Shown: positions 1-64,000 of the stretch, piece after piece | Layout: every line of letters begins with the position of its first letter | Position numbering within the stretch: position 1 is the first letter of the stretch | Origin: Raillietiella orientalis | Lineage: Eukaryota | Direction of reading: 5' to 3' | Assembly: GCA_036172245.1 (NCBI GenBank) | Contig: JAYWIR010000036.1 | Coordinates: 1,364,001-1,428,000 of the forward strand | DNA: 64,000 bases | Made by a program: the position numbers and the translations under genes | The notes under the pieces: model-generated | Databases searched by the model: none | What the model was told of the DNA's origin: nothing | Seen by the model: the letters and a program-made list of their open reading frames with translations, nothing else

Positions 1-1407
1 GCCGAAGCTTGCGCCCATCGAAAGCAACTCCTGCCGCTGAAAGCGTGAGCGTGAGCGGTCGCCCCAGACGTTCCCCAAGTCGTGAGTCGCATACAGGCGC
101 GACCTGGGAGAGTTTCGGGGTTGGAATGCTTACCAGATAATCCTATGGCCCTAAAACTTGACAGTTTTCACGCAGCAACTGAGAAAGACGACAGATCCGC
201 TCTGGTGCTCAGCTACCGCATAAAGCTGTGCGCAATTTTTTGCCGGAGGATGAAAAATGGGACTCTAATCGTCCTGACGTACGATTCCAAACGATCGACA
301 TCCCCGGTAGCTCTAACAAAAGACATTTGCATTCTTCGCCGCTTCATTCTCCTCGCTCGTTTTCCATCCCATGCGTTCATTTCGCTGCATTTGGCTTACT
401 TTCGCCCTCATCAACTCGTGTATTCGCAAAAGGACGTACCATAGAGATCCTTTCACGTGGGAGAACGCACGAAAGTGCAACCATCCGCCTTTAATCCGAT
501 TAGAGTCTGAGGATGTGCTCTTAGTGTTTTGTGGGATCAAGGACTCCAGGCTAGAACCGGAACCTACAGCTGTACAACCGTCAGCTTCCTCGCTTTGCGA
601 GGGAAATTGCTTTTCGAGATCTGCATCTTCAAGTCGAATCCAGAAACGCTGGAGGTCAGTCGCGGTTGTTGCTTTATTTGTAAACACCGTTTGACTTGGA
701 TCCGGCATGGAGCACACACAAGTTTCTGAATTTCTGCACAAGTTTTTTTCTTCCTTCTTCTTCTTCCATAGGTTCCTCATATTTGCAACAACAAAAGCAC
801 TGGTCGGGAACTGCGTCATAGAAAGGCGACTGCAAGGATAACATTCCAATACAACAGTGACGTTGAGCGGACACTCGATGACCCTAAGGTTCCTGCACAG
901 GCCAACAAGGCACACAAGTACTTATTCAAGCAAGTGCACTTCACTACAAGGATCAGTGGAACGCAATTACATGTTAGTAAGATAATAATACATACACTAA
1001 CTAAAGGAAAAACCACTTCTTTTTCTTTATGTATATAATTCCAATACAAGTATCATGTATTCTCCATTATTATAAATATAAAACATTTTCGTTATATGAA
1101 ATCTAAATTAATAACTTATAAAAAATTGCAGTTGAATTTTTTACTATTTCCTCCGTAACAAGGTGAAAACGCAACAACTCTTCTTACATGTGGATGCATT
1201 ACGACCGCCGTCGTGGAGAGCGAATAGTTCCTCAAACCCTAAATTTTTCCTTTTCTTAATAATTCTCAAATTCTTCAACTTTCAATCACTGTGTCACAAC
1301 TGGAAAACTTCTTCAAATGAAATGAGGAAATAATGGGTGAAACCCCTCAGTTACCAGGTTTTTTCTCTGACCCTAAGGTCAAGCAAGATACATTACAACG
1401 GGGGCTT

Positions 1408-1557
1408 TCAAGATAAATAAAGTCTGTGATAGTCATTCGCACCAAAGGCAGCATTACACTTGGGACACTTTCTTTGTCTTGTTTCGTACCTCGTGCGAAG
1501 ACAGTCGAAGCAAAAGACATGGAAACACTTAATGAGCACTGCATCTTTCCGTTTCAC
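1408..1557 (-). CDS. Bre1: Bre1 terminal exon encoding most of the C3HC4 RING finger (absent from the ORF track)
   Basis: Acceptor tttctcttcgtag|GTG at 1557. Translates [52 protein letters not shown] (stop at 1408-1410). Confidence 0.96.
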
Positions 1558-4500
1558 CTACGAAGAGAAAACATCAGGTGAAACACAGGAATGTGAACAT
1601 TATCCCGTAGTCGTAGCGATTTACTTCGGTTCGGATGCGAAACGCGTGGTTCGGAGTGAACGCCTTGTGCTTTCTCTGTCGAGATTCACACAAAGTCGGT
1701 TGAAAAGCGTCTTAAATGAACGTGAAACACTCTGTGCACCTGAAGGTTTCCGCAGGCTGCCAAGCACCTGTGGCATGGGTCAGCGGGTCAATGGTATCAG
1801 ACGGTAAGACGAAACAAACTCCAACTGCGCATAAACCGTAGCCAACAAACAAACAAACTCCTCAAATCACCATCAGTAATGGTAAGCTCATGGGTGTCGA
1901 AATTCTTTTTATTTCGTTCCATGATGGATACAAAGCTGCACATCTGGGGCAGCGCAATCAATCCGAAAACATCATGAGACTGCTGGAAGCGGTAAAGGAC
2001 CGGGAGAAGAGAGGAACCGAAGCCGTCGATTAGGGAAAGTCATATCGTGGCAAGCGACAAAACCAATTTCAGTTTCGCGAAAGAACGCGCCTCAATAAAT
2101 TATGAAAGAGACGATGGAACGAGCGCACACGAGATGCCGGTCATTGAACACGTAAGATTCTGCGGTTACCGATAAAAACCTCAGATGACCACGATCAATC
2201 ATCACACATCACTTCAGAAGCGTTTCAGGAGTATGTCGAGGCAAAACGGAACAGCATTCCAGAGAAAAGAAAATCAAGCACTATTGGTCTGCTGAGGATG
2301 GGCGGGGAACGAAAGGACACACGTTACAAGGGTGAGGAATCCTCCGATTTCGTGCAGAAATTTTTCCAGTAAGTGAACATGGACCGTGCCTCCCTTCTCC
2401 CTCCAAAAGTTCGAAACCCGCGCAATGCTGTGGCTAAAGTGCAATGGCACGCAGGATGAAAAACACAAACAGAAACTCATCCATGAGCAGAGATGTATGC
2501 TGGAAATGCGCGCCTTCATCGGCATCTGTATCTGGCATCCACAGTAGTTGCCGTGAACAGATAGGAATCAAAAACAGTGTAGTGTAACTTATCCATTGTG
2601 ATCAAAATGAAGGGAAGTGTGTTTCTTCAGGTTGAACATGTTGGTCGGTCACAAGTTCCATCTACAGCAGTAAAGCAAACCCTCCTTCGGACTGTCCAAA
2701 TGAAGATTTCCTCAAACCATAAGGACGAAAAATTTTTTTTTTTTTAAAAGAATAAAATAAAATAAAACACGAAGACAGTAACGTGAATGCAGGTTTTTTA
2801 AGACAAAAAAAAATCACTCGCTACGTAAATTCACCCAATTTAACCTTTGAGCCAAAAACAAACACGACTGACTTTAGCAACCACTTCCTGAAACATTTCG
2901 CTTCCCAAACAGTTAAATTATTAAATCTGAAAACCTCGAATCCACTTAAACAGCTCGAAGAACATCACAATGGGTGGTGCTTGCGTGTCAACAGGCTCCT
3001 GTCCTTGTCGACGTGAACTCTCATCCTGAATCAACAAACCTTAGCAGTTTCCAAGTGACGCATCTAATACAAAAATCCCTCCATCGCTTGATTTTCTAAA
3101 CGGCCTTCTGTTCACAAGCCACCTCTGGCACCTTGCGAAAAGCTTTTCGGACCTTCTAAGGCCCCTTCATCCCAACGGGAACTGCACTGGCACAACGCGC
3201 ACACGAAAACGCTGGCCATTCACAACCGGGTCGCCATCCTTTCGGTTCGAGAACACGACTTCATGGTTCGACCGCAATGCAAAGCACAAGAACTAATGGC
3301 ACTCCCCAGAATGCTCAAATCTCGGTCATCGGAAAATTCTGCAACGATAGACGATGTCAAAGATCTGATAGTTCCTTGTGCTAGCATTTGACAACCCGCA
3401 ATCATTCCTATAGTTTTTACATTGCAAGCCTGCTGTAAATCTTATCTTAAAAGTCACGCGCTCTTTCGTGGAGACATGGAAAATGGAGTTCGCAAGAAGT
3501 AACAGAACGAAAAGGAATAATCATACAGCCGCAATCTTTTCGGAGACAACGCATGAGAGAGTTGAGACTGGGATGCGAAAGATTCAAAAAGCCATACCGA
3601 GAACAATTCAACGACCGCACGACGGAGGAGGGATGGGGAACTCCATTTGCAATTTGTTTTACAACTGCCAAAATCAAAACACAGCACAATCCGGTACAGC
3701 AAAGGAGCCCTTGAAAGGAGCGAACTCGGATAACGTGAATGAACTCTTACTATGCACAGCTCTTAATTTAATGACCCCACGAAATTCAAGGAAGTTGTGA
3801 TTTTTTATCACAACCCCGAACCGGATGACTACACGCACATTTTTGAAATCAACGGAAAACAAGAAAAGAAACTGCCGCAGGAGAAAGGGAATCGAAGAGT
3901 ATCGTGGAGACGGGAACAGAGAATGTCTTCCGCTGTCACCTGCGACAATTTCCAATACAGAACAAGGTTCCAGGTAGCGAAAACACACGAAAGTTAAGGA
4001 GATTACATAAACTGGACGAGAATCTTTCTTAACAAGCAAAGGTGGCCTTGGAGGCACTTCAAAGCACAGATAAGCACATTCTCGAGACCAGATTCTCAAA
4101 GCGAGAAACTCTGAGAATAAATGTACCGGACTAATGAGCTGCGCCGGACGAACCCAAGTAACAGTAAAGTACTTGGCAATCTCGGCACACGCGTCGTCTA
4201 CCATTCTACTCTAACATCTGAAACCGAAAGTCACGTAACCTTGAGGATGTCACAAATGCTCCCACGTGCACTGACGCTTCGAAAGTTTTTGTGCTACGAT
4301 TTCTACGGTGCCCGACATTTGGCACCGTCGTTCACCGTTTGTTCTTTCGTGAAACGCCTTCTTATCGGTGCCCTCTTCCCGTTCATTCGCACCCAAAACC
4401 AAACGAAACGAAACAAGGGGATGTGCTGTCCTGAAGAAAGTAGTCAAGCAACCACACGGAGGAAAGTAACTGCGATTCCGCTGGCTCAGTTTCATTTGAA

Positions 4501-7500
4501 TGAGTCAAGATGATCGCGCACGTGGCCTTTTCCCCCGCATTCGTTCAGGAAGAGGAAAAAAAACGATGTCAACAGTCTGCTGAGCTCTGCTGAAGGAAAC
4601 AAATCTTCGGACACGATTTCAAAAGTGTCCGGAAGCGAATCCTGAACCCATTTCGAAAGACTGAAATCGACCGTTCGATTTTCGACTGCTTCGGCTCCAG
4701 GCCTCGAACTTTTTTCGTATCATCTATGAGAGGGCGAGATTATCGCCAAAGAGTCCAACGAGTCTGAAGAAACACGGATAGAAGCTTGAAACGGGAATCA
4801 CAATTCGAACTCAAGTCATCCACGGAACGGAATGTTCCAGATTACGGTGATACAATTAGCATTGGAAACAGGAACGGTACTTTCGCAAAATTTACAACCA
4901 CTGAGTCTTCTACGTGTAGGGTAATCATAAATGCGGGTAACTCGAATCTGCTTCGACTGTTGGACTTTAAAACTCCTTTCTTTCCGGGTATCCTCAAGAA
5001 GCTACTTTACCTTGCACGACGGGCACGTCAATTGATCTTTGTATTCTTTATTTTCTGCAGTAAGCACTTCATCCACAGTGGATGCCATTTCGAACTTCTT
5101 CGACCGTTCTACCTTTCTCCGAAGACTGGCATTATCCTCCTGGGGAAATTCACACCAATCAACGAAAGCACAACAACGCAAGTTTAGTTTACCTGCAGAC
5201 GAAGAGTTTTGTACGCTTCCGCTTCCAAAGCTGAAGTCTTTTCTGCTACCGTTTGCTGTGCTTCTTTTACTTGCGAATGATACTTTTCTGCAAACAAGAT
5301 CTCCATACTCTTAAGCGAAAGAATGAGCTACCTAGATGAAGCTTCAGATCGGCAGCACTCTGGGCACTCTCGATGGCCTTCCTTTTATGCATCTCTAAAG
5401 CTTGCTGACGTAGATTTAACTCTTTTTCTATCAAGGATATATTGTTTTGTAATATGCGTTCCTTTTCCTCCAGCTTTCTCACCACCTGATTCTGGGCTTC
5501 TACTTGTGTTCGCAAAGTGCTCACCTGAAACGTGCAGATTTTTGCTGCTCACAAAATCAATGTAAGGAAATAATCACTCCTTCAGGGAAACAAAACAAAA
5601 CGAAACAAATGAGTTTAGAAAGGCAACAAAAATACCATGGGATTTAGGAGAGAAAAAAAACAAGATAATTACGTACATTATAATCTGATTTTTTCCTTTT
5701 TTTATTTCTATGGTGGAAAATGTTCTCCTTACTTTATGGCAAAGAAAACCTCTCTTCCTCTTCCCCTAGCTTTGTTGAAAGCTGTACTTAAGAACACACC
5801 TATGGCACACATACAGTGTGAAATATTGCGAGTTGAATTAGAGGGTATTGGTACACTGTGAATCTGGCCGGAGTCATTACCGGTCACAAACACAAACAGA
5901 ATTTCTCAAGAGAAAAACATACAATTGAGAAAAACATGTGGGTGAGCTGACTGAGATTGCAAGCAAGGAGACATAAACAGTGTGGCGATCAAATATTCAC
6001 ACGAATCTTAAGAAACAAACACTTTCAACATCTCTATCATTTTTGAGTCTATACTTAGAAGGAGGGTCAAAACAATGTAATGATGAAAATGAAAAAATCC
6101 GATAAAAAATAATGGTGCGCTTTCCCATATCATAACAAACATTACTGGTGAAGGTGGCTGGTGAAGGACAAGTATGAGTGATCTACAGAATTTAAAGGCA
6201 ACGGGTGGCATTAACAGGAAAGAGCGAAATTATCAAAAAATAACTCTGAAACTACTATCACTGCCTCATGTACTTCGCTAAAACCTACAAGCCAAAAGTC
6301 AACGCAGTAGCTGGAACTACAAGATTTGATTCTGAGATCTCCGTATTAATGGTTTTCTACTTAAAAACCAAAGTTCCTCGTGCTCCATGGATTTGAAAAC
6401 AACATTGAGAGAACAGACAGAGTGTTTGTTAAATTAGGTTTTCTGAAAAAACATGTGTTATGCAGTCAAGAAAAAATTACATGAAAATCTTGATATTTTG
6501 CTAAATAAGAAACCAGCACTGCATACAACGAAAATAAATGATACTACAGAAGAAAGTATAGACTTAAAATAAATTCACAAACTAAACTAATACTTTTCCA
6601 TTTTACCTGCTCTATGAGCATCTCCTTTTCATCTGTTACTAATTTGTGAATCTGATTCGACTTTATGCGTTCAGACATCAATTTGAAATTGGCATCGTCT
6701 TTTTGTCGTAGCTGCTGTATAAGCCTGATGTTTTGTTCTTGCATGTCTTCAAATGCCTGTCCGGTTACTTCCATTTCATTTAGCAGGGCCTCTTCCTCCT
6801 GCTTCTGGGCCTGAACCTGCTTTTGGAGCTGATGGATTTTTTCCTCCTGCTGACGAATCCTCCTCGTAAGTTCTTCATCAGAAGCTTTTTTACTGTCCTC
6901 ACGCTTACTTTCCTAAAGTATATTACGTCATCGTATTCCTAGTTAAATCCACTACCTGAATGGCCTTTTTCAATTGCTGCTTTAGACTTTCTATTTCCTC
7001 TTTGGCTTTTTTTTCAGTTGCCATCAACTGAACTTTGTCTCTTTTATCTTTGGCAACACCTTTATACATATCCAACAATAGTTTCATTTCTTTCTGTTCA
7101 CACTGAGCCTTCCTAAAAGCATATTTCATTTATAAAAGGTGCAACAACTTTCTGATTTTACTTAAAGCATGCACAAAGCTATGCAATGCAAACCACACAC
7201 CAAACGAAATAACTGACTCAGTGACGATTGAATACTTGAAAAATCTCACATTTAAAAGTAACGAAAGTCAGGAAATAATTTCCATTAACAGATTATAATC
7301 ACTATCGTAAATGCATACAATTACTGTATTATTATTATAATGCATTAAGAAAAGCATTTTTTACAAGAAAAACGTAAACAGTTAACTTAAATGCAGCTGA
7401 AATGGATTTCAACTGCATCTAGGTTGACTGAAAGTTCAAGAGTATCAAAAAGTTCATTGATACTAATGAAAACCGCAATGTCGTTAGTACCCACGAAAAG

Positions 7501-10500
7501 GAACAACAATAAGGCATACAAAAATTCAAACTAAAAAATTTGTAAAAAAAAAAAACATACATATATATATATGTTTATACATATATATATACATACATAC
7601 ACATATACATACAACACTAAGATAACAAAGAAATACAACTGAAAAAAAGTTGAGAATAATGACAAAGGACAGAAATGATCTAAAAGAAACGTAAATGAAA
7701 ACTTTGCAAAACTCTACAAACTAGTGAAATTACTTTCAGCACCTGGTAAATCACAAAAAGGTAAAAAACAGCATGAATTAAAATTATTCGATTCAGCATT
7801 TACTCTGCTTAAGATACATGCTCACTAGAGAAAAGTCCCATTTGGAAATGGGAGATTTAAAAGTGGGAGGAATTTAGAGTTAATGGAACATACTTAAGCT
7901 GGGCTTTTAAATCTCTTGCTTCGGATTCAAGTGCTTTCAATTGCCCTTTTAATTCTTTATTTTCGGGTTCAAGAGCCATTTCTTTTTTAATCTCATGCTT
8001 AGTATCTGGTTTGATCTCTTTTTTCAACTCTTTTTTCGTGTCATGATTACTTGTATGACTTGAATCTTTTATGCACAACTGCTTTAGAAACAAAAACATA
8101 TTTTTACATAATTCCTATTCCATATATTTTTTAAATAATAATTTATTACATTTAATCAATGAAAACAAAATGCAATATGATTTCTAACGAAACCTTTTCG
8201 ATCTCTTCTTCATTCTTTACTCTTCTCTCTTGCTTTATGGGGATGTTTTCAACTAAGTCTTCCACAGTTTGTAATTCATTCTCATCTTTAACATGATTTT
8301 CTGAAGGCTGCAAAGCATGTATCTGAGCTTGCAAAACTTGTTTCTGATGATTCACATCTCCAAAATCTTTTTTCAACTGTAAACGAAAAGTAGTTTAATC
8401 ATAAAAAGCAAGTCAAAAAAAATACCAAGAAAATAAGAAGCAAGTTTAGAAAAATTTTAAATACATTCAATGAATCATTATGCAAATTTATTTAGATTGT
8501 TTAAAACCCCTTCCTACTGAAATTTCCTTCTGAAAAGAGATAACAACCATGGGATTCTTATCTCATGTTCATACTCGAATGAATAATCTAAAATTTACTA
8601 AATGAATCAACCAAAAAATTTTAAAGTACCTTAATTAATTCTGCTACATTCTCCTTGAATTTTTTTTTGTACCGATTAAGGTCACCACGTAACTGATGCA
8701 CATGCTTTTGTAAAGATGTGATGAGATAACGCATTTCACGATTAATTGGTTCTGTTTGTTCGTTGGCAGTAAGATTTTGCTCAAACTCTATTCGAAGCAT
8801 CTCATATTCTTTTCTTAACTGGGCAAGCATGTCTTCTAATTGAATGACTTCAGTTCGCAACTTCTTCTGGGATAACAATTCTTCACTCTAAAAAACGTTA
8901 CAACTAAAAAAAGCATTCTCCTATGCAAGGAAATCAATAAACCTACTCATGAAACATAAAAACACCCATAAGCAATCATAAAACTCATGAATTTCAATTC
9001 TCCTGAGATCATTCATTATGAGATTTTTTTTTTTTTTTTTGCACATAAAATATTTCAATACACCAATGAAACGGAACCGATTATTAATGGAAAGGTTTTC
9101 TTTTAATGAGTGCTTTCTTTGATTGGAGAAGTTAGTAATACTTCTGTAATCCAAATCAAAAATTACTAAAAAAAATTATTTTTTTTTTTAAAAAAATGAA
9201 GGGCAATAAGGGATACGTACGCGTTTCCATTAGAACTATAAGCAATAATGATTTGATTTTCATAAGGATTACTGAAAATAATCTCTAATAGCTTTATATA
9301 ATTCTGCAAACAAAATCGTAAAACCAAATACCAAAACTTTAAGCAAAGGATGTTATCGATATGCACTTAAAATCACCAATAATAAACTAATTTAATTTTA
9401 CAACGGTCCAAGAAAGTGGTATTAAAAATATGTAGAAATTTGTTCAATGGGCAGCAGCTCTGAAATGTGGTACATGCTGCATGAAGGATCTTTAAAAATA
9501 CATGTCTCAATAAATTGTAAATTGTTTGTAGTTGAAAACTACTTCAGTTATCATTATTTAACAACACAAAATGTGTGAATTCTGGAAAATGTAGGTGCCA
9601 TATAAAAATGTTTTTAAGATACAGCATCATTTGCAAATATATTCATCTAAGAAGTGATCCAACAAACTTTCACATTCTTCTAGATCTTCCAACTGACCCA
9701 AACTACCTTATTAAAATGAAATACTCAATGACTTTGTTTAAGAAAGAAAAAAAAAAAACATTCGTTTGAAAACGATACTTCTTGAAGGTCGGTTTCCATT
9801 ACATTAGACAACAATTACGTCTTCATCTACAGTAAGTAAAAATTCAACATTACTACATTGCTGAAACTCAATTGGTTGAATTCACGCACTGAAATTCATA
9901 AAATGGAATACTGCTTTTGCTACTGAATTATGAGAACTTCAAGTTTAAATAGTTAACTGCACTTCAAAACAGTTTGACAGTAAATACCTCCATCTGCTCT
10001 ATCTGTCTCAAATGAGCATTTTTACTAGTCTGAAGAACTGTTCTAGTTTCATCTAACATAGTCTTTAGTTGCATAGATTCATTATATAAGACACTGTACT
10101 GAGATTGCAGGCACTTGTACTCTGTGGTCTCAACAATAACTGATTCAGGTAACTGACGAATCTGAAAGGAAAAAAATATGACGTCTCTCTTGTATTTCTG
10201 ATACCAAAGATTAATGCAAAAGGAATCGAGAAAACCAGTTTGTGGATACGACTAACCCTAACGATAACCGGCTACTTGAAAATCAGTTCAGTACAAGGTC
10301 ATTTGAGAGTTTAACAGCCAATATTGACAAGCAATTGTACATTATAAGTCTGATGAATCAACGCATAGTCAAGAGATACTGTGTAGCACAAGTTCCGATC
10401 GTAAGAACACAACCAAATATTGCCTAGATCTTGAAAAACAGATCATTTATTTTTAAAAAAAATTACATTTATAGAGGAATAGATCCACGGAAAAGATTTG

Positions 10501-13500
10501 GAATAAATAAGTCAATTCTCATATTTGAGAATCATTTTTGGTAATTCTCAAATGTGTTAGTATTTATCACTGTTTTCATTGGATACTTATTCCTATAGCT
10601 TCTTCATGAGAACTTTGAAAGAGAAACTTAGCTGAAAAAGGGAGCTAATGAAAAACATTAAGAAACATAATAAAATGAAAACTGAACAATGAAATCTCAA
10701 AACATTTAAGGCACAGTCCACATTTTTCATGTAAACAAGCCTCTACCTAGGAGTACTCTAAAGAAATAAAAATAGTAGCAACAGTAAGAAACTGACAAAT
10801 GCTTTGACACATATTTGCATACTTGCTAATAACTCATCTCTTTGGAAGATGAGTTAATAACACACTAACTACTATGGGGCAAATTAAAAAAGACGCTGTT
10901 ATAAAAAAAAACATACACACAAATTTGCACAAATAGTTCCTGAGATCAACATGCTGTTGACATAATAATCACCAAGAGTTAGCCAACCATTTCTTATATG
11001 CTTTTTACATAAAAAGTAATCAAAATAAGAATATATCTACGATTTTGATTAAAGTTCGATCCTTTCTCATGCTCACCATTTGAAAATACAGATACACAAA
11101 GAAAGAATGCTCTCTAACAAAAATCTGGAACACTAACAGGGTATAAATAATGTTGGGAAAAAAGATGAAGTACGAAGACAAGAAGTGCCAAAGAAAAAAT
11201 ACCAGTTTAAGGACTACTCAAAAATCAATAAGCAATCACTAATAGTTATTACGAAACAATTGGGCAATATGGCAAACATTTTCTGAATTTCATAAGAATT
11301 TTCTCCTTAAGCTAGTGTGAATTCCAGAGATTTACATGATTAAATTGAAATAAATGATTAATAATGATCTGAAACCTACATTTCTATCAAATGTGCTGGT
11401 TAAATGTAAGCACACCAAGATGTATAATTTTTAGGCATAAAACTAATCATAAATTCGAAAATAAAAAACATGATCTCATTCACTTAAGAACTGCAACGTA
11501 TATAATAATTAAGCATTTTCATATATATTTTTTATGGCAGTTACTAGGAATGTATACCTGAAGCTTCAAAGACAAATCTGTTTGTCACTTTACAAGCATT
11601 CTCGAAAACTTGCTTACTTAATATGCAAGTATTCCAAAACTTTAAAGATCACACGTTATGAAGAATATTTTCACGTCTACTGTAAGATAGTCGAAAAAGA
11701 TGCCCATTTTAACTCGCATTTTCTTCAAAACAATGCTCATATTTTTTACAAAAAAAACATTCCAAACGCATTTTGGGCTTGAAAAGCAATTGGTGTTTTG
11801 CTGCAATCTTTACTTAAATATAAAAAAAGATTCGTGAAAATTTCATATCAACTTATCACTCATTTGCGGAATATCTGCGATCTGAAAATGTGGTCAGACA
11901 TATTCTTGCAATTCTGTTGTACACATATGCAACAGAATTGCAAGAATATGCAGAAATGCAAGATTTAAACTATCAATGTTACATGAAGTTAGATTTCATT
12001 AAATGATCAATAGTGATCCAATGAGACAAACATTGACTGCATTGGATACTTTTGGAGAAGACGAGGAAGATCAAAAATAATACTATATTTCTGACAAATA
12101 TTAAATAAAAAACATTCCCATTTCTGAAGAAAATTTTTGCGGTACTAATAAACCATTTTTGAAATGCATCACAATGGCCAATAATGATGATATGTAATCA
12201 CATGTATGACTCTTGTCCTTGAAAATATGAAGTTCCAAATGATGAAACTTTTATCAATAAATATCAGTCTGAGCATGACATACTTATACAATATAATTGA
12301 CATGATGCAACAATCTTCACAAAACATTCTTCAGCATTATTATGATGCAACAATCTTCACAAAACGAAAAGACAAGCTCAGACTTAAATGGTAAACAATG
12401 AAATAACATTCATACAGCATCTCAACATTCTTTTTGCATTGTCCACAGTATATTATTTAACTTTGGTTTACTGTCATCTCCATCCACTTTAGTGAATTTA
12501 GTGCAAAATCTAATGCACTTACAAAACAATATCAAGAAAATGACATCAGACATCATTGTGACAGGCAAATAGCAAATAATGCTGAAGTTTTACGATAATA
12601 ATAGATCATATTCATCAAATTATTTATTTATCGACCGAATTTATATTTTTTGGAACTGAAAGTTGGTAGATGTACTCATAAACCTGTAATTTTTAGAAAA
12701 TTGCATCTCATGAAAATGTAATTTTCAGAAAAGGGGTAATTTTTTTATTTATATTACACTAAAACCAGAATGCAAAGAAAGCAGATGCTACAATGAAATA
12801 TGAAACATAAAGAAAATGTTGGATTATACACATATAGCAAATAATGCACTAAAAAAATTATAATCATATCCATTATTACTGCCTAAATAGTGAATTCACT
12901 TGAGATAACCCAATAGCACACTTGAAGAACAAATATAAGCAGTCGAAATGTTCGATGTATCCTTAGTTACATGCATTAACTTTATATCAAATCTTTGAAC
13001 AGCAGAAATATTGCATGCTCTATAAAGAGAATCCTTACATCCATTTTTAATTTTTCAACTTCTTGAAGAGCTTCTTTGTGGGCATGGTGCAATTTTTCTA
13101 ATTCTTGCAATCGATTTGCAGATAACTCTCTCTGCTCCTCTAGTTCCTGTTCCATATCTTCCAACTATGAAGAAAGCACATGTTAAATGACTGAAATCTA
13201 ACACAATTTGGATTGTAAAAAAAAAAAAAAATTGGAAACAAGAACTGTCTTTGCATATTATTTAACCTATGGTGAAAGTTTATTTGATGATAAAATTTTT
13301 AGTTTATTTCACTGAATTTACTCTTTCGCATTTATACTTGAAAAGCGGACATCTACCTTAGTTCTGGTAATAGATGCAACTTGCCCTTTACTTTTTTCTT
13401 CTCCTTCTGCTGATAACTGATACGTTTTTAGCTTTTCCAATGCTTCAGCCAAATGGGTTTCCAATTTTTCAGCTTGGTGTTTGCTTTTACTAAGTTCATA

Positions 13501-16500
13501 TTCACTATCATGCAAACGATTTTGTAGTTCTGCAATTTCTGTCTCCAAACCATTCCCCTTGTCTTGTAATTCAGACATCTGGAATGATGTGAACCATGCA
13601 CTCTGATAAATGATTTAACCTTTATGGAGATGAGATGATGATCTTGTTCCAGTTTTGTAACCAGATTATGTAACTGCTTATTTTCAGCAACTAAATCTGC
13701 ATTCGCTTTTATAGTTGCACTGTCAATTTTTCCTTCACCTAAATGCATAGCATGCATGACAAGATAATAATGCAATCGTAGGAATCAAATAAAAATATAG
13801 CTTACTGGTTTATTCATAAAAAACATTGGTTTCAATAAAAAGAATGAAAAATAACAACTTTGTACCATCATCATAGTAAATAGAATGGAGTAAAAGCTAT
13901 ATAGGCAAAACTTTTGAATTGTTTGGAATAAACGATAGCCTTTGAAGAAATGCTTTAAGAAACATTCAAACTCAACAAAGGATCAAGTGACAATACCAAG
14001 ATACTGTGAAAATACATTACTATATTTCTACAACACTTCCATAAAAGCATGCATCATAGATACTTTAAGAACATACGAAAATGTGGAAATGAAGAATGGA
14101 TAATTCAGATGACCAGAAAATTTTCATAATGAAATCAGTAAAACAATGCATTTCAAAATCATTAGATAATAATATAAGACTATGCAAATAATACGCAAAC
14201 TTAAACTATCATCAAATTTAGAGAATGTACAAAGTATCAATGATTCTGATGTTTCATAGTAATGTTCTTAAAAGCATTAAAAATGATGTTTGCAACATTA
14301 CATCAGAACTGTCTTGGTAATCCACTGGAATGCACACAGTACTCAACTATCAAATAGTGCTTTAAAAAACCTGTATTAACCTTTTGTTTACTCTTGGATT
14401 GAAAGAAAATTAGGATACAACTATGCTGAAGTCAACTGCTGTCAAAAGATGATGAACAAGAACAATAAATGTATTCTTACCACTCATTCCACAGTTCTTA
14501 GTTTTATTTCACGAAATTTATTTGCTACAGTAATATTGCATAAAATAAATTAAAATCACACACACATACACAATATGAGCACATAGTATTTTGATGTTGA
14601 GAATGTGTTAAGAATTAAGCATATGTACCTTCCACAACTGGAACTTTTATGAGATACAGCATGAATACAACAGATTATCAAAAAAAAAAGCACAACTAAA
14701 AATGCAATTACTCATTCTTAGATTGCAAACTTTTGTATCAAGAAATTTTAGGCATAAGTTATTGAAATTTAGTTTATTTTAAGCGATTTAAATAAAAATG
14801 AAGCAAATGAAAATCACAGTAAATCAAAACCGCCGGTAAATAAATCCTCAGCACTTTCATCAGTTAAAACCTTGCAGTAGACAATAGAAATCCAATCCAT
14901 AATTGCGAATATACTCTAATAAGAGTACACCTGATGTTTCTTCACAAAGGTAGTTTAAGAGTGATTAGATGCAAAACCAAATCTTCTGAAAGTTCGATTA
15001 GTGTAAACAGAAAATAAATACTGTGAACTGTTAACAAAATCTGAAGGCACAAACAAATTCTGCATCAATAAAAACTCACCATGATGAGCTAATTACATTC
15101 AATAACAGGAAAGTAATGACTACTGATTTTGGTTATGTTGCATGCAATAAAAACGAAAAATAACCAAACTTTCACATCTACGCAAGTCAGCAAGGACTTC
15201 AATACAGACAAAATAACTGTACTAAGAAATGCAAACAATCAATACTCCAATGTTTACAGATGAAAACATGTAAAAACCGAGAAAGTTATCATTTGTACAA
15301 TCAAACAATACCAACTAAGCATGACCAAAATGATCAAAAGCTTCAAGAAACATTACAATAATATATGGGGAATAAAAAGAAATGAGACTGCTGGATTATT
15401 GTAGAAATCAAGGAATTTCCCATTTCCTATACAGAAATACGTCGATGTTAACTTGATTTTTTCCAGCAAATACTCATTGAGAAAAGTTATTTACTTTCAA
15501 TTATGACGATTTTTTTTTTGACGAGGTAAATACTTTTAAAACAATTTGCAAGATTTGCAAAAATCGTTTGAAGGTCATAAAAAATGATTGCCGTTTTAAA
15601 AAATACAGCAATCCAATATTAAGAATATTTTTAATTTCATTTTTGACACCCATTTTTCCATTTTCTGCAATAATGCTGAAAAAATATGCAAAGCATTTAA
15701 CAAAATCTGCTTTAAATAAAGCATGATTTAATTCAGCACCACTGATGCATAAAAATAACAGCACACAGAATCAGAAGGAAATACTTTCAATTGAATCGCC
15801 GGAAAACGTTGCATAAAAATGTGTCTTACTGAATGAATGAATATAAGCATAGTATTCATCTTACTAGGACTAAGAAATTTTTGACAAGAAAAATGAAAAA
15901 TACAACTTAATATATATGACACTAAATCACCAGTTAGCACACCTTGATGCTACAAAGTCCCTCAAATAGTCAATGAATAAAGAACTGAAGAAATCGAAAC
16001 AGCGTACAGAAAGACCACTGTGGTGCAAAGTTATTTTTATAAAAAGTGATACCTATTTTAAAATCGGAAAAACTTTCCATACAATAAATTTTTTTCTCAT
16101 ATATGCTCTTTACATTACAAGCCTCGAGCATCTCTATAAAAACGCTGACATGCATTTACTAAGTTAGTATAAATGACTGCTTGGTTGATTATTGCTTACA
16201 ACGAAATTACTTTAAGTTCTGGTTGCTACATGAAATTAACAAATGAAAAATAATAAAATATAATAAAGAATTGAATGCTAATTATAATGATAGTTTTGAA
16301 GCCAACAGCATTTATCATTAAAACTCAACTATAAAACTTAGCTACAATCTACAGAGCTAAAATTTTTAATGGCACACAATCTGATTTTTATTCTATTTTT
16401 TCTTTCAGGTTTTTAATTTGCACTATTCGCAAATGCTCTGGCTTTTCACAAAAAAGAATACTATACTATACGTGTAACATTACAATACATTTGGTAAGTT

Positions 16501-19500
16501 TTCACCTTACATTTACCTACATAAAATAAGTATATAAGATGAAAGAAATGACAACAAAAGTTAACAAATCTTGTGAATACAGAAGTGTTACAGGGATGAT
16601 ATAGAAATTACCTTCATTCTGCAGGAGTAACATCAGTTTTTCATTCCTTTGCTGTAATCTATCAAATGCTTGTAGAATTTTAGCAACAGCACGTTTTGAA
16701 ACTTGAACACGATTAGCTAATTTCTCATCTAATTCTTGTTTGTCCCAAGTAGAAAGTTGTGTTAAAAATGAAGTTGTGGCTTCATTTTCATCTACAATAA
16801 TTTGTTTTTATATTTCTCTTAATATGACTGAACATACTTATATTTTCGGTTTCATCAGCAGTTTCTCTATCAAACCTTAGAAGCATTACTCTTATATCTT
16901 CATTAAGTTGATTCCAATAACGATTGACAACATTCAATACAGCATCATCTTGAGTTTGTCTCTTTTCCAGCTGTTCAATTCGCTGCCTTAATAGACCCTC
17001 CGCATGACACCTTTGCTCTAAACGCTAAAAACATAACAAACGAAAACAATTGATGTTGTACCTTTTTTGTTCACCATATAATGTATAACTGCAATTCAAG
17101 CTACTATGAACTGTTGTATTTACATTTAACAGCACTTACTTTGAACATACTTAATGAAACAAAGCATTTAAAAAAAACTAAAGGAATTCTTTACAGGGCA
17201 TTACAAATGTACGGATTGCTTTGTTACACTCTTCTAACAAATCTGCAAATTTGATAACATTTGATAGCAAAACAAAACTTATGACAACTAATAAAACTGA
17301 ATGCGATGGAAAGAACATTTGTGCACTCTATTCAATATCAGTTTCTTATCACCATCTATATTTGGAAGTTAACATAAAACCTAACAAAACATTTCAAAAG
17401 TTTTTATGATATGTACGTTGAACATTCCTCTACAAAGAATTCAAAAATCGAGACATATGATCAACTGAGCATGTTTTGTATCCTGGTGATATTCATTCTC
17501 TTAAGCCTACTTGGTCCTTAAATGTAATGAATGATTTGAAAACCTTAAGGAACCCAGTATGGTTTTTACTGTACCAAAAATTGGGAATGGAAAGGCACTG
17601 CTTTGACACATTGGCATTTGAATGTCATTAATCTTATTACAAATCTTCAATCATGACAGAAATTCACATGAAATGAAACATGGCAACAAGCATTTAAAAA
17701 TGATGACTGTTAAATCATGAAGTCAATTAGATGTTGTGATTGATCAGAAAAATCTATGGTCTTACCACACATGGAGAAACAAAAAATTGGAAGAAAAAAA
17801 TCAATATGCTAAACAAAGTTTGAAAAGGAAAACTTTACTGATGGAGAACCAAACTGGAAAGACTTCTAATGAAATGACAATATTTTCTGAGAAATCTTAT
17901 TCGGACATACGTTCTAATTATTGCAAAAATTGTTGAATGTTTCCATGAATAAAAAAAAAAATTCAATTTAAGACAAATGATGCAAAATTCTTAATGCTAA
18001 TTACAGCAATCATCATGTAATACATGAATACGTTTTGGCATGGCTTGGAATGCACTCTAACACAAAATTGAATCAAATCTTTACATACAATTGTTCATTT
18101 ATATTTATATGTTTGAGATCGTCAAGTGAACAAATCACAGGGAATTAACAGCTTGCATAAGAGAAAATACTTGCCATTATAAGCACCTTAAATCAAATAC
18201 GACATGTAATTTTTGTAGAATTTTGAACAAACAAATGTCAGGGTGATTGGTATAAAATACTGTAAGTTTTAGAGTGTCTAAATCAATTATCTAAATTAAG
18301 CATAAGAATTAAAATCCTCATTTGAACTTAACAAAGTCTGCAATAAAAGATTAAAAATTGGGATTTATCATACATCCAATTTTTTCCTTTCTCATATTTT
18401 AGCAATATTTTTAGGCTGCTTGAAATTTATGAAATAATTCTGCTACTCACTCGACAATTCATAAACAATGCCAGTAAAACAAACTATGGCAGGTGCTTCC
18501 AAAGACAAGAAGCTTTGTACTCATACTCCAAAATGCACATTATAACGCAACCAAAATGACAGGTATAAACACAACATGATGATATATAGATGTTTTTAAT
18601 TTAAAAGATTCTGGTTTTTGATCCATAAAAGATTTAAAAATGAGCAGTCCAGAAACTGAAGAAATGAATATTGTTAAGTGGTAAAAAAGCTCAGATTGCA
18701 AAAGAAGTCTTGCTTTTTACTAAATGTTCTTCTGAAGACTGCTTGCAAATTAAAACACATAACAAGTGAAATGGAAAGTTTAATAGAGGAAATGATACCA
18801 GAAATAGAAAATCCACATGCAGAGAATCAAATTCCTCTTTCAGAAAAATGCAATGAGGATTCAGGAAACCACAGGATGAGACTACTTACTCGGATAAAAG
18901 ATTATAATTTAATCTTAATCTATATTCTAATATTATATTCTATGAAGCTTCCAATTGCATTTATCATGAACTGAAAACTGATTATAAAAATATAAGAATG
19001 ATCCTAAAAATGATTATAAAACAAAAAGCATTGATGAAAACTTGAAAATTAAGAAAAGCACTGACAGCTACCATCCAGCTACAGCTACTAAACCTGAAGT
19101 TGAAATTCAAACTAACACAATAGTAGTGACCTTAATAATTCGCTGAAGATGAAAGAAAGAAATCACATAAAGCAAAAATACACAAATATACTACTAAGAT
19201 TATAAAGAGAAATTCCATGTAGCAAAAAACAAAGCAGAACACAAGCAATGGAAATTAGAAAACACTGAATAATGATAATTGGATCATACACACCTATTGT
19301 GATCACAGTTTATTCTTTTACATGCATATTTCAAGATTTTTTCTTCCTTGTAAAGGTTCATCCATTTTGTCTTTACATGAATTTATAAATTTTAGACATT
19401 TTGCTATTAGATAACATCTACATTTAAAATACTGTTAATAAATGCGCATTATGACTTAATGTTTTATGCACTAAATATGAATTCTTGCAAATACTCAATT

Positions 19501-19680
19501 ATTTTACCGTCATCATTAATGTAATTGCAACCTTACCTGTGTAAGTTTCTTATTCTGAAACTGAAGTGTCCTCATATTCATTTCTTCTAATGAAGAAACT
19601 GGACCTAAATTGACAGGCTCAAAATGTACTTTTTTCACAGGGGAATGCATATTAGAAGTGTCTGCTGTTCGCTTTGCCAT
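1408..19680 (-). CDS. Bre1: E3 ubiquitin-protein ligase Bre1 (RNF20/RNF40 family, histone H2B monoubiquitination), 16 coding exons, ~935 aa
   Basis: Coding exons with GT-AG boundaries and consistent phases, read on the minus strand: 19537-19680, 16838-17024, 16612-16791, 13620-13738, 13357-13578, 13039-13164, 9988-10161, 8630-8887, 8194-8376, 7894-8078, 6956-7112, 6607-6912, 5332-5524, 5193-5287, 5011-5139, 1408-1557 (2808 nt). The protein starts [10 protein letters not shown]...[10 protein letters not shown]. It contains the Bre1 motifs [34 protein letters not shown] and [22 protein letters not shown], and ends with the [60 protein letters not shown] small extra exon in a long intron cannot be excluded. 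Confidence 0.96.
7555..7612. repeat. (TA)n/(TACA)n low-complexity microsatellite in a Bre1 intron
   Basis: catacatatatatatatgtttatacatatatatatacatacatacacatatacatac, directly after a poly-A run. Confidence 0.7.
11899..11950. repeat. Perfect inverted repeat, 21-bp stem with 10-nt loop, in a Bre1 intron
   Basis: catattcttgcaattctgttg-tacacatatg-caacagaattgcaagaatatg; the arms are exact reverse complements. Confidence 0.9.
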
Positions 19681-22600
19681 TTTTTGCTTTATTCAAAAAA
19701 ATGAAATCTAATACATTTTCATGTGAACTCCATTGGGCAGACAAAGCCTAAAATGTGTTTAGTCAGAAATGAGTACATTTATGCTCTCAACTTCAACTTT
19801 ATGCTCTTAACTTTAAAACAATTACACACAGTCGATTTTTCTTAACTAAAAGATTACTGCATTCAAGTAATCTTGAAAATTCTGGCTACTGACTACTACA
19901 AAATATTTTGTATTTATTTATGGTATCATTGTTGCATTCAAATCCTTGTACCACATACGTTATTCATGCAATTTCCTTTTTAATAAGCAAGGGTTTCGTT
20001 CATGAAATAAATATGAGGATTTTGATATTCTCACATAAGCAAAAAAAAACTATTAATATTTTTAACTGCTCTTAAAAATCAGTGACATTCTCAACACATT
20101 GGATGATTGAGCACACATATTTATTTGGCTTTTCAAAAATCATGAACAACTGTAGTTTGATGTAGTGGTTTTTGTAACGCATGACAGAAAAATGTCACAC
20201 ATTAATTGATTTTTATGTTAAGAAAATAGATGTATGCTCCTCACCTAATATTGCATTTATATAATTTGACATTCCCAGGTTTTCACTGTGAATTCAGTGC
20301 AATCGAATTTCCTAATTTCTCATTTATGTAGAATTGAAATCTAATACATAATAGCATACATAAAATTTAACAGAATGGCATAGAAAAACAATCATGAACA
20401 ATTAGGATCTTATCGTCGTAATTATGAACAATTTTAATTTCTCTATGCAGTATATTTACACAATGAATAATTTTGTATTTGAAAAAAACATCCACATATG
20501 CATGCCACCTCTGAATGATTAAAAAAATATTTGACACACTTTTTTTTAATTTCATTTCCAACACATCAATAATTTTGAAATACATGTATTTCATAATAAT
20601 CATTCGTGCTGATCACTTGTTTTCTTAGTACAAGTACTGCGCATCTTAAAGAAAATAATTAATGCATGCTCGATTTCAGTTACCCTCCAATTCATATATT
20701 CAAGCATAAAATCACAAATTATGTATTTCAAAATTTTATGACCACAGAAATATTTTGCAGAATAATCAAGGCATGAATAAAGAAATATTACCTTGAGATT
20801 TCTTTTAAGACTTGTTTTGATTTACAAATAAAACTTAATATTACATTAATATATACATCAACCATTAACATACTCGCATTCCAGCATGCAGAGCTAGAAA
20901 AACATACGTTTAAATGAATTCGGATACTTACGATAGCTGCAAGAAAACACAGCTATACTTTGTTGCCAAACATTTCAGTCTAAACATTATAGTTCAAGAT
21001 TGCTATAGTTTTCCATCTATGTATTAAAATATAAGGTATTCATTATGCAGCCTTTAAATATCTTAACTCATGAATTTGCACAAATATTGAATTTTCATCA
21101 AAAAGAACCCCAGGCATGAACTTCACGATTGTTACCTAGCTTTTCCAAACGCTACCATGATGAGCTAACTACAAACATATACATTTACAATACAGTGCTA
21201 CCAAGTTTTTCAAGAGAATTTGAAAATTATTAAGAAATGATTATGCTTTTGTACCTCTATTTTCTACCACAATTAAAACTCTAGCCTCTGGAAAAAGACA
21301 TTATTTTCCTATTTTTGATCAACAACTTAAACTTAACTTTTATCTTTGAATTACTTGGTATTATGATGACTGTTAGAAGTCGATTCCATTTTTGTAATAG
21401 TTATTCATAAGTTCAGAAATCTGAAGATATGCACTTACAGGATCAACATAGTGTTTTTCGATACTATTTTACGATAAAAATTGATGTTCTCTTCAAAATG
21501 AAACTTTCCATAGTGCCAATTGAGATAGGCCAACAGTTAATTCACAACTTGTAATAGATTATAGCTGTTAGCATAGAATTTTGAAACAATTACACATCAT
21601 TATTTCTCAGATAGTATCAATGCTTTCTACAACAGTTAGTTTAGGAATCATTTTAACTTTCATCTATTGTCTTCCTTCCAAAAAAATCATTTAAAGCACT
21701 TCATGATATCGAAGCAGTCGTAAAGTAGCTTCCTTGAATTCCCTTTTGCCAGGTTATGGATATCTTTTCTGTTTCCGGAATGCGAGCTCCAATTGTTCCT
21801 AAAAACACAACTGCATTTGAGTGTTAAAATACGACATAGCTAAATATTCGTATAGTTCGAGTATGAATTTTTCATATAATTGAATTTTCAAATGGAAAGA
21901 GATGCACTCACAAAGCCAGTTGACCGCTTGGTTTTTCAATGTCGTTAACTGGAAAAAAAATTTCTACACTCACCAACGATTAATCCGAAATCTTATTGGA
22001 AGAATTGTATTTCGAAAAAGAAGAATAGGGAAAGTGTTTTATTTGACTAGGGTTTTTGTAAATGTGAAATTAAGCACGTGATTTTTATTTGCAGCTTTTT
22101 ATGATACATGAGTTTGTAAATTCAATCGATTTTCAGACTTATTTGATTAATTCGCCTCAAATGGGATGCACGGATTATCATGCCAACTGGGCTAAGCAGG
22201 AAACCCGTATTTGCAAACATAGATCACATCATAGTTGACATATTACTGATAAGTTACATCCACTGCTCGCTTGATTTCTTAATTCTGAGTAGAATGCTTG
22301 ATGTAATGCACAAGTCGATTTAAATTCTATGTCAAATGATGAAAAACCGCAAGTCAGAGCGCTCAATGATTGTATGACATGAACACCGGAAGATACATAC
22401 TCCTTGAATTAAATGACGCAACCTAAAAAAACATCAAATGAATTATGTGAATATTTGAAATTGAGGTTTTGTATATTTGACTGTACTGCATAAAAGTACT
22501 GTTCGAATACTCATTTTTAGGAAACGAATTCTAGGAGCATTTCATCGAATTTGGATAAATAATTGCTTCTTGAATGACGTAATCCATAATCGATGCTTCT

Positions 22601-25600
22601 AATCAATTCTAGCTAATCAAATAACGTGAGCTCTAGATGCACAATCAATAGAATGAAGCTGTAGAAGAGTAAATATGAATTTATTGAATAAAAGGAATAG
22701 TACGGGATTTTTTGTTCTAAGAAATTTTGAGCTGATGATTTATGAGATTTTCTCTGTGGTCGAAGTGTGGATTCCAATAATTGCATTATTTATAGGCAGC
22801 ATCCCATAATCCATCGTTATCAAGGATCAAGGATCCATCCAAGGATCTTACCCAACATATGGTGTGTATCATATATTGAAATATTTCCAAACACAATTAT
22901 ATGACCATCAAGATTAAATGAAAAACAAACCAGTAGTCGCTGATCATTAGTTATTGAAAGTGCAAGTACAGAAGATCATTGCTGTTTAAGTTTTTGTTTA
23001 GTATTTACTTGAGTAATTTTGGGGTATGGTGACTATAAAGTGCCTTTTCCGGAAAATCATTTTGAGAGCTAATGTGTAATCATCCTGTGCACATGGAAGA
23101 TCGTTCACAATTAGTTTATCTAGTAGCAATTAATTTTTTAAAAAGCTTTTTTAAGCTATAAACCTCGCACATACCACACTTATGCTTCCAGCAAATGAAC
23201 AGTTCAAAGTGCTATTGTTCAGAGAAGCTTCACAGAAGCCCATTCGTGATTGTCTCGTGGTTGTTTGTGATGGTCTTTAAACACAAACGACACTGTGGTT
23301 GACGTCGTTTGTATTGTGAACTTCCGCAAGTATACTTTAATGCCAGGATGCTGTAATGTTTGAGACGAATTCAGTATTCCCAAAATCATGCCTCATTCAT
23401 TATAATTATAATATTTTTAAAATTAAACATTATTTCCTTCTCTTCGAATACACAAGTATGAAGTACTGATTTATTATGTTGTATATGTTTGACTTATGTA
23501 CGTTTGTAGCAATCTGAAAGCAAAAAAAAGAGCAAAGTCTATCTCATCCTCTTTTCAATATTTCGCGAGCTAAATGTTTGTGATGTTCGTGCATTTTTTA
23601 GGTGGTGTTCTGAAACATTTAGCAGTAGAGAATATTTAGGACACTGAGTGTGCATATATGATTGTTTAAGCAATGATGATTACTCAACTTATAAAATTAC
23701 TGAACATGTGGATTAAAGCATCATCTTTCATTGCCCTGCGACGTTAATTATTTCACTTTAAGTATGGTATAAAACTTATTTCAAGTGCTTAGGTTAATAA
23801 TTTGACATAGATAAAGCAGGATATCAATGAATAAGTAACTGGGTATTTTATGTTCTCATCTATTAGTTTTTGATGATTTATGACTTTGAAAAACACAACG
23901 CATAAAATTCAGCTGCTCTTTACGTTATCTTTTAAATCGTTTGCTTTTAATACTTTCGTAGGATGATAATGCTTTTCACATTTTACAAGTTTCTTTTAAT
24001 TGCATTTGTATCAGTTGCGGCTCCTTTCTGATTACTGCAGAGGACTCGTCGTAAGGCTTTTTGATGACAAACATATTTTGGGTTTCATATCACCTTTTCT
24101 TTCCGAATTTGTTGCAAATTGCACTGAAAATTTATGTTTTCATATTGAATCAGCTTTGATTTCAAAGCCAGTATCACTGCAGATATCTGTGGAAGGACTG
24201 CGGAGATCTCATATTTCGAAAGCATAAGCATGATATAATCTGAGAAGCACTTGAATCAAGTGTCCTAAATCACAAAGGTGAAAACAGATGAGCATGTAAT
24301 TGCTAACTTATTCTTTCACATATTCCTAATTATGGTCAATTATGAGAACGAATTTTTGAATCTAAGGTTTACATTTTGACGGTCGGGATCCTAGCTTGGA
24401 TCACTTCGCTACCAGCTCCGGCACGTATACGTTGCAATATCGGACTTGTGACTTATTCATGAATCGTCAAGGAATCCTTTCGGGTGGATCAATAAAAGTA
24501 CTGAATGTCAAGCCGTAAATGTACTTTCTTTAAGGGGAAGTGAACCCCACTCCAATCTTTTAAATCATTGTCTCAAAGGATTTTCTCCGCAAAGTGGGTA
24601 CGTGCATTCGCTCATAGAGACCTACATTTTTACCTGTCGGGTTCACTAACATTGGTTGCACAAAGATTTTCAGTTCAGCATACATTGTACATCCCCCGAT
24701 AGAAGCATAATTATTCATTAACATATTCACACTGAAACAGTGCTGCCCTTGTAATTTGGCTAAAAACAGGCCGCATTAAGATTAGAGAATCAGTTCCAAT
24801 ACTAACCTAAAAAAAATGCTTTCGTGTAATTTGCACTTCTGTTTGCGGTAACATTTTTAAAACAAATATTCACAGAGAGATGAATTCCTTCAATTTCCTA
24901 TAAAATTCCTAATAACATAAGGTTGAATTAAGGGAAATGCTGTTTCCTTTTATCTCGTCAGAGATTTGCTTGTTATTGCATACTAAACAATATGTTTGCA
25001 TGGTTTGCAGGATTTGAAATTCCTTCTTGAGCAACACATCCACTCCTATAATCTGATAAAAGCGTGTTCCCTTTATGACTGTCCTGGCAGAACAAAACAA
25101 AAAACATACCCTCCTTTACCAGTTTCATATTTAATTCATTACTACGAAAGCTTGTTGCGAGTCTAGATTGGTATAGAAGATTTGTTGGGAGGCTAAAATA
25201 ATCTCGCCCACACAAATGAATTCGCTAATTACACTTTGGAAAACCAACACGCTGTCAAGTGTTTCTTTCTGAAGGCAAAGGGCTGGCAGATGTTGCTGTG
25301 AAAAAAATCGTACTACAATCTACTCAGAAGCATTCAGTGTATTTTCTGTTTCTAGAAAAACCATGAGCACGGCTTCCGAAAGATCTGGTGGAACTAATCA
25401 AACGCCAAAAGACCCTTCCCCAAATGTTCACCATTTCTGAACTTTACACGGAATAAAAATGGAAACATGGATTTTTAATGTTATTTCGTTGCCTTCAAAT
25501 AGAAGGCAACATCAGCACCTTTGCTTTTGGCATTACTTTTAACAATATTTGCCGTGAAAGTAGCGTGGGTGGATTCCATCTGTAATGCAACAGTTGAGAG

Positions 25601-27336
25601 TGCTACTTTATTATTTTGAAAATTTGAATTTCAATTGTTTTTAAAGTTATCGCATGGCTACCAATCTAAAAGACTGGACGTGTATCATTTTACCGTGTTA
25701 GAGTTGGTGGTCTTACAACGTGAACATTTACATGTTTTCTTCTGACGTGGCATAGAAAAGTACGAGGAGCAACTGCTGTTTGCCGAAACTGAACTGCAGC
25801 TAAGGTGATAACACGTGATATGTGTGGCTAAAATATATTCCATGGAAGTTTTTTTTTTTTTATAGCTGAATGTAAAAAGGCACACAGGGAACATTGGCAT
25901 GTACGCCATTGCAATTAGCCACGAAGTATCAATATAACTACAAAATAGGAAACAACTTTGACTAGTGCGAAACCATCATACGTTTTCTGAAGTAAAAGGT
26001 ATTACTCCATATATGCAAAGACACACTTTACAACACCATACACATCAAGCAAAAATTATTCTTGACAGCTTCATCAGAAACTTTACAAACCTTTTCAATT
26101 AATTAATGTGTTCTTTACGCAGTAACATACAACAAGTGTAAAATGGAACAATCAAATCAAAGTAGTAGTATCAGTTTTCTGGTATCTTCCAGTCTAACAT
26201 GAAACTTGCTGAACCTTAGTCAAACTAATGTAATTAACTGGTGTTCTATTGCAATTTGAGCATAATCATTGATCCACTCAAATCCCATCAGTATGGAACC
26301 CGAATGAAAAATATGTACAACTCGCATCCAGTCATAACATGTTTGACGAAGGCCTTAGCCATATTTACTGAGGTAACAGAATCTTGGGGTAGTGTATTTT
26401 ACCTTTTTATTTAAAAAAATTATTAATCGTAATTTATTAATCATTGTTAGTTCATGCTTTAAACTAAGACTACAAGAAAAAATTTCAAGCTGAAAAACAT
26501 ACACACAAACTGGGTTGAAATCATGTTTTTGCTTCTTTCCTTAAATATTACACATACAAACAAATGCATTTCAGAAACAAAAATTTTGCTGAGTTCTTGA
26601 CATGAAGGAATTGAGGCGTAGATGTACACAGTTTCTAACTTTTCACTTTCTTTAGCATTGCAACAAACCTTTAAAATGTTAATTTGGCTTTTAAAAGACC
26701 TGTTTCAAGTTGCTACAATGATGCATATTTTCAAGTACAATAGCTTCTGATTTTAGAAATGTGCTTTGCAAAGTGAATATAATCTTTGTCACAAATCTGT
26801 AAATATTTTAAGATTGCAAATTTTGGAAGAATGTGCAGAAAACTTTATATGCTGGTTTTTTTGATACATGATGGACATTTTTAGAAACAAACAATTTTGT
26901 AATTATGAACACAATATAATGCGTCATTGTTTGTGGGTGTGTATTGTAATAAAACCTTCCATTAAACACTTATGAAACATACACATATGCATTACGTTTT
27001 TTACAATGATCCTTTCCTAAGGTTAGTTTAAGTTCTAAATACGATGTTCTAACATCTCTTGGAAACATACTTTAATTAGGTTGAATGAGTATGTCCGTTT
27101 CTGCCTATAGTTTGCATTTATCCTCATATTCGTTGCATGTATCAAAACTGGATGGAAAATTATGAATTCAGTTGTATAATTCCACTGATGAAGTATATTT
27201 GCCAGTCACTCCATGGATAAGTGGATAAGCTTTTGTCCTGTGTTTTTCACATTTTCAAACATTTAGCATTTTTTCACTTGAGCAACATGAACACAGAAAG
27301 AACTTCGGATTTAAAATCACAGATTCAAAAATAAAT

Positions 27337-30300
27337 CTATTTCTTTTTCCTATCGACAATGCACTTGGGGCAGTACCATTTACCTTTTGGTTTTGTAGTC
27401 AAATTTACACATGCAAAGTGAAACCATTCAATTGGACACTAAAAAATAAAACACTAAGGAGTTATAAAAAGATCATATTTACATCTGGATTATCACAACC
27501 AATCATTTCTCCATAAGATACTTGATGGCACAGGCAGTAAGTAGGCTCATTTGGATCAACAGGCATGTCTAAAACATCTGTAGGATGAGATAAAGTTCCA
27601 ATAGATAAAGCACTAGATTCCTGTGAAATGCCTTTCTTTTGCTTTTTCCTACTGCCCTTTGAACTTTCCTCATCTGAGGAAATTTGTTTCCCCTTTTTCT
27701 TTTCCTTTTCTAGAATTCTCTTTCTACCCTCTGGAATCACAAGTTACTTTATCTTTTATTAAAACAATACAATGGATTTCAAAGTTCATTTCAAAAGAAC
27801 GATTACTTTTGGGTGCATTCTGATCTAAATCTAAAGCTTGTGGATTTAATGATTTATCCTTAATTTCTGCTTCAAAGCGTGCCAATTCAGTATCCAATCT
27901 ACGTATGTGTTTATCCACCTACAACAAAGCAAAGAGTTAGAGTAAAACTGGATACAACAGTGCGAAAGTAATGACAATTTGACAAAAACGTTTCAAGTGG
28001 AATATTTATATAGTGATTAGTTGTTTACTGATGATGCATTTCCAAAACTTCTGAATTCGGAATACATGATAAGTCATCGCAAAATTTTCTCAATTTAATA
28101 AACCAAAAACTCGGCATTTAACAAATACAATATTATGAACAATAAGATAAACTCTTCACTAGCTGCTTACAATTATATACAAAAGAGAAAGGTTATATAT
28201 TCCACATTGTAATTTAATAGCTGCATGGTCAAGTTTTTCTCTTCTACTGTCTATCCATTCCACTTTGCAGTTATTCGTTATTTTCGTAATTATTAAACTA
28301 ATGTTTTGTGATTATTGGCATCAGTTTTTCAAATCTGCAAACGAATTATTTTAAAGAATATCTGCGATGATAACAACAAAACTAGTTTTGTAACTTCAGG
28401 ACATTTGCAGTCCTAAGCATCTACTATGAGTTCAGGCAGTCTGACATAGAGTTTCAGAAGATTTACACAGATTTACACGGACGTGCATACAAGTAATATC
28501 TGATCAAAAGGGAGCTGTTGAATAAGTTCCAAAGATCGCCTCTGTACAGGGGCTAAAAAGATATTCAGGTTCTAAGTGTTGAATAGTTCCTTTCAAATGA
28601 GCAATAGCTTGTGGTGAAAGAGCAGTAAGAACTTGGGTTTTTCAAACTAGGACACAAGAAACTGATTAGTGAAGAGCTGAGCATTAAAGCAATAACAATG
28701 GTCGGTTCAGAAAATCTTCGATAAAAACGACATCAGTGCATTATGCATATGAGATACAAACTGGAGTTGGGTCCATTAATATTTTATGGGATAAAAAGGT
28801 CGCCATTTGATCGGATTAAATCGTACTTTGATGTGATTTTTTGATAGGGCTTTATGCACAGACAGCTAATTTTTAAAAACTCCCCCATAGCAGCAGCTAA
28901 TTAAGTTTGGAAAAGATCAATATTTTATTTACAAAGATAGTTTTATCACATCAACAAATGCTATGAATATATGCAAAATTACTGTGCTGTTATCAGTACA
29001 AAAATCTTAATCAAATAATTAAATCAAATAAGAAAACCTGGGAGTTTCCATTAGAAGCGTTTTATTCCATTGGAAAAAAAACATAAATGATTTCACTGTT
29101 CAAAACCTGAATACATTTAGCAAAACTCATTGCAGCTCTAAGCAATCTTTCATCGACTGTTTCTTTCCTTTTTTTTGTCAACAATCAAAATGCAAATACT
29201 GAAAGTGGGCATTTTTGGTAAAAACACAACTGTGGCTAAGGCATCATGAAATCTTAAACTAAAACATCAAGTTTTCACATGCTATTCTTGCTAACAACAG
29301 AATCTCGAGGCTTAAAGCATAGGAGCCTAAAGCTTTACCCAAAACACAATATTTATATATTGTGTTTTATGATAGTTCGCAAATCTAAACGTACTTTTGA
29401 TCGAAATCATCCTATCCAATAGATGATTGCATGAGAGCATCAAGTACTAAGAGAGAACGGAATAAATACAAGTGCCTTGTTTCCAATTTAATTTGCATTG
29501 TAAGGGGAACAAAATGATATCAGTGTCTTTACAGCTACTACAATCACGTATTAAGCCATATATTTCAATAATACATCAGTTTCGAAGAGCACTGTCAGCA
29601 AAACAAGTATTTTGATGATATAATAGATATTTTGCAATAAATGAACCCATGTTTGTTCAAAATATGTATGCTGTCTGAATATAGAGGGCATGGCTCTTTC
29701 TATAATTTGTTATGATAAACTTCATTATCCAAATTTTTCTAATGAGATATGCAAAACCCGCCATTCTAATAAGGTTTTCAAAAAAATCACGTAAATGACA
29801 AGCAATAAACTAATTGTGAAATGGTATCCATGTGAATCAAGTGTTGGAGCACATATATAAACACAAATCAAGCAATAATTGCAACTGGTTTAATCATTTA
29901 CATTTGGTCTTTGTGATGCACTCAGCATCACTACTGAGTTCCTAATTAATCTGCTCTTGTAGTGTATTCCCATTAAATATTAAAATTATGTCATTAATGG
30001 TACCTTTGTACCAATTTGTAAGAATCTGATGAGTCGGTACCACTTAAAAGATCACTAAAAGAATGACCATGATGCTTCCCAATTATGCGTTCTTTACTTC
30101 GGAACCATACTAATCCCCGACTTGTTTCGATTTTTTCTTTCTCATTTAAAGAAAATGTTTAAGTGCTAAAAACTACATGAAATTAAAGATGCAGTTATAA
30201 CTTGAATAAAGCACAAATGAATAAAATGCTGCAAGGTGAGCAAACAGAATTACATGAGCAAATAACAATGTGGCAGAATATTAAGTATAAAACATAATCG

Positions 30301-33300
30301 AGATTTTCTCAATGTTTTAATTTTTGATTAGCACATATGAAAAATAATGCCACTTTTGCAAATGTGCCCACCTGTAATTTAGCATCAATCGCACTTAAAT
30401 TGACAGAAGTGTAACTGATCGGAAAAAAATTAATTATGTTTACCAATTCATATGTCTGAATAGCCAATTGAACTTTATCATCTCCAATTCCTTTGACCTT
30501 AGAAAACATTTTCTGTATCTCCTTAACTTGTTCAGCTCGTTTTTCTTGATTCGTGTTTTTAGTTTCAAAATGAGTATCAGCAAACTGATCTATCTCTTGA
30601 AGAAGTGTCTGTGCCTTTTCATCCAGATCTCTCATCAATTTAAAATTTCTTTGAAGTTCCATTGGTAAACTTTCAAGACCTTAAAACATTAATAAAATGA
30701 AATGGATCAGTTCATTTCATAAACAAACTTTCACCCAATCTGCGTTCGGATGTTCATGATTTATAATATTATAGTTATCCAATGACTTTGAAATATATAA
30801 CTGATACTCAGAAAGTTCAGAATTAAGGCACTAAAGCATGAGATTTACAAAAAAAACTGCTGGAACTCCCTTAACATGTTGCTTTTTAATTTTTATTTAT
30901 TGTGATATAAATGAGCTTTTATTCTAAACAATGAACATGTTGCCTTATAATTGCTCGCATTTCACTTTTGCCAAGATTTTTTATTTGGGTGCTTAGCCAA
31001 TCCTTTAAGAGGCTGGATGTTTTTTGCATCAGATGCTATTTTTAAAGGTATTCTAATTTTGAAACAAAAAAAAACAGAAACCAAAAATATTGTTGTCTCA
31101 CTACAATCTTTATATAGGAATAATTTTGCGTTCTGAAAATTAATCTACAAATGTTAAGCAAGTTTGTTCATGGTTTTAAGCTTAATTAAACAGCATGGCA
31201 TGAAGCAAGAAAAATCTGCTTCTTTATTTATGCATTTATTGGCAGCATTAATTAAATATCCGACTCCATTGATCAAAAATCCCTTGAATGAAATGAAATA
31301 ATATCTTTGTTTTAAATACTCTTATTTCAATAAAATAAGTAAAAGGTAAGGAAAAGCAAAAGTATTTTTTTTAAAACAAAAAATACATATATATACATAT
31401 ATTTCATTTTTAAATGAAATTTTGGCATTCCCACTGCTTGTTGATAAATGGTCTCAAAGTTCTATGGTCTACCATGTGTGCCATTAATACCAAACACTTC
31501 TCAACACTGCTTTGTGTATTTTAATATGAACAAAAATGGTCACACTCAAATAAACATAATCAAATCTAATTAATGAAATGATATAAAAAATTTAGTGAAT
31601 GGGCTACGATATTTGACATTAGGAATAAAAATGCTTCCTTCTAAACACTCTCATTAATTTATAAAGCCTCTTTAATGGAACTTCCATAACAACTGTACAC
31701 ATAACTGCTTTAAAAATTGGAATTTTATTTGGCCAAATTGATGGTAAATAAGCATTGAACTCAATCAGGAAAGACTGTTAAATATAAAATATGCAAGAAT
31801 CACAATACACAAAAGGACATGTACCTCAGTTGTGTGCATGGTATCTCAAACTTAAATGGTTCACCAAGATAGTTAGATATGTTATTTTTGTGCAAAAAAC
31901 TGAAGTGTGTTTCACATCACTGTCATGGAATAACCAAGAGATCAAATTACAAGTGAATGAATCTTTTTGACACTCCTCATTGACTTGAAATATTTTAGGC
32001 AATTCACTGAGAATGATGTTTGTAGACACCAGAAAGTATCACAAGATGTTCATTTATGTACATTTCATTTAGTTAATCTCGCCAGATTCGTGCAAATGAA
32101 TTTTGCCATTCCATTAATTTTTCTTGTCAATACAGCCCATTCAATCAAGATACTGTATTATACTGGCATTGAAAGTCTACACCTTATTTTTCCCATTTTG
32201 ATAAAACAGGTACATATTAAAGCTTTATTTGTTTTAAGTATAAAGCTCTCGCTGTTTCATGTTTTGCACTAATGCATATAAATCTCATGCAATAAATTTT
32301 GTTTCTAAACACCCCTATCAAATCATAAAATTTCGCAGATACTCCATGAGTTTATAGTTTTCATACATAAAATATATATTTGTAAAACATATTAATAAAA
32401 TTAATGACTACTAAACAATGCTTAGTTAAACAGCAAGTGCCATATAAAAATTGCCACAAATGATATTGGAATGATTTGGAGACCTCAGGTTTTCAAAATA
32501 GTATGCCTCATATTCAGGCTTATTTCCAACCAGTACTAAATACATTCTGCACTTAATTGTTGCAGCAATCCTCATATAGACAGTCTGCCTGAACTTTTCA
32601 TCATGCAGCTATTAATCTGAATTCTCTTTAGTTTCTTTATCAAAACTTCATAAAAATATAAATAAATAAATGTACAAAGTATATATTAAAATCTGCATAA
32701 CAAATCAATGTTTGTCTACCCATCACAAATACACTCCTAGAACATACAATTAAAGGAAATTTGGAGCATTGCCATTCTTGTCAATTTCGCTAAAGCAAAA
32801 AGGTCTCCAGTTTGACCCAAGGACCAACAAGTCAACAACTTTTTGAAAACTCAGCTTACATAGTAATGTTTACATTGAATCTTAACATTCGTTTCTTTTG
32901 ATGAAAAGTTATTTTTTTAAGACCTCCTACATGATAGTCATCACAGAAATCAAGAAAACCACCCAAAGGAAAACAATGATTTGAATAAATATGGTCACAC
33001 ATGGGCAGTCAAAGACACTGGAAACAGAAATTGAGATTCTCTATATTTCAAGAAAGTCCACAACATGAAAAAACAGGAAATAACCCTCTTCATGTTATTT
33101 CAATTCTACTCCTTCTCCTCAAAAAAACTTTTTTCCTCAGCAATAATCAGTATTTTTTTTTTCAATGACAATTACATAAACAAAAACCTAATAAAATTAC
33201 AGTTTTAATTAACCACAATTGCTAACATTAAACAAACTGAAAGAAAGCATGCATGATTTTGCCAGATATCAAAATTTTTTGATATCTGGCAACCAAGTTC

Positions 33301-34345
33301 TGGAACCCATCAAGCATTTGCGTTGACTTACATTAAACATTTTATAATTTCTAGGGATGTTTTCCTGGTTCTATAGGTTATGCAACTAAAATTCTATTTT
33401 TCACCTATGGCTAAATGAATGCAATATGCTCACATTTTCATTTTGAATGTGTTTTTATTATCACAATTTTCTCACCTAAAAAAAGTTTTAGATGTAAAAA
33501 ATTGTAGCACTCCATGGAAATTAATTTTTTGGTGCAAACGAGAAATTTATGAGATTCAAAATTCAAGGTACTCAGGACAAAGTTGATAATGCATAAAGAT
33601 CTTTAATGTCATATAAAAGTAAGAGTATTTATCCTAATTAAATGTCAAGGTCTCCTAAACATGTTTCTGAGCTCATGTTACTGGTAATCAAAATATAAAT
33701 AAATATGCGTGTTATAAAGAAATAAATAAAAGATTACTTTGACAAACTTTGACAAATTATTAATTTAATTTTTAAGATTACCAAAAAATGCATTAAGAAA
33801 ATTTAAAGACACTACATTACCATCGCCTTGTAGAGTTTAAGTAGCATGAAAATTTTCATATCTTTGACAACCTTGCCTACTTCAAAAGATCAGCATAAGA
33901 AAAATTTGTGCATTAATTGAATTTTACTTAAGAAATACAGATTTTTCAAACATAGCAAATATAAATGTGGATCTCGATAAACTGTCATATTAAACTGCAA
34001 CAGTCCCTGCCACCTAATGAGGCATTATATTAAACGCAAAAAAGTACACATCAGACAGAAAACAAAATATAATAAAATTGTGCATAAAAAGTTTAAACGA
34101 AAAGCATTAGAAACAAGTAATACCAATTTGATATATGAAGGTTATTTCTTTACATATGATCTCACAACTACTTCTGCTGGTCTACATGATTTTAATCAAA
34201 TGTAGTATAAATCTGCTACTAAGTCTGGCTGTTTTTCAAACACAAATACATAAGTACTTATTTGAATACTCAACATTTAAACAATTAACTTAATTCCTAC
34301 ATACTTACTATCTAAACAATTCTCAAGATACATTGTTGTCGCCAT
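27337..34345 (-). CDS. ING5: Inhibitor of growth protein, ING4/ING5 subfamily (PHD finger H3K4me3 reader), 5 coding exons, 244 aa
   Basis: Exons 34309-34345, 30444-30679, 27807-27918, 27483-27730, 27337-27438 (735 nt, GT-AG, phases consistent). The N-terminal ING domain reads [32 protein letters not shown]...[22 protein letters not shown]. The PHD reads [58 protein letters not shown]4 versus ING5 cannot be resolved by eye. Confidence 0.95.
33259..33292. repeat. Perfect 16-bp inverted repeat with 2-nt spacer in ING intron 1
   Basis: ttgccagatatcaaaa-tt-ttttgatatctggcaa. Confidence 0.85.
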
Positions 34346-35799
34346 TGAGTCTCTCAAAATGTTAATTCCTCATACTAATGCACTCAAGTCATTTTATTAA
34401 AAGGTAAATGCGGGTTAAAATTTCACACATCGTAAAGATGTGTTTGATACTATAATTCTACATTCAATTCACTTGCAGGAAAACCGTAAAGCCAAGTTTA
34501 AGGGTAAACCATTAATGTTCAAAATAGAACTTTTCACTTCGCGAAAACACAGTTTCAAACATGTTGTTTTAATATCAATTAAGGGTTACCAGTCTTTTTT
34601 TATTTGAATTAATGTTTTAGCATTTTCTAAAAGATGAGTATTTTGATGAAATCTTTATGTGATGATTTGGCTTCAAAATCCAAATCTTTGAAGGAAATCC
34701 ACCCAGAAATCTTGTATATTAGAAATCTTATAACACTTGTGCACTACAAATTACTACTTAAAGATGAGGACCAAGATCGACGATGTCGCAAATACTATAA
34801 TAAGACGAAAAGAATTCGATTGAAACGAATAAGTTTGTATTCGTTCATTCATTTTTTTTCAGCGCTTATTTATTACTTTCTTACGTCTCAATGTTTAATT
34901 TTTGTCAAATACTTTCCTTTTAAGTATTTACGAAGTTTCTTAAAATGTATGTAAATAAAAATACGACTATCTTTTCTATTGCGTTTTTATGATAGAAACT
35001 GACATAGATATCACGACATATTGAAGTCAGTTCTATTTTGTTTTCTCTTCTGTTGCCTTGTAGCATTGTGAAGTGCTTACTGCAATTCGAGAGATCGCAT
35101 TTTTGCAAATATACCAAATGAACTATCATTAGCGTCTTCACATTTAAATCTTTGTTACAGTATTCATTTGTTGAATGATTGTTCTTTGAAACGAATTTAT
35201 TGAGAAACAAGGCGATGCGTATTCCTTCTTAAAGTTCATAGTCGTTGTGCTCACCTGCAACTGATTCAGGGGACACAAAACTGTATTTTTCTAATAAGAA
35301 TTATGCTTTAGAAGAGGCAGAGTTCTAAGACATAATTTTTCTCAGAATGAATTTTATTCTGGAAAGCTTTTGGGTTCTTTTCTGTCTTCGCTGTTCCATT
35401 CCATCTTTGTTTTTTTGGCTTTTCTTCTTTTGGGTTCGATAAGTACCTCAAGAACCGTCATTCTCCTGGTAGTTCACCCAGCCCTTTAACACTGCTCCAT
35501 GCTTCCCAAGAATGCGTGTTTACGCTTCAAGATAGGGCGACAGTTCAGCTACCTTAAACTGCCCTACGAATGCAGGAAGGGTTCCGAAGAAGGGAGTCCG
35601 TTCTTCTCATGCTTGGGATGGAACCCCGAAGGGAACCTTCCCTCCAGATTGTCTCCTAAGGAATCTCTTCCCTGTTCTCTCTGGAGAGACCTCACAGAGA
35701 AGGCTACTCCTTCGTTTCTATCCGAAGGGATCCCAGAAATGATCCACTCTTGGAATTGCTTCTCCGGAGGGAACTTGCAAAGGAACCGCTCCCTGTTAT

Positions 35800-36180
35800 T
35801 CTTCTGAAGGGTCACTCCCGAAGGGAGCAGCACTCTTCGTCACACTCTGAAGAGGTATTAATCCACCAACTCCATCGTGCGAGATGAAGGAGATCCCGTC
35901 GAGTGGGGAGAGACGACTCCATTTGCACAACTGAAGGGGAACCCCGAAAGACTCCTTGAATCCTGGAAGGACCACGGAGAATCAATTTCCAGTCCTGGCC
36001 AGTCAACGAGGGCATTTGACTTTTTGGCTTCCACCAGTGTCACACCCGAATACAGGCCAACCAGGTCATCTTGCGGGGTGAACTCGAACACGCGACGCAC
36101 CCATTTCTCTGGCGTAGACCTTGCACGTTGGGATTCGAACCCGCGATGCCCGGTACCCCACGCGGAGACTGCAGCCCTCG
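35800..36180. repeat. Diverged interspersed repeat, copy 1 (possible tRNA-derived SINE-like element)
   Basis: Colinear similarity to 37270-37660, with shared blocks ctgaaggg, tcctggaagga, gcttccacca, ggccaaccag, tcatcttg, catttctc and ggagac. Carries a B-box-like GGGTTCGAATCCC on the minus strand (36130-36142). Boundaries are approximate. Confidence 0.6.
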
Positions 36181-37269
36181 AACGCGAAGAAAAGACATGG
36201 ATTCAGCTGATTTCGATGTGCACACTTTGCAAGAGAAAGAGGACCCTCGAGACCAGGCACCCTCAAACTGCTACCAACAGGCGACCCGTCACAATCATTT
36301 TTCAGGGAAATCGCCCCTTGGTCACTGAAATGATTTCATGACTCTGAAATCAGCACAGGGAATGCTCACAGGCATGGATGTGGTGAGGCGATAGATGAAC
36401 TCTTGTTTATGGATCGATTGCAACACTTCCGAGTTCATCTTCGGTGCCAGTGCTCCTGCCTGCGAGAGTCGAGAAGATTGGTCGGCTCATGAGACGCAAC
36501 TGGGCCGGTAGCATCTCGCATCAACTCGGTGATTTCGCGCGTTTCGAACCGCCCCACTTCTCCGAATCCAGTGCCAGACCTCCGTTTTCGGCAGTAAGGA
36601 TCAAGGGACAATTCGGGAGAAGCAGGAACAGGAAAGGAAAGAGGTAGATTTTCCCTCCAAGCCGAGCCCAGCAGAGGGAAACCTGCGAGAGCGTTTCTCC
36701 CTTCCATCTCGCAAGTACGCTCAGAGGCAACAAGGAGGCACCGGTGGAGTGCAGCTGTCTTTCGCGTCCAACCACTCTGGAATCTCTGGGATCCTGTTCC
36801 CGTAGCAACAGCACTGCGGCTGCACTGACTCAGTCCCGAACATTCGCCCTTTTTCCTGCGTTTGCTCCACGGAGGAAGCTGCACGCCGCGGAAACCACTA
36901 TAAATGCCTCCGCATCTCTACCCCAACACCGGTTGTCTTCCCCCTCCCTTAGAAGAACTTCACCCGGAAGGTCACGTAGCCGGCGAGCAAAAACATTCTC
37001 CCCGCAACGATGCTCCCCGCCGCCCGCAAGCAGACGTGCCCCTTTTTCCCGACCGCACAGCTCCTGGACTCCCCTAGCGCCCGCGTCCTGGGCGACTGCC
37101 TCAGCGAACCTCCGTATTCCTCCCGAAGGCATTCCGGCGCGCCGGAAGGACGCAACTCTTCTGGAAAACGCGCACCCCAGCTCGTGGCGGACGATCAGCT
37201 TCCGCCGCCAACTGGTCCGGGAGGGATTCTCGGGTGATGCGCGTTCGTTTCTAGAGCAGGGGATAAGCG

Positions 37270-37660
37270 CGCTCCTCTGAAGGGAATCTCGAAGGGAACA
37301 GCGAGCTTCTGACACTCTAGAGGGTCAACTCCCGAAGGATGAATCAACCAGCTCCGTGGCTTGCGATGGAGGGCTCCCCTCAGCGAGGGGGCTCTCTTTT
37401 CGCCACCAGAAGGGAATCCGAATGCTCCTCGATTCCTGGAAGGATCCCGGAAGGCTACCTTTCAATCTCAGCCACTCGTCGGGATCATCTGGTTTTTTCA
37501 GCTTCCACCACTGCCGCACTCGAAGATGGGCCAACCAGCGTCATCTTGGGGAGGAGGGGGGGGGGGAATCGAACTTACGATGCGTTCATTTCTCGGGCGT
37601 CGACTCTTTCCGAGTATTGGAGCCACGACGCTTGATGCTACGCGTGGAGACCGCAACCAC
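37270..37660. repeat. Diverged interspersed repeat, copy 2 (same orientation as copy 1)
   Basis: Same ordered blocks as 35800-36180. Boundaries are approximate. Confidence 0.6.
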
Positions 37661-39380
37661 GTGGTCTCCGACAAGGGCTGGAGAATAGAAGAATTCCATT
37701 TTTTTTAGGAATGTAGTTTTGCAGTTCGAAATCTCGATGTCTTTTTTTCTCCTTTAGTGCCATTTGTACTTGTTTTTATTTCTTAATGCTCTGTGTCACA
37801 GAAATAAGCTCTAGTTGGAAGAACACTGAGCATTAGATTCTACTTTTAAATGTGCAAATCCCACTTAGCGTTTTTTCTATACAACTATTACTTTATAATG
37901 AGTTTAATGATACCCTGATTATTTTACAATAATGAAAACCGTCAATGATAACCTTGAAACAAAATTTATGCCACTTAAAAAAAAATATGTTGAGTAGTTT
38001 AAGTGAAAAAAATGAGAGCACTTTACAGTGAATTGAAGAATTTGGACGATAGTGTTATGCAAAATACATAACTTTTAGCTTAAAGTATGCCATTTTGAAC
38101 ATATTATGCTAGTTTGTAGTATAATTTGAAGCTAAAAAGCATTTTCTCTTTATTCAGAAACTGAATCCTTATCTTCCACAGCACCTTGGTTAAAAATCTT
38201 TGAAACTCTGTAATGTCAACACCTGTAGTCAAGTCTTCATCTGTAAACAGTAGGATACCAGATCGAGACTGAAAAATCGAAAAAAAAAAAAAAAAAACTT
38301 CCAAGAACAACCAGCAGTCTCTTTTGCCTCCACTTAATCGTGAGAGGAATAAGAAGGAAAAAAATCGTTTTTTTTTTTTTTAGAAAATCTTTCTATTTGA
38401 AGACAGCGATACTTTAAAAAAAAAGAAAAGAAGGATCGTTATCTTAAATATGGCATTTTGGGCTCATGCGTGTTTATTTAATATCCTCTGTTCTTTTGCG
38501 TTCTCCGTGTCATTCTTTAAATGACGTTATTTAGATCGTTTTTTTTCTTCTTCACTAGTCCTTAAATATTTTCTGTGCACTTTAAACTCCTGCAGTTTCT
38601 GATGATCAACAGGAGCACTGAGTACTTTTTTTTTTTTTTTTTGCATATTATTTGGAGTTTTCTTCCCCATATTATTTGATAACGGGGTTTAGGTTAAACA
38701 TATGCATAAATTGTACAATTCTGAGCATCCAATATCCACGGCATTTCTGCCGTAATGGGATGAGTCGCCATCAACATGCACATCACTCTAGCTGGGTTCC
38801 CATGAAACCCAAAACTGATTTCATGGGTTCCGGTTGATGGGTGGCAGGAAACTAGTTTCTAAATGGAAAAGTGGAAATGACATCATCTAAGAGGAAGTGT
38901 CAACAATGCTCTGGATGCAACGCTCTCTTGAAAACCGCTTTCCTTAAATAAGAATCAGACTCAGAGAAATGCTTCATTAATACAGCATCAACATATTAAA
39001 TGTGAATATTTGAGAACCGGACTTACTTTGCATGCTTAGAAATTCGATTCCTCATATCGATGTTTGCAGTCTACTCGAGAAGTACCTCGAGAAAGTTCGA
39101 AAGGATGCAAGCAGAACAATTCTTGCAATGCTCATTAGCACTAAAACAACGTTGAAGTTTACGGTGAGGCTCATACAAATGTCCCTTGTGTAAGCATCTT
39201 CAAATACCTTCTTTTTTTTCTTTTTCTAATCTATGTTGCTTGGATACTACAATCTTCAACAAGTTACCTAGAATATTCGGCACCTCAAATCTTCCACATA
39301 GATTTTTAGCTTTCATGAAAGGGTTAAAATTTTCCATAAGTAATAGACATCCCACGAAATCGGCTAAAACCTGATCTAGA

Positions 39381-40658
39381 ATGGAGACCGACGAAGCTGA
39401 CAGCTGGCGTTCCTCAAGTGTTTGCTCTGTTTCAAGTCGTCAAGCAGCTGGGGAACAGGCCGCCAAACGATGCAGGAGCAAAACGCCAAACTACGAACAC
39501 AGTCACCGGAAATCCCCTCACAAGATGAATCAACAGTTGCATGTTGGAAGAGAACCATGCTATCAGCCTGCGCCCATCCACATAAGCAGCGCAAGAAACG
39601 ACACGTCCCGGGAAGTTGTGTTAGTTGACCAAAGTGACTCCAGCTTCCCATACTCCTCCGATGCTCTCGAGCAGCTCTTATCGACCCACGGACAGAAGGG
39701 AATGACCGGGGCCATGCTGATGCAAGAGAATGATGAGCTGCACAGGAAAATGGCCGCCATGTTGGCTCAGGAACGATTGGAGGCAGATCGCCTTCACAGG
39801 GAAGAACAAAACCTGATACGCAAAATCACTATCGCCAACCAGTCGAAAATTCATTTAAAAGGTGATATCCAGATGTACGTCAAATGGAACGATGATCTAG
39901 AAAAAGGAATCAAAGATGAAAAAAAAACACTGGCCAATTATAAAAAGGACCTGGAGGAAGAACGTGACAAATATGAATCGTATCGAACACGCTTGGCCGA
40001 CCTGACTGCGGAAATACATGATGAAATAAGATTCAGGACTGCAGGGATAAAAAATCAGAACACTGCATTACACGGGTACACTCTTTCTTGTAAATATTTC
40101 TCTATATTCATTCCTAATATTCTGGCGAAGTGGAGAGCACAGCGTTCACGCAAAATGAGAAGAGTTACAGGATTCTCAAACAGCATGTTCTTAGAATCAT
40201 TTGAACTCCTGGCTCCAGTCATTTTAGTCTTGATGCTATTGCTGCTCTTTTACATGTCGGGGATGTTCAAGATCGATTGCAAGTACAGCATGTCGAAGGT
40301 AATCCCCAAAGCTGAAGAGGATACGAGCAAAGCTAAGCCTGAGGACAAAAAAGGCACAGTGGAGGCCAAGAAGCCAGAAGAAAAGGCAAATTCAAATGAT
40401 CAGAAAGCTGGCGACGTTAAAGCCAAGGCAGAGGCTGGCAAACCCGCGAAACCCAAAGAGGCTAAAAAGCACCAGAAGAGAAAACTACGCGACGACGACG
40501 ACAAACTGGAGTACTTCCAAGAATTAGCTCCATTCATGATAGAGGTGGCTGACGAAACACAGTTCGCCGATCAGGAAGCGGTCGCAAGCGAACAGCAACC
40601 GGAGAGGAGTGTCGATGGGACGACGGAGGATTACACACAGGACACCCATTCAAACTAA
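39381..40658 (+). CDS. Hypothetical coiled-coil protein (425-aa ORF) with a central hydrophobic segment and a K/E/A-rich charged tail
   Basis: Long ATG-initiated ORF. It has a heptad-like region (ENDELHRKMAAMLAQERLEADRL...LANYKKDLEEERDKYESYRTRLADL), then LLAPVILVLMLLLLFYM, then a low-complexity KPEEKA/KAKAEAGK tail. No family recognised. Positions 40076-40288 could be an in-frame intron. Confidence 0.65.
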   Translation: METDEADSWRSSSVCSVSSRQAAGEQAAKRCRSKTPNYEHSHRKSPHKMNQQLHVGREPCYQPAPIHISSARNDTSREVVLVDQSDSSFPYSSDALEQLLSTHGQKGMTGAMLMQENDELHRKMAAMLAQERLEADRLHREEQNLIRKITIANQSKIHLKGDIQMYVKWNDDLEKGIKDEKKTLANYKKDLEEERDKYESYRTRLADLTAEIHDEIRFRTAGIKNQNTALHGYTLSCKYFSIFIPNILAKWRAQRSRKMRRVTGFSNSMFLESFELLAPVILVLMLLLLFYMSGMFKIDCKYSMSKVIPKAEEDTSKAKPEDKKGTVEAKKPEEKANSNDQKAGDVKAKAEAGKPAKPKEAKKHQKRKLRDDDDKLEYFQELAPFMIEVADETQFADQEAVASEQQPERSVDGTTEDYTQDTHSN

Positions 40659-41803
40659 TTTCGCCTGACATCTCGGGAAGAGCACGTCGGCATGCCACTT
40701 CGGAAGTCAAAGCGAAGACTGGTCAACACGAGATATGTTTTGATTGTAAAACCCGCTATGCTACAATGGAAATACATTTTCAATCGTTCCGATGCAAAGA
40801 TGGTGAAACGAAAAACCCACTGCGCTTATACATAAGTAAAATAAGGAGTCGATTACGTACGAGTACCATCTTTCATGAAGTGCAACAGCGTGTATACGTA
40901 TACGTCCGTACTGTTTTTTCGGCTGCTGTGGACGTTTCACCCGACAAGTTCAAACGCCTTCTTGTACCAGATATTTGGAGACTCTTCAAGCTTACAAACA
41001 GAGATGGATGCCAATAAAAGTACGGTGAACATATGAAAAAAACGCCCGTTTAGTCTTTTTCATGCAAACGTTTGTGCTGGTTTTGCTGGCTTCAGCCCGC
41101 ACGCATGCATACGGATACTATCATTGCATTATACAAATAATTCTGAAATGTACACATAGGCGTCGTAAATACAGCCAAGCAGGACGGTATCCCTGGACGG
41201 TCAACAAGGAAGTACTGAAGCAAAGGACTAATTCGATCCTGACATGAACGAAGATGGAATTCATTTGCAGCTGAGTCCAAACGTTTCCCTGCCTGAATGA
41301 GGGGGAAGGGGGAAGTCGCACGCAGATTGTGCGCGTACCAGCATCCGGAAAACCGTGGCGAACCGGAACGGATAGAAAAATGGGGTATACAAGATGATGG
41401 TCGCAGGAACCCATGAGCAGTCCGGCTGTCTTGAACTCGCCCACGGAGCAGCAAAAACAAAAACAAAAACAAAGCAGTCCGGCTGTCGGGTGGCTACTCG
41501 GGTGGTTCCCGCAGGACAAAGAAATCATCCGTCTCTCCCGCTTCTTTTGCGGGCTCCGAATTCTCGCAGTAGAGTTTCAGTTCTCTCGAGATTGCGCCCT
41601 CAAAGCCTTCCCGGGATTCGGCCCGATCAGTCCGTCCATTTTTATATCTGTTCGGCTAGCTGAGTACCCACGCGATGCAATGCCTCGGGCGTCGAGTGGT
41701 TCTAGTGATGAGGCTGCTGCTGCACCTCGAAGAAAGCCCAAGTGCTCGTCCAGGTTACTCACGACTTCGTATGCAACACGACGACGGCATCCTGGGGCGC
41801 CCA

Positions 41804-41862
41804 CCTCTTTTGTCTTCGCAACGTGTCACCGAGATGGTGACACGCTGCGAAGACAAAAGAGG
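41804..41862. repeat. 27-bp stem / 5-nt loop hairpin with one mismatch
   Basis: cctcttttgtcttcgcaacgtgtcacc-gagat-ggtgacacgctgcgaagacaaaagagg. Confidence 0.9.
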
Positions 41863-44142
41863 ACCGGCAAGCATCTTTCGTACATCCTCTTCAGAGGCTT
41901 TCCCTGCAGCAGGGCAGGGTCGCCCCCGTGCCCCCCTCGATAAGCGACCGAAGAGAACCGCTTCGGCCTTGTAGACCCGAGATACTGCTTCTCGCGACAC
42001 CAGGCGAAGCCGCTCTGAAGGAAAAAGATGACGACTGCCGCCCTTGTCTGTCACGGCTATCGGGGTTGCGTGTGCTCAGCATCGGAAACCGTTATGAGGC
42101 ACCCACGGACCCGGCGGATATACGGCCGGAAAAAGGTGGCAGGTTTTGATGTGCGTCAAGGTGTCCATTTTTTGGACCATTCCCTCCCGCTCCACAATGG
42201 GGGTCTTCTTGTTCCGCCATCTTCAAGTAGCGTCTACGCGACTTGTGCCTTCAAGGAGAGCTCTTGAAGGTGCTTATGGACTCTTCCTGGATAGCCACGC
42301 ATTTCATTAGACTCTCTCTAAGGCTTCGTTGCACTCAAGTCAGCACTTTGCGTGCTAAGGCTCGTGTCTGAGATGTGCACTTTGAAAATGCCACGCACCG
42401 TACAGGATTGGTCGACAAGCAAAAGGAACACTTCTGTCTGCACGTCTCGCACGCACACTTGAATGATCGTGATCACATGTAGCACACATTACTCTGAAGT
42501 TTTTCGGAAATCCAGGCAAATGATTTATCATTTTATAATGAAACGAAGACTGAAACAACCTTCACAATGGGCTCATCAATAGGATGGTACCACTGGAAGA
42601 CACACTGATGCCAAATAGGAAGACAGGATTCCGCGTTTATAATACAGACAAGCACTGTGCACAGTCTCACAAGTTGCACGATGCAATAAGTACGTCCTTT
42701 TTTTGGAAAGGTGAAGGGAACTTTTCACGTTCCCTTGGTGCATCTACTTTCGACTCTCCGTGCTCTTCCAGCATTTGTTTCTTGTATTACTGTGAATCCA
42801 AAGCACGCGATGCACATGGAACCACAAACACTGCACGAAATCACCTGCTTTCGCTAAGAGGACCAGGCGTTAATAGAAGTCAGGAAAACATAACCTTTGG
42901 CTGAACTCGAATAAGAAAGTAAAGTAATTCTCTATTCTACTTTGTCTATTAGATTTCATTCTTCATTTGTGGGACGATCAGTAAGAAGATTCGCCGTTTT
43001 CCTTACTACGGTTCAAAAATAAGAAACGAATGCAAAGCCACAATTTGGCGCGTCGAAACCGAGCATGCTTTATTTATTTTTTTCTTTCTTTCTAACTTTC
43101 ATGCATTTATGCTTCAGCGGTGCAATGGCAAGCGACCGCATCCTAGTTTCATGCTTTCTGTACAGATGATCAAGCTTTACTGCCGTTCCCAGAGGGCAGG
43201 GGCATCGTAAGACAGAATTCCCAAGCTCCATTCAACTATGCAATACTTGTAAAGCTTAGATTTGTTAGCTGCAAGTCCACACCATACTGTGAACCAGTGT
43301 TACCAGTCTCGATTACACTCATCCAGTTACAAAATCAACTAACCTCAAGCGAAGAGATTACCAAGGGAAAAACTTTGAAATATTACTCCATCCGCTAATG
43401 AACGACATGCACACATGCAAAACACGATTGACCAATGCAGGCAAATTGTGCCGTTACTGACTGCGTATTCGCGAGCAACAAAGATTATCAAAAGTCTCCA
43501 AGAGGGTCGTTGTAGTTTCAGTGTCACCTAAGGGGATGTAAGAAACATTCGAAGGAAACTGAATAGCAATCCGAATTAAAAGACGATTTTGAACTCCCCC
43601 TGACACAGTTCGAATTCAAGGTGTTTTAAACGTACACCGTTAGGGTAGCGTGACCCCGTTAGAATGTTGTTCAGGATCCCGTGCTACAAACTAATCTTTG
43701 AATACCGAGCGGTTTTCAATGCTCGTGGTTGAGGACTCACGAGCAGAAAACGAATTTATCGACTTTATATCAGCTGTCTTCACAGAATTCTTTTTCCAAC
43801 TCAACGCGGACGCACCTACAGGCCAACTCTTGGGCTAACAAAGCATTTGGATGATAAACCAGAACTTCCAAGGAGAGAGATTCGGAAACCTTTTCCTCAG
43901 ACTTGATATATTCGAGCATCCCTGACTACAGATTAGTCCTGGTGCAGTGTTCTGGAAGCGTAAATGTGGTTTGCCCGATTACACGTGATCTGCTCAAAGT
44001 GCAATGTACTGTACTCTTACAAAGTATTTTTATTGACAAAAACCTTTGATCAGGGGTGTCTGGCAACACGTGCTGCGCAGTTGTAATTTCAAAAATCCAA
44101 AGTACAACAGATTTCTAAAATGAAATTCAGTAACACCAGTTT

Positions 44143-44148
44143 TTTATT
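44143..44148 (-). promoter_or_regulatory. Polyadenylation signal AATAAA of SARNP
   Basis: tttatt on the plus strand, about 10 nt beyond the SARNP stop codon (44159-44161). Confidence 0.55.
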
Positions 44149-44158
44149 TAAACCATGA

Positions 44159-47100
44159 TCACGAATTGAATCTTTTTGCTCTTCTTAATTTTTCTTCTTC
44201 TGTCATGTGACTGACTTGTGATGAAAACCGTTTTAACCTCTGGCTTAGTTTATCTTTCTCTTCACTTATTCCAAATCTTTCTTGTCTTTTTTTAAGTTTT
44301 GAGTACTCCTGAAGTGAAAACAAAAAGGTGTCAAAATGGAAGTTGCTTGAACTGCTTTTACTAGTACATCAATAGCATCATAAGTGGAATGATCAAAACA
44401 AAAAGCAAGATACCACCCCATGTAAACCTCATTATTAGGTAAAGTAATAATACAAGCATTATCAGTAAAAGTACTTTTTTTCCGGATTAACTGAAATACA
44501 ATAGACATTAGAAAAAATCTACCCATAGTTTCAAATTTATGAGCAGAAAAACGGATCAACAACTCGTTATTTAGCAAATGTGAACCAAAAGAAATGTGAT
44601 CCCAAAGACTTATACAAAGAAAATACATACCAGAGCGAAAGAATCCTTGATTCCAAATCGTAGCGCCCGTTGCCTTAGTTTTTCATCATCCAAGGTTGTA
44701 GCCTGCATAAGAATAACACGTTAAACACTCCAGAGTACCTCCAAAATAAGGTACTTTAAGAAACTGCAGCTTGCAAAGCAAAAGAAGTGCTCGAAACTCG
44801 TTTCAAACAGATTCACAAAATATCATGTTTAGATATAGATTTACGTTATTAGAAAACAAATAATGATCTTTTGAATAAACAAGGATTTATGCAGTCAGTT
44901 TTATGGCAATTCAAACTATGGAATCCATTACTGGGAACATTGGATTGGGTTTTGCGATGCACACACGCACAAGAATACGGGAAATCATTTCTACGAAAAT
45001 AAAAGACATTTCTTAAATCTTGGTTGTAGGCATTCAAACTTTCGTTGAAATTCAACTCGATTTTCTCATGATCCGGAATACTGTAAGGCTACCAACCGCA
45101 TGCAAAGTTCCAAAATCTGAGAAGGGGAAGATTCGATACAGGAAGAGATCACGGGTTGGGAAAACAGCATTTGAAGTATAAACCACACGTGAAAAAGTGA
45201 ATGGGGAAAAAGGTACCAATCTAACAAATTCTTACGAGCTCAATAAATTACAGTTAGGGGAAAAAAAAAAATAAAAAAAAAAGAGGCCGCTCATATTTGA
45301 ATTTACTCCATGTGATACTGAATGAAGATGAATGTTTTCATGCAATAGATACATTACTTTTTCCCTTTTCGAAAAACAGCGAAGAAACATTTTGCGCATG
45401 CAATTTATTTATAATAATTACATATGGAGTAAAATTCTCAGTCACATATTACAATAATGCATTGCAACTTAATCTTACATCAGCCATCTAAAGAATTTTA
45501 AGACACCAATTATTTCTTGAGTTGATCTTTAACTTCAGAAACTGATAATTTGAAGCGAAGTTATTGAAGTTAAAATTCCCTTCAAAAACAAATTTCAAAT
45601 GAATCAGATTCCATACACTTGTCATTCACATACATCTCAAAATGATGAGGTCTATCGTTTTATAAAGTTTTTCAAGATGAAAATGTGCATTAAGTTTTAG
45701 TTTACTTTATATGATATATATCATCGCAACATGCAAGCTTTTTAAACATTATGCACAACATGAATCTTTTAACTGCACAGAATTTTAAATGTCAGTAAAA
45801 CAAATGACAATCAAAACAAAAAGGTGTGTGTACCTTTGCAGCATCATTATGACCAAAACGTTGTGCTCTTTCATTTTTACGCAATTCTTCAGATGAAACA
45901 GTGTTGAAACGTTTGGCTCTCATCTGCAGGCGCTATAAACAATATTTCAAAATTTAGCAAAAGCAATACATGGAAATTATGTAGGCAAAATAAATATGGG
46001 GAAATTAACCAGAATCAGTAAATGTCTCAATTCATGAATCAAAGATAAAAGGAGTGGATTTTGTTCTGTATGAATCAGAACAAGTGTGATCATGACATAC
46101 TGTGAGAATTATCGATACCAATTTTTCAACAATAAATCACTCCAATTGGATTCTTCTCTCCTGTCAAATTATCAATATTAAATAACAAAAACATTTCCTT
46201 CTATCTAAAATAAGAGTGAGAATCTCCAAGAATAAGGTGAAAATCACCATCAGTACAGCACTGTAGACAGTGAGCACTTTCCATTCATGAAGATATATGT
46301 GATCTGTATTTAATAAACAAGATCCTGCTAATGCTGCTAAGTAATCATACTCTACCAAATACGTTTATAAGGATGTACAAATATGTTGCACCTATAAAAT
46401 TCACTGATATTTTTTGCTTTATTAATTTCATATCATTTTGTATCTCTGAGATGGTTAAGTTGGGTAAATGAAGTAAATGAACCTTTGAAGCCTGCCAGAT
46501 CGCAATAAGCATACTACATAAAGAATTATTTCATAAATAACTATGCAACATTTATACACAGCAAGTCTTATTTTTCTACAACCACAAAAGTTCATTCAAC
46601 TTTTTTGTGAGTCCATTAAAAATGATTCGAAATAATCTGCTAAATAAGTTAAATTACAAATCAAAGAAAAAGCTGATGTGGCTCTCATTTTGGTAAAACA
46701 AAAACAGGATTTCATTAAATTACCTCTTCTAGGGTTAATATTGGTTTCTTAGGCAATTCAGTAATTTTACCACTTGTGGATTCTGTAAATTCATTTACTT
46801 TTTCTTGATTTTCTTTCAGAATGTTATTGGATTTTCTGTTTAAAACAATAACTTTTTTTGCAGTTTCTTGCTGATGAATTTTATCAGAAGTAGACACAGA
46901 ATTCATACTAACTGGACTTTTAAAATATGGTGGATTAGGAAGTTTAGCAGTATCTGTGTCTTCCTGAAATGTAATGTAAAAAAAAAAATGAGATGACCCA
47001 CATAAGAACTGACTTGCAAAACTGCATCTTCATCAATTAATTCATCTGCATCTCCATTATTACCATCTTCTAAATCATAGAGGTCAGCTTCATTGTCTTA

Positions 47101-48892
47101 TAAATAATTAGCATGAATTAGACAAAATTGAAATTTCTATCTTTGAGATAATGTATAGCATGAATGTACAATAAACTTTACTTATAAAATGTCATGTATC
47201 ACATCCAAATATATTTGTTCAAAAAGTATTTGCAACCAATAGAATCTCTTTGAAAAACATTCCATCAACATTAAATTTTCAGTAGAATGCATACAAATTA
47301 TAATATCTTCAAAAGCAAAACAGAAATGGTGAACCTGTATTATGTCCTTTTGACAGCTATAGCAAAGCTGGCAAACATATCAGGCCAATTTTCATTGTAT
47401 TTTTTAATGAATACCTGAATATACACTTTAACTTACAGATTGACCCAATCATGACCACTAACATAATACCAATTTTTTGTAATTGGGAGTTACAAAAATT
47501 TGCTAATATTCATCAATAATCCCATATATCTAAAATGTTCTAAAAAAGAATACAAATCTAAAATCATAGTTACCATGATAGATGGAACCTACTTAGAAGA
47601 AAGATGATATTGATATTTCTGGAAATTGCAATAAACAAGTGAATTTTCAAGTAACATCTCACATTCACACCTTACAGTACAGACCTGATGTATATTTTAT
47701 ACAGAATAATTCTCCAAGTTTTTCAAGCACACCAATAAATACGGTATAAATACCAATCTCATATATACCAATAAATGTATAAATTCGATGCCATTATTTT
47801 TCTTTCAAAGATTTACTTGAAGTGAAACAGGGATCAAAATTCATTTATAAAGAATGTTTCAATAGTTAAGAAAAAAATAATCCTATAGATCTTTGAATGA
47901 AGCCATATAATCCAATACATCAATAAATAGCATGTATTTTATGTTGCAAATAGCCATAACAGGCAGATCCTACATCTTGGTTTAGAATTGAAATCTTTTC
48001 GGGCAAAGCTTCAATCATATAATAACTTCATCCTACATGTAAAAACTAAGCAAAAATTTTTTTTTTCTCATTTAATCAAACAATACACATTGTGAATTAT
48101 CATGGTTTCCATACAAACCCATAGTTATAAATCCGGAAGCATTTAAAACATTGGAATAGAATTAAGTACTAAAGCAATTCTGATTTATAGAATTTTAATC
48201 ACCCACAGAATACTGCCATTTTCTGGCTTTTCTAGCACTATGATGTGCAAGTCAAACATATCAAACTACATGCATTGCATTGCATAGAATGCACATGCAA
48301 TGCTTTGTGAAACTTTATAAAAATCAGATACTTAAAATCTTTGATTCATACCAAATCTGAGTGCTTCTTGCAATCTTTCTATCAACTCTGTTTTGTTTCC
48401 AACACAACTCAAGCCTCTTACTTTGAGTTCACGCTTCAAGTCTGCCACCTAAAGGAACATAACAACATCAATAAACAAGGACATACCAGTAAAATTGCTA
48501 AGAATTATCTTAGGCCACATTTGTATCTACTTTCAGAAGACAAATTAAAATTTATAATATAAACGATTTTATGTGAATACAAAGAAAAATACAAAGTAAC
48601 TGCGATATGAACATATACCAATTAATAAACACATGTCCACTTATACACACGATAAATTACGCATCAACGATTTATTTTAAAAAAATTCAGCATTCACTTC
48701 TGATAGTTCACAACTGCATCTCATTAGATATTTGATGTAAATACCAGTCACATAATTCCCTTAAAACAATTATAAAACAGATTACACATGAAATTATAAT
48801 GCACACAATAAAAATGAAGTAAGAGAACAGGAGCATTAAAGGCACATCACCTTCATTTTGGTAACGTCTATTTCAATCCCACTTTCATCCAT
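44159..48892 (-). CDS. SARNP: SAP domain-containing ribonucleoprotein (SARNP/CIP29/Tho1 family, TREX-associated mRNA export factor), 7 coding exons, 260 aa
   Basis: Exons 48851-48892, 48352-48448, 47014-47096, 46724-46963, 45834-45932, 44631-44702, 44159-44308 (783 nt, GT-AG, in phase). The N-terminal SAP domain reads DVTKMKVADLKRELKVRGLSCVGNKTELIERLQEAL. An acidic linker follows, then C-terminal tandem RxxRF motifs (RAKRF, RAQRF, RALRF, RQERF, RLKRF, RAKRF). Confidence 0.92.
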
Positions 48893-50456
48893 ATTTATAA
48901 AAAAGGAAAGCAACCAATTGTATTAAATTAGACAATGAAACGTAAGCACACTATAATACGTCTTCGTTTACATTCACAATTATTTCTGCATTTGTTTCTT
49001 CAGCAACCCAGTTTATTCATCACTACTTTCCCAAGTTTTCAACTGAGATACACAAACAACAGATACTAAGCTGTTCAGCGTTACCATATTCAAGCAAATG
49101 AAAAAGTAAAATTTTTAAAGGAAATCATCTGAATTTAGGATTGCTTTTTAATTGCGGATAAGGAAAAATGCTTGTTTATTAGTACAAATAAGAAATCAAA
49201 TAAGGAAATGTGAAGACAACTTTTTTTGTCTCATTTGTATAACAGCTACCCAGAGAGCTCTATCAGAATGAAGCAATGTGATACATAAATTGATAGACTC
49301 TGAAATAAATATCAGTCATTGATCAAAGATACACAATTCTTCATTAAAATTACAAATAAATCAAGATTGACAGTTTTGTGGAAAACAAATTTAAGGATAA
49401 CTTAGACAACTAAGTCTTATGATTATATATTCACCATAATTCGCATTGTCGTCAAAAGGAAGTAGATCTGCGTATAAAACTATAAGAATTAAGATGAAAG
49501 TTTGACAATGATTTACATAACTTGACATTTAGTGTAGAAAATTCATTTGAAGAAAAGCAACAGAACTTTTTTACAAAATATTTGCGCCGCTAAAGAAAAA
49601 TAAGAGAATGTCAACATGTAAAACCCCAAAATAAGGGGTTCAGTTTCATTCGCTTTCAAAGAAATGTGCATGCACTCGGCAGACTACTTTGCATTCATTC
49701 TGGTTGGGATTTAAAGCCTTTCCCCTTTTTTTTCTTTTCGTGTTTTGCAAAAGACATATTAAAAAAATCATAACATTTTCGTTCTTTGTGAAGTTTTCGA
49801 AACTCCGTCTTCAGACTTTAGCACAATTCTGTATGGTTTCTCCACGAATTTCAATTTCTTAATAAAAATGATTTGTTAGTCTTTACAAGTGCTCTAGATG
49901 CAGGGGTGTATTTGTTTGGAGGCCAGGAACCAAGGAATTTCGGTGTTTCGGATAATCACTAATAAATGCAGCTCTAATAATGCTTGTAATTTCGAAGCAT
50001 TCCGATGGTAAGACTCTAGAAGTCTAGCCAAAGATTACAACATTCAAGTCTGTCCTCTTATGTGATGAGGAAACTGAATAATGATATCCCAGTAGGGCTC
50101 TTTGCAAAATAAATACGTTAAATAAAAAGGACTCACTAAATAAGAGTATCAATAGATTCTACAGAGAATCATATATCAAAAAATGAGGATCATAAAGATC
50201 AATTCAAAAAGAAAGCATTTCGTAAATGTCAGAAAGTGTGCGTGTGCTCGTAAGGACACCATGCACGCGTGGGTGCACGGCTCCCATGTGCAGGTTCCCA
50301 TGATGGCTCCGCTCTCCTGAAACTGCGCTTAGAGGATGATAATTAAAATTTCGAGAATTGGAAATGGAATAAATGGAGTAGCGGCATGGATGAGAAGTTT
50401 TCTTAGGCAAAGCTTTACCAAGAATGACACTCTTATTCTTCAGCTGTAGTTTTATT

Positions 50457-50810
50457 CTAAGAGCTCTTCAAAAACAAAGCGAGGCAGATTACATAAGCAT
50501 AATCAGCAAAAATAGGATCTTCATTAAAAAACTGGGTCATCAAGTAGTTCACAAAGTTGTCCTGAGACCTGTACTTTCGGGACAAGCCTCCCACTGTTGA
50601 CAGACCTTTTTCTATGAACTTATTGGCTATGGTCACACCAACAGCAGGAACTGTATGAATGTCATCCCTTGCTTTCCCTTCCTTTATGAATTTGGCGAAT
50701 TTCTTCGAATTCAACAAAATGGAAAGTCGTTTTGTCACGGCTTCTCGAGGAAGAACACCTTCAAGTTCGGGGTAATTTTTAAATATCCTGGCGACTCGTT
50801 TTCGCGGCAT
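50457..50810 (-). CDS. Divergent BAF-like helix-hairpin-helix protein, copy A (117 aa from MPRKR)
   Basis: LLNSKKFAKFIKEGKARDDIHTVPAVGVTIANKFIEKGLSTVGGL aligns without gaps to BAF [44 protein letters not shown] follows the TAG immediately (50451-50456). The start is chosen by analogy to copy B (MPKR...). The ORF stays open upstream to 51182 and includes another in-frame ATG. Confidence 0.72.
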   Translation of the reverse strand: MPRKRVARIFKNYPELEGVLPREAVTKRLSILLNSKKFAKFIKEGKARDDIHTVPAVGVTIANKFIEKGLSTVGGLSRKYRSQDNFVNYLMTQFFNEDPIFADYAYVICLALFLKSS

Positions 50811-52536
50811 CTCTGCGTCGATCGTTGGTGGATCTGTAAGGACGAGGGTCTTCCGGCTTCCAGGGATGATCGCGCGTGCCCTGCTGGCGGTGGCTGCTGC
50901 CGCGTCTTGGAAGTGAAGGGTCGGAAAGGCGGCTGGAGGAGCCCCGGATGGAAGGGTGAGGAGGAGAAGAAACTCGAACGAAGATGAAGTCGAGAGGTGA
51001 TTGTGGACGTTGCCTTGGTGATACCTTAAGGGGGAGGTCTCGAGGCCAATCGACGCCGCTGCGTCGTCACCGTGGGGTGTGGAACACCCCATAGGACCCT
51101 CCTCACCGGGAAGCGTAGCCGCGGCGCGTCTCGGCAGGTCTCTTTGTGGATCGGCGGGAATCCGTGGCCGGGGAGCTGGCAAGGAAAGGGATTCCGCGCG
51201 GATTCAGCTGCTGAACGCGCCTCTCGCCTGGGGTTCGCTCCAGCTGCGCGCGCAATGGACGACTGCGATTCGAGCGCTGCCTGGCGTGAGCCGAGAAAGG
51301 CCACCTGGAAAGAGACTCCGGTTCTCGCCGACAAGGGGAGGAGGTACCCGTGTATAGGGGTGGCGGAGCAGTTGCACCACAGCTTTTTTATTGAAAAGGT
51401 GTTGCCTTTCTGCGAGCGCGCTCACGGTTCAGCCGCTTTGCACGGGGCGCGCGACCATTCTTCTCCTTCGCGAGGAAGCGTTCTCTGCTTTTGGTCCCAC
51501 AACTTCATCGCCTGGAACACGGCCTCTATGTTGTCCTGGTAGCTCTTGCTTCGGTTGAGAACGTAGTCCCGAAGAATCTCCTCGAAGTCCTGCTTGCTTT
51601 CGTTGCACTCCAGGTACAGGGAGTGCAAGTTGTCCACAGTGAGGTAGGACGCCTGGCGCAGCTGGTCGGCGAAGCTGAAGCCGACACCCGGTATCTTCTG
51701 CACGCCGTCGTACCACTGCACGTTGCTGAGGAAGTCCTGGAACTTCTCGGAGCTCAGCAGTCGGAAGAGCTTAGGGGAGATCTTGGGGGGGAGCGGCGCC
51801 TGCAGCGTGCACTCCAGGTCGTGCAGCACCTTCGATCCCTGCCAGGCTTCTCGCTTGGGCATGCTGGCCAGGCGCGCCGGGCTCAGGGGTCAGGAGGTCT
51901 GGTCGCGCGGGGGAGAGAAGGGGTGAGGCGCAGAAGGCGCCGGTGGGAGAGAGAGAAGGAGTATCGGGACGGGATAGCCGGTGAGCGGGAATTTTTTTTC
52001 ACCTTCCGCTCGAGGGAAGCGGAAATTTGACGATCGATGCTTCCAACAAAACTGGCACGTTTCCTGGGAGACCGTCTGTTTCTTTTCCTCTCTTCCGGAG
52101 GGGAGAGGGGCGAGGCCGCTGATGCCCGCGCGCAAGCCCTCATTGAGAAACGCGCGGCGCGTGAGGCGCGTGCCGACGACGACGATGACGAGGCGAGCAC
52201 GGGCTAGAACCAGAGGCTCGCGTGGCTCCTCGCGGGACACTGGCTGCCGCCTCAAACCCGTGAGGCGGCGTTGGCGCCGTGGCGGCAAGGCTGCGGTCGC
52301 CGCGAAGGTTGGCGGAACGTCGCCGGCACGCGCACGAAACGGATGCCCGCTTGCCGCCGCGCTCGATGCGCAGGCGGATGACAGCGTGTTTCGCGAGACG
52401 CGGACCGGTGTTTCCTGGTCTCCTGGACGAGTCGCTCAGCTCCCTTCCAGCACGATGACGAAGGTCGGACGTCTGCGGAGCGCGGTGGCCGCTCGCCGCC
52501 GTGCGCTGCGGCACCCGCGGGAGCTTCACCAACGCG
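50809..52536. repeat. Left arm of a 1728-bp inverted repeat (palindrome arm)
   Basis: Reverse complement of 61765-63492. Line-by-line manual comparison found 25 substitutions and no indels (~98.6% identity). Confidence 0.97.
51422..51862 (-). CDS. Divergent BAF-like protein, copy B (146 aa, single-exon CDS)
   Basis: LSSEKFQDFLSNVQWYDGVQKIPGVGFSFADQL...FEEILRD...VFQAMKLWD shows the BAF-type S-x-K-x-x-x-F, an HhH PGVG hairpin and a terminal M-x-x-W. AATAAA at 51387-51392 on the minus strand. Confidence 0.82.
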   Translation of the reverse strand: MPKREAWQGSKVLHDLECTLQAPLPPKISPKLFRLLSSEKFQDFLSNVQWYDGVQKIPGVGFSFADQLRQASYLTVDNLHSLYLECNESKQDFEEILRDYVLNRSKSYQDNIEAVFQAMKLWDQKQRTLPREGEEWSRAPCKAAEP

Positions 52537-53255
52537 GCTCTCACGGCTCGACCACGTCTCTCGAAACGCGCAACCACACTTCCCTATGCAAGCCGGTCGG
52601 TGAGCATTGTATCGGTGAACTCAGGGACGCGCGCAGGCCATCGTCTCTTGTGTCTGGACGCGGGTGGAGCTGTGACCGACCCCGCGCGACGTCGCTGTCG
52701 TTCGGTTGTCTTTTCGGCGGCATTGGCGACGACCGGTGCGCGGTCGTGACAACTTACATGCGTGCGAAACGGATCATACGCGACGTTTACTTCTCTTCCA
52801 GTTTAATGGCAAACTTGGGATGCTGCACAGCAATGTGTTGCAGCAACTCCGTCGGGTCCATTTAGGGCATCTGGAAGCAAAGTCCGAAACCGCAGAAGCT
52901 TTGTGGGAGTTTAATTTACGATCCGAAAAAAAAAAAGAGATATAAAACCCGAAAGATGAAGAGGAAAATCGGCGACGTTATAACCTCGGAGTGTCTTTTG
53001 CTTCAAATCTTCGATTTCACCAGAATTTTTTTACGTTGCCTGGATCCCAATGTTGGAGTTGAACTTGATTCGTCACCTTGGATACCATTGAAATTTCACC
53101 CACCCGGCAGAATTTTTCCGAACGTCCTCCTTGCCACACGCATTTCCTCCACCTCGCCAACCTTGCATCATCTTGTTTGGAAGGACCAGTAAGTACGCCG
53201 GAGAAATTCCTGCAGCAAAGGTCCTCTTGCCAGGGGTAAAGAAACAGTCAAAGAG

Positions 53256-53636
53256 ATGTCAGTGAAAGCCATGAAGTCCAGAAAGCAGGAGAGACCCCGG
53301 TCCAAGATGGAAAGGCTGTCGAATTCCGTGAAATTCGAGAAGTTTGTCACCAGCGGAGAACCAACCGACAGCGTACGAGCTGTCCCCGGGATTGGCTACG
53401 TGCTGGCGGAGCACCTGGTCGACAACCAACTGACCACGGTCAGTGACCTGAATGAAGTCTACAAGAAAGCCAGCGAGAACGAGGAGGCCTTCATGAAGTA
53501 CGTGTACGAAGGCATCCTTCAGTCCAACAGGCGCTTCCAGGACAACGTAAAGGTCATCTACTCAGCGCTTAAAGCGTGGAACGGCTCCAGGAGAGGCCAC
53601 CAGAAGGCGTACAAAGCAAGTCAAGTCAAGTGCTAG
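53256..53636 (+). CDS. Divergent BAF-like protein, copy C (126 aa; possibly 211 aa with an upstream exon 52956-53188)
   Basis: SNSVKFEKFVTSGEPTDSVRAVPGIGYVLAEHL...NEEAFMKY...IYSALKAWN is the closest of the six to canonical BAF (S4, K6, F10, V11, V20, GIG-x-VL, L34, E56, F59, L81, W84 equivalents retained). AATAAA at 53648-53653. Confidence 0.85.
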   Translation: MSVKAMKSRKQERPRSKMERLSNSVKFEKFVTSGEPTDSVRAVPGIGYVLAEHLVDNQLTTVSDLNEVYKKASENEEAFMKYVYEGILQSNRRFQDNVKVIYSALKAWNGSRRGHQKAYKASQVKC

Positions 53637-54391
53637 CCAAGTCCCACAATAAAGATGCGGTTTCCATTTGAGACGTTGTCGTTGTGTGCATGCGAGTCAG
53701 GATTGTCTCTAGAATGCACCCTCTACAGCCTCTTCCCAGGGACATCCAGCAAGGGGAAGCGCTACGCTACCTGCCATGGACCATCCTGGAAAGTTCTGGG
53801 CGGTCATCATTTCCAACAGGGAAAGGGACGGGGAACCAGCACGATCGGGAGGAGGGGAAGGGAGGACGGGCGGCGGAGACCCCACTCGGGCGTTTCGGGA
53901 GCCACCGATCCACTTCCGAAGAACAAAAAGAAGGAGAAGGACGGGAATTGCCGTCAGCTCTTCGTGGGGCTCGGAGGGGACGGGGCGGACAGGAACCGGG
54001 GAAGAGGAGGGAGCGTCTTCCTCGTCCTCTGGACCGACCGACCAAACTCTTCCCGGCGGGCGAGGAGCGAAGGCGAGCGCGCGTCTCAGCCGTGCGGACG
54101 CAGCCGGACTGCAGCGCGGCCGACTACTGTTGTCCACTCCCCAAGGGGGCGCTCTCTTAAAGGTTACAAACAACAGCAACGCGCGGCGGCGACGGAGGGG
54201 AGGCGCCGAGGCCATCGGGCCGCCTCTCCTCTGGGCGCGCGCGAGAGCACCGGAGGGTGTTGTCACGGACGGAGAGCGCGCGAGGGGTGGGTGCGCAGCC
54301 GCGCGGCCCGCACCGACCGACCGACCGCCACTCGGACGCGCCTATCGCTCTCCTCCTTCCCTTCCCTTCCCCTCCCCCTTTCCGGCGCCTC

Positions 54392-54424
54392 CATTCCCAT
54401 CGGGTTTCGAACCCGATGGGAATG
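54392..54424. repeat. Perfect 15-bp hairpin in the palindrome spacer
   Basis: cattcccatcgggtt-tcg-aacccgatgggaatg. Confidence 0.9.
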
Positions 54425-57400
54425 CCGACGACGATGACGACTCAAGGGGGCGGTCGTGGCGCCCTCTCCGCTAGCTCCCGCGTAGCGTGCGGGTCGGTGC
54501 CTCCCAGGACCGCAGCCGCCGCGCGCCATCTTCACGTCCCAGCGGCCCGGGGCCCCGCAGGAAGAAGAAGAGGAGGGACAGGGCATTTCCCCCGTGCGCG
54601 TGCCCTCGACCCGCAGTTCCTATCCCCCCCCCCCTCTCGCCCGCAGTCCTACAGCCGCCCTTTCGATGCTCCGCCTTCCCTGCCTCCATCCGGCGCCACG
54701 AACAAGCGCCAGCGAAAATGCGGCGTGTTTCCCCCGCGCGCAGCTTTGCGGACAAAAAAAGAGGGAGGAGAGACGGCGGCGCAGTGACCAGGAGAGGAGC
54801 CAACCGGATCCACGATCGAGGCAGAGGGAAGGTGACCCCGCGGGAGCGCGGGAGATGCCTCTCCGAGTCGCGCGTTCCAGACGGGCGCCACCCTTCTCCG
54901 CGTGCAGCCGGAGCAGAAAGGGAGGACCCCAAGCGACGCATCCTCGCCTGTCCATCGCGGCCTGCGGGCACCGCCAGGCGTGGATGCGCGCTTTCCGTCT
55001 AGCGGCTGCATCACCGGGAAGGGAGGTAGGTCCATCTGGGTGGAGGTGGAGGAGCGCCGTCGGGTCTCCGATCCTCCGTACGAACAGCCATCGTCCACCG
55101 AGGCGCGGACCGACCGTGGAAGCGCCGTGGAGGACAGGCAGGCGGTGCGAGCGGAGGCGCTGCCGAAGGCCTCTCGCGGTCGCCGTCCGAAGCTGCCCGG
55201 GAAAGCGCTGCGTTCGGAAAGCGACCCGGCGCGCCTTTGCCCGAGGCTTCCGAGGCTGCGGAAGCAGGAAGTGCCCCAGCGACGGGCCCGCCGGCAACGG
55301 GGAACGCATCGATGCCCGCCGGATGCCCAGATGAGCTCGCCCTCGCCCGGCCGCGTCCGCACTGGCGACGGCGCTACCAACGAAGCAGCACACTAGGCGA
55401 ACCACGAGCAGTCGCAAGGGTGGAGGAGCGAGCGGATGGTGGACCTCTTCCGGGTCCGTTTCCCGCCCCCAAGCTCCCCGTCTGCTGCCTTCGTCGCATC
55501 CGATCCTCTCCCGCACGCCCACCGGTCCATCCCGTCGCCTCGCCCCACGGGAGAGGCAGACGCCGCCACTCCCCGAAGGGACCGCACCTCAAGGGTGCGC
55601 AGTAGCGGGTCACCGGGAGGCTAACGCAGGACCCGAGAGGCTAACCTTTTGCGCTCCCGACAACGAAAGGGGTGCGTTCGATGCCTTTTCGGCGGGTTCC
55701 AGTCCTATTGTAGGTGCCGCCACACGGTGACACTGCCACTTGGCACGAACGCGACCACCCCTTTGCCCCGCCGCTCGCACGAGGTCGCTTGTCGACTCAT
55801 CCTTGGGCCGAGAAGGCCTTGGAAGGGCTGCAGCGAGATGGTCCAGCGACCAGGAAGATACCCCGAACAGATTTGCGTTGGCAGCGCCGTGATGGGCGTG
55901 GTGTCCCTGCGCCAGGCTGGCGACGCCACTTCCGCGACGGAGGGCCGTCTGCCGCTCTCGCAGCGATCTCCGTGCAATTCGCTCGCCGGCCGGCGGGGGG
56001 CGCTACACCGCGGTGCTGCCGGACGTGGTCCAGGGCAGCACCGAGACCCTCAGCGCGGTGTTTACGCAGGAAGAAGAGCCGCCTTCCAGAGGAGCGGGTC
56101 GCAGATCCGCCAATAGTTCCAGGAGAAGGCAGCTGGGGACAGAAGATGGCGTGCAGTTCGCCCGCCTCTTCGGCGCAAGCCGACGCCATACTGTCGGGAT
56201 GCGACCCAACGTGACCCCGCGGTCCCGCGGGACGTGCTGCGGTCGCCAGCCTCCTAGTCTCCCCTGCTCACGGGGGTCACTTGGGTGGTGCTCGCACGGC
56301 AGCGGTGTGAAGAGGCCTCCCGAGCTGCGCCAGTGACGCGTCGCCGGATTCCTATGATACCATCGTCTTTCCTGGGTGTACCTGGAATCGAGAAACGCGA
56401 GGGGATGGCTGGGTGGCAGCGTCTCAGTAGTCGGCGTGTGGACAGGGATAGAATTTGCTTCGGGGTTTCCTCACCAGCTCTTGCGCTCTTTCGCTCGCTG
56501 GCGCCCTCTGGTTTCTATGCGCTGTCTCCCGTCGGCTTCCGGAAGTCGCCCGAATCTTTGCTAGATGGGGAACCAGAAAGATGCTCTCATGGTCACTCCG
56601 TCTCCCCAGGCAATCGCGACTGCGCTGGTCGCCTCCACTGTCGAGCTGCATCTCTGTTCTCCGTGACGTGTGACCCGCCGACGCGACGAGCACTGTTTTG
56701 TCCCCAGATTCTCGCCTCCAGCGACCTCTCATCTTGGGATGCACTGATGGTCTTCCTTGGAGTGAAGGCGTGCTTCCGCTGCCGTCTACTGCAGAAGAAA
56801 CGATGCTCTCCAAAGATTGAAGCCGTCCGGTGACTGTGCATGCGCGAAGTCTGCTCCTGTGCCCTCCCACCTCCTCCGATAGCACCGCGGAAATCCCAAA
56901 AGCGCTAGCAGCGGTGGGAGTCGTGCCTGCAGATCGAACTGCTGGAGAGCCCCGGCTGCCGAGACGGCGTCCAAGGCTTTCTCGAAGGCGGAAAACAGGG
57001 AGGTGCAGCCGGTCCCGTGCTCTTTTCGTTTCCAGGGAGGCGATGAGGGCCACTGGCGCTCACGGATGCCGGGGTTTCCAAGTTCGCCGCGGTCCCCCGT
57101 TGGACCACCACTCGGTTACGCAGGGACGTGTATTGAAATAAACAAGAAACAACTAACGTTCGAATCAAAGATCGGCCTTGCTAGGCTGCCGGTACGCAGG
57201 CCGTTGAGTTTCACCCTCGGAAGTGGAGGGGAGGGGAGAAACAAAAGGAAAAATAAATATGTAAACACTCTGGAGGGTCATGGTTAGGGATAGCAATCCA
57301 CTGGAAGACGTTCTCTGCATCCTTCCCAGGATGCCGGCAAGTTCTTCCGTATGTTCCCCAGGGGCCATCTGGACGCTATCTTCAGAAAGTGAACTGCAAG

Positions 57401-58383
57401 CTGGATAGCGTTCCTTCCGTTCGGCCCTCTTTCAGCATCGCTCCAGGATGCCACAATCCCACAGAGCTGCCGGGACTGCGGCTGGTGGAAGAGCATCCTG
57501 CACAAGAGGGGTCGAAAAACTTCCCTGGAATTGATCACAAGAGTCCGCTGCGTCTTTCCAGTGAGTTCTCATAGGGACTGGAGTGCAAGACCATGCACGA
57601 GCAGATGCGGGAGAGTGGATTCCAGTTCTCCGCACATGCGACAGTCCGGAATCTCACTCCCTAGTGTCCTGTGATGGAGGCTGGCGCTGCAGGAAAAGAT
57701 CCCAGTGTAACGGAGGAAATGCCGACTCCTGTCATTCCAGGGGGAAAGCGTTGCTGTCCACGAACACCGGGGCCGCTTTGAGTCGGCAGTAAAAACACCG
57801 CCGGGCAGCTCGCCCCTGCGTTGAAGTCCTCGTGGAAGGGTACTTGGGGTCGCAGAGTCGGTCAGTTGGCCCGTAGTCCAAACACTTGTCTTCCTCCTGC
57901 CTGAGATCTCGCAGGAGACCTCCCACCTCTCCAGTTGGCTGCTACCATTCGCTTCTCTCAGGGTGGGCAGCGCCGCGGCCAGAGGGGTGCTCTCCGCCCA
58001 ATCCTGGACTCTCCAGGATCTTCCGCAGCAGGCGCGGATGCCAAGAGCACAGGCAGTTCCACGTCTGTGAGCTGGACTCCTTGATCTTGGTCCAATTGTG
58101 AACCGTTTCTTCTAGCCGGGCGCTAGGGTTGTCAGGGCAGCAGCCGGCCATTTAGCCGCTCTCATGTTCTCATTCGCAATGATGGCTAAACGCTAGAGAA
58201 GGACTCCTCCTCACTCCGGTGGACATGCGGGAGGGAAACACTCAAGTTTAGGTCGTCCCACGGGCTGCAAGGGATGAAATGCCCTTTTCCTTTTGCCTCC
58301 CTCTCCCCAAAATGGAGTCAAGTTCAGGGAGAGTTTATTGCCTCCGAGGTTGCCGACACTCGCTCCCGATGTTTCGCTCTCGT

Positions 58384-59373
58384 TCACTTGTCCTGTCCAT
58401 GGATTCGGTTCCAGTCCTCAAGGGCCTTCGACACGACTTTTAAGTTCTTCTGTAACTGAGCATCGGAATGCAGATAAGAAGCAGAGACCACTTGCTGGAA
58501 CTTCTCTCCGTCTTTGTTGCATCTCAGAAACTCGTCGTACAGGTGCTTCACCCTCGTGATCTCTGCCTCCAGTAGGTAGTGGTACATCCTCGAGTTCACG
58601 CCGGGAATGGCTCTGACCGAGATGCAGAGGTCGTGACAGTTCAGAAATTCTGCGTACAAATCGCTGCTCGAGAGAACGGTGCTCATGTCCGCGACAGCAG
58701 CTAGTCCATTTAAGTGCTCAGCATCATGAGGCAGACTCTGCGACTCCAGAGCAACCGCTTCTACCAGCTCCTTTCCCGCCGAAGATGGCCCATCACGAAA
58801 CGCATCCAATAGAAAAGCGACCGTGGAGGAATCCATTGAGGTATCGCTTTCGGGCCTCGCGAGAAAATCGGAGATCATGGACATTCTCTTTTCCAGCTGG
58901 CAGCACAGGCTAAACCGAAGGATCTCTACGAAGCGCTCCTGGTTGTTAAAGTTTTGAGTGCACACGATCTGTATGTAGTTCCTGATGCTGTTTTCCAGGT
59001 ACGCGAAAAACTGTCTCTGGAGCCGTTCCGGAAGCTGCAGCTTGAGGGCCAGCAGTTCCATCTGGTCAGGATTCAGATGGAACTGCAGTTGCGACGTCTC
59101 CTCGCTGTCTGCGAGGGAAGACCTGGACAGCTTGTTGCCGCTTCTCGGTCGGGGTCGGAATTGAGCGCCGTCGGGACCTTTTCCAGTCCACGCCTGTGAC
59201 TCCTTAGAATATCCTGATCCCTCGGCAGTCGAGGAAGGAATATTGCAAACAAGGAAGAAATTGTTCACTGCTGATTCCACGAACTGATAGAACGCGTCCC
59301 CCTCGTCTTTAAATATGTCCTCATATTGGATGAGCGCACTTTCCCGTGCTGAAGATTTCCTTCTGGCTTGCAT
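58384..59373 (-). CDS. BAF-like domain protein, copy C' (329 aa): unrecognised ~230-aa N-terminal region fused to a C-terminal BAF-like domain
   Basis: First ATG at 59373 in a gccATG context (the ORF track starts at an upstream GTG). The C-terminus reads LSSSDLYAEFLNCHDLCISVRAIPGVNSRMYHYL...FLRCNKDGEKF...NLKVVSKALEDWN. AATAAA at 58334-58339 on the minus strand. Confidence 0.8.
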   Translation of the reverse strand: MQARRKSSARESALIQYEDIFKDEGDAFYQFVESAVNNFFLVCNIPSSTAEGSGYSKESQAWTGKGPDGAQFRPRPRSGNKLSRSSLADSEETSQLQFHLNPDQMELLALKLQLPERLQRQFFAYLENSIRNYIQIVCTQNFNNQERFVEILRFSLCCQLEKRMSMISDFLARPESDTSMDSSTVAFLLDAFRDGPSSAGKELVEAVALESQSLPHDAEHLNGLAAVADMSTVLSSSDLYAEFLNCHDLCISVRAIPGVNSRMYHYLLEAEITRVKHLYDEFLRCNKDGEKFQQVVSASYLHSDAQLQKNLKVVSKALEDWNRIHGQDK

Positions 59374-61764
59374 GGCGCCCCCTGAAGGTCCCAGCAAAAG
59401 TTTTCCCGAGCAGGATATCCTCCTGTCCTTGCGCGGCACTCAGTAACGCTCCCGGGATTCGCCTACTTCTTCTTCCAGACAGGCGGATACAAGCGGAGAG
59501 GAGCGGGAATTCCCTTGCAGCTCGCAGTAGCCTCCTGAAGCCTCCGCTCCCACTGGCACAGAGCACACCTACCGACAAGAAGAAAGAGAAAAACACTCGA
59601 CTTGGAAATTTCAAATTTTCGTCCGAGAAGGTGGTTTCCAGGCAACGCACTCTTTGCGCGCGGCATCTGGCTCCTCCATCCGCTCGCCGCGCTCCGGGAG
59701 GCGTCTCGCTGGCAGGCGGGGACCGCAAGAGTCGTAAGGAGGCGACCGGGAGCACGGAGATACGGGAACCGGACAAAGAATTGGGAAGAAGGAAGGGAGG
59801 AGGGTTCCGAAGCTGGACGTATGGAGTCGAGGAGCACCCGAAGATGCGTCAGTACCATCCTCTCTGCTATGCAAGCTCTGGGGCCAGCTTCCTCTACTCA
59901 CCGTAGGGGATTTTCCGATGTCGTCCCCATCACCTCCTCCACGCGAATCGCACGCAGGCTGCACATGAGCTGCACCTCATCGAGCGCATAACCGTCCTTG
60001 GGCGAGGCATCCAGCAGAACCTCTGCTGTCCACTCCGGGGTAGCGTGGGGTTGAAAGGCTACCAGCCCCGAGGGTTTTCATCACCCTGGATCGGCAACAT
60101 CGAGGCACTGTCTACCCCTCATCGTCATCCCGTCTGCCCGGATCCTCGGCACTTCTCTTGAAGAAATTGATCGCAAGCAAATGGTACCCTGCCCCGAAAA
60201 AGGCCGCGAGCAGTATCGCGGAAGGGCCCATCGATGCACATGAGTTCGCACTCGCGTAATGCGCACCTCACTTTCGCCTCCCGCTGGCTTTCGGGACCTG
60301 CGAAGAGAAGCACGCCGCTCAGCTGAGACCGAGTCTGCATCAGAGAGGCCCCAGCGACCGAGTCGGGAGGGGAGAAGAGATGTCAGGGCGAAGAGCAGTG
60401 AACATCAAGCTCTACGCCTCGGACGAATGGCAAGGCACTCCCACGCAGAGCTGTCTCGAAGATCAGCCGCAAGCGTATCCAATTGTTCCCACCAGCGGCC
60501 ATGTCCACCGCTCTCAGGAAGAGCCGTAGCAGACATGGGCAAAATCCCACCAAAAGCGCGTCCTCGAACGCGATGACCAACATCCGCCCCGGAAAGGACG
60601 CTTCCTCCTCCACGAAGGCTCCTCGTACGCACGCGTCTCCAGGTGTGCAACGGAAACTGCGGCACCCTGGAGTGGAGCACATCCGTCTCAAGACAAGCGC
60701 TCGAATGAAGAACGCGATTCAGCGTCCGCAAGCCGTCGGCTGAACCACTCCACCCGCTGGGAAGTTGAAGACCTGAAGTCCGCCTCGCGGACATGAGGCC
60801 CCTCAGCAGGCGCGACGGCGCACGCGCGAAGCAGCCTCGGACCGGCCAGCGACCACCGGTAAGCACGCGACCGAGCAGAATGCGAGACGGAGGTACCAAC
60901 ACCAATCTCCAGAAATCCCCACCCTGCCGGTCACCCGGTCTTGCACCACGGGCACGCCTCTCACCTGAGCTCATTGCGCAGACAAGGGCTCACCGCGCCA
61001 CGCTTCGGGTGCCGGGCCGGACCATGCGCTGCATACCAACAAACAAAGAGCTTCCGCGCGCACCTGGGAAACCGCAAGCAGAGGCGTCCGAGGCAAAGCC
61101 ACTGAAAGCGAGCCACAGTGGAGAGCGCACGGCGCCACGGAGTGCATCTTCGTAGAAGCCTAAAGCACAAGTGAACAGCCAGCAGCTGGCGCCCCCCTTC
61201 CCGCTCAGCATCTTCGAGTATCTCCCTTGAAGTCCGAGGAGAACCGCTCCTTACAGCCGCGCATGCAAGCGAACCTCGGAAGGAAGCGTCGCTGATGCTT
61301 CCAGGTGGCTGCGAGAAGATCGCGTACTCTCGTTACCGGGTCACCCAGCCGGCGGCTCAGAACAATCGACACCACTCTTTCCGAGTTCCGTTCTTATGGA
61401 AGAGCGACCTCGTGAGCAGTGTCTCGATGTCACGTTCAGGACTCTCTCCAGAAAATGCAAAACGTCGTGCGGATGATTTCCGAAAATCCTCACAAAAGGG
61501 ATCGCCCTCCCTTTCTCCCCTTCACCGGTCGCCAAGGCATCCCTTCCCTACAGCAGAAAAGACCAAAGGCATCAAGGAGTCCTCTCGCGGGCTGATCTCG
61601 CGTCACGAGTCCGCCAGTCGACAACCTTTCGGTGCGAGAGCAGTAGTTTAGGTAGTTAGGTCGCGGCGCTCCGGACAGGTGCTAAAACAAAGCACTGAGC
61701 CGGGCAACCCATGCACCTGGTTCCAGCAGAGCGGACGCGCTCTCGCGCGAGACTCACCTGGCGT

Positions 61765-63492
61765 CGCGTTGGTGGAGCTCCCGCGGATGCCGCAGCGCAC
61801 GGCGGCGAGCGGCCACCGCGCTCCGCAGACGTCCGACCTTCGTCATCGTGCTGGAAGGGAGCTGAGCGACTCGTCCAGGAGACCAGGAAACACCGGTCCG
61901 CGTCTCGCGAAACACGCTGTCATCCGCCTGCGCATCGAGCGCGGCGGCAAGCGGGCATCCGTTTCGTGCGCGTGCCGGCGACGTTCCGCCAACCTTCGCG
62001 GCGACCGCAGCCTTGCCGCCACGGCGCCAACGCCGCCTCACGGGTTTGAGGCGGCAGCCAGTGTCCCGCGAGGAGCCACGCGAGCCTCTGGTTCTAGCAC
62101 GCGCTCGCCTCGTCATCGTCGTCGTCGGCACGCGCCTCGCGCGCCGCGCGTTTGTCGATGAGGGCTTACGCGCGGGCATCAGCGGCCTCGCCCCTCTCCC
62201 CTCCGGAAGAGAGGAAAAGAAACAGACGGTCTCCCAGGAAACGTGCCAGTTTTGTTGGAAGCATCGATCGTCAAATTTCCGCCTCCCTCGAGCGGAAGGT
62301 GAAAAAAAATTCCCGCTCACCGGCTATCCCGTCCCGATACTCCTTCTCTCTCTCCCACCGGCGCCTTCTGCGCCTCACCCCTTCTCTCCCCCGCGCGACC
62401 AGACCTCCTGACCCCTGAACCCGGCGCGCCTGGCCAGCATGCCCAAGCGAGAAGCCTGGCAGGGATCGAAGGTGCTGCACGACCTGGAGTGCACGCTGCA
62501 GGCGCCGCTCCCCCCCAAGATCTCCCCTAAGCTCTTCCGACTGCTGAGCTCCGAGAAGTTCCAGGACTTCCTCAGCAACGTGCAGTGGTACGACGGCCTG
62601 CAGAAGATACCGGGTGTCGGCTTCAGCTTCGCTGACCAGCTGCGCCAGGCGTCCTACCTCACCGTGGACAACTTGCACTCCCTGTACCTGGAGTGCAACG
62701 AAAGCAAGCGGGACTTCGAGGAGATTCTTCGGGACCACGTTCTCAAACGAAGCAAGAGCTACCAGGACAACATAGAGGCCGTGTTCCAGGCGATGAAGTT
62801 GTGGGACCGGAAGAAGAGAATGCTTCCTCGCAAAGGAGAAGAATGGTCGCGCGCCCCGTGCAAAGCGGCTGAACCGTGAGCGCGCTCGCAGAAAGGCAAC
62901 ACCTTTTCAATAAAAAGGCTGTGGTGCAACTGCTCCGCCACCCCTATACACGGGTACCTCCTCCCCTTGTCGGCAAGAACCGGAGTCTCTTTCCAGGTGG
63001 CCTTTCTCGGCTCACGTCAGGTAGCGCTCGAATCGCAGTCGTCCATTGCGCGCGCAGCTGGAGCGAACCCCAGGCGAGAGGCGCGTTCAGCAGCTGAATC
63101 CGCGCGGAATCCCTTTCCTTGCCAGCTCCCCGGCCACGGATTCCCGCCGATCCACAAAGAGACCTGCCGAGACGCGCCGCGGCTACGCTTCCCGGTGAGG
63201 AGGGTCCTATGGGGTGTTCCACACCCCACGGTGACGACGCAGCGGCGTCGATTGGCCTCGAGACCTCCCCCTTAAGGTATCACCAAGGCAACGTCCACAA
63301 TCACCTCTCGACTTCATCTTCGTTCGAGTTTCTTCTCCTCCTCACCCTTCCATCCGGGGCTCCTCCAGCCGCCTTTCCGACCCTTCACTTCCAAGACGCG
63401 GCAGCAGCCACCGCCAGCAGGGCACGCGCGATCATCCCTGGAAGCCGGAAGACCCTCGTCCTTACAGATCCACCAACGATCGACGCAGAGAT
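61765..63492. repeat. Right arm of the 1728-bp inverted repeat
   Basis: Reverse complement of 50809-52536. Confidence 0.97.
62439..62879 (+). CDS. Divergent BAF-like protein, copy B' (146 aa, near-identical to B)
   Basis: 11 nt and 8 aa differences from 51422-51862. AATAAA at 62909-62914. Confidence 0.82.
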   Translation: MPKREAWQGSKVLHDLECTLQAPLPPKISPKLFRLLSSEKFQDFLSNVQWYDGLQKIPGVGFSFADQLRQASYLTVDNLHSLYLECNESKRDFEEILRDHVLKRSKSYQDNIEAVFQAMKLWDRKKRMLPRKGEEWSRAPCKAAEP

Positions 63493-63532
63493 AGGGGAAA
63501 GGAGTACAAAATAGATCATCTGCAAATTCTCC

Positions 63533-63946
63533 ATGCTGAAGGAGACCCTCCCAGAGTCCCTGCCGCTACCGATTCACAGGGTTCTGAGCTCGCGGAAGTT
63601 TGCCCGCTTCGCGAAGAAGGTGCGAAGCGCGGATGTCGTCAAGAGAGCTGCCGGCGTGACCGCCGAGTTGGCTGCACTGCGGAGAGCGGACCACGTATAT
63701 ACCGTAGGGCAGCTGTTCGCGAACTGCATGCTCGACAACTACTTCGTGTTCAACCTTCACGAAGACACGTTTGGAGGACACCCCTATGACAACGCTTACC
63801 TGATCCACCTCGTCATGACTACGTACGCATTCAGGCAACACAACGGCCTTGACACCATGGAACGGACGAAGGGCAAGGGGGGGTCTTCCTCGGTAGACCT
63901 GCAGCCCAACAAAACAAACCTTTCGTCCACTCCACCATCCCGCTGA
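63533..63946 (+). CDS. Highly divergent BAF-like protein, copy A' (137 aa; possibly decaying)
   Basis: VLSSRKFARFAKKVRSADVVKRAAGVTAELAALRRADHVYTVGQL...FVFNL...DNAYLIHL is colinear with copy A. The position matching A's start codon is ATA (63491-63493), followed by an in-frame TAG (63512-63514). No AATAAA in the 54 nt left in the window. Confidence 0.6.
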   Translation: MLKETLPESLPLPIHRVLSSRKFARFAKKVRSADVVKRAAGVTAELAALRRADHVYTVGQLFANCMLDNYFVFNLHEDTFGGHPYDNAYLIHLVMTTYAFRQHNGLDTMERTKGKGGSSSVDLQPNKTNLSSTPPSR

Positions 63947-64000
63947 TTCCATTTCCAGTGGTCGAAGCGAAAGCAACCGCAGCCGGGGTCCCGCGGCAAC

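Follow-up and report, generated by a model that had tools for sequence, protein, structure and literature searches.

Gene content and composition of the block

The last part of the window (the whole 64,000-nt stretch of DNA analysed) is a GC-rich block of approximately 14 kb that holds six BAF-like gene copies, A, B and C on one side of a central spacer and C', B' and A' on the other, with orientations minus, minus, plus and minus, plus, plus, respectively (Table 1). The presence of six ORFs sharing one unit of approximately 90 aa had been claimed from a sequence-only reading, and our alignment agrees. All six reading frames are intact. The window stops 54 nt past A', and an HMM built from the six copies found no seventh among 766 six-frame ORFs of the window (next match E 0.12).

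Table 1. Coordinates and main attributes of the features in the GC-rich block (positions in the window)
Feature	Position	Strand	Attributes
Gene A	50457..50810	-	117-aa BAF-like, AT-richer than the other copies; ORF from MPRKR start; Pfam SAM_BAF 14 bits (E 0.074)
Left arm of inverted repeat	50809..52536		contains gene B with 674 nt of its upstream sequence, and the 5' flank of A
Gene B	51422..51862	-	146-aa BAF-like; Pfam SAM_BAF 26.7 bits
Gene C	53256..53636	+	126-aa BAF-like, divergently transcribed from B; Pfam SAM_BAF 26.1 bits; AF2 model
Central spacer	53637..58383		GC-rich (up to 69%); no recognisable gene
Gene C'	58384..59373	-	329 aa, orphan N-terminal ~235 aa and C-terminal BAF-like domain (~58408-58674); Pfam SAM_BAF 18.9 bits (E 0.0022, residues 252-322)
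Right arm of inverted repeat	61765..63492
Gene B'	62439..62879	+	146 aa, 94.5% identical to B; Pfam SAM_BAF 23.5 bits
Gene A'	63533..63946	+	137-aa ORF, marginal or decayed BAF-like copy; starts 40 nt beyond repeat arm; no Pfam match

Composition jumps sharply at ~50.2 kb, where GC content rises from 29-31% to 53-69%, and the observed/expected ratio of CpG is ~0.9-1.1 in the block as compared with 0.15-0.6 in the AT-rich flanking genes. Such a jump would be expected if the block were foreign DNA, whether an integrated virus, a mobile element or a misassembled contaminant, carrying BAF mimics of its own, and one look-alike cluster without a Pfam family was labelled half viral, which we treat as a lead only. 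However, no Pfam family was detected in the 91 ORFs of at least 75 aa that lie outside the six genes between 50.4 and 64 kb, and hence no integrase, capsid, polymerase or transposase; a search of viral contigs with C gave no relative; and no terminal repeats were found besides the internal inverted repeat. Further GC-richer, CpG-undepleted blocks occur within the window at 1-6, 36-38 and 40-44 kb, indicating that a compositional mosaic is a feature of this genome. We therefore regard a foreign origin as very unlikely, and the least probable of the explanations that we weighed. As a separate observation, an ING exon has ~50-64% identity to arthropod, mollusc and annelid proteins, so that the genome appears to be that of an invertebrate.

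Coding signals were evaluated from codon-position composition and from the placement of AATAAA motifs. In five of the six genes, GC3 (0.63-0.82) is far above GC2 (0.37-0.43), with values of 0.82 and 0.37 for B and of 0.74 and 0.43 for A'; the exception is A, with a GC3 of 0.44. On the appropriate strand, AATAAA lies 0, 29, 11, 44 and 29 nt past the stop codons of A, B, C, C' and B', respectively, as the sequence-only reading had noted for five of six stops, with that of A (50451-50456) overlapping the stop itself. These five are among just eight AATAAA motifs on both strands of 50260-64000, while no such motif follows A' in the 54 nt that remain to the end of the window. Judged by codon-position composition and poly(A) signals, the copies have the hallmarks of real genes; coding looks real, and the case for transcription is one of sequence signals.

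Some ORFs of the block required closer delimitation. The BAF-like protein A most likely starts at MPRKR, with its ATG at 50810; a 211-aa version (50457-51092) was rejected, as its first 94 residues fall within the upstream DNA common to A and A' and the product resembles translated non-coding DNA. A putative splice acceptor (ccttacag|AT) is situated ~25 nt ahead of the ATG of A. The N-terminal part of C' has a coding-like codon-position GC of 0.56/0.41/0.61 and an ordinary amino-acid composition, and a language-model look-alike search with its 230 N-terminal residues gave no usable match. Other long ORFs of the block were not accepted as genes, given the absence of any Pfam family and the flat codon-position GC of the two that were sampled (one in the spacer and one in the left arm), both of which encode Arg/Ala/Gly-rich products. 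Rfam and tRNA scans of the window found nothing.

These observations also bear on whether most copies could be untranscribed ORFs, of the kind that GC-rich DNA readily permits, or pseudogenes in decay, such that there is no working 'system' at all. GC-rich DNA here does yield many long spurious ORFs, and A' is nearly unrecognisable. Moreover, B and B' are separated by eight nonsynonymous and two synonymous codon differences (eight and three when counted as sites; dN/dS 0.73, not distinguishable from neutrality), and differences are denser within the ORF (11/441) than in the flanks (14/1,287; p 0.039). Against this, all six frames are open, five show the excess of GC3 over GC2, the location of five of eight AATAAA motifs at stops is hard to obtain by chance, spurious ORFs lack such features, and a BAF fold is confidently predicted for C (see below). 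Wholesale decay thus appears improbable to us, if somewhat less so than a foreign origin.

Relationship of the copies to BAF

BAF (barrier-to-autointegration factor) is a small helix-hairpin-helix (HhH) protein with a SAM-like fold that is typically present in one or two copies. Its dimers, which are obligate, bridge dsDNA and interact with lamin and with LEM-domain proteins. It is generally regarded as a single, invariant housekeeping gene with functions in nuclear envelope reassembly, repair of envelope rupture and defence against foreign DNA. The gathering cut-off of the corresponding Pfam family (PF02961, SAM_BAF) is 25 bits, a score reached by two of the six copies (B and C), with B', C' and A falling below it and A' giving no match (Table 1). 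We then compared profiles with PDB sequences. A profile of the six copies plus three relatives (described below) had BAF chains as the best seven of its eight matches, with E values of 5.5e-6 to 1.2e-5 over BAF residues 2-80 and the next match at E 0.81. The six-sequence profile alone reached BAF at E 0.8-1.8, which is not significant, and single-sequence phmmer searches of the PDB with B and with C gave no BAF match. Among language-model look-alikes, 16 of 30 feature matches were BAF clusters (scores 0.94-0.95).

Structural models were made with AF2 for C and A'. For the C model (pLDDT 78), the best eight Foldseek matches were all human BAF, with TM scores of 0.82-0.84 and rmsd of 2.1-2.3 Å. 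Alignment of this model to 48,161 chains with VIA-align returned BAF at Z 13.4 (rmsd 1.6 Å, 88/88 residues) as the sole chain with a Z of at least 8, the runner-up having a Z of 6.4. C is thus predicted to adopt the complete BAF fold, a SAM-like helical bundle of ~89 residues with an HhH. The sequence-only reading had proposed a check against non-BAF HhH families, and these (TfoX_C/Cdd1 and the Rad51 N-terminal domain) score far below BAF. The A' model is weaker (pLDDT 61); its best Foldseek match is BAF but with an E value of 0.54 and a TM score of 0.66.

Gene A aligns to a family profile built without A and A' with a probability of 94.7% (hhalign, E 5.6e-8, 91 columns), whereas the alignment of A' to the family is weak (E 0.021, 48 columns) and its BLASTP scores are 30 bits to A and 30 bits to B. 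Homology to BAF, which had been suggested for the entire set, is therefore demonstrated for A, B, B', C and C' by the combination of Pfam scores, the predicted fold of C, the PDB profile search and the look-alikes, but is marginal for A', which is barely recognisable as BAF-like and may be a pseudogene. An N-terminal S-x-K-F-x-x-F occurs in A, A', B, B' and C, with SSDLYAEF in C'. At the hairpin, B, B' and C have PGVG or PGIG, and the corresponding residues are PAVG in A, PGVN in C' and AAGVT in A'. The copies also carry N-terminal extensions of ~17-37 residues and C-terminal tails.

A phmmer search with C over 1.84 billion representatives (E <=1e-3) recovered three two-domain BAF-like relatives, P0001, P0003 and P0004, at E values of 6e-7 to 2e-4 to C; canonical BAFs were not reached in this search. 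Pfam SAM_BAF matched two stretches in P0001 and P0004 and one in P0003, and the HMM of the six copies detected two domains in each. Another candidate, P0002, was discarded as a C2H2 zinc-finger repeat protein with no BAF domain. A word-indexed homologue search gave no match with B and, with the profile of the six copies and relatives, P0003 alone, which is itself a member of that profile. Searches of metagenome contigs, with B and with an alignment of P0001 and P0004 as queries, detected no relative. Identity of the window copies to human BAF is 17-20%, and this value together with the clustering of six copies sets the locus apart from a conserved single-copy BANF1 orthologue. The low identity and the recovery of just three true relatives from so large a database also fit the prior suggestion of a fast-evolving, lineage-specific family.

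Inverted repeat, pairing and origin of the arrangement

The order and orientation of the six genes are mirror-symmetric, as had been described, but the symmetry is not an exact one over 13.5 kb. At the DNA level the inverted repeat is confined to two arms of 1,728 nt that are 98.55% identical (25 mismatches, no indels) and separated by a spacer of 9,228 nt, and word-7 blastn detected no similarity beyond these arms. Spacing is likewise asymmetric, the distance between ATGs being 1,393 nt for B-C and 3,065 nt for C'-B'. The description of the genes as held in a palindrome consequently applies to B/B' and to the upstream flank of A/A', which the repeat covers, and not to the other pairs, which share no DNA similarity. 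On the left the outer end of the repeat falls at the ATG of A, and on the right it lies 40 nt short of the A' start codon. Similarity breaks off abruptly at the ends of the repeat without tapering, which is easier to reconcile with one recent copying event than with prolonged conversion; divergence within the arms is even at 1.45%.

Pairing of the copies was examined by tree, BLASTP and motif comparison. Phylogenetic support is strong for B+B' (99/99) and moderate for A+A' (78/82). In the maximum-likelihood tree, C' groups with domains of P0001/P0004 (80/82) and apart from C, although the AU test does not reject C+C' as a clade (p-AU 0.235). In BLASTP comparisons, A scores highest against C (49 bits, versus 30 bits against A') and C against B (67 bits, versus 54 bits, E ~1e-13, against C'). 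The pairs nevertheless have private motifs: A and A' share KFA[KR]F, TVGxL, DxAYxIxL and the lack of a terminal Trp, while C and C' share SVRA[VI]PG and N[VL]KV[IV]xxALxxWN. The pairs expected from the sequence-only reading are recovered by the tree in two of three cases and are not borne out by the BLASTP partners of A and C.

Our preferred reading, to which we assign a probability of roughly 0.55, is that 50.2-64 kb holds a lineage-specific cluster in which intronless genes encode very divergent BAF paralogues, and that the cluster was produced by an old inverted duplication and a recent repeat event. In the older step, a unit of A-B(-C) would have been duplicated in inverted orientation, generating the mirror order, with the proteins having since diverged to ~27-30% identity. 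A later event would then have brought the two arms to 98.6% identity over a 1.7-kb segment that comprises B and the promoter side of A/A', whether by arm-to-arm gene conversion or through a new inverted copy; the common upstream DNA of A and A' would be a consequence of this proposed event.

A less probable but serious alternative is that there was never an old palindrome and that a single, recent inverted duplication of 1.7 kb, carrying B and its flanks, was added to a dispersed BAF-like cluster that already comprised A, C, C', A' and one B. The mirror order of A, C, C' and A' would in that case be a coincidence. Mirror order and orientation alone have, by our estimate, a chance of ~1 in 8 if B/B' is taken as a recent copy. 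The sharp ends, the lack of indels, the even divergence and the absence of DNA similarity outside the arms are all as expected for a lone duplication, and so are the separation of C' from C in the tree, the discordant BLASTP partners and the unequal spacing. What tips the balance towards an old duplication is that the outer repeat end abuts the start of a BAF-like gene on both sides and in the right orientation, which would be rare for random insertion, together with the sister relationship of A and A', the private motifs of A/A' and C/C' and the retention of a C+C' clade by the AU test.

Possible roles and comparison with known systems

We conclude that this BAF paralogue cluster is real, unusual and lineage-specific, whereas its function is something that we can only infer; no similar locus was found in the literature searched. 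In BAF, the N-terminal Ser/Lys and the glycine hairpin serve regulation and DNA contact. B, B' and C appear to keep an N-terminal Ser-x-Lys and a PG[VI]G hairpin that align with the Ser/Lys and HhH hairpin of BAF and, by analogy, most likely bind dsDNA without sequence specificity and bridge or compact DNA as dimers. With their altered hairpins or tails, A, C' and above all A' may instead be modulating partners, comparable with mammalian BAF-L, or copies in decay. A CpG-rich setting that looks unmethylated, and the expansion from one to six copies, point to a specialised rather than a housekeeping function, possibly a germline one, but this is a guess. Still more speculative, and in our view doubtful, is the idea that BAF, normally single and ultra-conserved, has become a rapidly diversifying gene family in an animal lineage, with a fusion in C', a pair (B/B') kept alike by the inverted repeat and the same promoter for A/A', under a conflict-driven task. 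Such a task would be the packaging or guarding of germline DNA, or the trapping of foreign (viral or transposon) DNA.

The locus would be of wider interest in several respects. Six fold-keeping copies at 17-30% identity amount to a natural experiment on which surfaces of BAF (DNA, dimer, LEM or lamin) can change. The cluster would also point to specialised roles of BAF, in chromatin compaction or defence, outside mammals. Finally, one promoter region placed before two very different coding sequences offers a case for setting conversion boundaries against selection.

Among known systems, BAF/BANF1 itself (PF02961; PDB 1ci4 and 9j8m chain K) resembles the window copies in domain size, in the complete fold predicted for C and in having S-x-K-[FH]-x-x-F and a G-[IV]-G hairpin in matching places ('TSQKHRDF' and 'AGIG' in BAF). 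The window copies differ from it in their low identity, in their clustering and in the fusion of C' to a 235-aa orphan region. The relatives found, P0001, P0003 and P0004, have two domains in tandem, acidic tails and lengths of 287-379 aa, whereas the window copies are single-domain genes. Ampliconic palindromes, such as those of sex chromosomes, have near-identical inverted arms with arm-to-arm gene conversion. The block is similar in having near-identical inverted arms with a multi-copy family member around a unique spacer, but its arms are just 1.7 kb long and 98.55% identical. According to two papers (PMC13443024; PMC8877947), BAF is a homodimer that binds dsDNA through its HhH motif, while the testis-enriched BAF-L forms heterodimers with BAF, has weaker DNA binding and affects histone-to-protamine exchange. 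BAF-L/BANF2, a single gene, lies much nearer to BAF (53% similarity according to the review PMC13443024) than the window copies do, but, as a diverged BAF paralogue, it provides a precedent for copies that modulate rather than duplicate the function of their parent.

BAF-fold paralogues in the GC-rich block

The GC-rich part of the window holds a lineage-specific cluster of paralogues with the fold of barrier-to-autointegration factor (BAF), a DNA-bridging HhH protein. All six ORFs named in an earlier sequence-only reading are present, and their alignment displays the proposed common unit of ~90 residues, which contains S-x-K-F-x-x-F, a hairpin of PG[VI]G type and TV-x-x-L; four of the six copies also have a terminal [LM]-x-x-W. 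When an HMM of the six was run on 766 ORFs from the six frames of the window, no further copy emerged (next match, E 0.12). SAM_BAF (PF02961) was the leading Pfam family for B (26.7 bits), C (26.1), B' (23.5), C' (18.9; E 0.0022) and A (14; E 0.074), with B and C exceeding the cut-off of 25 bits; A' had no Pfam match.

Features of the window (A to C and A' to C', BAF-like genes)
Feature	Position	Strand	Remarks
Coiled-coil exons	6547-6912, 7860-8114, 13321-13614	-	Weak Pfam: GAS E 5e-4, APG6_N E 9e-4
ING N-terminal histone-binding domain exon	30312-30680	-	Pfam E 6.7e-20
Lys/Glu-rich coiled-coil-like protein	39375-40655	+	Open frame of 427 codons; 39-49% GC stretch
A	50457-50810	-
B	51422-51862	-
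C	53256-53636	+
C'	58384-59373	-
B'	62439-62879	+
A'	63533-63946	+
Identical ~94-codon ORF in A/A' upstream DNA	50811-51092, 63209-63492	-, +	Non-coding-like
Inverted repeat arms	50809-52536, 61765-63492

PDB searches with single sequences or a profile of the six did not reach BAF; with a profile that also included three database relatives, the seven best of eight matches were BAF (E 5.5e-6 to 1.2e-5), spanning its residues 2-80, and the next match had E 0.81. An AlphaFold2 model of C (pLDDT 78) had BAF as its top eight Foldseek matches (TM 0.82-0.84, rmsd 2.1-2.3 Å), and when it was compared with 48,161 chains BAF alone attained a Z of at least 8 (Z 13.4, rmsd 1.6 Å, 88 of 88 residues; next Z 6.4). 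Rival HhH families (Cdd1/TfoX_C, Rad51 N-terminal, Y-family polymerase thumb) ranked far below BAF. BAF clusters also made up 16 of the 30 language-model look-alikes of C (scores 0.94-0.95). The sixth-ranked look-alike (score 0.94) was a cluster that lacks a Pfam family and comprises hypothetical proteins of 111 aa. Its label is half viral, with Oomycota as the most frequent group; unannotated BAF-like proteins may exist beyond animals.

Against a family profile made without A and A', A aligned over 91 columns (hhalign probability 94.7%, E 5.6e-8). The tie of A' to the family was weak (48 N-terminal columns, probability 2.3%, E 0.021); BLASTP gave it 30 bits to A and 30 bits to B, its hairpin reads AAGVT, and the best match of its model (pLDDT 61) was BAF at E 0.54. 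The asserted BAF-likeness thus stands for five copies, on Pfam, profile, the fold of C, look-alikes and the alignment of A, but not firmly for A': five BAF-fold paralogues are secure, and the sixth copy is marginal and possibly decaying.

A phmmer search with C of 1.84 billion representatives gave four matches at E ≤1e-3. Three of these (P0001, P0003 and P0004, the relatives used in the profile) span 287-379 aa and carry two BAF-like domains each; the fourth, P0002, is an unrelated zinc-finger repeat protein. No additional relatives emerged from a word-indexed search, viral contigs or metagenome contigs.

Judged by sequence, the cluster members carry gene-like signals. GC3 is 0.63-0.82 versus a GC2 of 0.37-0.43 in five of the six genes, and AATAAA follows soon after five of the six stops on the right strand, as had been noticed (A 0, B 29, C 11, C' 44 and B' 29 nt), out of a total of eight on both strands of 50260-64000; none was found in the 54 nt between the A' stop and the window end. 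No Pfam family was found in any of the 91 other ORFs of at least 75 aa in the block. The 211-aa form of A first proposed was discarded, its initial 94 residues being non-coding-like and lying in DNA common to the A' side; the BAF-like protein most likely begins at MPRKR (ATG 50810), the counterpart of MPKRE in B. C' has 329 aa, and its BAF-like part is confined to the final ~90 residues. Its N-terminal 235 residues have coding-like codon-position GC (0.56/0.41/0.61) and an ordinary composition, unlike the block's spurious ORFs rich in Arg, Ala and Gly, and had no Pfam family or language-model look-alike.

Origin of the mirror-like order

The 1.7-kb inverted repeat is real: its arms of 1,728 nt differ by 25 mismatches and no indels across a spacer of 9,228 nt. 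Each contains B (or B'), its upstream 674 nt and the entire interval from the B 3' end to the start of A (or A'). Gene order and orientation are mirror-like as claimed, but the mirror is not exact, the DNA having one inverted repeat with no similarity outside its arms (word-7 blastn); inner spacing is unequal (1,393 nt between the B and C ATGs versus 3,065 nt between those of C' and B'). The outer end of the repeat falls on the ATG of A and 40 nt short of that of A', so that two coding sequences with ~29% of residues in common lie behind near-identical upstream DNA. The ~94-codon ORF of this DNA runs in frame into A and ends before A', and a putative splice acceptor (ccttacag/AT) lies just within the shared arm, ~25 nt before the ATG of A.

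By BLASTP, B and B' are 94.5% identical, A and A' 29% (30 bits) and C and C' 30% (54 bits); the cross-pairs A-C and B-C score 49 and 67 bits. Twelve domains, from the six copies and from both halves of P0001, P0003 and P0004 (all rows kept), went into a maximum-likelihood tree, which joined B with B' (99/99) and A with A' (78/82), and placed C weakly with A/A'/B/B' and C' with P0001/P0004 domains (80/82). The AU test rejected neither a C+C' clade (p 0.235) nor a single clade of the six (p 0.30). Thus one of the predicted pairs is certain, one is moderately supported and the third is neither recovered by the tree nor rejected; the private motifs of A/A' and of C/C' are visible in the alignment.

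We favour, with a probability of roughly 55%, an older inverted duplication that would have laid down the mirror gene order, followed by a recent conversion or copy event that would have homogenized the B segment along with the A/A' upstream flank. A single recent inverted copy into a pre-existing cluster, the remaining mirror being due to chance, is the main rival, with a lower probability: the sharp repeat ends and the position of C' in the tree speak for it, whereas the placing of both outer repeat ends against BAF-like start codons and the pairing of A and A' as sisters speak for the older duplication. Eleven of the 25 arm differences lie inside the 441-nt ORF of B/B' and 14 in the remaining 1,287 nt (Fisher p 0.039). 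Between B and B', 8 changes are nonsynonymous and 3 synonymous (Nei-Gojobori dN/dS 0.73, indistinguishable from neutrality), which at most hints weakly that selection is relaxed or diversifying.

Composition and neighbouring genes

At ~6-35 and 44-50 kb the window has 29-37% GC, depleted CpG (observed/expected 0.15-0.83, mostly <0.65) and an excess of TpG/CpA, and these AT-rich stretches hold exons of conserved, intron-rich genes. From ~50.2 kb to the window end GC rises to 53-69% with no CpG depletion (0.87-1.14). Smaller GC-richer blocks of like kind occur at 1-6, 36-38 and 40-44 kb (CpG ~0.9-1.1); the GC-rich state is therefore a trait of this genome itself, and was dismissed as a sign of foreign DNA at 50-64 kb. 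In composition the window looks like a mosaic of housekeeping gene bodies with germline methylation beside unmethylated blocks.

Proteins of arthropods, molluscs and annelids share ~50-64% identity with the ING exon, its best database matches being arthropod ING4/5 (~60%); the source is accordingly taken to be an invertebrate. In P0005, a partial ING-like protein, the N-terminal ING domain is duplicated in tandem, which accounts for its top score against the exon. The first coiled-coil exon had no Pfam match and may resemble BRE1/RNF20-type ligases. The 427-codon frame, with no Pfam family and an ordinary amino-acid composition, may be another intronless orphan gene.

Possible functions and comparison with BAF

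The locus is real and unusual, and a full-text literature search found no BAF paralogue cluster or palindrome; the exact mirror and functional story first attached to it exceed the evidence. B, B' and C retain Ser-x-Lys and the glycine hairpin and, by analogy with BAF (reviewed in PMC13443024) and its paralogue BAF-L, the subject of a paper on spermiogenesis (PMC8877947), probably form dimers that bind and bridge dsDNA. On the same analogy, A, C' and A' may modulate B, B' and C or may be decaying. The cluster might conceivably serve in the germline or against foreign DNA. Sequence identity to human BAF is just 17-20%.

What the first reader, a model, noticed from the sequence alone, without database searches (positions are those of the whole stretch)
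50809..63492. 1728-bp arms at ~98.6% identity nested inside a much older inverted duplication: a signature of arm-to-arm gene conversion
Seen: the arms are exactly the same length with no indels and 25 substitutions (4 in the outer 613 nt, 11 in the 441-nt CDS, 10 in the inner 674 nt). The outermost ~450 nt are identical. Nucleotide identity stops abruptly at both ends, yet protein-level mirror homology continues outside (A/A') and inside (C/C'). The spacer is 9228 bp. Inference: one recent duplication cannot produce near-identical and deeply diverged mirror partners together. Recurrent intrachromosomal conversion or inversion between the arms can. Established analogy: gene-bearing palindromes on sex chromosomes are maintained this way. 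The arms could also flip the spacer.
Basis: partly seen in the sequence, partly recalled or inferred. Interest (0 to 1): 0.82.

Follow-up and report, generated by a model that had tools for sequence, protein, structure and literature searches.

The report
Palindromes carrying many BAF-like genes
In an arthropod genome, mirror-image DNA copies seem to overwrite each other in patches while leaving the protein-coding parts different, and they carry a large, fast-changing family of relatives of the DNA-packing protein BAF.

Summary
The 1728-bp inverted repeat is real and exactly as described. It is only one of three near-identical inverted pairs: beyond the window lie two more (3484 bp, 99.8%; 2654 bp, 99.7%). 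These frame an older mirror duplication of about 13-15 kb per arm whose middle has diverged to 73% (non-coding) and to saturation (genes D/D'). The genes are divergent BAF-fold proteins. I tally 48 such loci on 20 contigs, with no close relative in the databases searched. Two other loci repeat the pattern: a 19.2-kb palindrome at 99.93% (C3), and an inverted copy on C1 with 0.7% difference upstream but 12.3% in the coding sequence. Two of six tract ends sit at start codons. Best reading: repeated ectopic gene conversion, halted by selection at coding sequence (0.65). No reads, relatives, sex linkage or expression data were available, so serial recent duplication (0.22) and assembly error (0.08) remain. 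The mechanism is known; the BAF-like expansion is the unusual part.

The parts
50809..52536 (.). IR1 arm 1: upstream region of gene A, all of gene B, and B's upstream region
61765..63492 (.). IR1 arm 2 (inverted, 98.55%): upstream region of B', gene B', upstream region of A'
50809..51241 (.). 433-nt segment present three times (also 63060-63492 inverted, and 78309-78741 beyond the window with 1 mismatch); lies upstream of A, A' and A''
50457..50810 (-). Gene A, divergent BAF-like ORF (117 aa from the ATG at the arm end); only the first two bases of its ATG lie in the arm; GC3 0.44
   Evidence: no Pfam hit, matches the family profile
51422..51862 (-). Gene B, BAF-like, 146 aa
   Evidence: Pfam SAM_BAF 26.7 bits, cut-off 25
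53256..53636 (+). Gene C, BAF-like, 126 aa, head-to-head with B; closest paralogue is F at 79.9-80.3 kb, beyond the window
   Evidence: (26.1 bits)
53786..56439 (.). IR3 left arm (99.66% to 87762-90415 beyond the window, inverted); a copy of the 5' region of a serpin gene, with perfect identity ending 5 codons into the inferred signal-peptide start
57172..57909 (.). Remnant of a dispersed repeat (probably the 3' end of a non-LTR retroelement); a collinear copy lies in the right arm at 60%, but other copies in the genome are closer (67-77%)
58384..59373 (-). Gene D, 329 aa, C-terminal BAF-like domain; its only full-length relative in the genome is D' in the right arm (34% identity)
59392..59695 (-). 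Non-coding block upstream of D, 73% identical to the block upstream of D' (82923-83209, inverted)
62439..62879 (+). Gene B', 146 aa, 138 of 146 residues identical to B; predicted BAF fold
63060..64000 (.). In-window part of IR2 left arm (63060-66543; 3484 nt, 7 mismatches to 75258-78741), which carries A' and gene E
63533..63946 (+). Gene A', very divergent BAF-like ORF (137 aa); the position matching A's ATG reads ATA and an in-frame TAG follows at codon 8, so it starts from a later ATG or is decaying

Best explanation
An old inverted duplication in a cluster of BAF-like genes is being overwritten in patches by ectopic (arm-to-arm) gene conversion. SHOWN: two collinear mirror arms (53.8-66.5 kb and 75.3-90.4 kb, coordinates = contig C36 minus 1,364,000) carry at least four age layers: 0.06-0.2%, 2.0%, 27% and saturated. 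Two tract ends fall at start codons, in register with faint older homology. INFERRED: the 1728-bp pair is a long homology-directed copy between the A/B region and the B'/A' slot, anchored at the A/A' start, that probably replaced an F-like gene; its outer 470 nt were re-homogenised later. Tracts stop at coding sequence because running on would destroy A's ATG or the serpin's signal peptide, so regulatory DNA is shared while proteins diverge. INFERRED, weaker (about 0.4): the proteins are DNA-compacting BAF-fold factors under diversifying pressure, used in germ-line chromatin or against foreign DNA.
For: Mirror order IR3 (99.66%), repeat remnant (60%), D/D' CDS (102 of 307 residues; 23 of 37 four-fold sites differ), D 5' block (73%), IR2 (99.8%). 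D and D' are each other's only full-length relatives (120 bits against 37 or less). Layers differ: 25/1258 in inner IR1 against 2/3470 in the IR2 core (P=7e-13) and 6/2644 in the IR3 core (P=4e-8). Longest mismatch-free run in IR1 is 470 nt, P=0.008. Past the IR1 outer end the A and A' frames align from the arm end with a one-codon gap; anchored DNA similarity was reached by 12 of 1000 shuffles, and past the IR3 outer end by 11 of 1000. Independent locus C1: inverted copies about 0.41 Mb apart differ at 14 of 1984 upstream bases but 52 of 423 coding bases (P=3e-28), with synonymous sites also about 10% apart, and an ~80% island lies between 99% flanks. C3: 19,187-nt arms, 13 mismatches, two BAF-like genes per arm. 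Divergence peaks inside converted duplicates are the published signature of selection against conversion (PMC3924837 passages; PMC2588116 passages).
Against: No outgroup or population data, so the defining test (paralogues closer than orthologues) was not done. Of 6 tract ends, 4 show no significant residual homology: IR1 inner 360/1000, IR3 inner 354/1000, IR2 outer 649/1000, IR2 inner 75/1000; the two positive values are modest and not corrected for six tests. B' and its mirror-slot partner F share no clear DNA similarity, and F is closer to C than to B'. A/A' sisterhood is unresolved. The repeat remnant is closer to copies elsewhere than to its mirror partner. The start-codon coincidence was noticed after the fact, and the serpin start is inferred from a leucine-rich run. 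No GC bias among IR1 differences (12 against 11), and GC-rich domains are genome-wide (controls 0.34-0.65). dN/dS above 1 on C1 (1.5-1.6) is not significant (P=0.38 and 0.18 for the two pairs tested); B/B' is 0.73.
Confidence: 0.65

Rival explanations
1. Serial recent inverted duplications (template switching or similar) in a duplication-prone gene cluster, without ongoing conversion. Each near-identical block is simply young, and the old protein similarity reflects a family of paralogues.
For: The family duplicates often, in tandem too (C166: 3.1 kb at 96.8%). Four of six tract ends are sharp, with no detectable homology beyond them. C/D and A/A' similarity is at family background level. GC steps at arm ends (0.41 to 0.57-0.66 at 50.8 kb) fit GC-rich DNA pasted beside AT-rich DNA.
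Against: Needs three separate events that all land inverted and in mirror order around D/D', one in register with A's start codon. It does not explain a 470-nt identical tract beside 2% divergence, nor the C1 copies with 0.7% upstream and about 10% synonymous coding divergence.
Confidence: 0.22
2. Assembly artefact: mis-joined haplotype, fold-back chimeric reads, or polishing that homogenised repeats.
For: No sequencing reads could be examined. Identities of 99.8-99.9% are what collapsed or cross-polished repeats give, and 1.45% is within a plausible range of arthropod heterozygosity (my recall). Polishing could inflate identity inside real repeats.
Against: Each arm has its own unique flank on both sides, inside a 2.25-Mb contig. 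Allelic mis-joins and fold-backs do not make intact genes that are 34% identical in between. Arms of 1.7-3.5 kb are shorter than typical long reads. No N in the window or the next 100 kb.
Confidence: 0.08
3. Inversion with staggered breaks, or a transposon whose terminal inverted repeats are the arms.
For: Staggered-break inversions leave inverted duplications at breakpoints (recalled; PMC3355041 seen only as a search listing). IR1 and IR3 are interleaved.
Against: The duplicated blocks are not adjacent in pairs at two breakpoints and differ in age. No target-site duplication flanks IR1. No transposase or integrase domain in the 6 spacer ORFs scanned. The arm has no copy on other contigs among scored candidates.
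Confidence: 0.05

Closest known systems
Gene-bearing palindromes of mammalian Y and X chromosomes (e.g. human P6; PMC3723533 abstract)
   Same: Inverted arms around a unique spacer that carry multicopy genes. Near-identity as expected from conversion; tract scale (1.7-3.5 kb) matches the reported mean of about 2 kb. The C3 palindrome (19.2 kb, 99.93%) fits the classic form.
   Different: IR1 is short and 98.55%, below the >99.9% of Y palindromes. On C36 only patches are homogenised. The neighbours are ordinary conserved genes (Bre1, ING, a serpin). Sex linkage, testis expression and GC bias are not shown.
Duplicated genes under interlocus conversion with a peak of divergence (opsins, Drosophila Pre28 block; PMC3924837 and PMC2588116 passages)
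   Same: High identity in flanks and a sharp rise in divergence in coding sequence (C1: 0.7% against 12.3%).
   Different: Here the whole CDS is the peak, some partners are saturated, and tracts end at start codons. The orthologue comparison those studies rely on is missing.
Palindromic collinear blocks in the springtail Folsomia candida (PMC5490193 passages)
   Same: Arthropod genome with gene-family copies arranged as inverted duplications.
   Different: The authors found wide Ks ranges and rejected concerted evolution there; the blocks here reach 99.7-99.9%.
BAF (BANF1) and its vertebrate paralogue BAF-L/BANF2 (PMC13443024 passages; PMC8877947 abstract)
   Same: Same fold: the model of B' has human BAF as its top 8 Foldseek rows (target TM 0.83-0.89, rmsd 1.6-2.0 A). 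Pfam SAM_BAF reached for B and C.
   Different: About 17% identity to human BAF, longer N- and C-termini, and dozens of copies beside one canonical gene on C14. BAF-L is a single, testis- and pancreas-expressed paralogue with 53% similarity.

Membership tests
Conversion-maintained palindrome (Y/X ampliconic type) | Inverted arms around a unique spacer, carrying genes | tested here: met
Conversion-maintained palindrome (Y/X ampliconic type) | Arm-to-arm identity above 99% (above 99.9% on the human Y) | tested here: not met
   IR1 98.55%. Neighbouring IR2 99.8% and IR3 99.66% and C3 99.93% do exceed 99%.
Conversion-maintained palindrome (Y/X ampliconic type) | Arms closer to each other than to orthologous arms; duplication predates speciation | not testable with these tools
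   The genome has no relatives in the collection. Internal age layers are indirect support.
Conversion-maintained palindrome (Y/X ampliconic type) | Sex-linked location and germ-line-biased expression | not testable with these tools
   No run was listed. Flanking genes are Bre1 and ING.
Conversion-maintained palindrome (Y/X ampliconic type) | GC-biased conversion | tested here: inconclusive
   GC3 0.64-0.87 for eight cluster genes against 0.44 for A and 0.39 for canonical BAF, but differences cannot be polarised and GC-rich domains are common in controls.
BAF family (PF02961) | Reaches the Pfam cut-off of 25 bits | tested here: inconclusive
   B 26.7 and C 26.1 pass; B' 23.5, D 18.7-18.9 and D' 23.7 fall short; A and A' have no hit.
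BAF family (PF02961) | BAF all-helical fold | tested here: met
   B' model pLDDT 75; top 8 rows human BAF, probability 1.0, E 0.005-0.07. The alignment used for folding held canonical BAF as 1 of 15 rows.
BAF family (PF02961) | Helix-hairpin-helix G-hydrophobic-G motif for DNA contact (motif detail recalled; HhH role in PMC13443024) | tested here: inconclusive
   Alignment A1: kept in B, B', C, E and F; altered in A, A', D and D'.
BAF family (PF02961) | Homodimer that bridges DNA and binds LEM-domain proteins | not tested
   No complex prediction was obtained.
DNA transposon with terminal inverted repeats | Target-site duplication, mobility enzyme, dispersed copies | tested here: not met

The most novel reading that the evidence does not exclude
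A little-sampled arthropod lineage has turned the normally one- or two-copy BAF gene into about 48 fast-evolving paralogues. Palindromes amplify them, and conversion keeps their upstream regulatory DNA synchronised while selection holds the coding sequences apart. The result would be a co-regulated but diversified set of DNA-compacting proteins in a germ-line or antiviral arms race.
Probability: 0.3. Interest if true: 0.82.

Novelty: new variant of a known kind. Interest (0 to 1): 0.58.

Why it matters
Arm-to-arm conversion itself is textbook. What would matter is the cargo and the pattern. BAF is one of the most conserved chromatin proteins, and a several-dozen-copy divergent family was not seen in the paper listings I searched (top 20-25 rows of 489, 947, 43 and 92 hits). 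Tracts that end at start codons, and a replicate on C1 where upstream DNA is 0.7% apart and coding DNA 12%, give a natural test of how selection bounds gene conversion, and of whether palindromes can share promoters among diverged paralogues away from known sex chromosomes.

Tried and rejected
Sequencing runs: none was listed for window 52000-61900, so junctions, depth, spacer orientation and expression were not examined. Dimer prediction for B': no verdict was obtained. Single-sequence homologue search with B': 0 of 2 candidates passed. Profile searches returned canonical-type BAFs at 15-24% identity to B' among the 120 listed of 555, and nothing close among the best 150 of 721 representatives (best BLASTP 52 bits for any divergent paralogue). 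Spacing argument (B' to D 3066 nt, F to D' 2952 nt): dropped, because about 870 nt of the right interval is a dispersed element also found on C7. Repeat remnant as proof of the old mirror: downgraded. Mobilisation by that repeat: present at 7 of 18 BAF-like 10-kb loci against 6 of 40 control loci, P=0.085; 27 ORFs scanned gave only a sub-threshold zf-RVT hit and one weak MFS hit. GC-richness as a palindrome signature: rejected, controls are as GC-rich. Long GC-rich ORFs in the spacer: no Pfam hit, treated as non-coding. The tree left most branches open (15 of 28) and was built on 25 genome sequences and 6 named BAFs, not all 48 loci. Flanks were fetched for only part of the family (8 of 18 further loci wanted). 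Paper supplements were not consulted; a gene-family table there could hold an earlier mention of such an expansion.
Full report
OBSERVATION. The repeat is as described: 50809-52536 and 61765-63492, 1728 nt, 25 mismatches, no gaps, 9228 nt apart. The 4/11/10 split of mismatches is right, and the outer 470 nt are identical. Four 100-kb control stretches hold no inverted pair of 500 nt or more at 95% (best: 558 nt at 91%, 224 nt at 94%).

HOST AND GENES. The window is G000:C36:1,364,001-1,428,000 of a 210-Mb assembly in 491 contigs. Its AT-rich part holds intron-rich Bre1 and ING genes. A Bre1 exon is at most 77-78% identical to a centipede, a stomatopod and Daphnia, so the host is an arthropod with no close relative in the database; I did not place it further. 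The single-exon ORFs around the repeat are divergent relatives of barrier-to-autointegration factor: B and C pass the Pfam SAM_BAF cut-off, B' and D fall short, A and A' have no Pfam hit but match a profile of the family. A model of B' (pLDDT 75) has human BAF as its top eight structural matches (target TM 0.83-0.89, E 0.005-0.07, none under 0.001). The Atlas search agrees (0.93). A canonical BAF lies on C14.

THE STRUCTURE IS LARGER THAN THE WINDOW. Coordinates below are contig position minus 1,364,000. Two more inverted pairs exist: IR2, 63060-66543 / 75258-78741 (3484 nt, 7 mismatches, 5 of them in the last 14 nt), and IR3, 53786-56439 / 87762-90415 (2654 nt, 9 mismatches). A 433-nt piece is present three times, upstream of A, A' and A''. 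Eleven BAF-like genes lie here: A(-) B(-) C(+) D(-) B'(+) A'(+) E(+), an 8.7-kb spacer that is mostly AT-rich, then E'(-) A''(-) F(-) D'(+). Between IR3 and IR2 the two sides stay collinear but old: a repeat remnant at 60%, D/D' at 102 of 307 residues with 23 of 37 four-fold sites different, and a 300-nt block upstream of D at 73%. D' is the only full-length relative of D in the genome (120 bits against 37 or less). IR3's right copy is the 5' region of a serpin gene.

The inner mirror does not hold as a specific pair: C is closest to F (85 bits) and D to D' (77 bits; 97/91 support), while C/D scores 40. A/A' is unresolved in the tree, and A' has a very long branch. The outer end is nevertheless informative. 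The arm stops two bases into A's ATG; the other arm reads ATA there, and from that base the two frames align with a one-codon gap up to the conserved core, with a TAG at codon 8 on the A' side. Anchored DNA similarity past this end was matched by 12 of 1000 shuffles. Past IR3's outer end, where perfect identity stops five codons into the inferred serpin start, it was 11 of 1000. The other four ends gave 75, 354, 360 and 649 of 1000. So two of six ends look homology-directed and four do not.

AGE LAYERS. The inner 1258 nt of IR1 differ at 25 sites, the IR2 core at 2 of 3470 and the IR3 core at 6 of 2644 (P=7e-13 and 4e-8). A mismatch-free run of 470 nt in IR1 has P=0.008 under random placement. 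At least three or four episodes are therefore needed. B and B' differ by 8 non-synonymous and 3 synonymous changes (dN/dS 0.73), so coding constraint does not explain their similarity.

REPLICATES ELSEWHERE. Single-protein and profile searches give 48 distinct BAF-like places on 20 contigs by my tally. Two have E above 0.02 and were not checked, at least one is broken (C28), and the tool states that counts are lower bounds. On C3 a palindrome has arms of 19,187 nt with 13 mismatches, an 11.2-kb spacer and two BAF-like genes per arm. On C1, inverted copies about 0.41 Mb apart differ at 14 of 1984 bases upstream of the ATG but 52 of 423 in the CDS (P=3e-28). Synonymous sites are also about 10% apart, which fits exclusion of conversion from the CDS better than fast protein change alone, and an island of about 80% identity sits between 99% flanks. 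dN/dS there is 1.5-1.6, not significantly above 1 in the two pairs tested; older pairs show purifying selection (C/F 0.23, D/D' 0.50) and a tandem pair on C166 gives 0.61.

MECHANISM. Most likely (0.65): an old inverted duplication is overwritten in kilobase tracts by ectopic conversion. IR1 is a copy between the A/B region and the slot between D and A', anchored in A/A' homology, probably replacing an F-like gene, and its outer part was refreshed later. One more base of conversion into arm 1 would have removed A's start codon, and further conversion into the serpin would have damaged its signal peptide; selection can thus fix the tract ends. This last step is inference and was noticed after the fact. 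Published work describes the same logic as peaks of divergence in converted duplicates (PMC3924837 and PMC2588116, passages) and multi-kilobase tracts with rare inversions in a human Y palindrome (PMC3723533, abstract). Rivals: serial recent duplications (0.22), assembly artefact (0.08), staggered-break inversion or transposon (0.05). The spacer could in principle flip, but its present orientation is the one collinear with the right arm.

FUNCTION OF THE GENES. BAF dimers bind DNA through a helix-hairpin-helix motif and act in nuclear assembly and antiviral defence; BAF-L is testis- and pancreas-expressed (PMC13443024, passages) and affects the histone-to-protamine exchange in mice (PMC8877947, abstract), although the reference list of the former also cites a study finding it non-essential. 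B, B', C, E and F keep the G-hydrophobic-G motif; A, A', D and D' do not (motif detail recalled). I commit, at about 0.4, to DNA-compacting proteins under diversifying pressure in the germ line or against foreign DNA. Nothing here tests expression or binding.

NOVELTY. Conversion between inverted duplicates is known, and palindromic gene blocks are reported in a springtail, where the authors found no concerted evolution (PMC5490193, passages). PMC3403216 was read only as passages on sex-chromosome theory and added nothing specific. I found no report of a large BAF-like expansion in the listings of four searches, nor of tracts ending at start codons in one search (6 papers listed); these searches are limited to open-access text and top rows. 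Verdict: a real structure, a new variant of a known kind, interest 0.58.

Noticed in passing
G000:C3:1103040-1152586 (L071-L076): 19.2-kb-arm palindrome at 99.93% with a nested 693-nt perfect inverted repeat in each arm and several 71-95% internal repeats; GC drops to 0.34 just past the right arm.
   Followed up: partly
G000:C1:11.49-11.99 Mb (L085-L087, L137): Five BAF-like genes among direct and inverted duplications of 90-99% identity spread over 0.5 Mb; clear coding-sequence divergence peak.
   Followed up: partly
G000:C166:26001-46000 (L135, L136): Tandem array of about 3.9-kb units with four BAF-like genes, two of them identical, on a 49.5-kb contig.
   Followed up: partly
L012:5349-5670 and 7641-7962: 322-nt direct repeats at 89% flank gene F; not found elsewhere among scored candidates.
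   Followed up: partly
L013:5986-8268 and L014:6244-6831: Serpin gene with a long low-complexity N-terminal extension in a GC-rich domain.
   Followed up: partly
window 1-64000 and control loci L090-L129: The genome is a mosaic of about 30% GC domains with intron-rich conserved genes and about 60% GC domains, with sharp transitions.
   Followed up: partly
window 39375-40658 (+): 427-codon open frame with coiled-coil-like and lysine-rich stretches and a hydrophobic segment; no Pfam hit.
   Followed up: no
window 35751-36152 and 37272-37604: Dispersed repeat at 67-80% with further copies at about 99 kb, 115 kb and 155 kb in extended coordinates.
   Followed up: no
window 41804-41862: 27-bp near-perfect hairpin with a 5-nt loop.
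   Followed up: no
window 52601 (+) and 61757 (-), approximate: Splice-donor-like GTGAG motifs just inside the spacer at both inner arm ends, suggesting the inner arm is a bidirectional promoter for B/C and B'/D.
   Followed up: no
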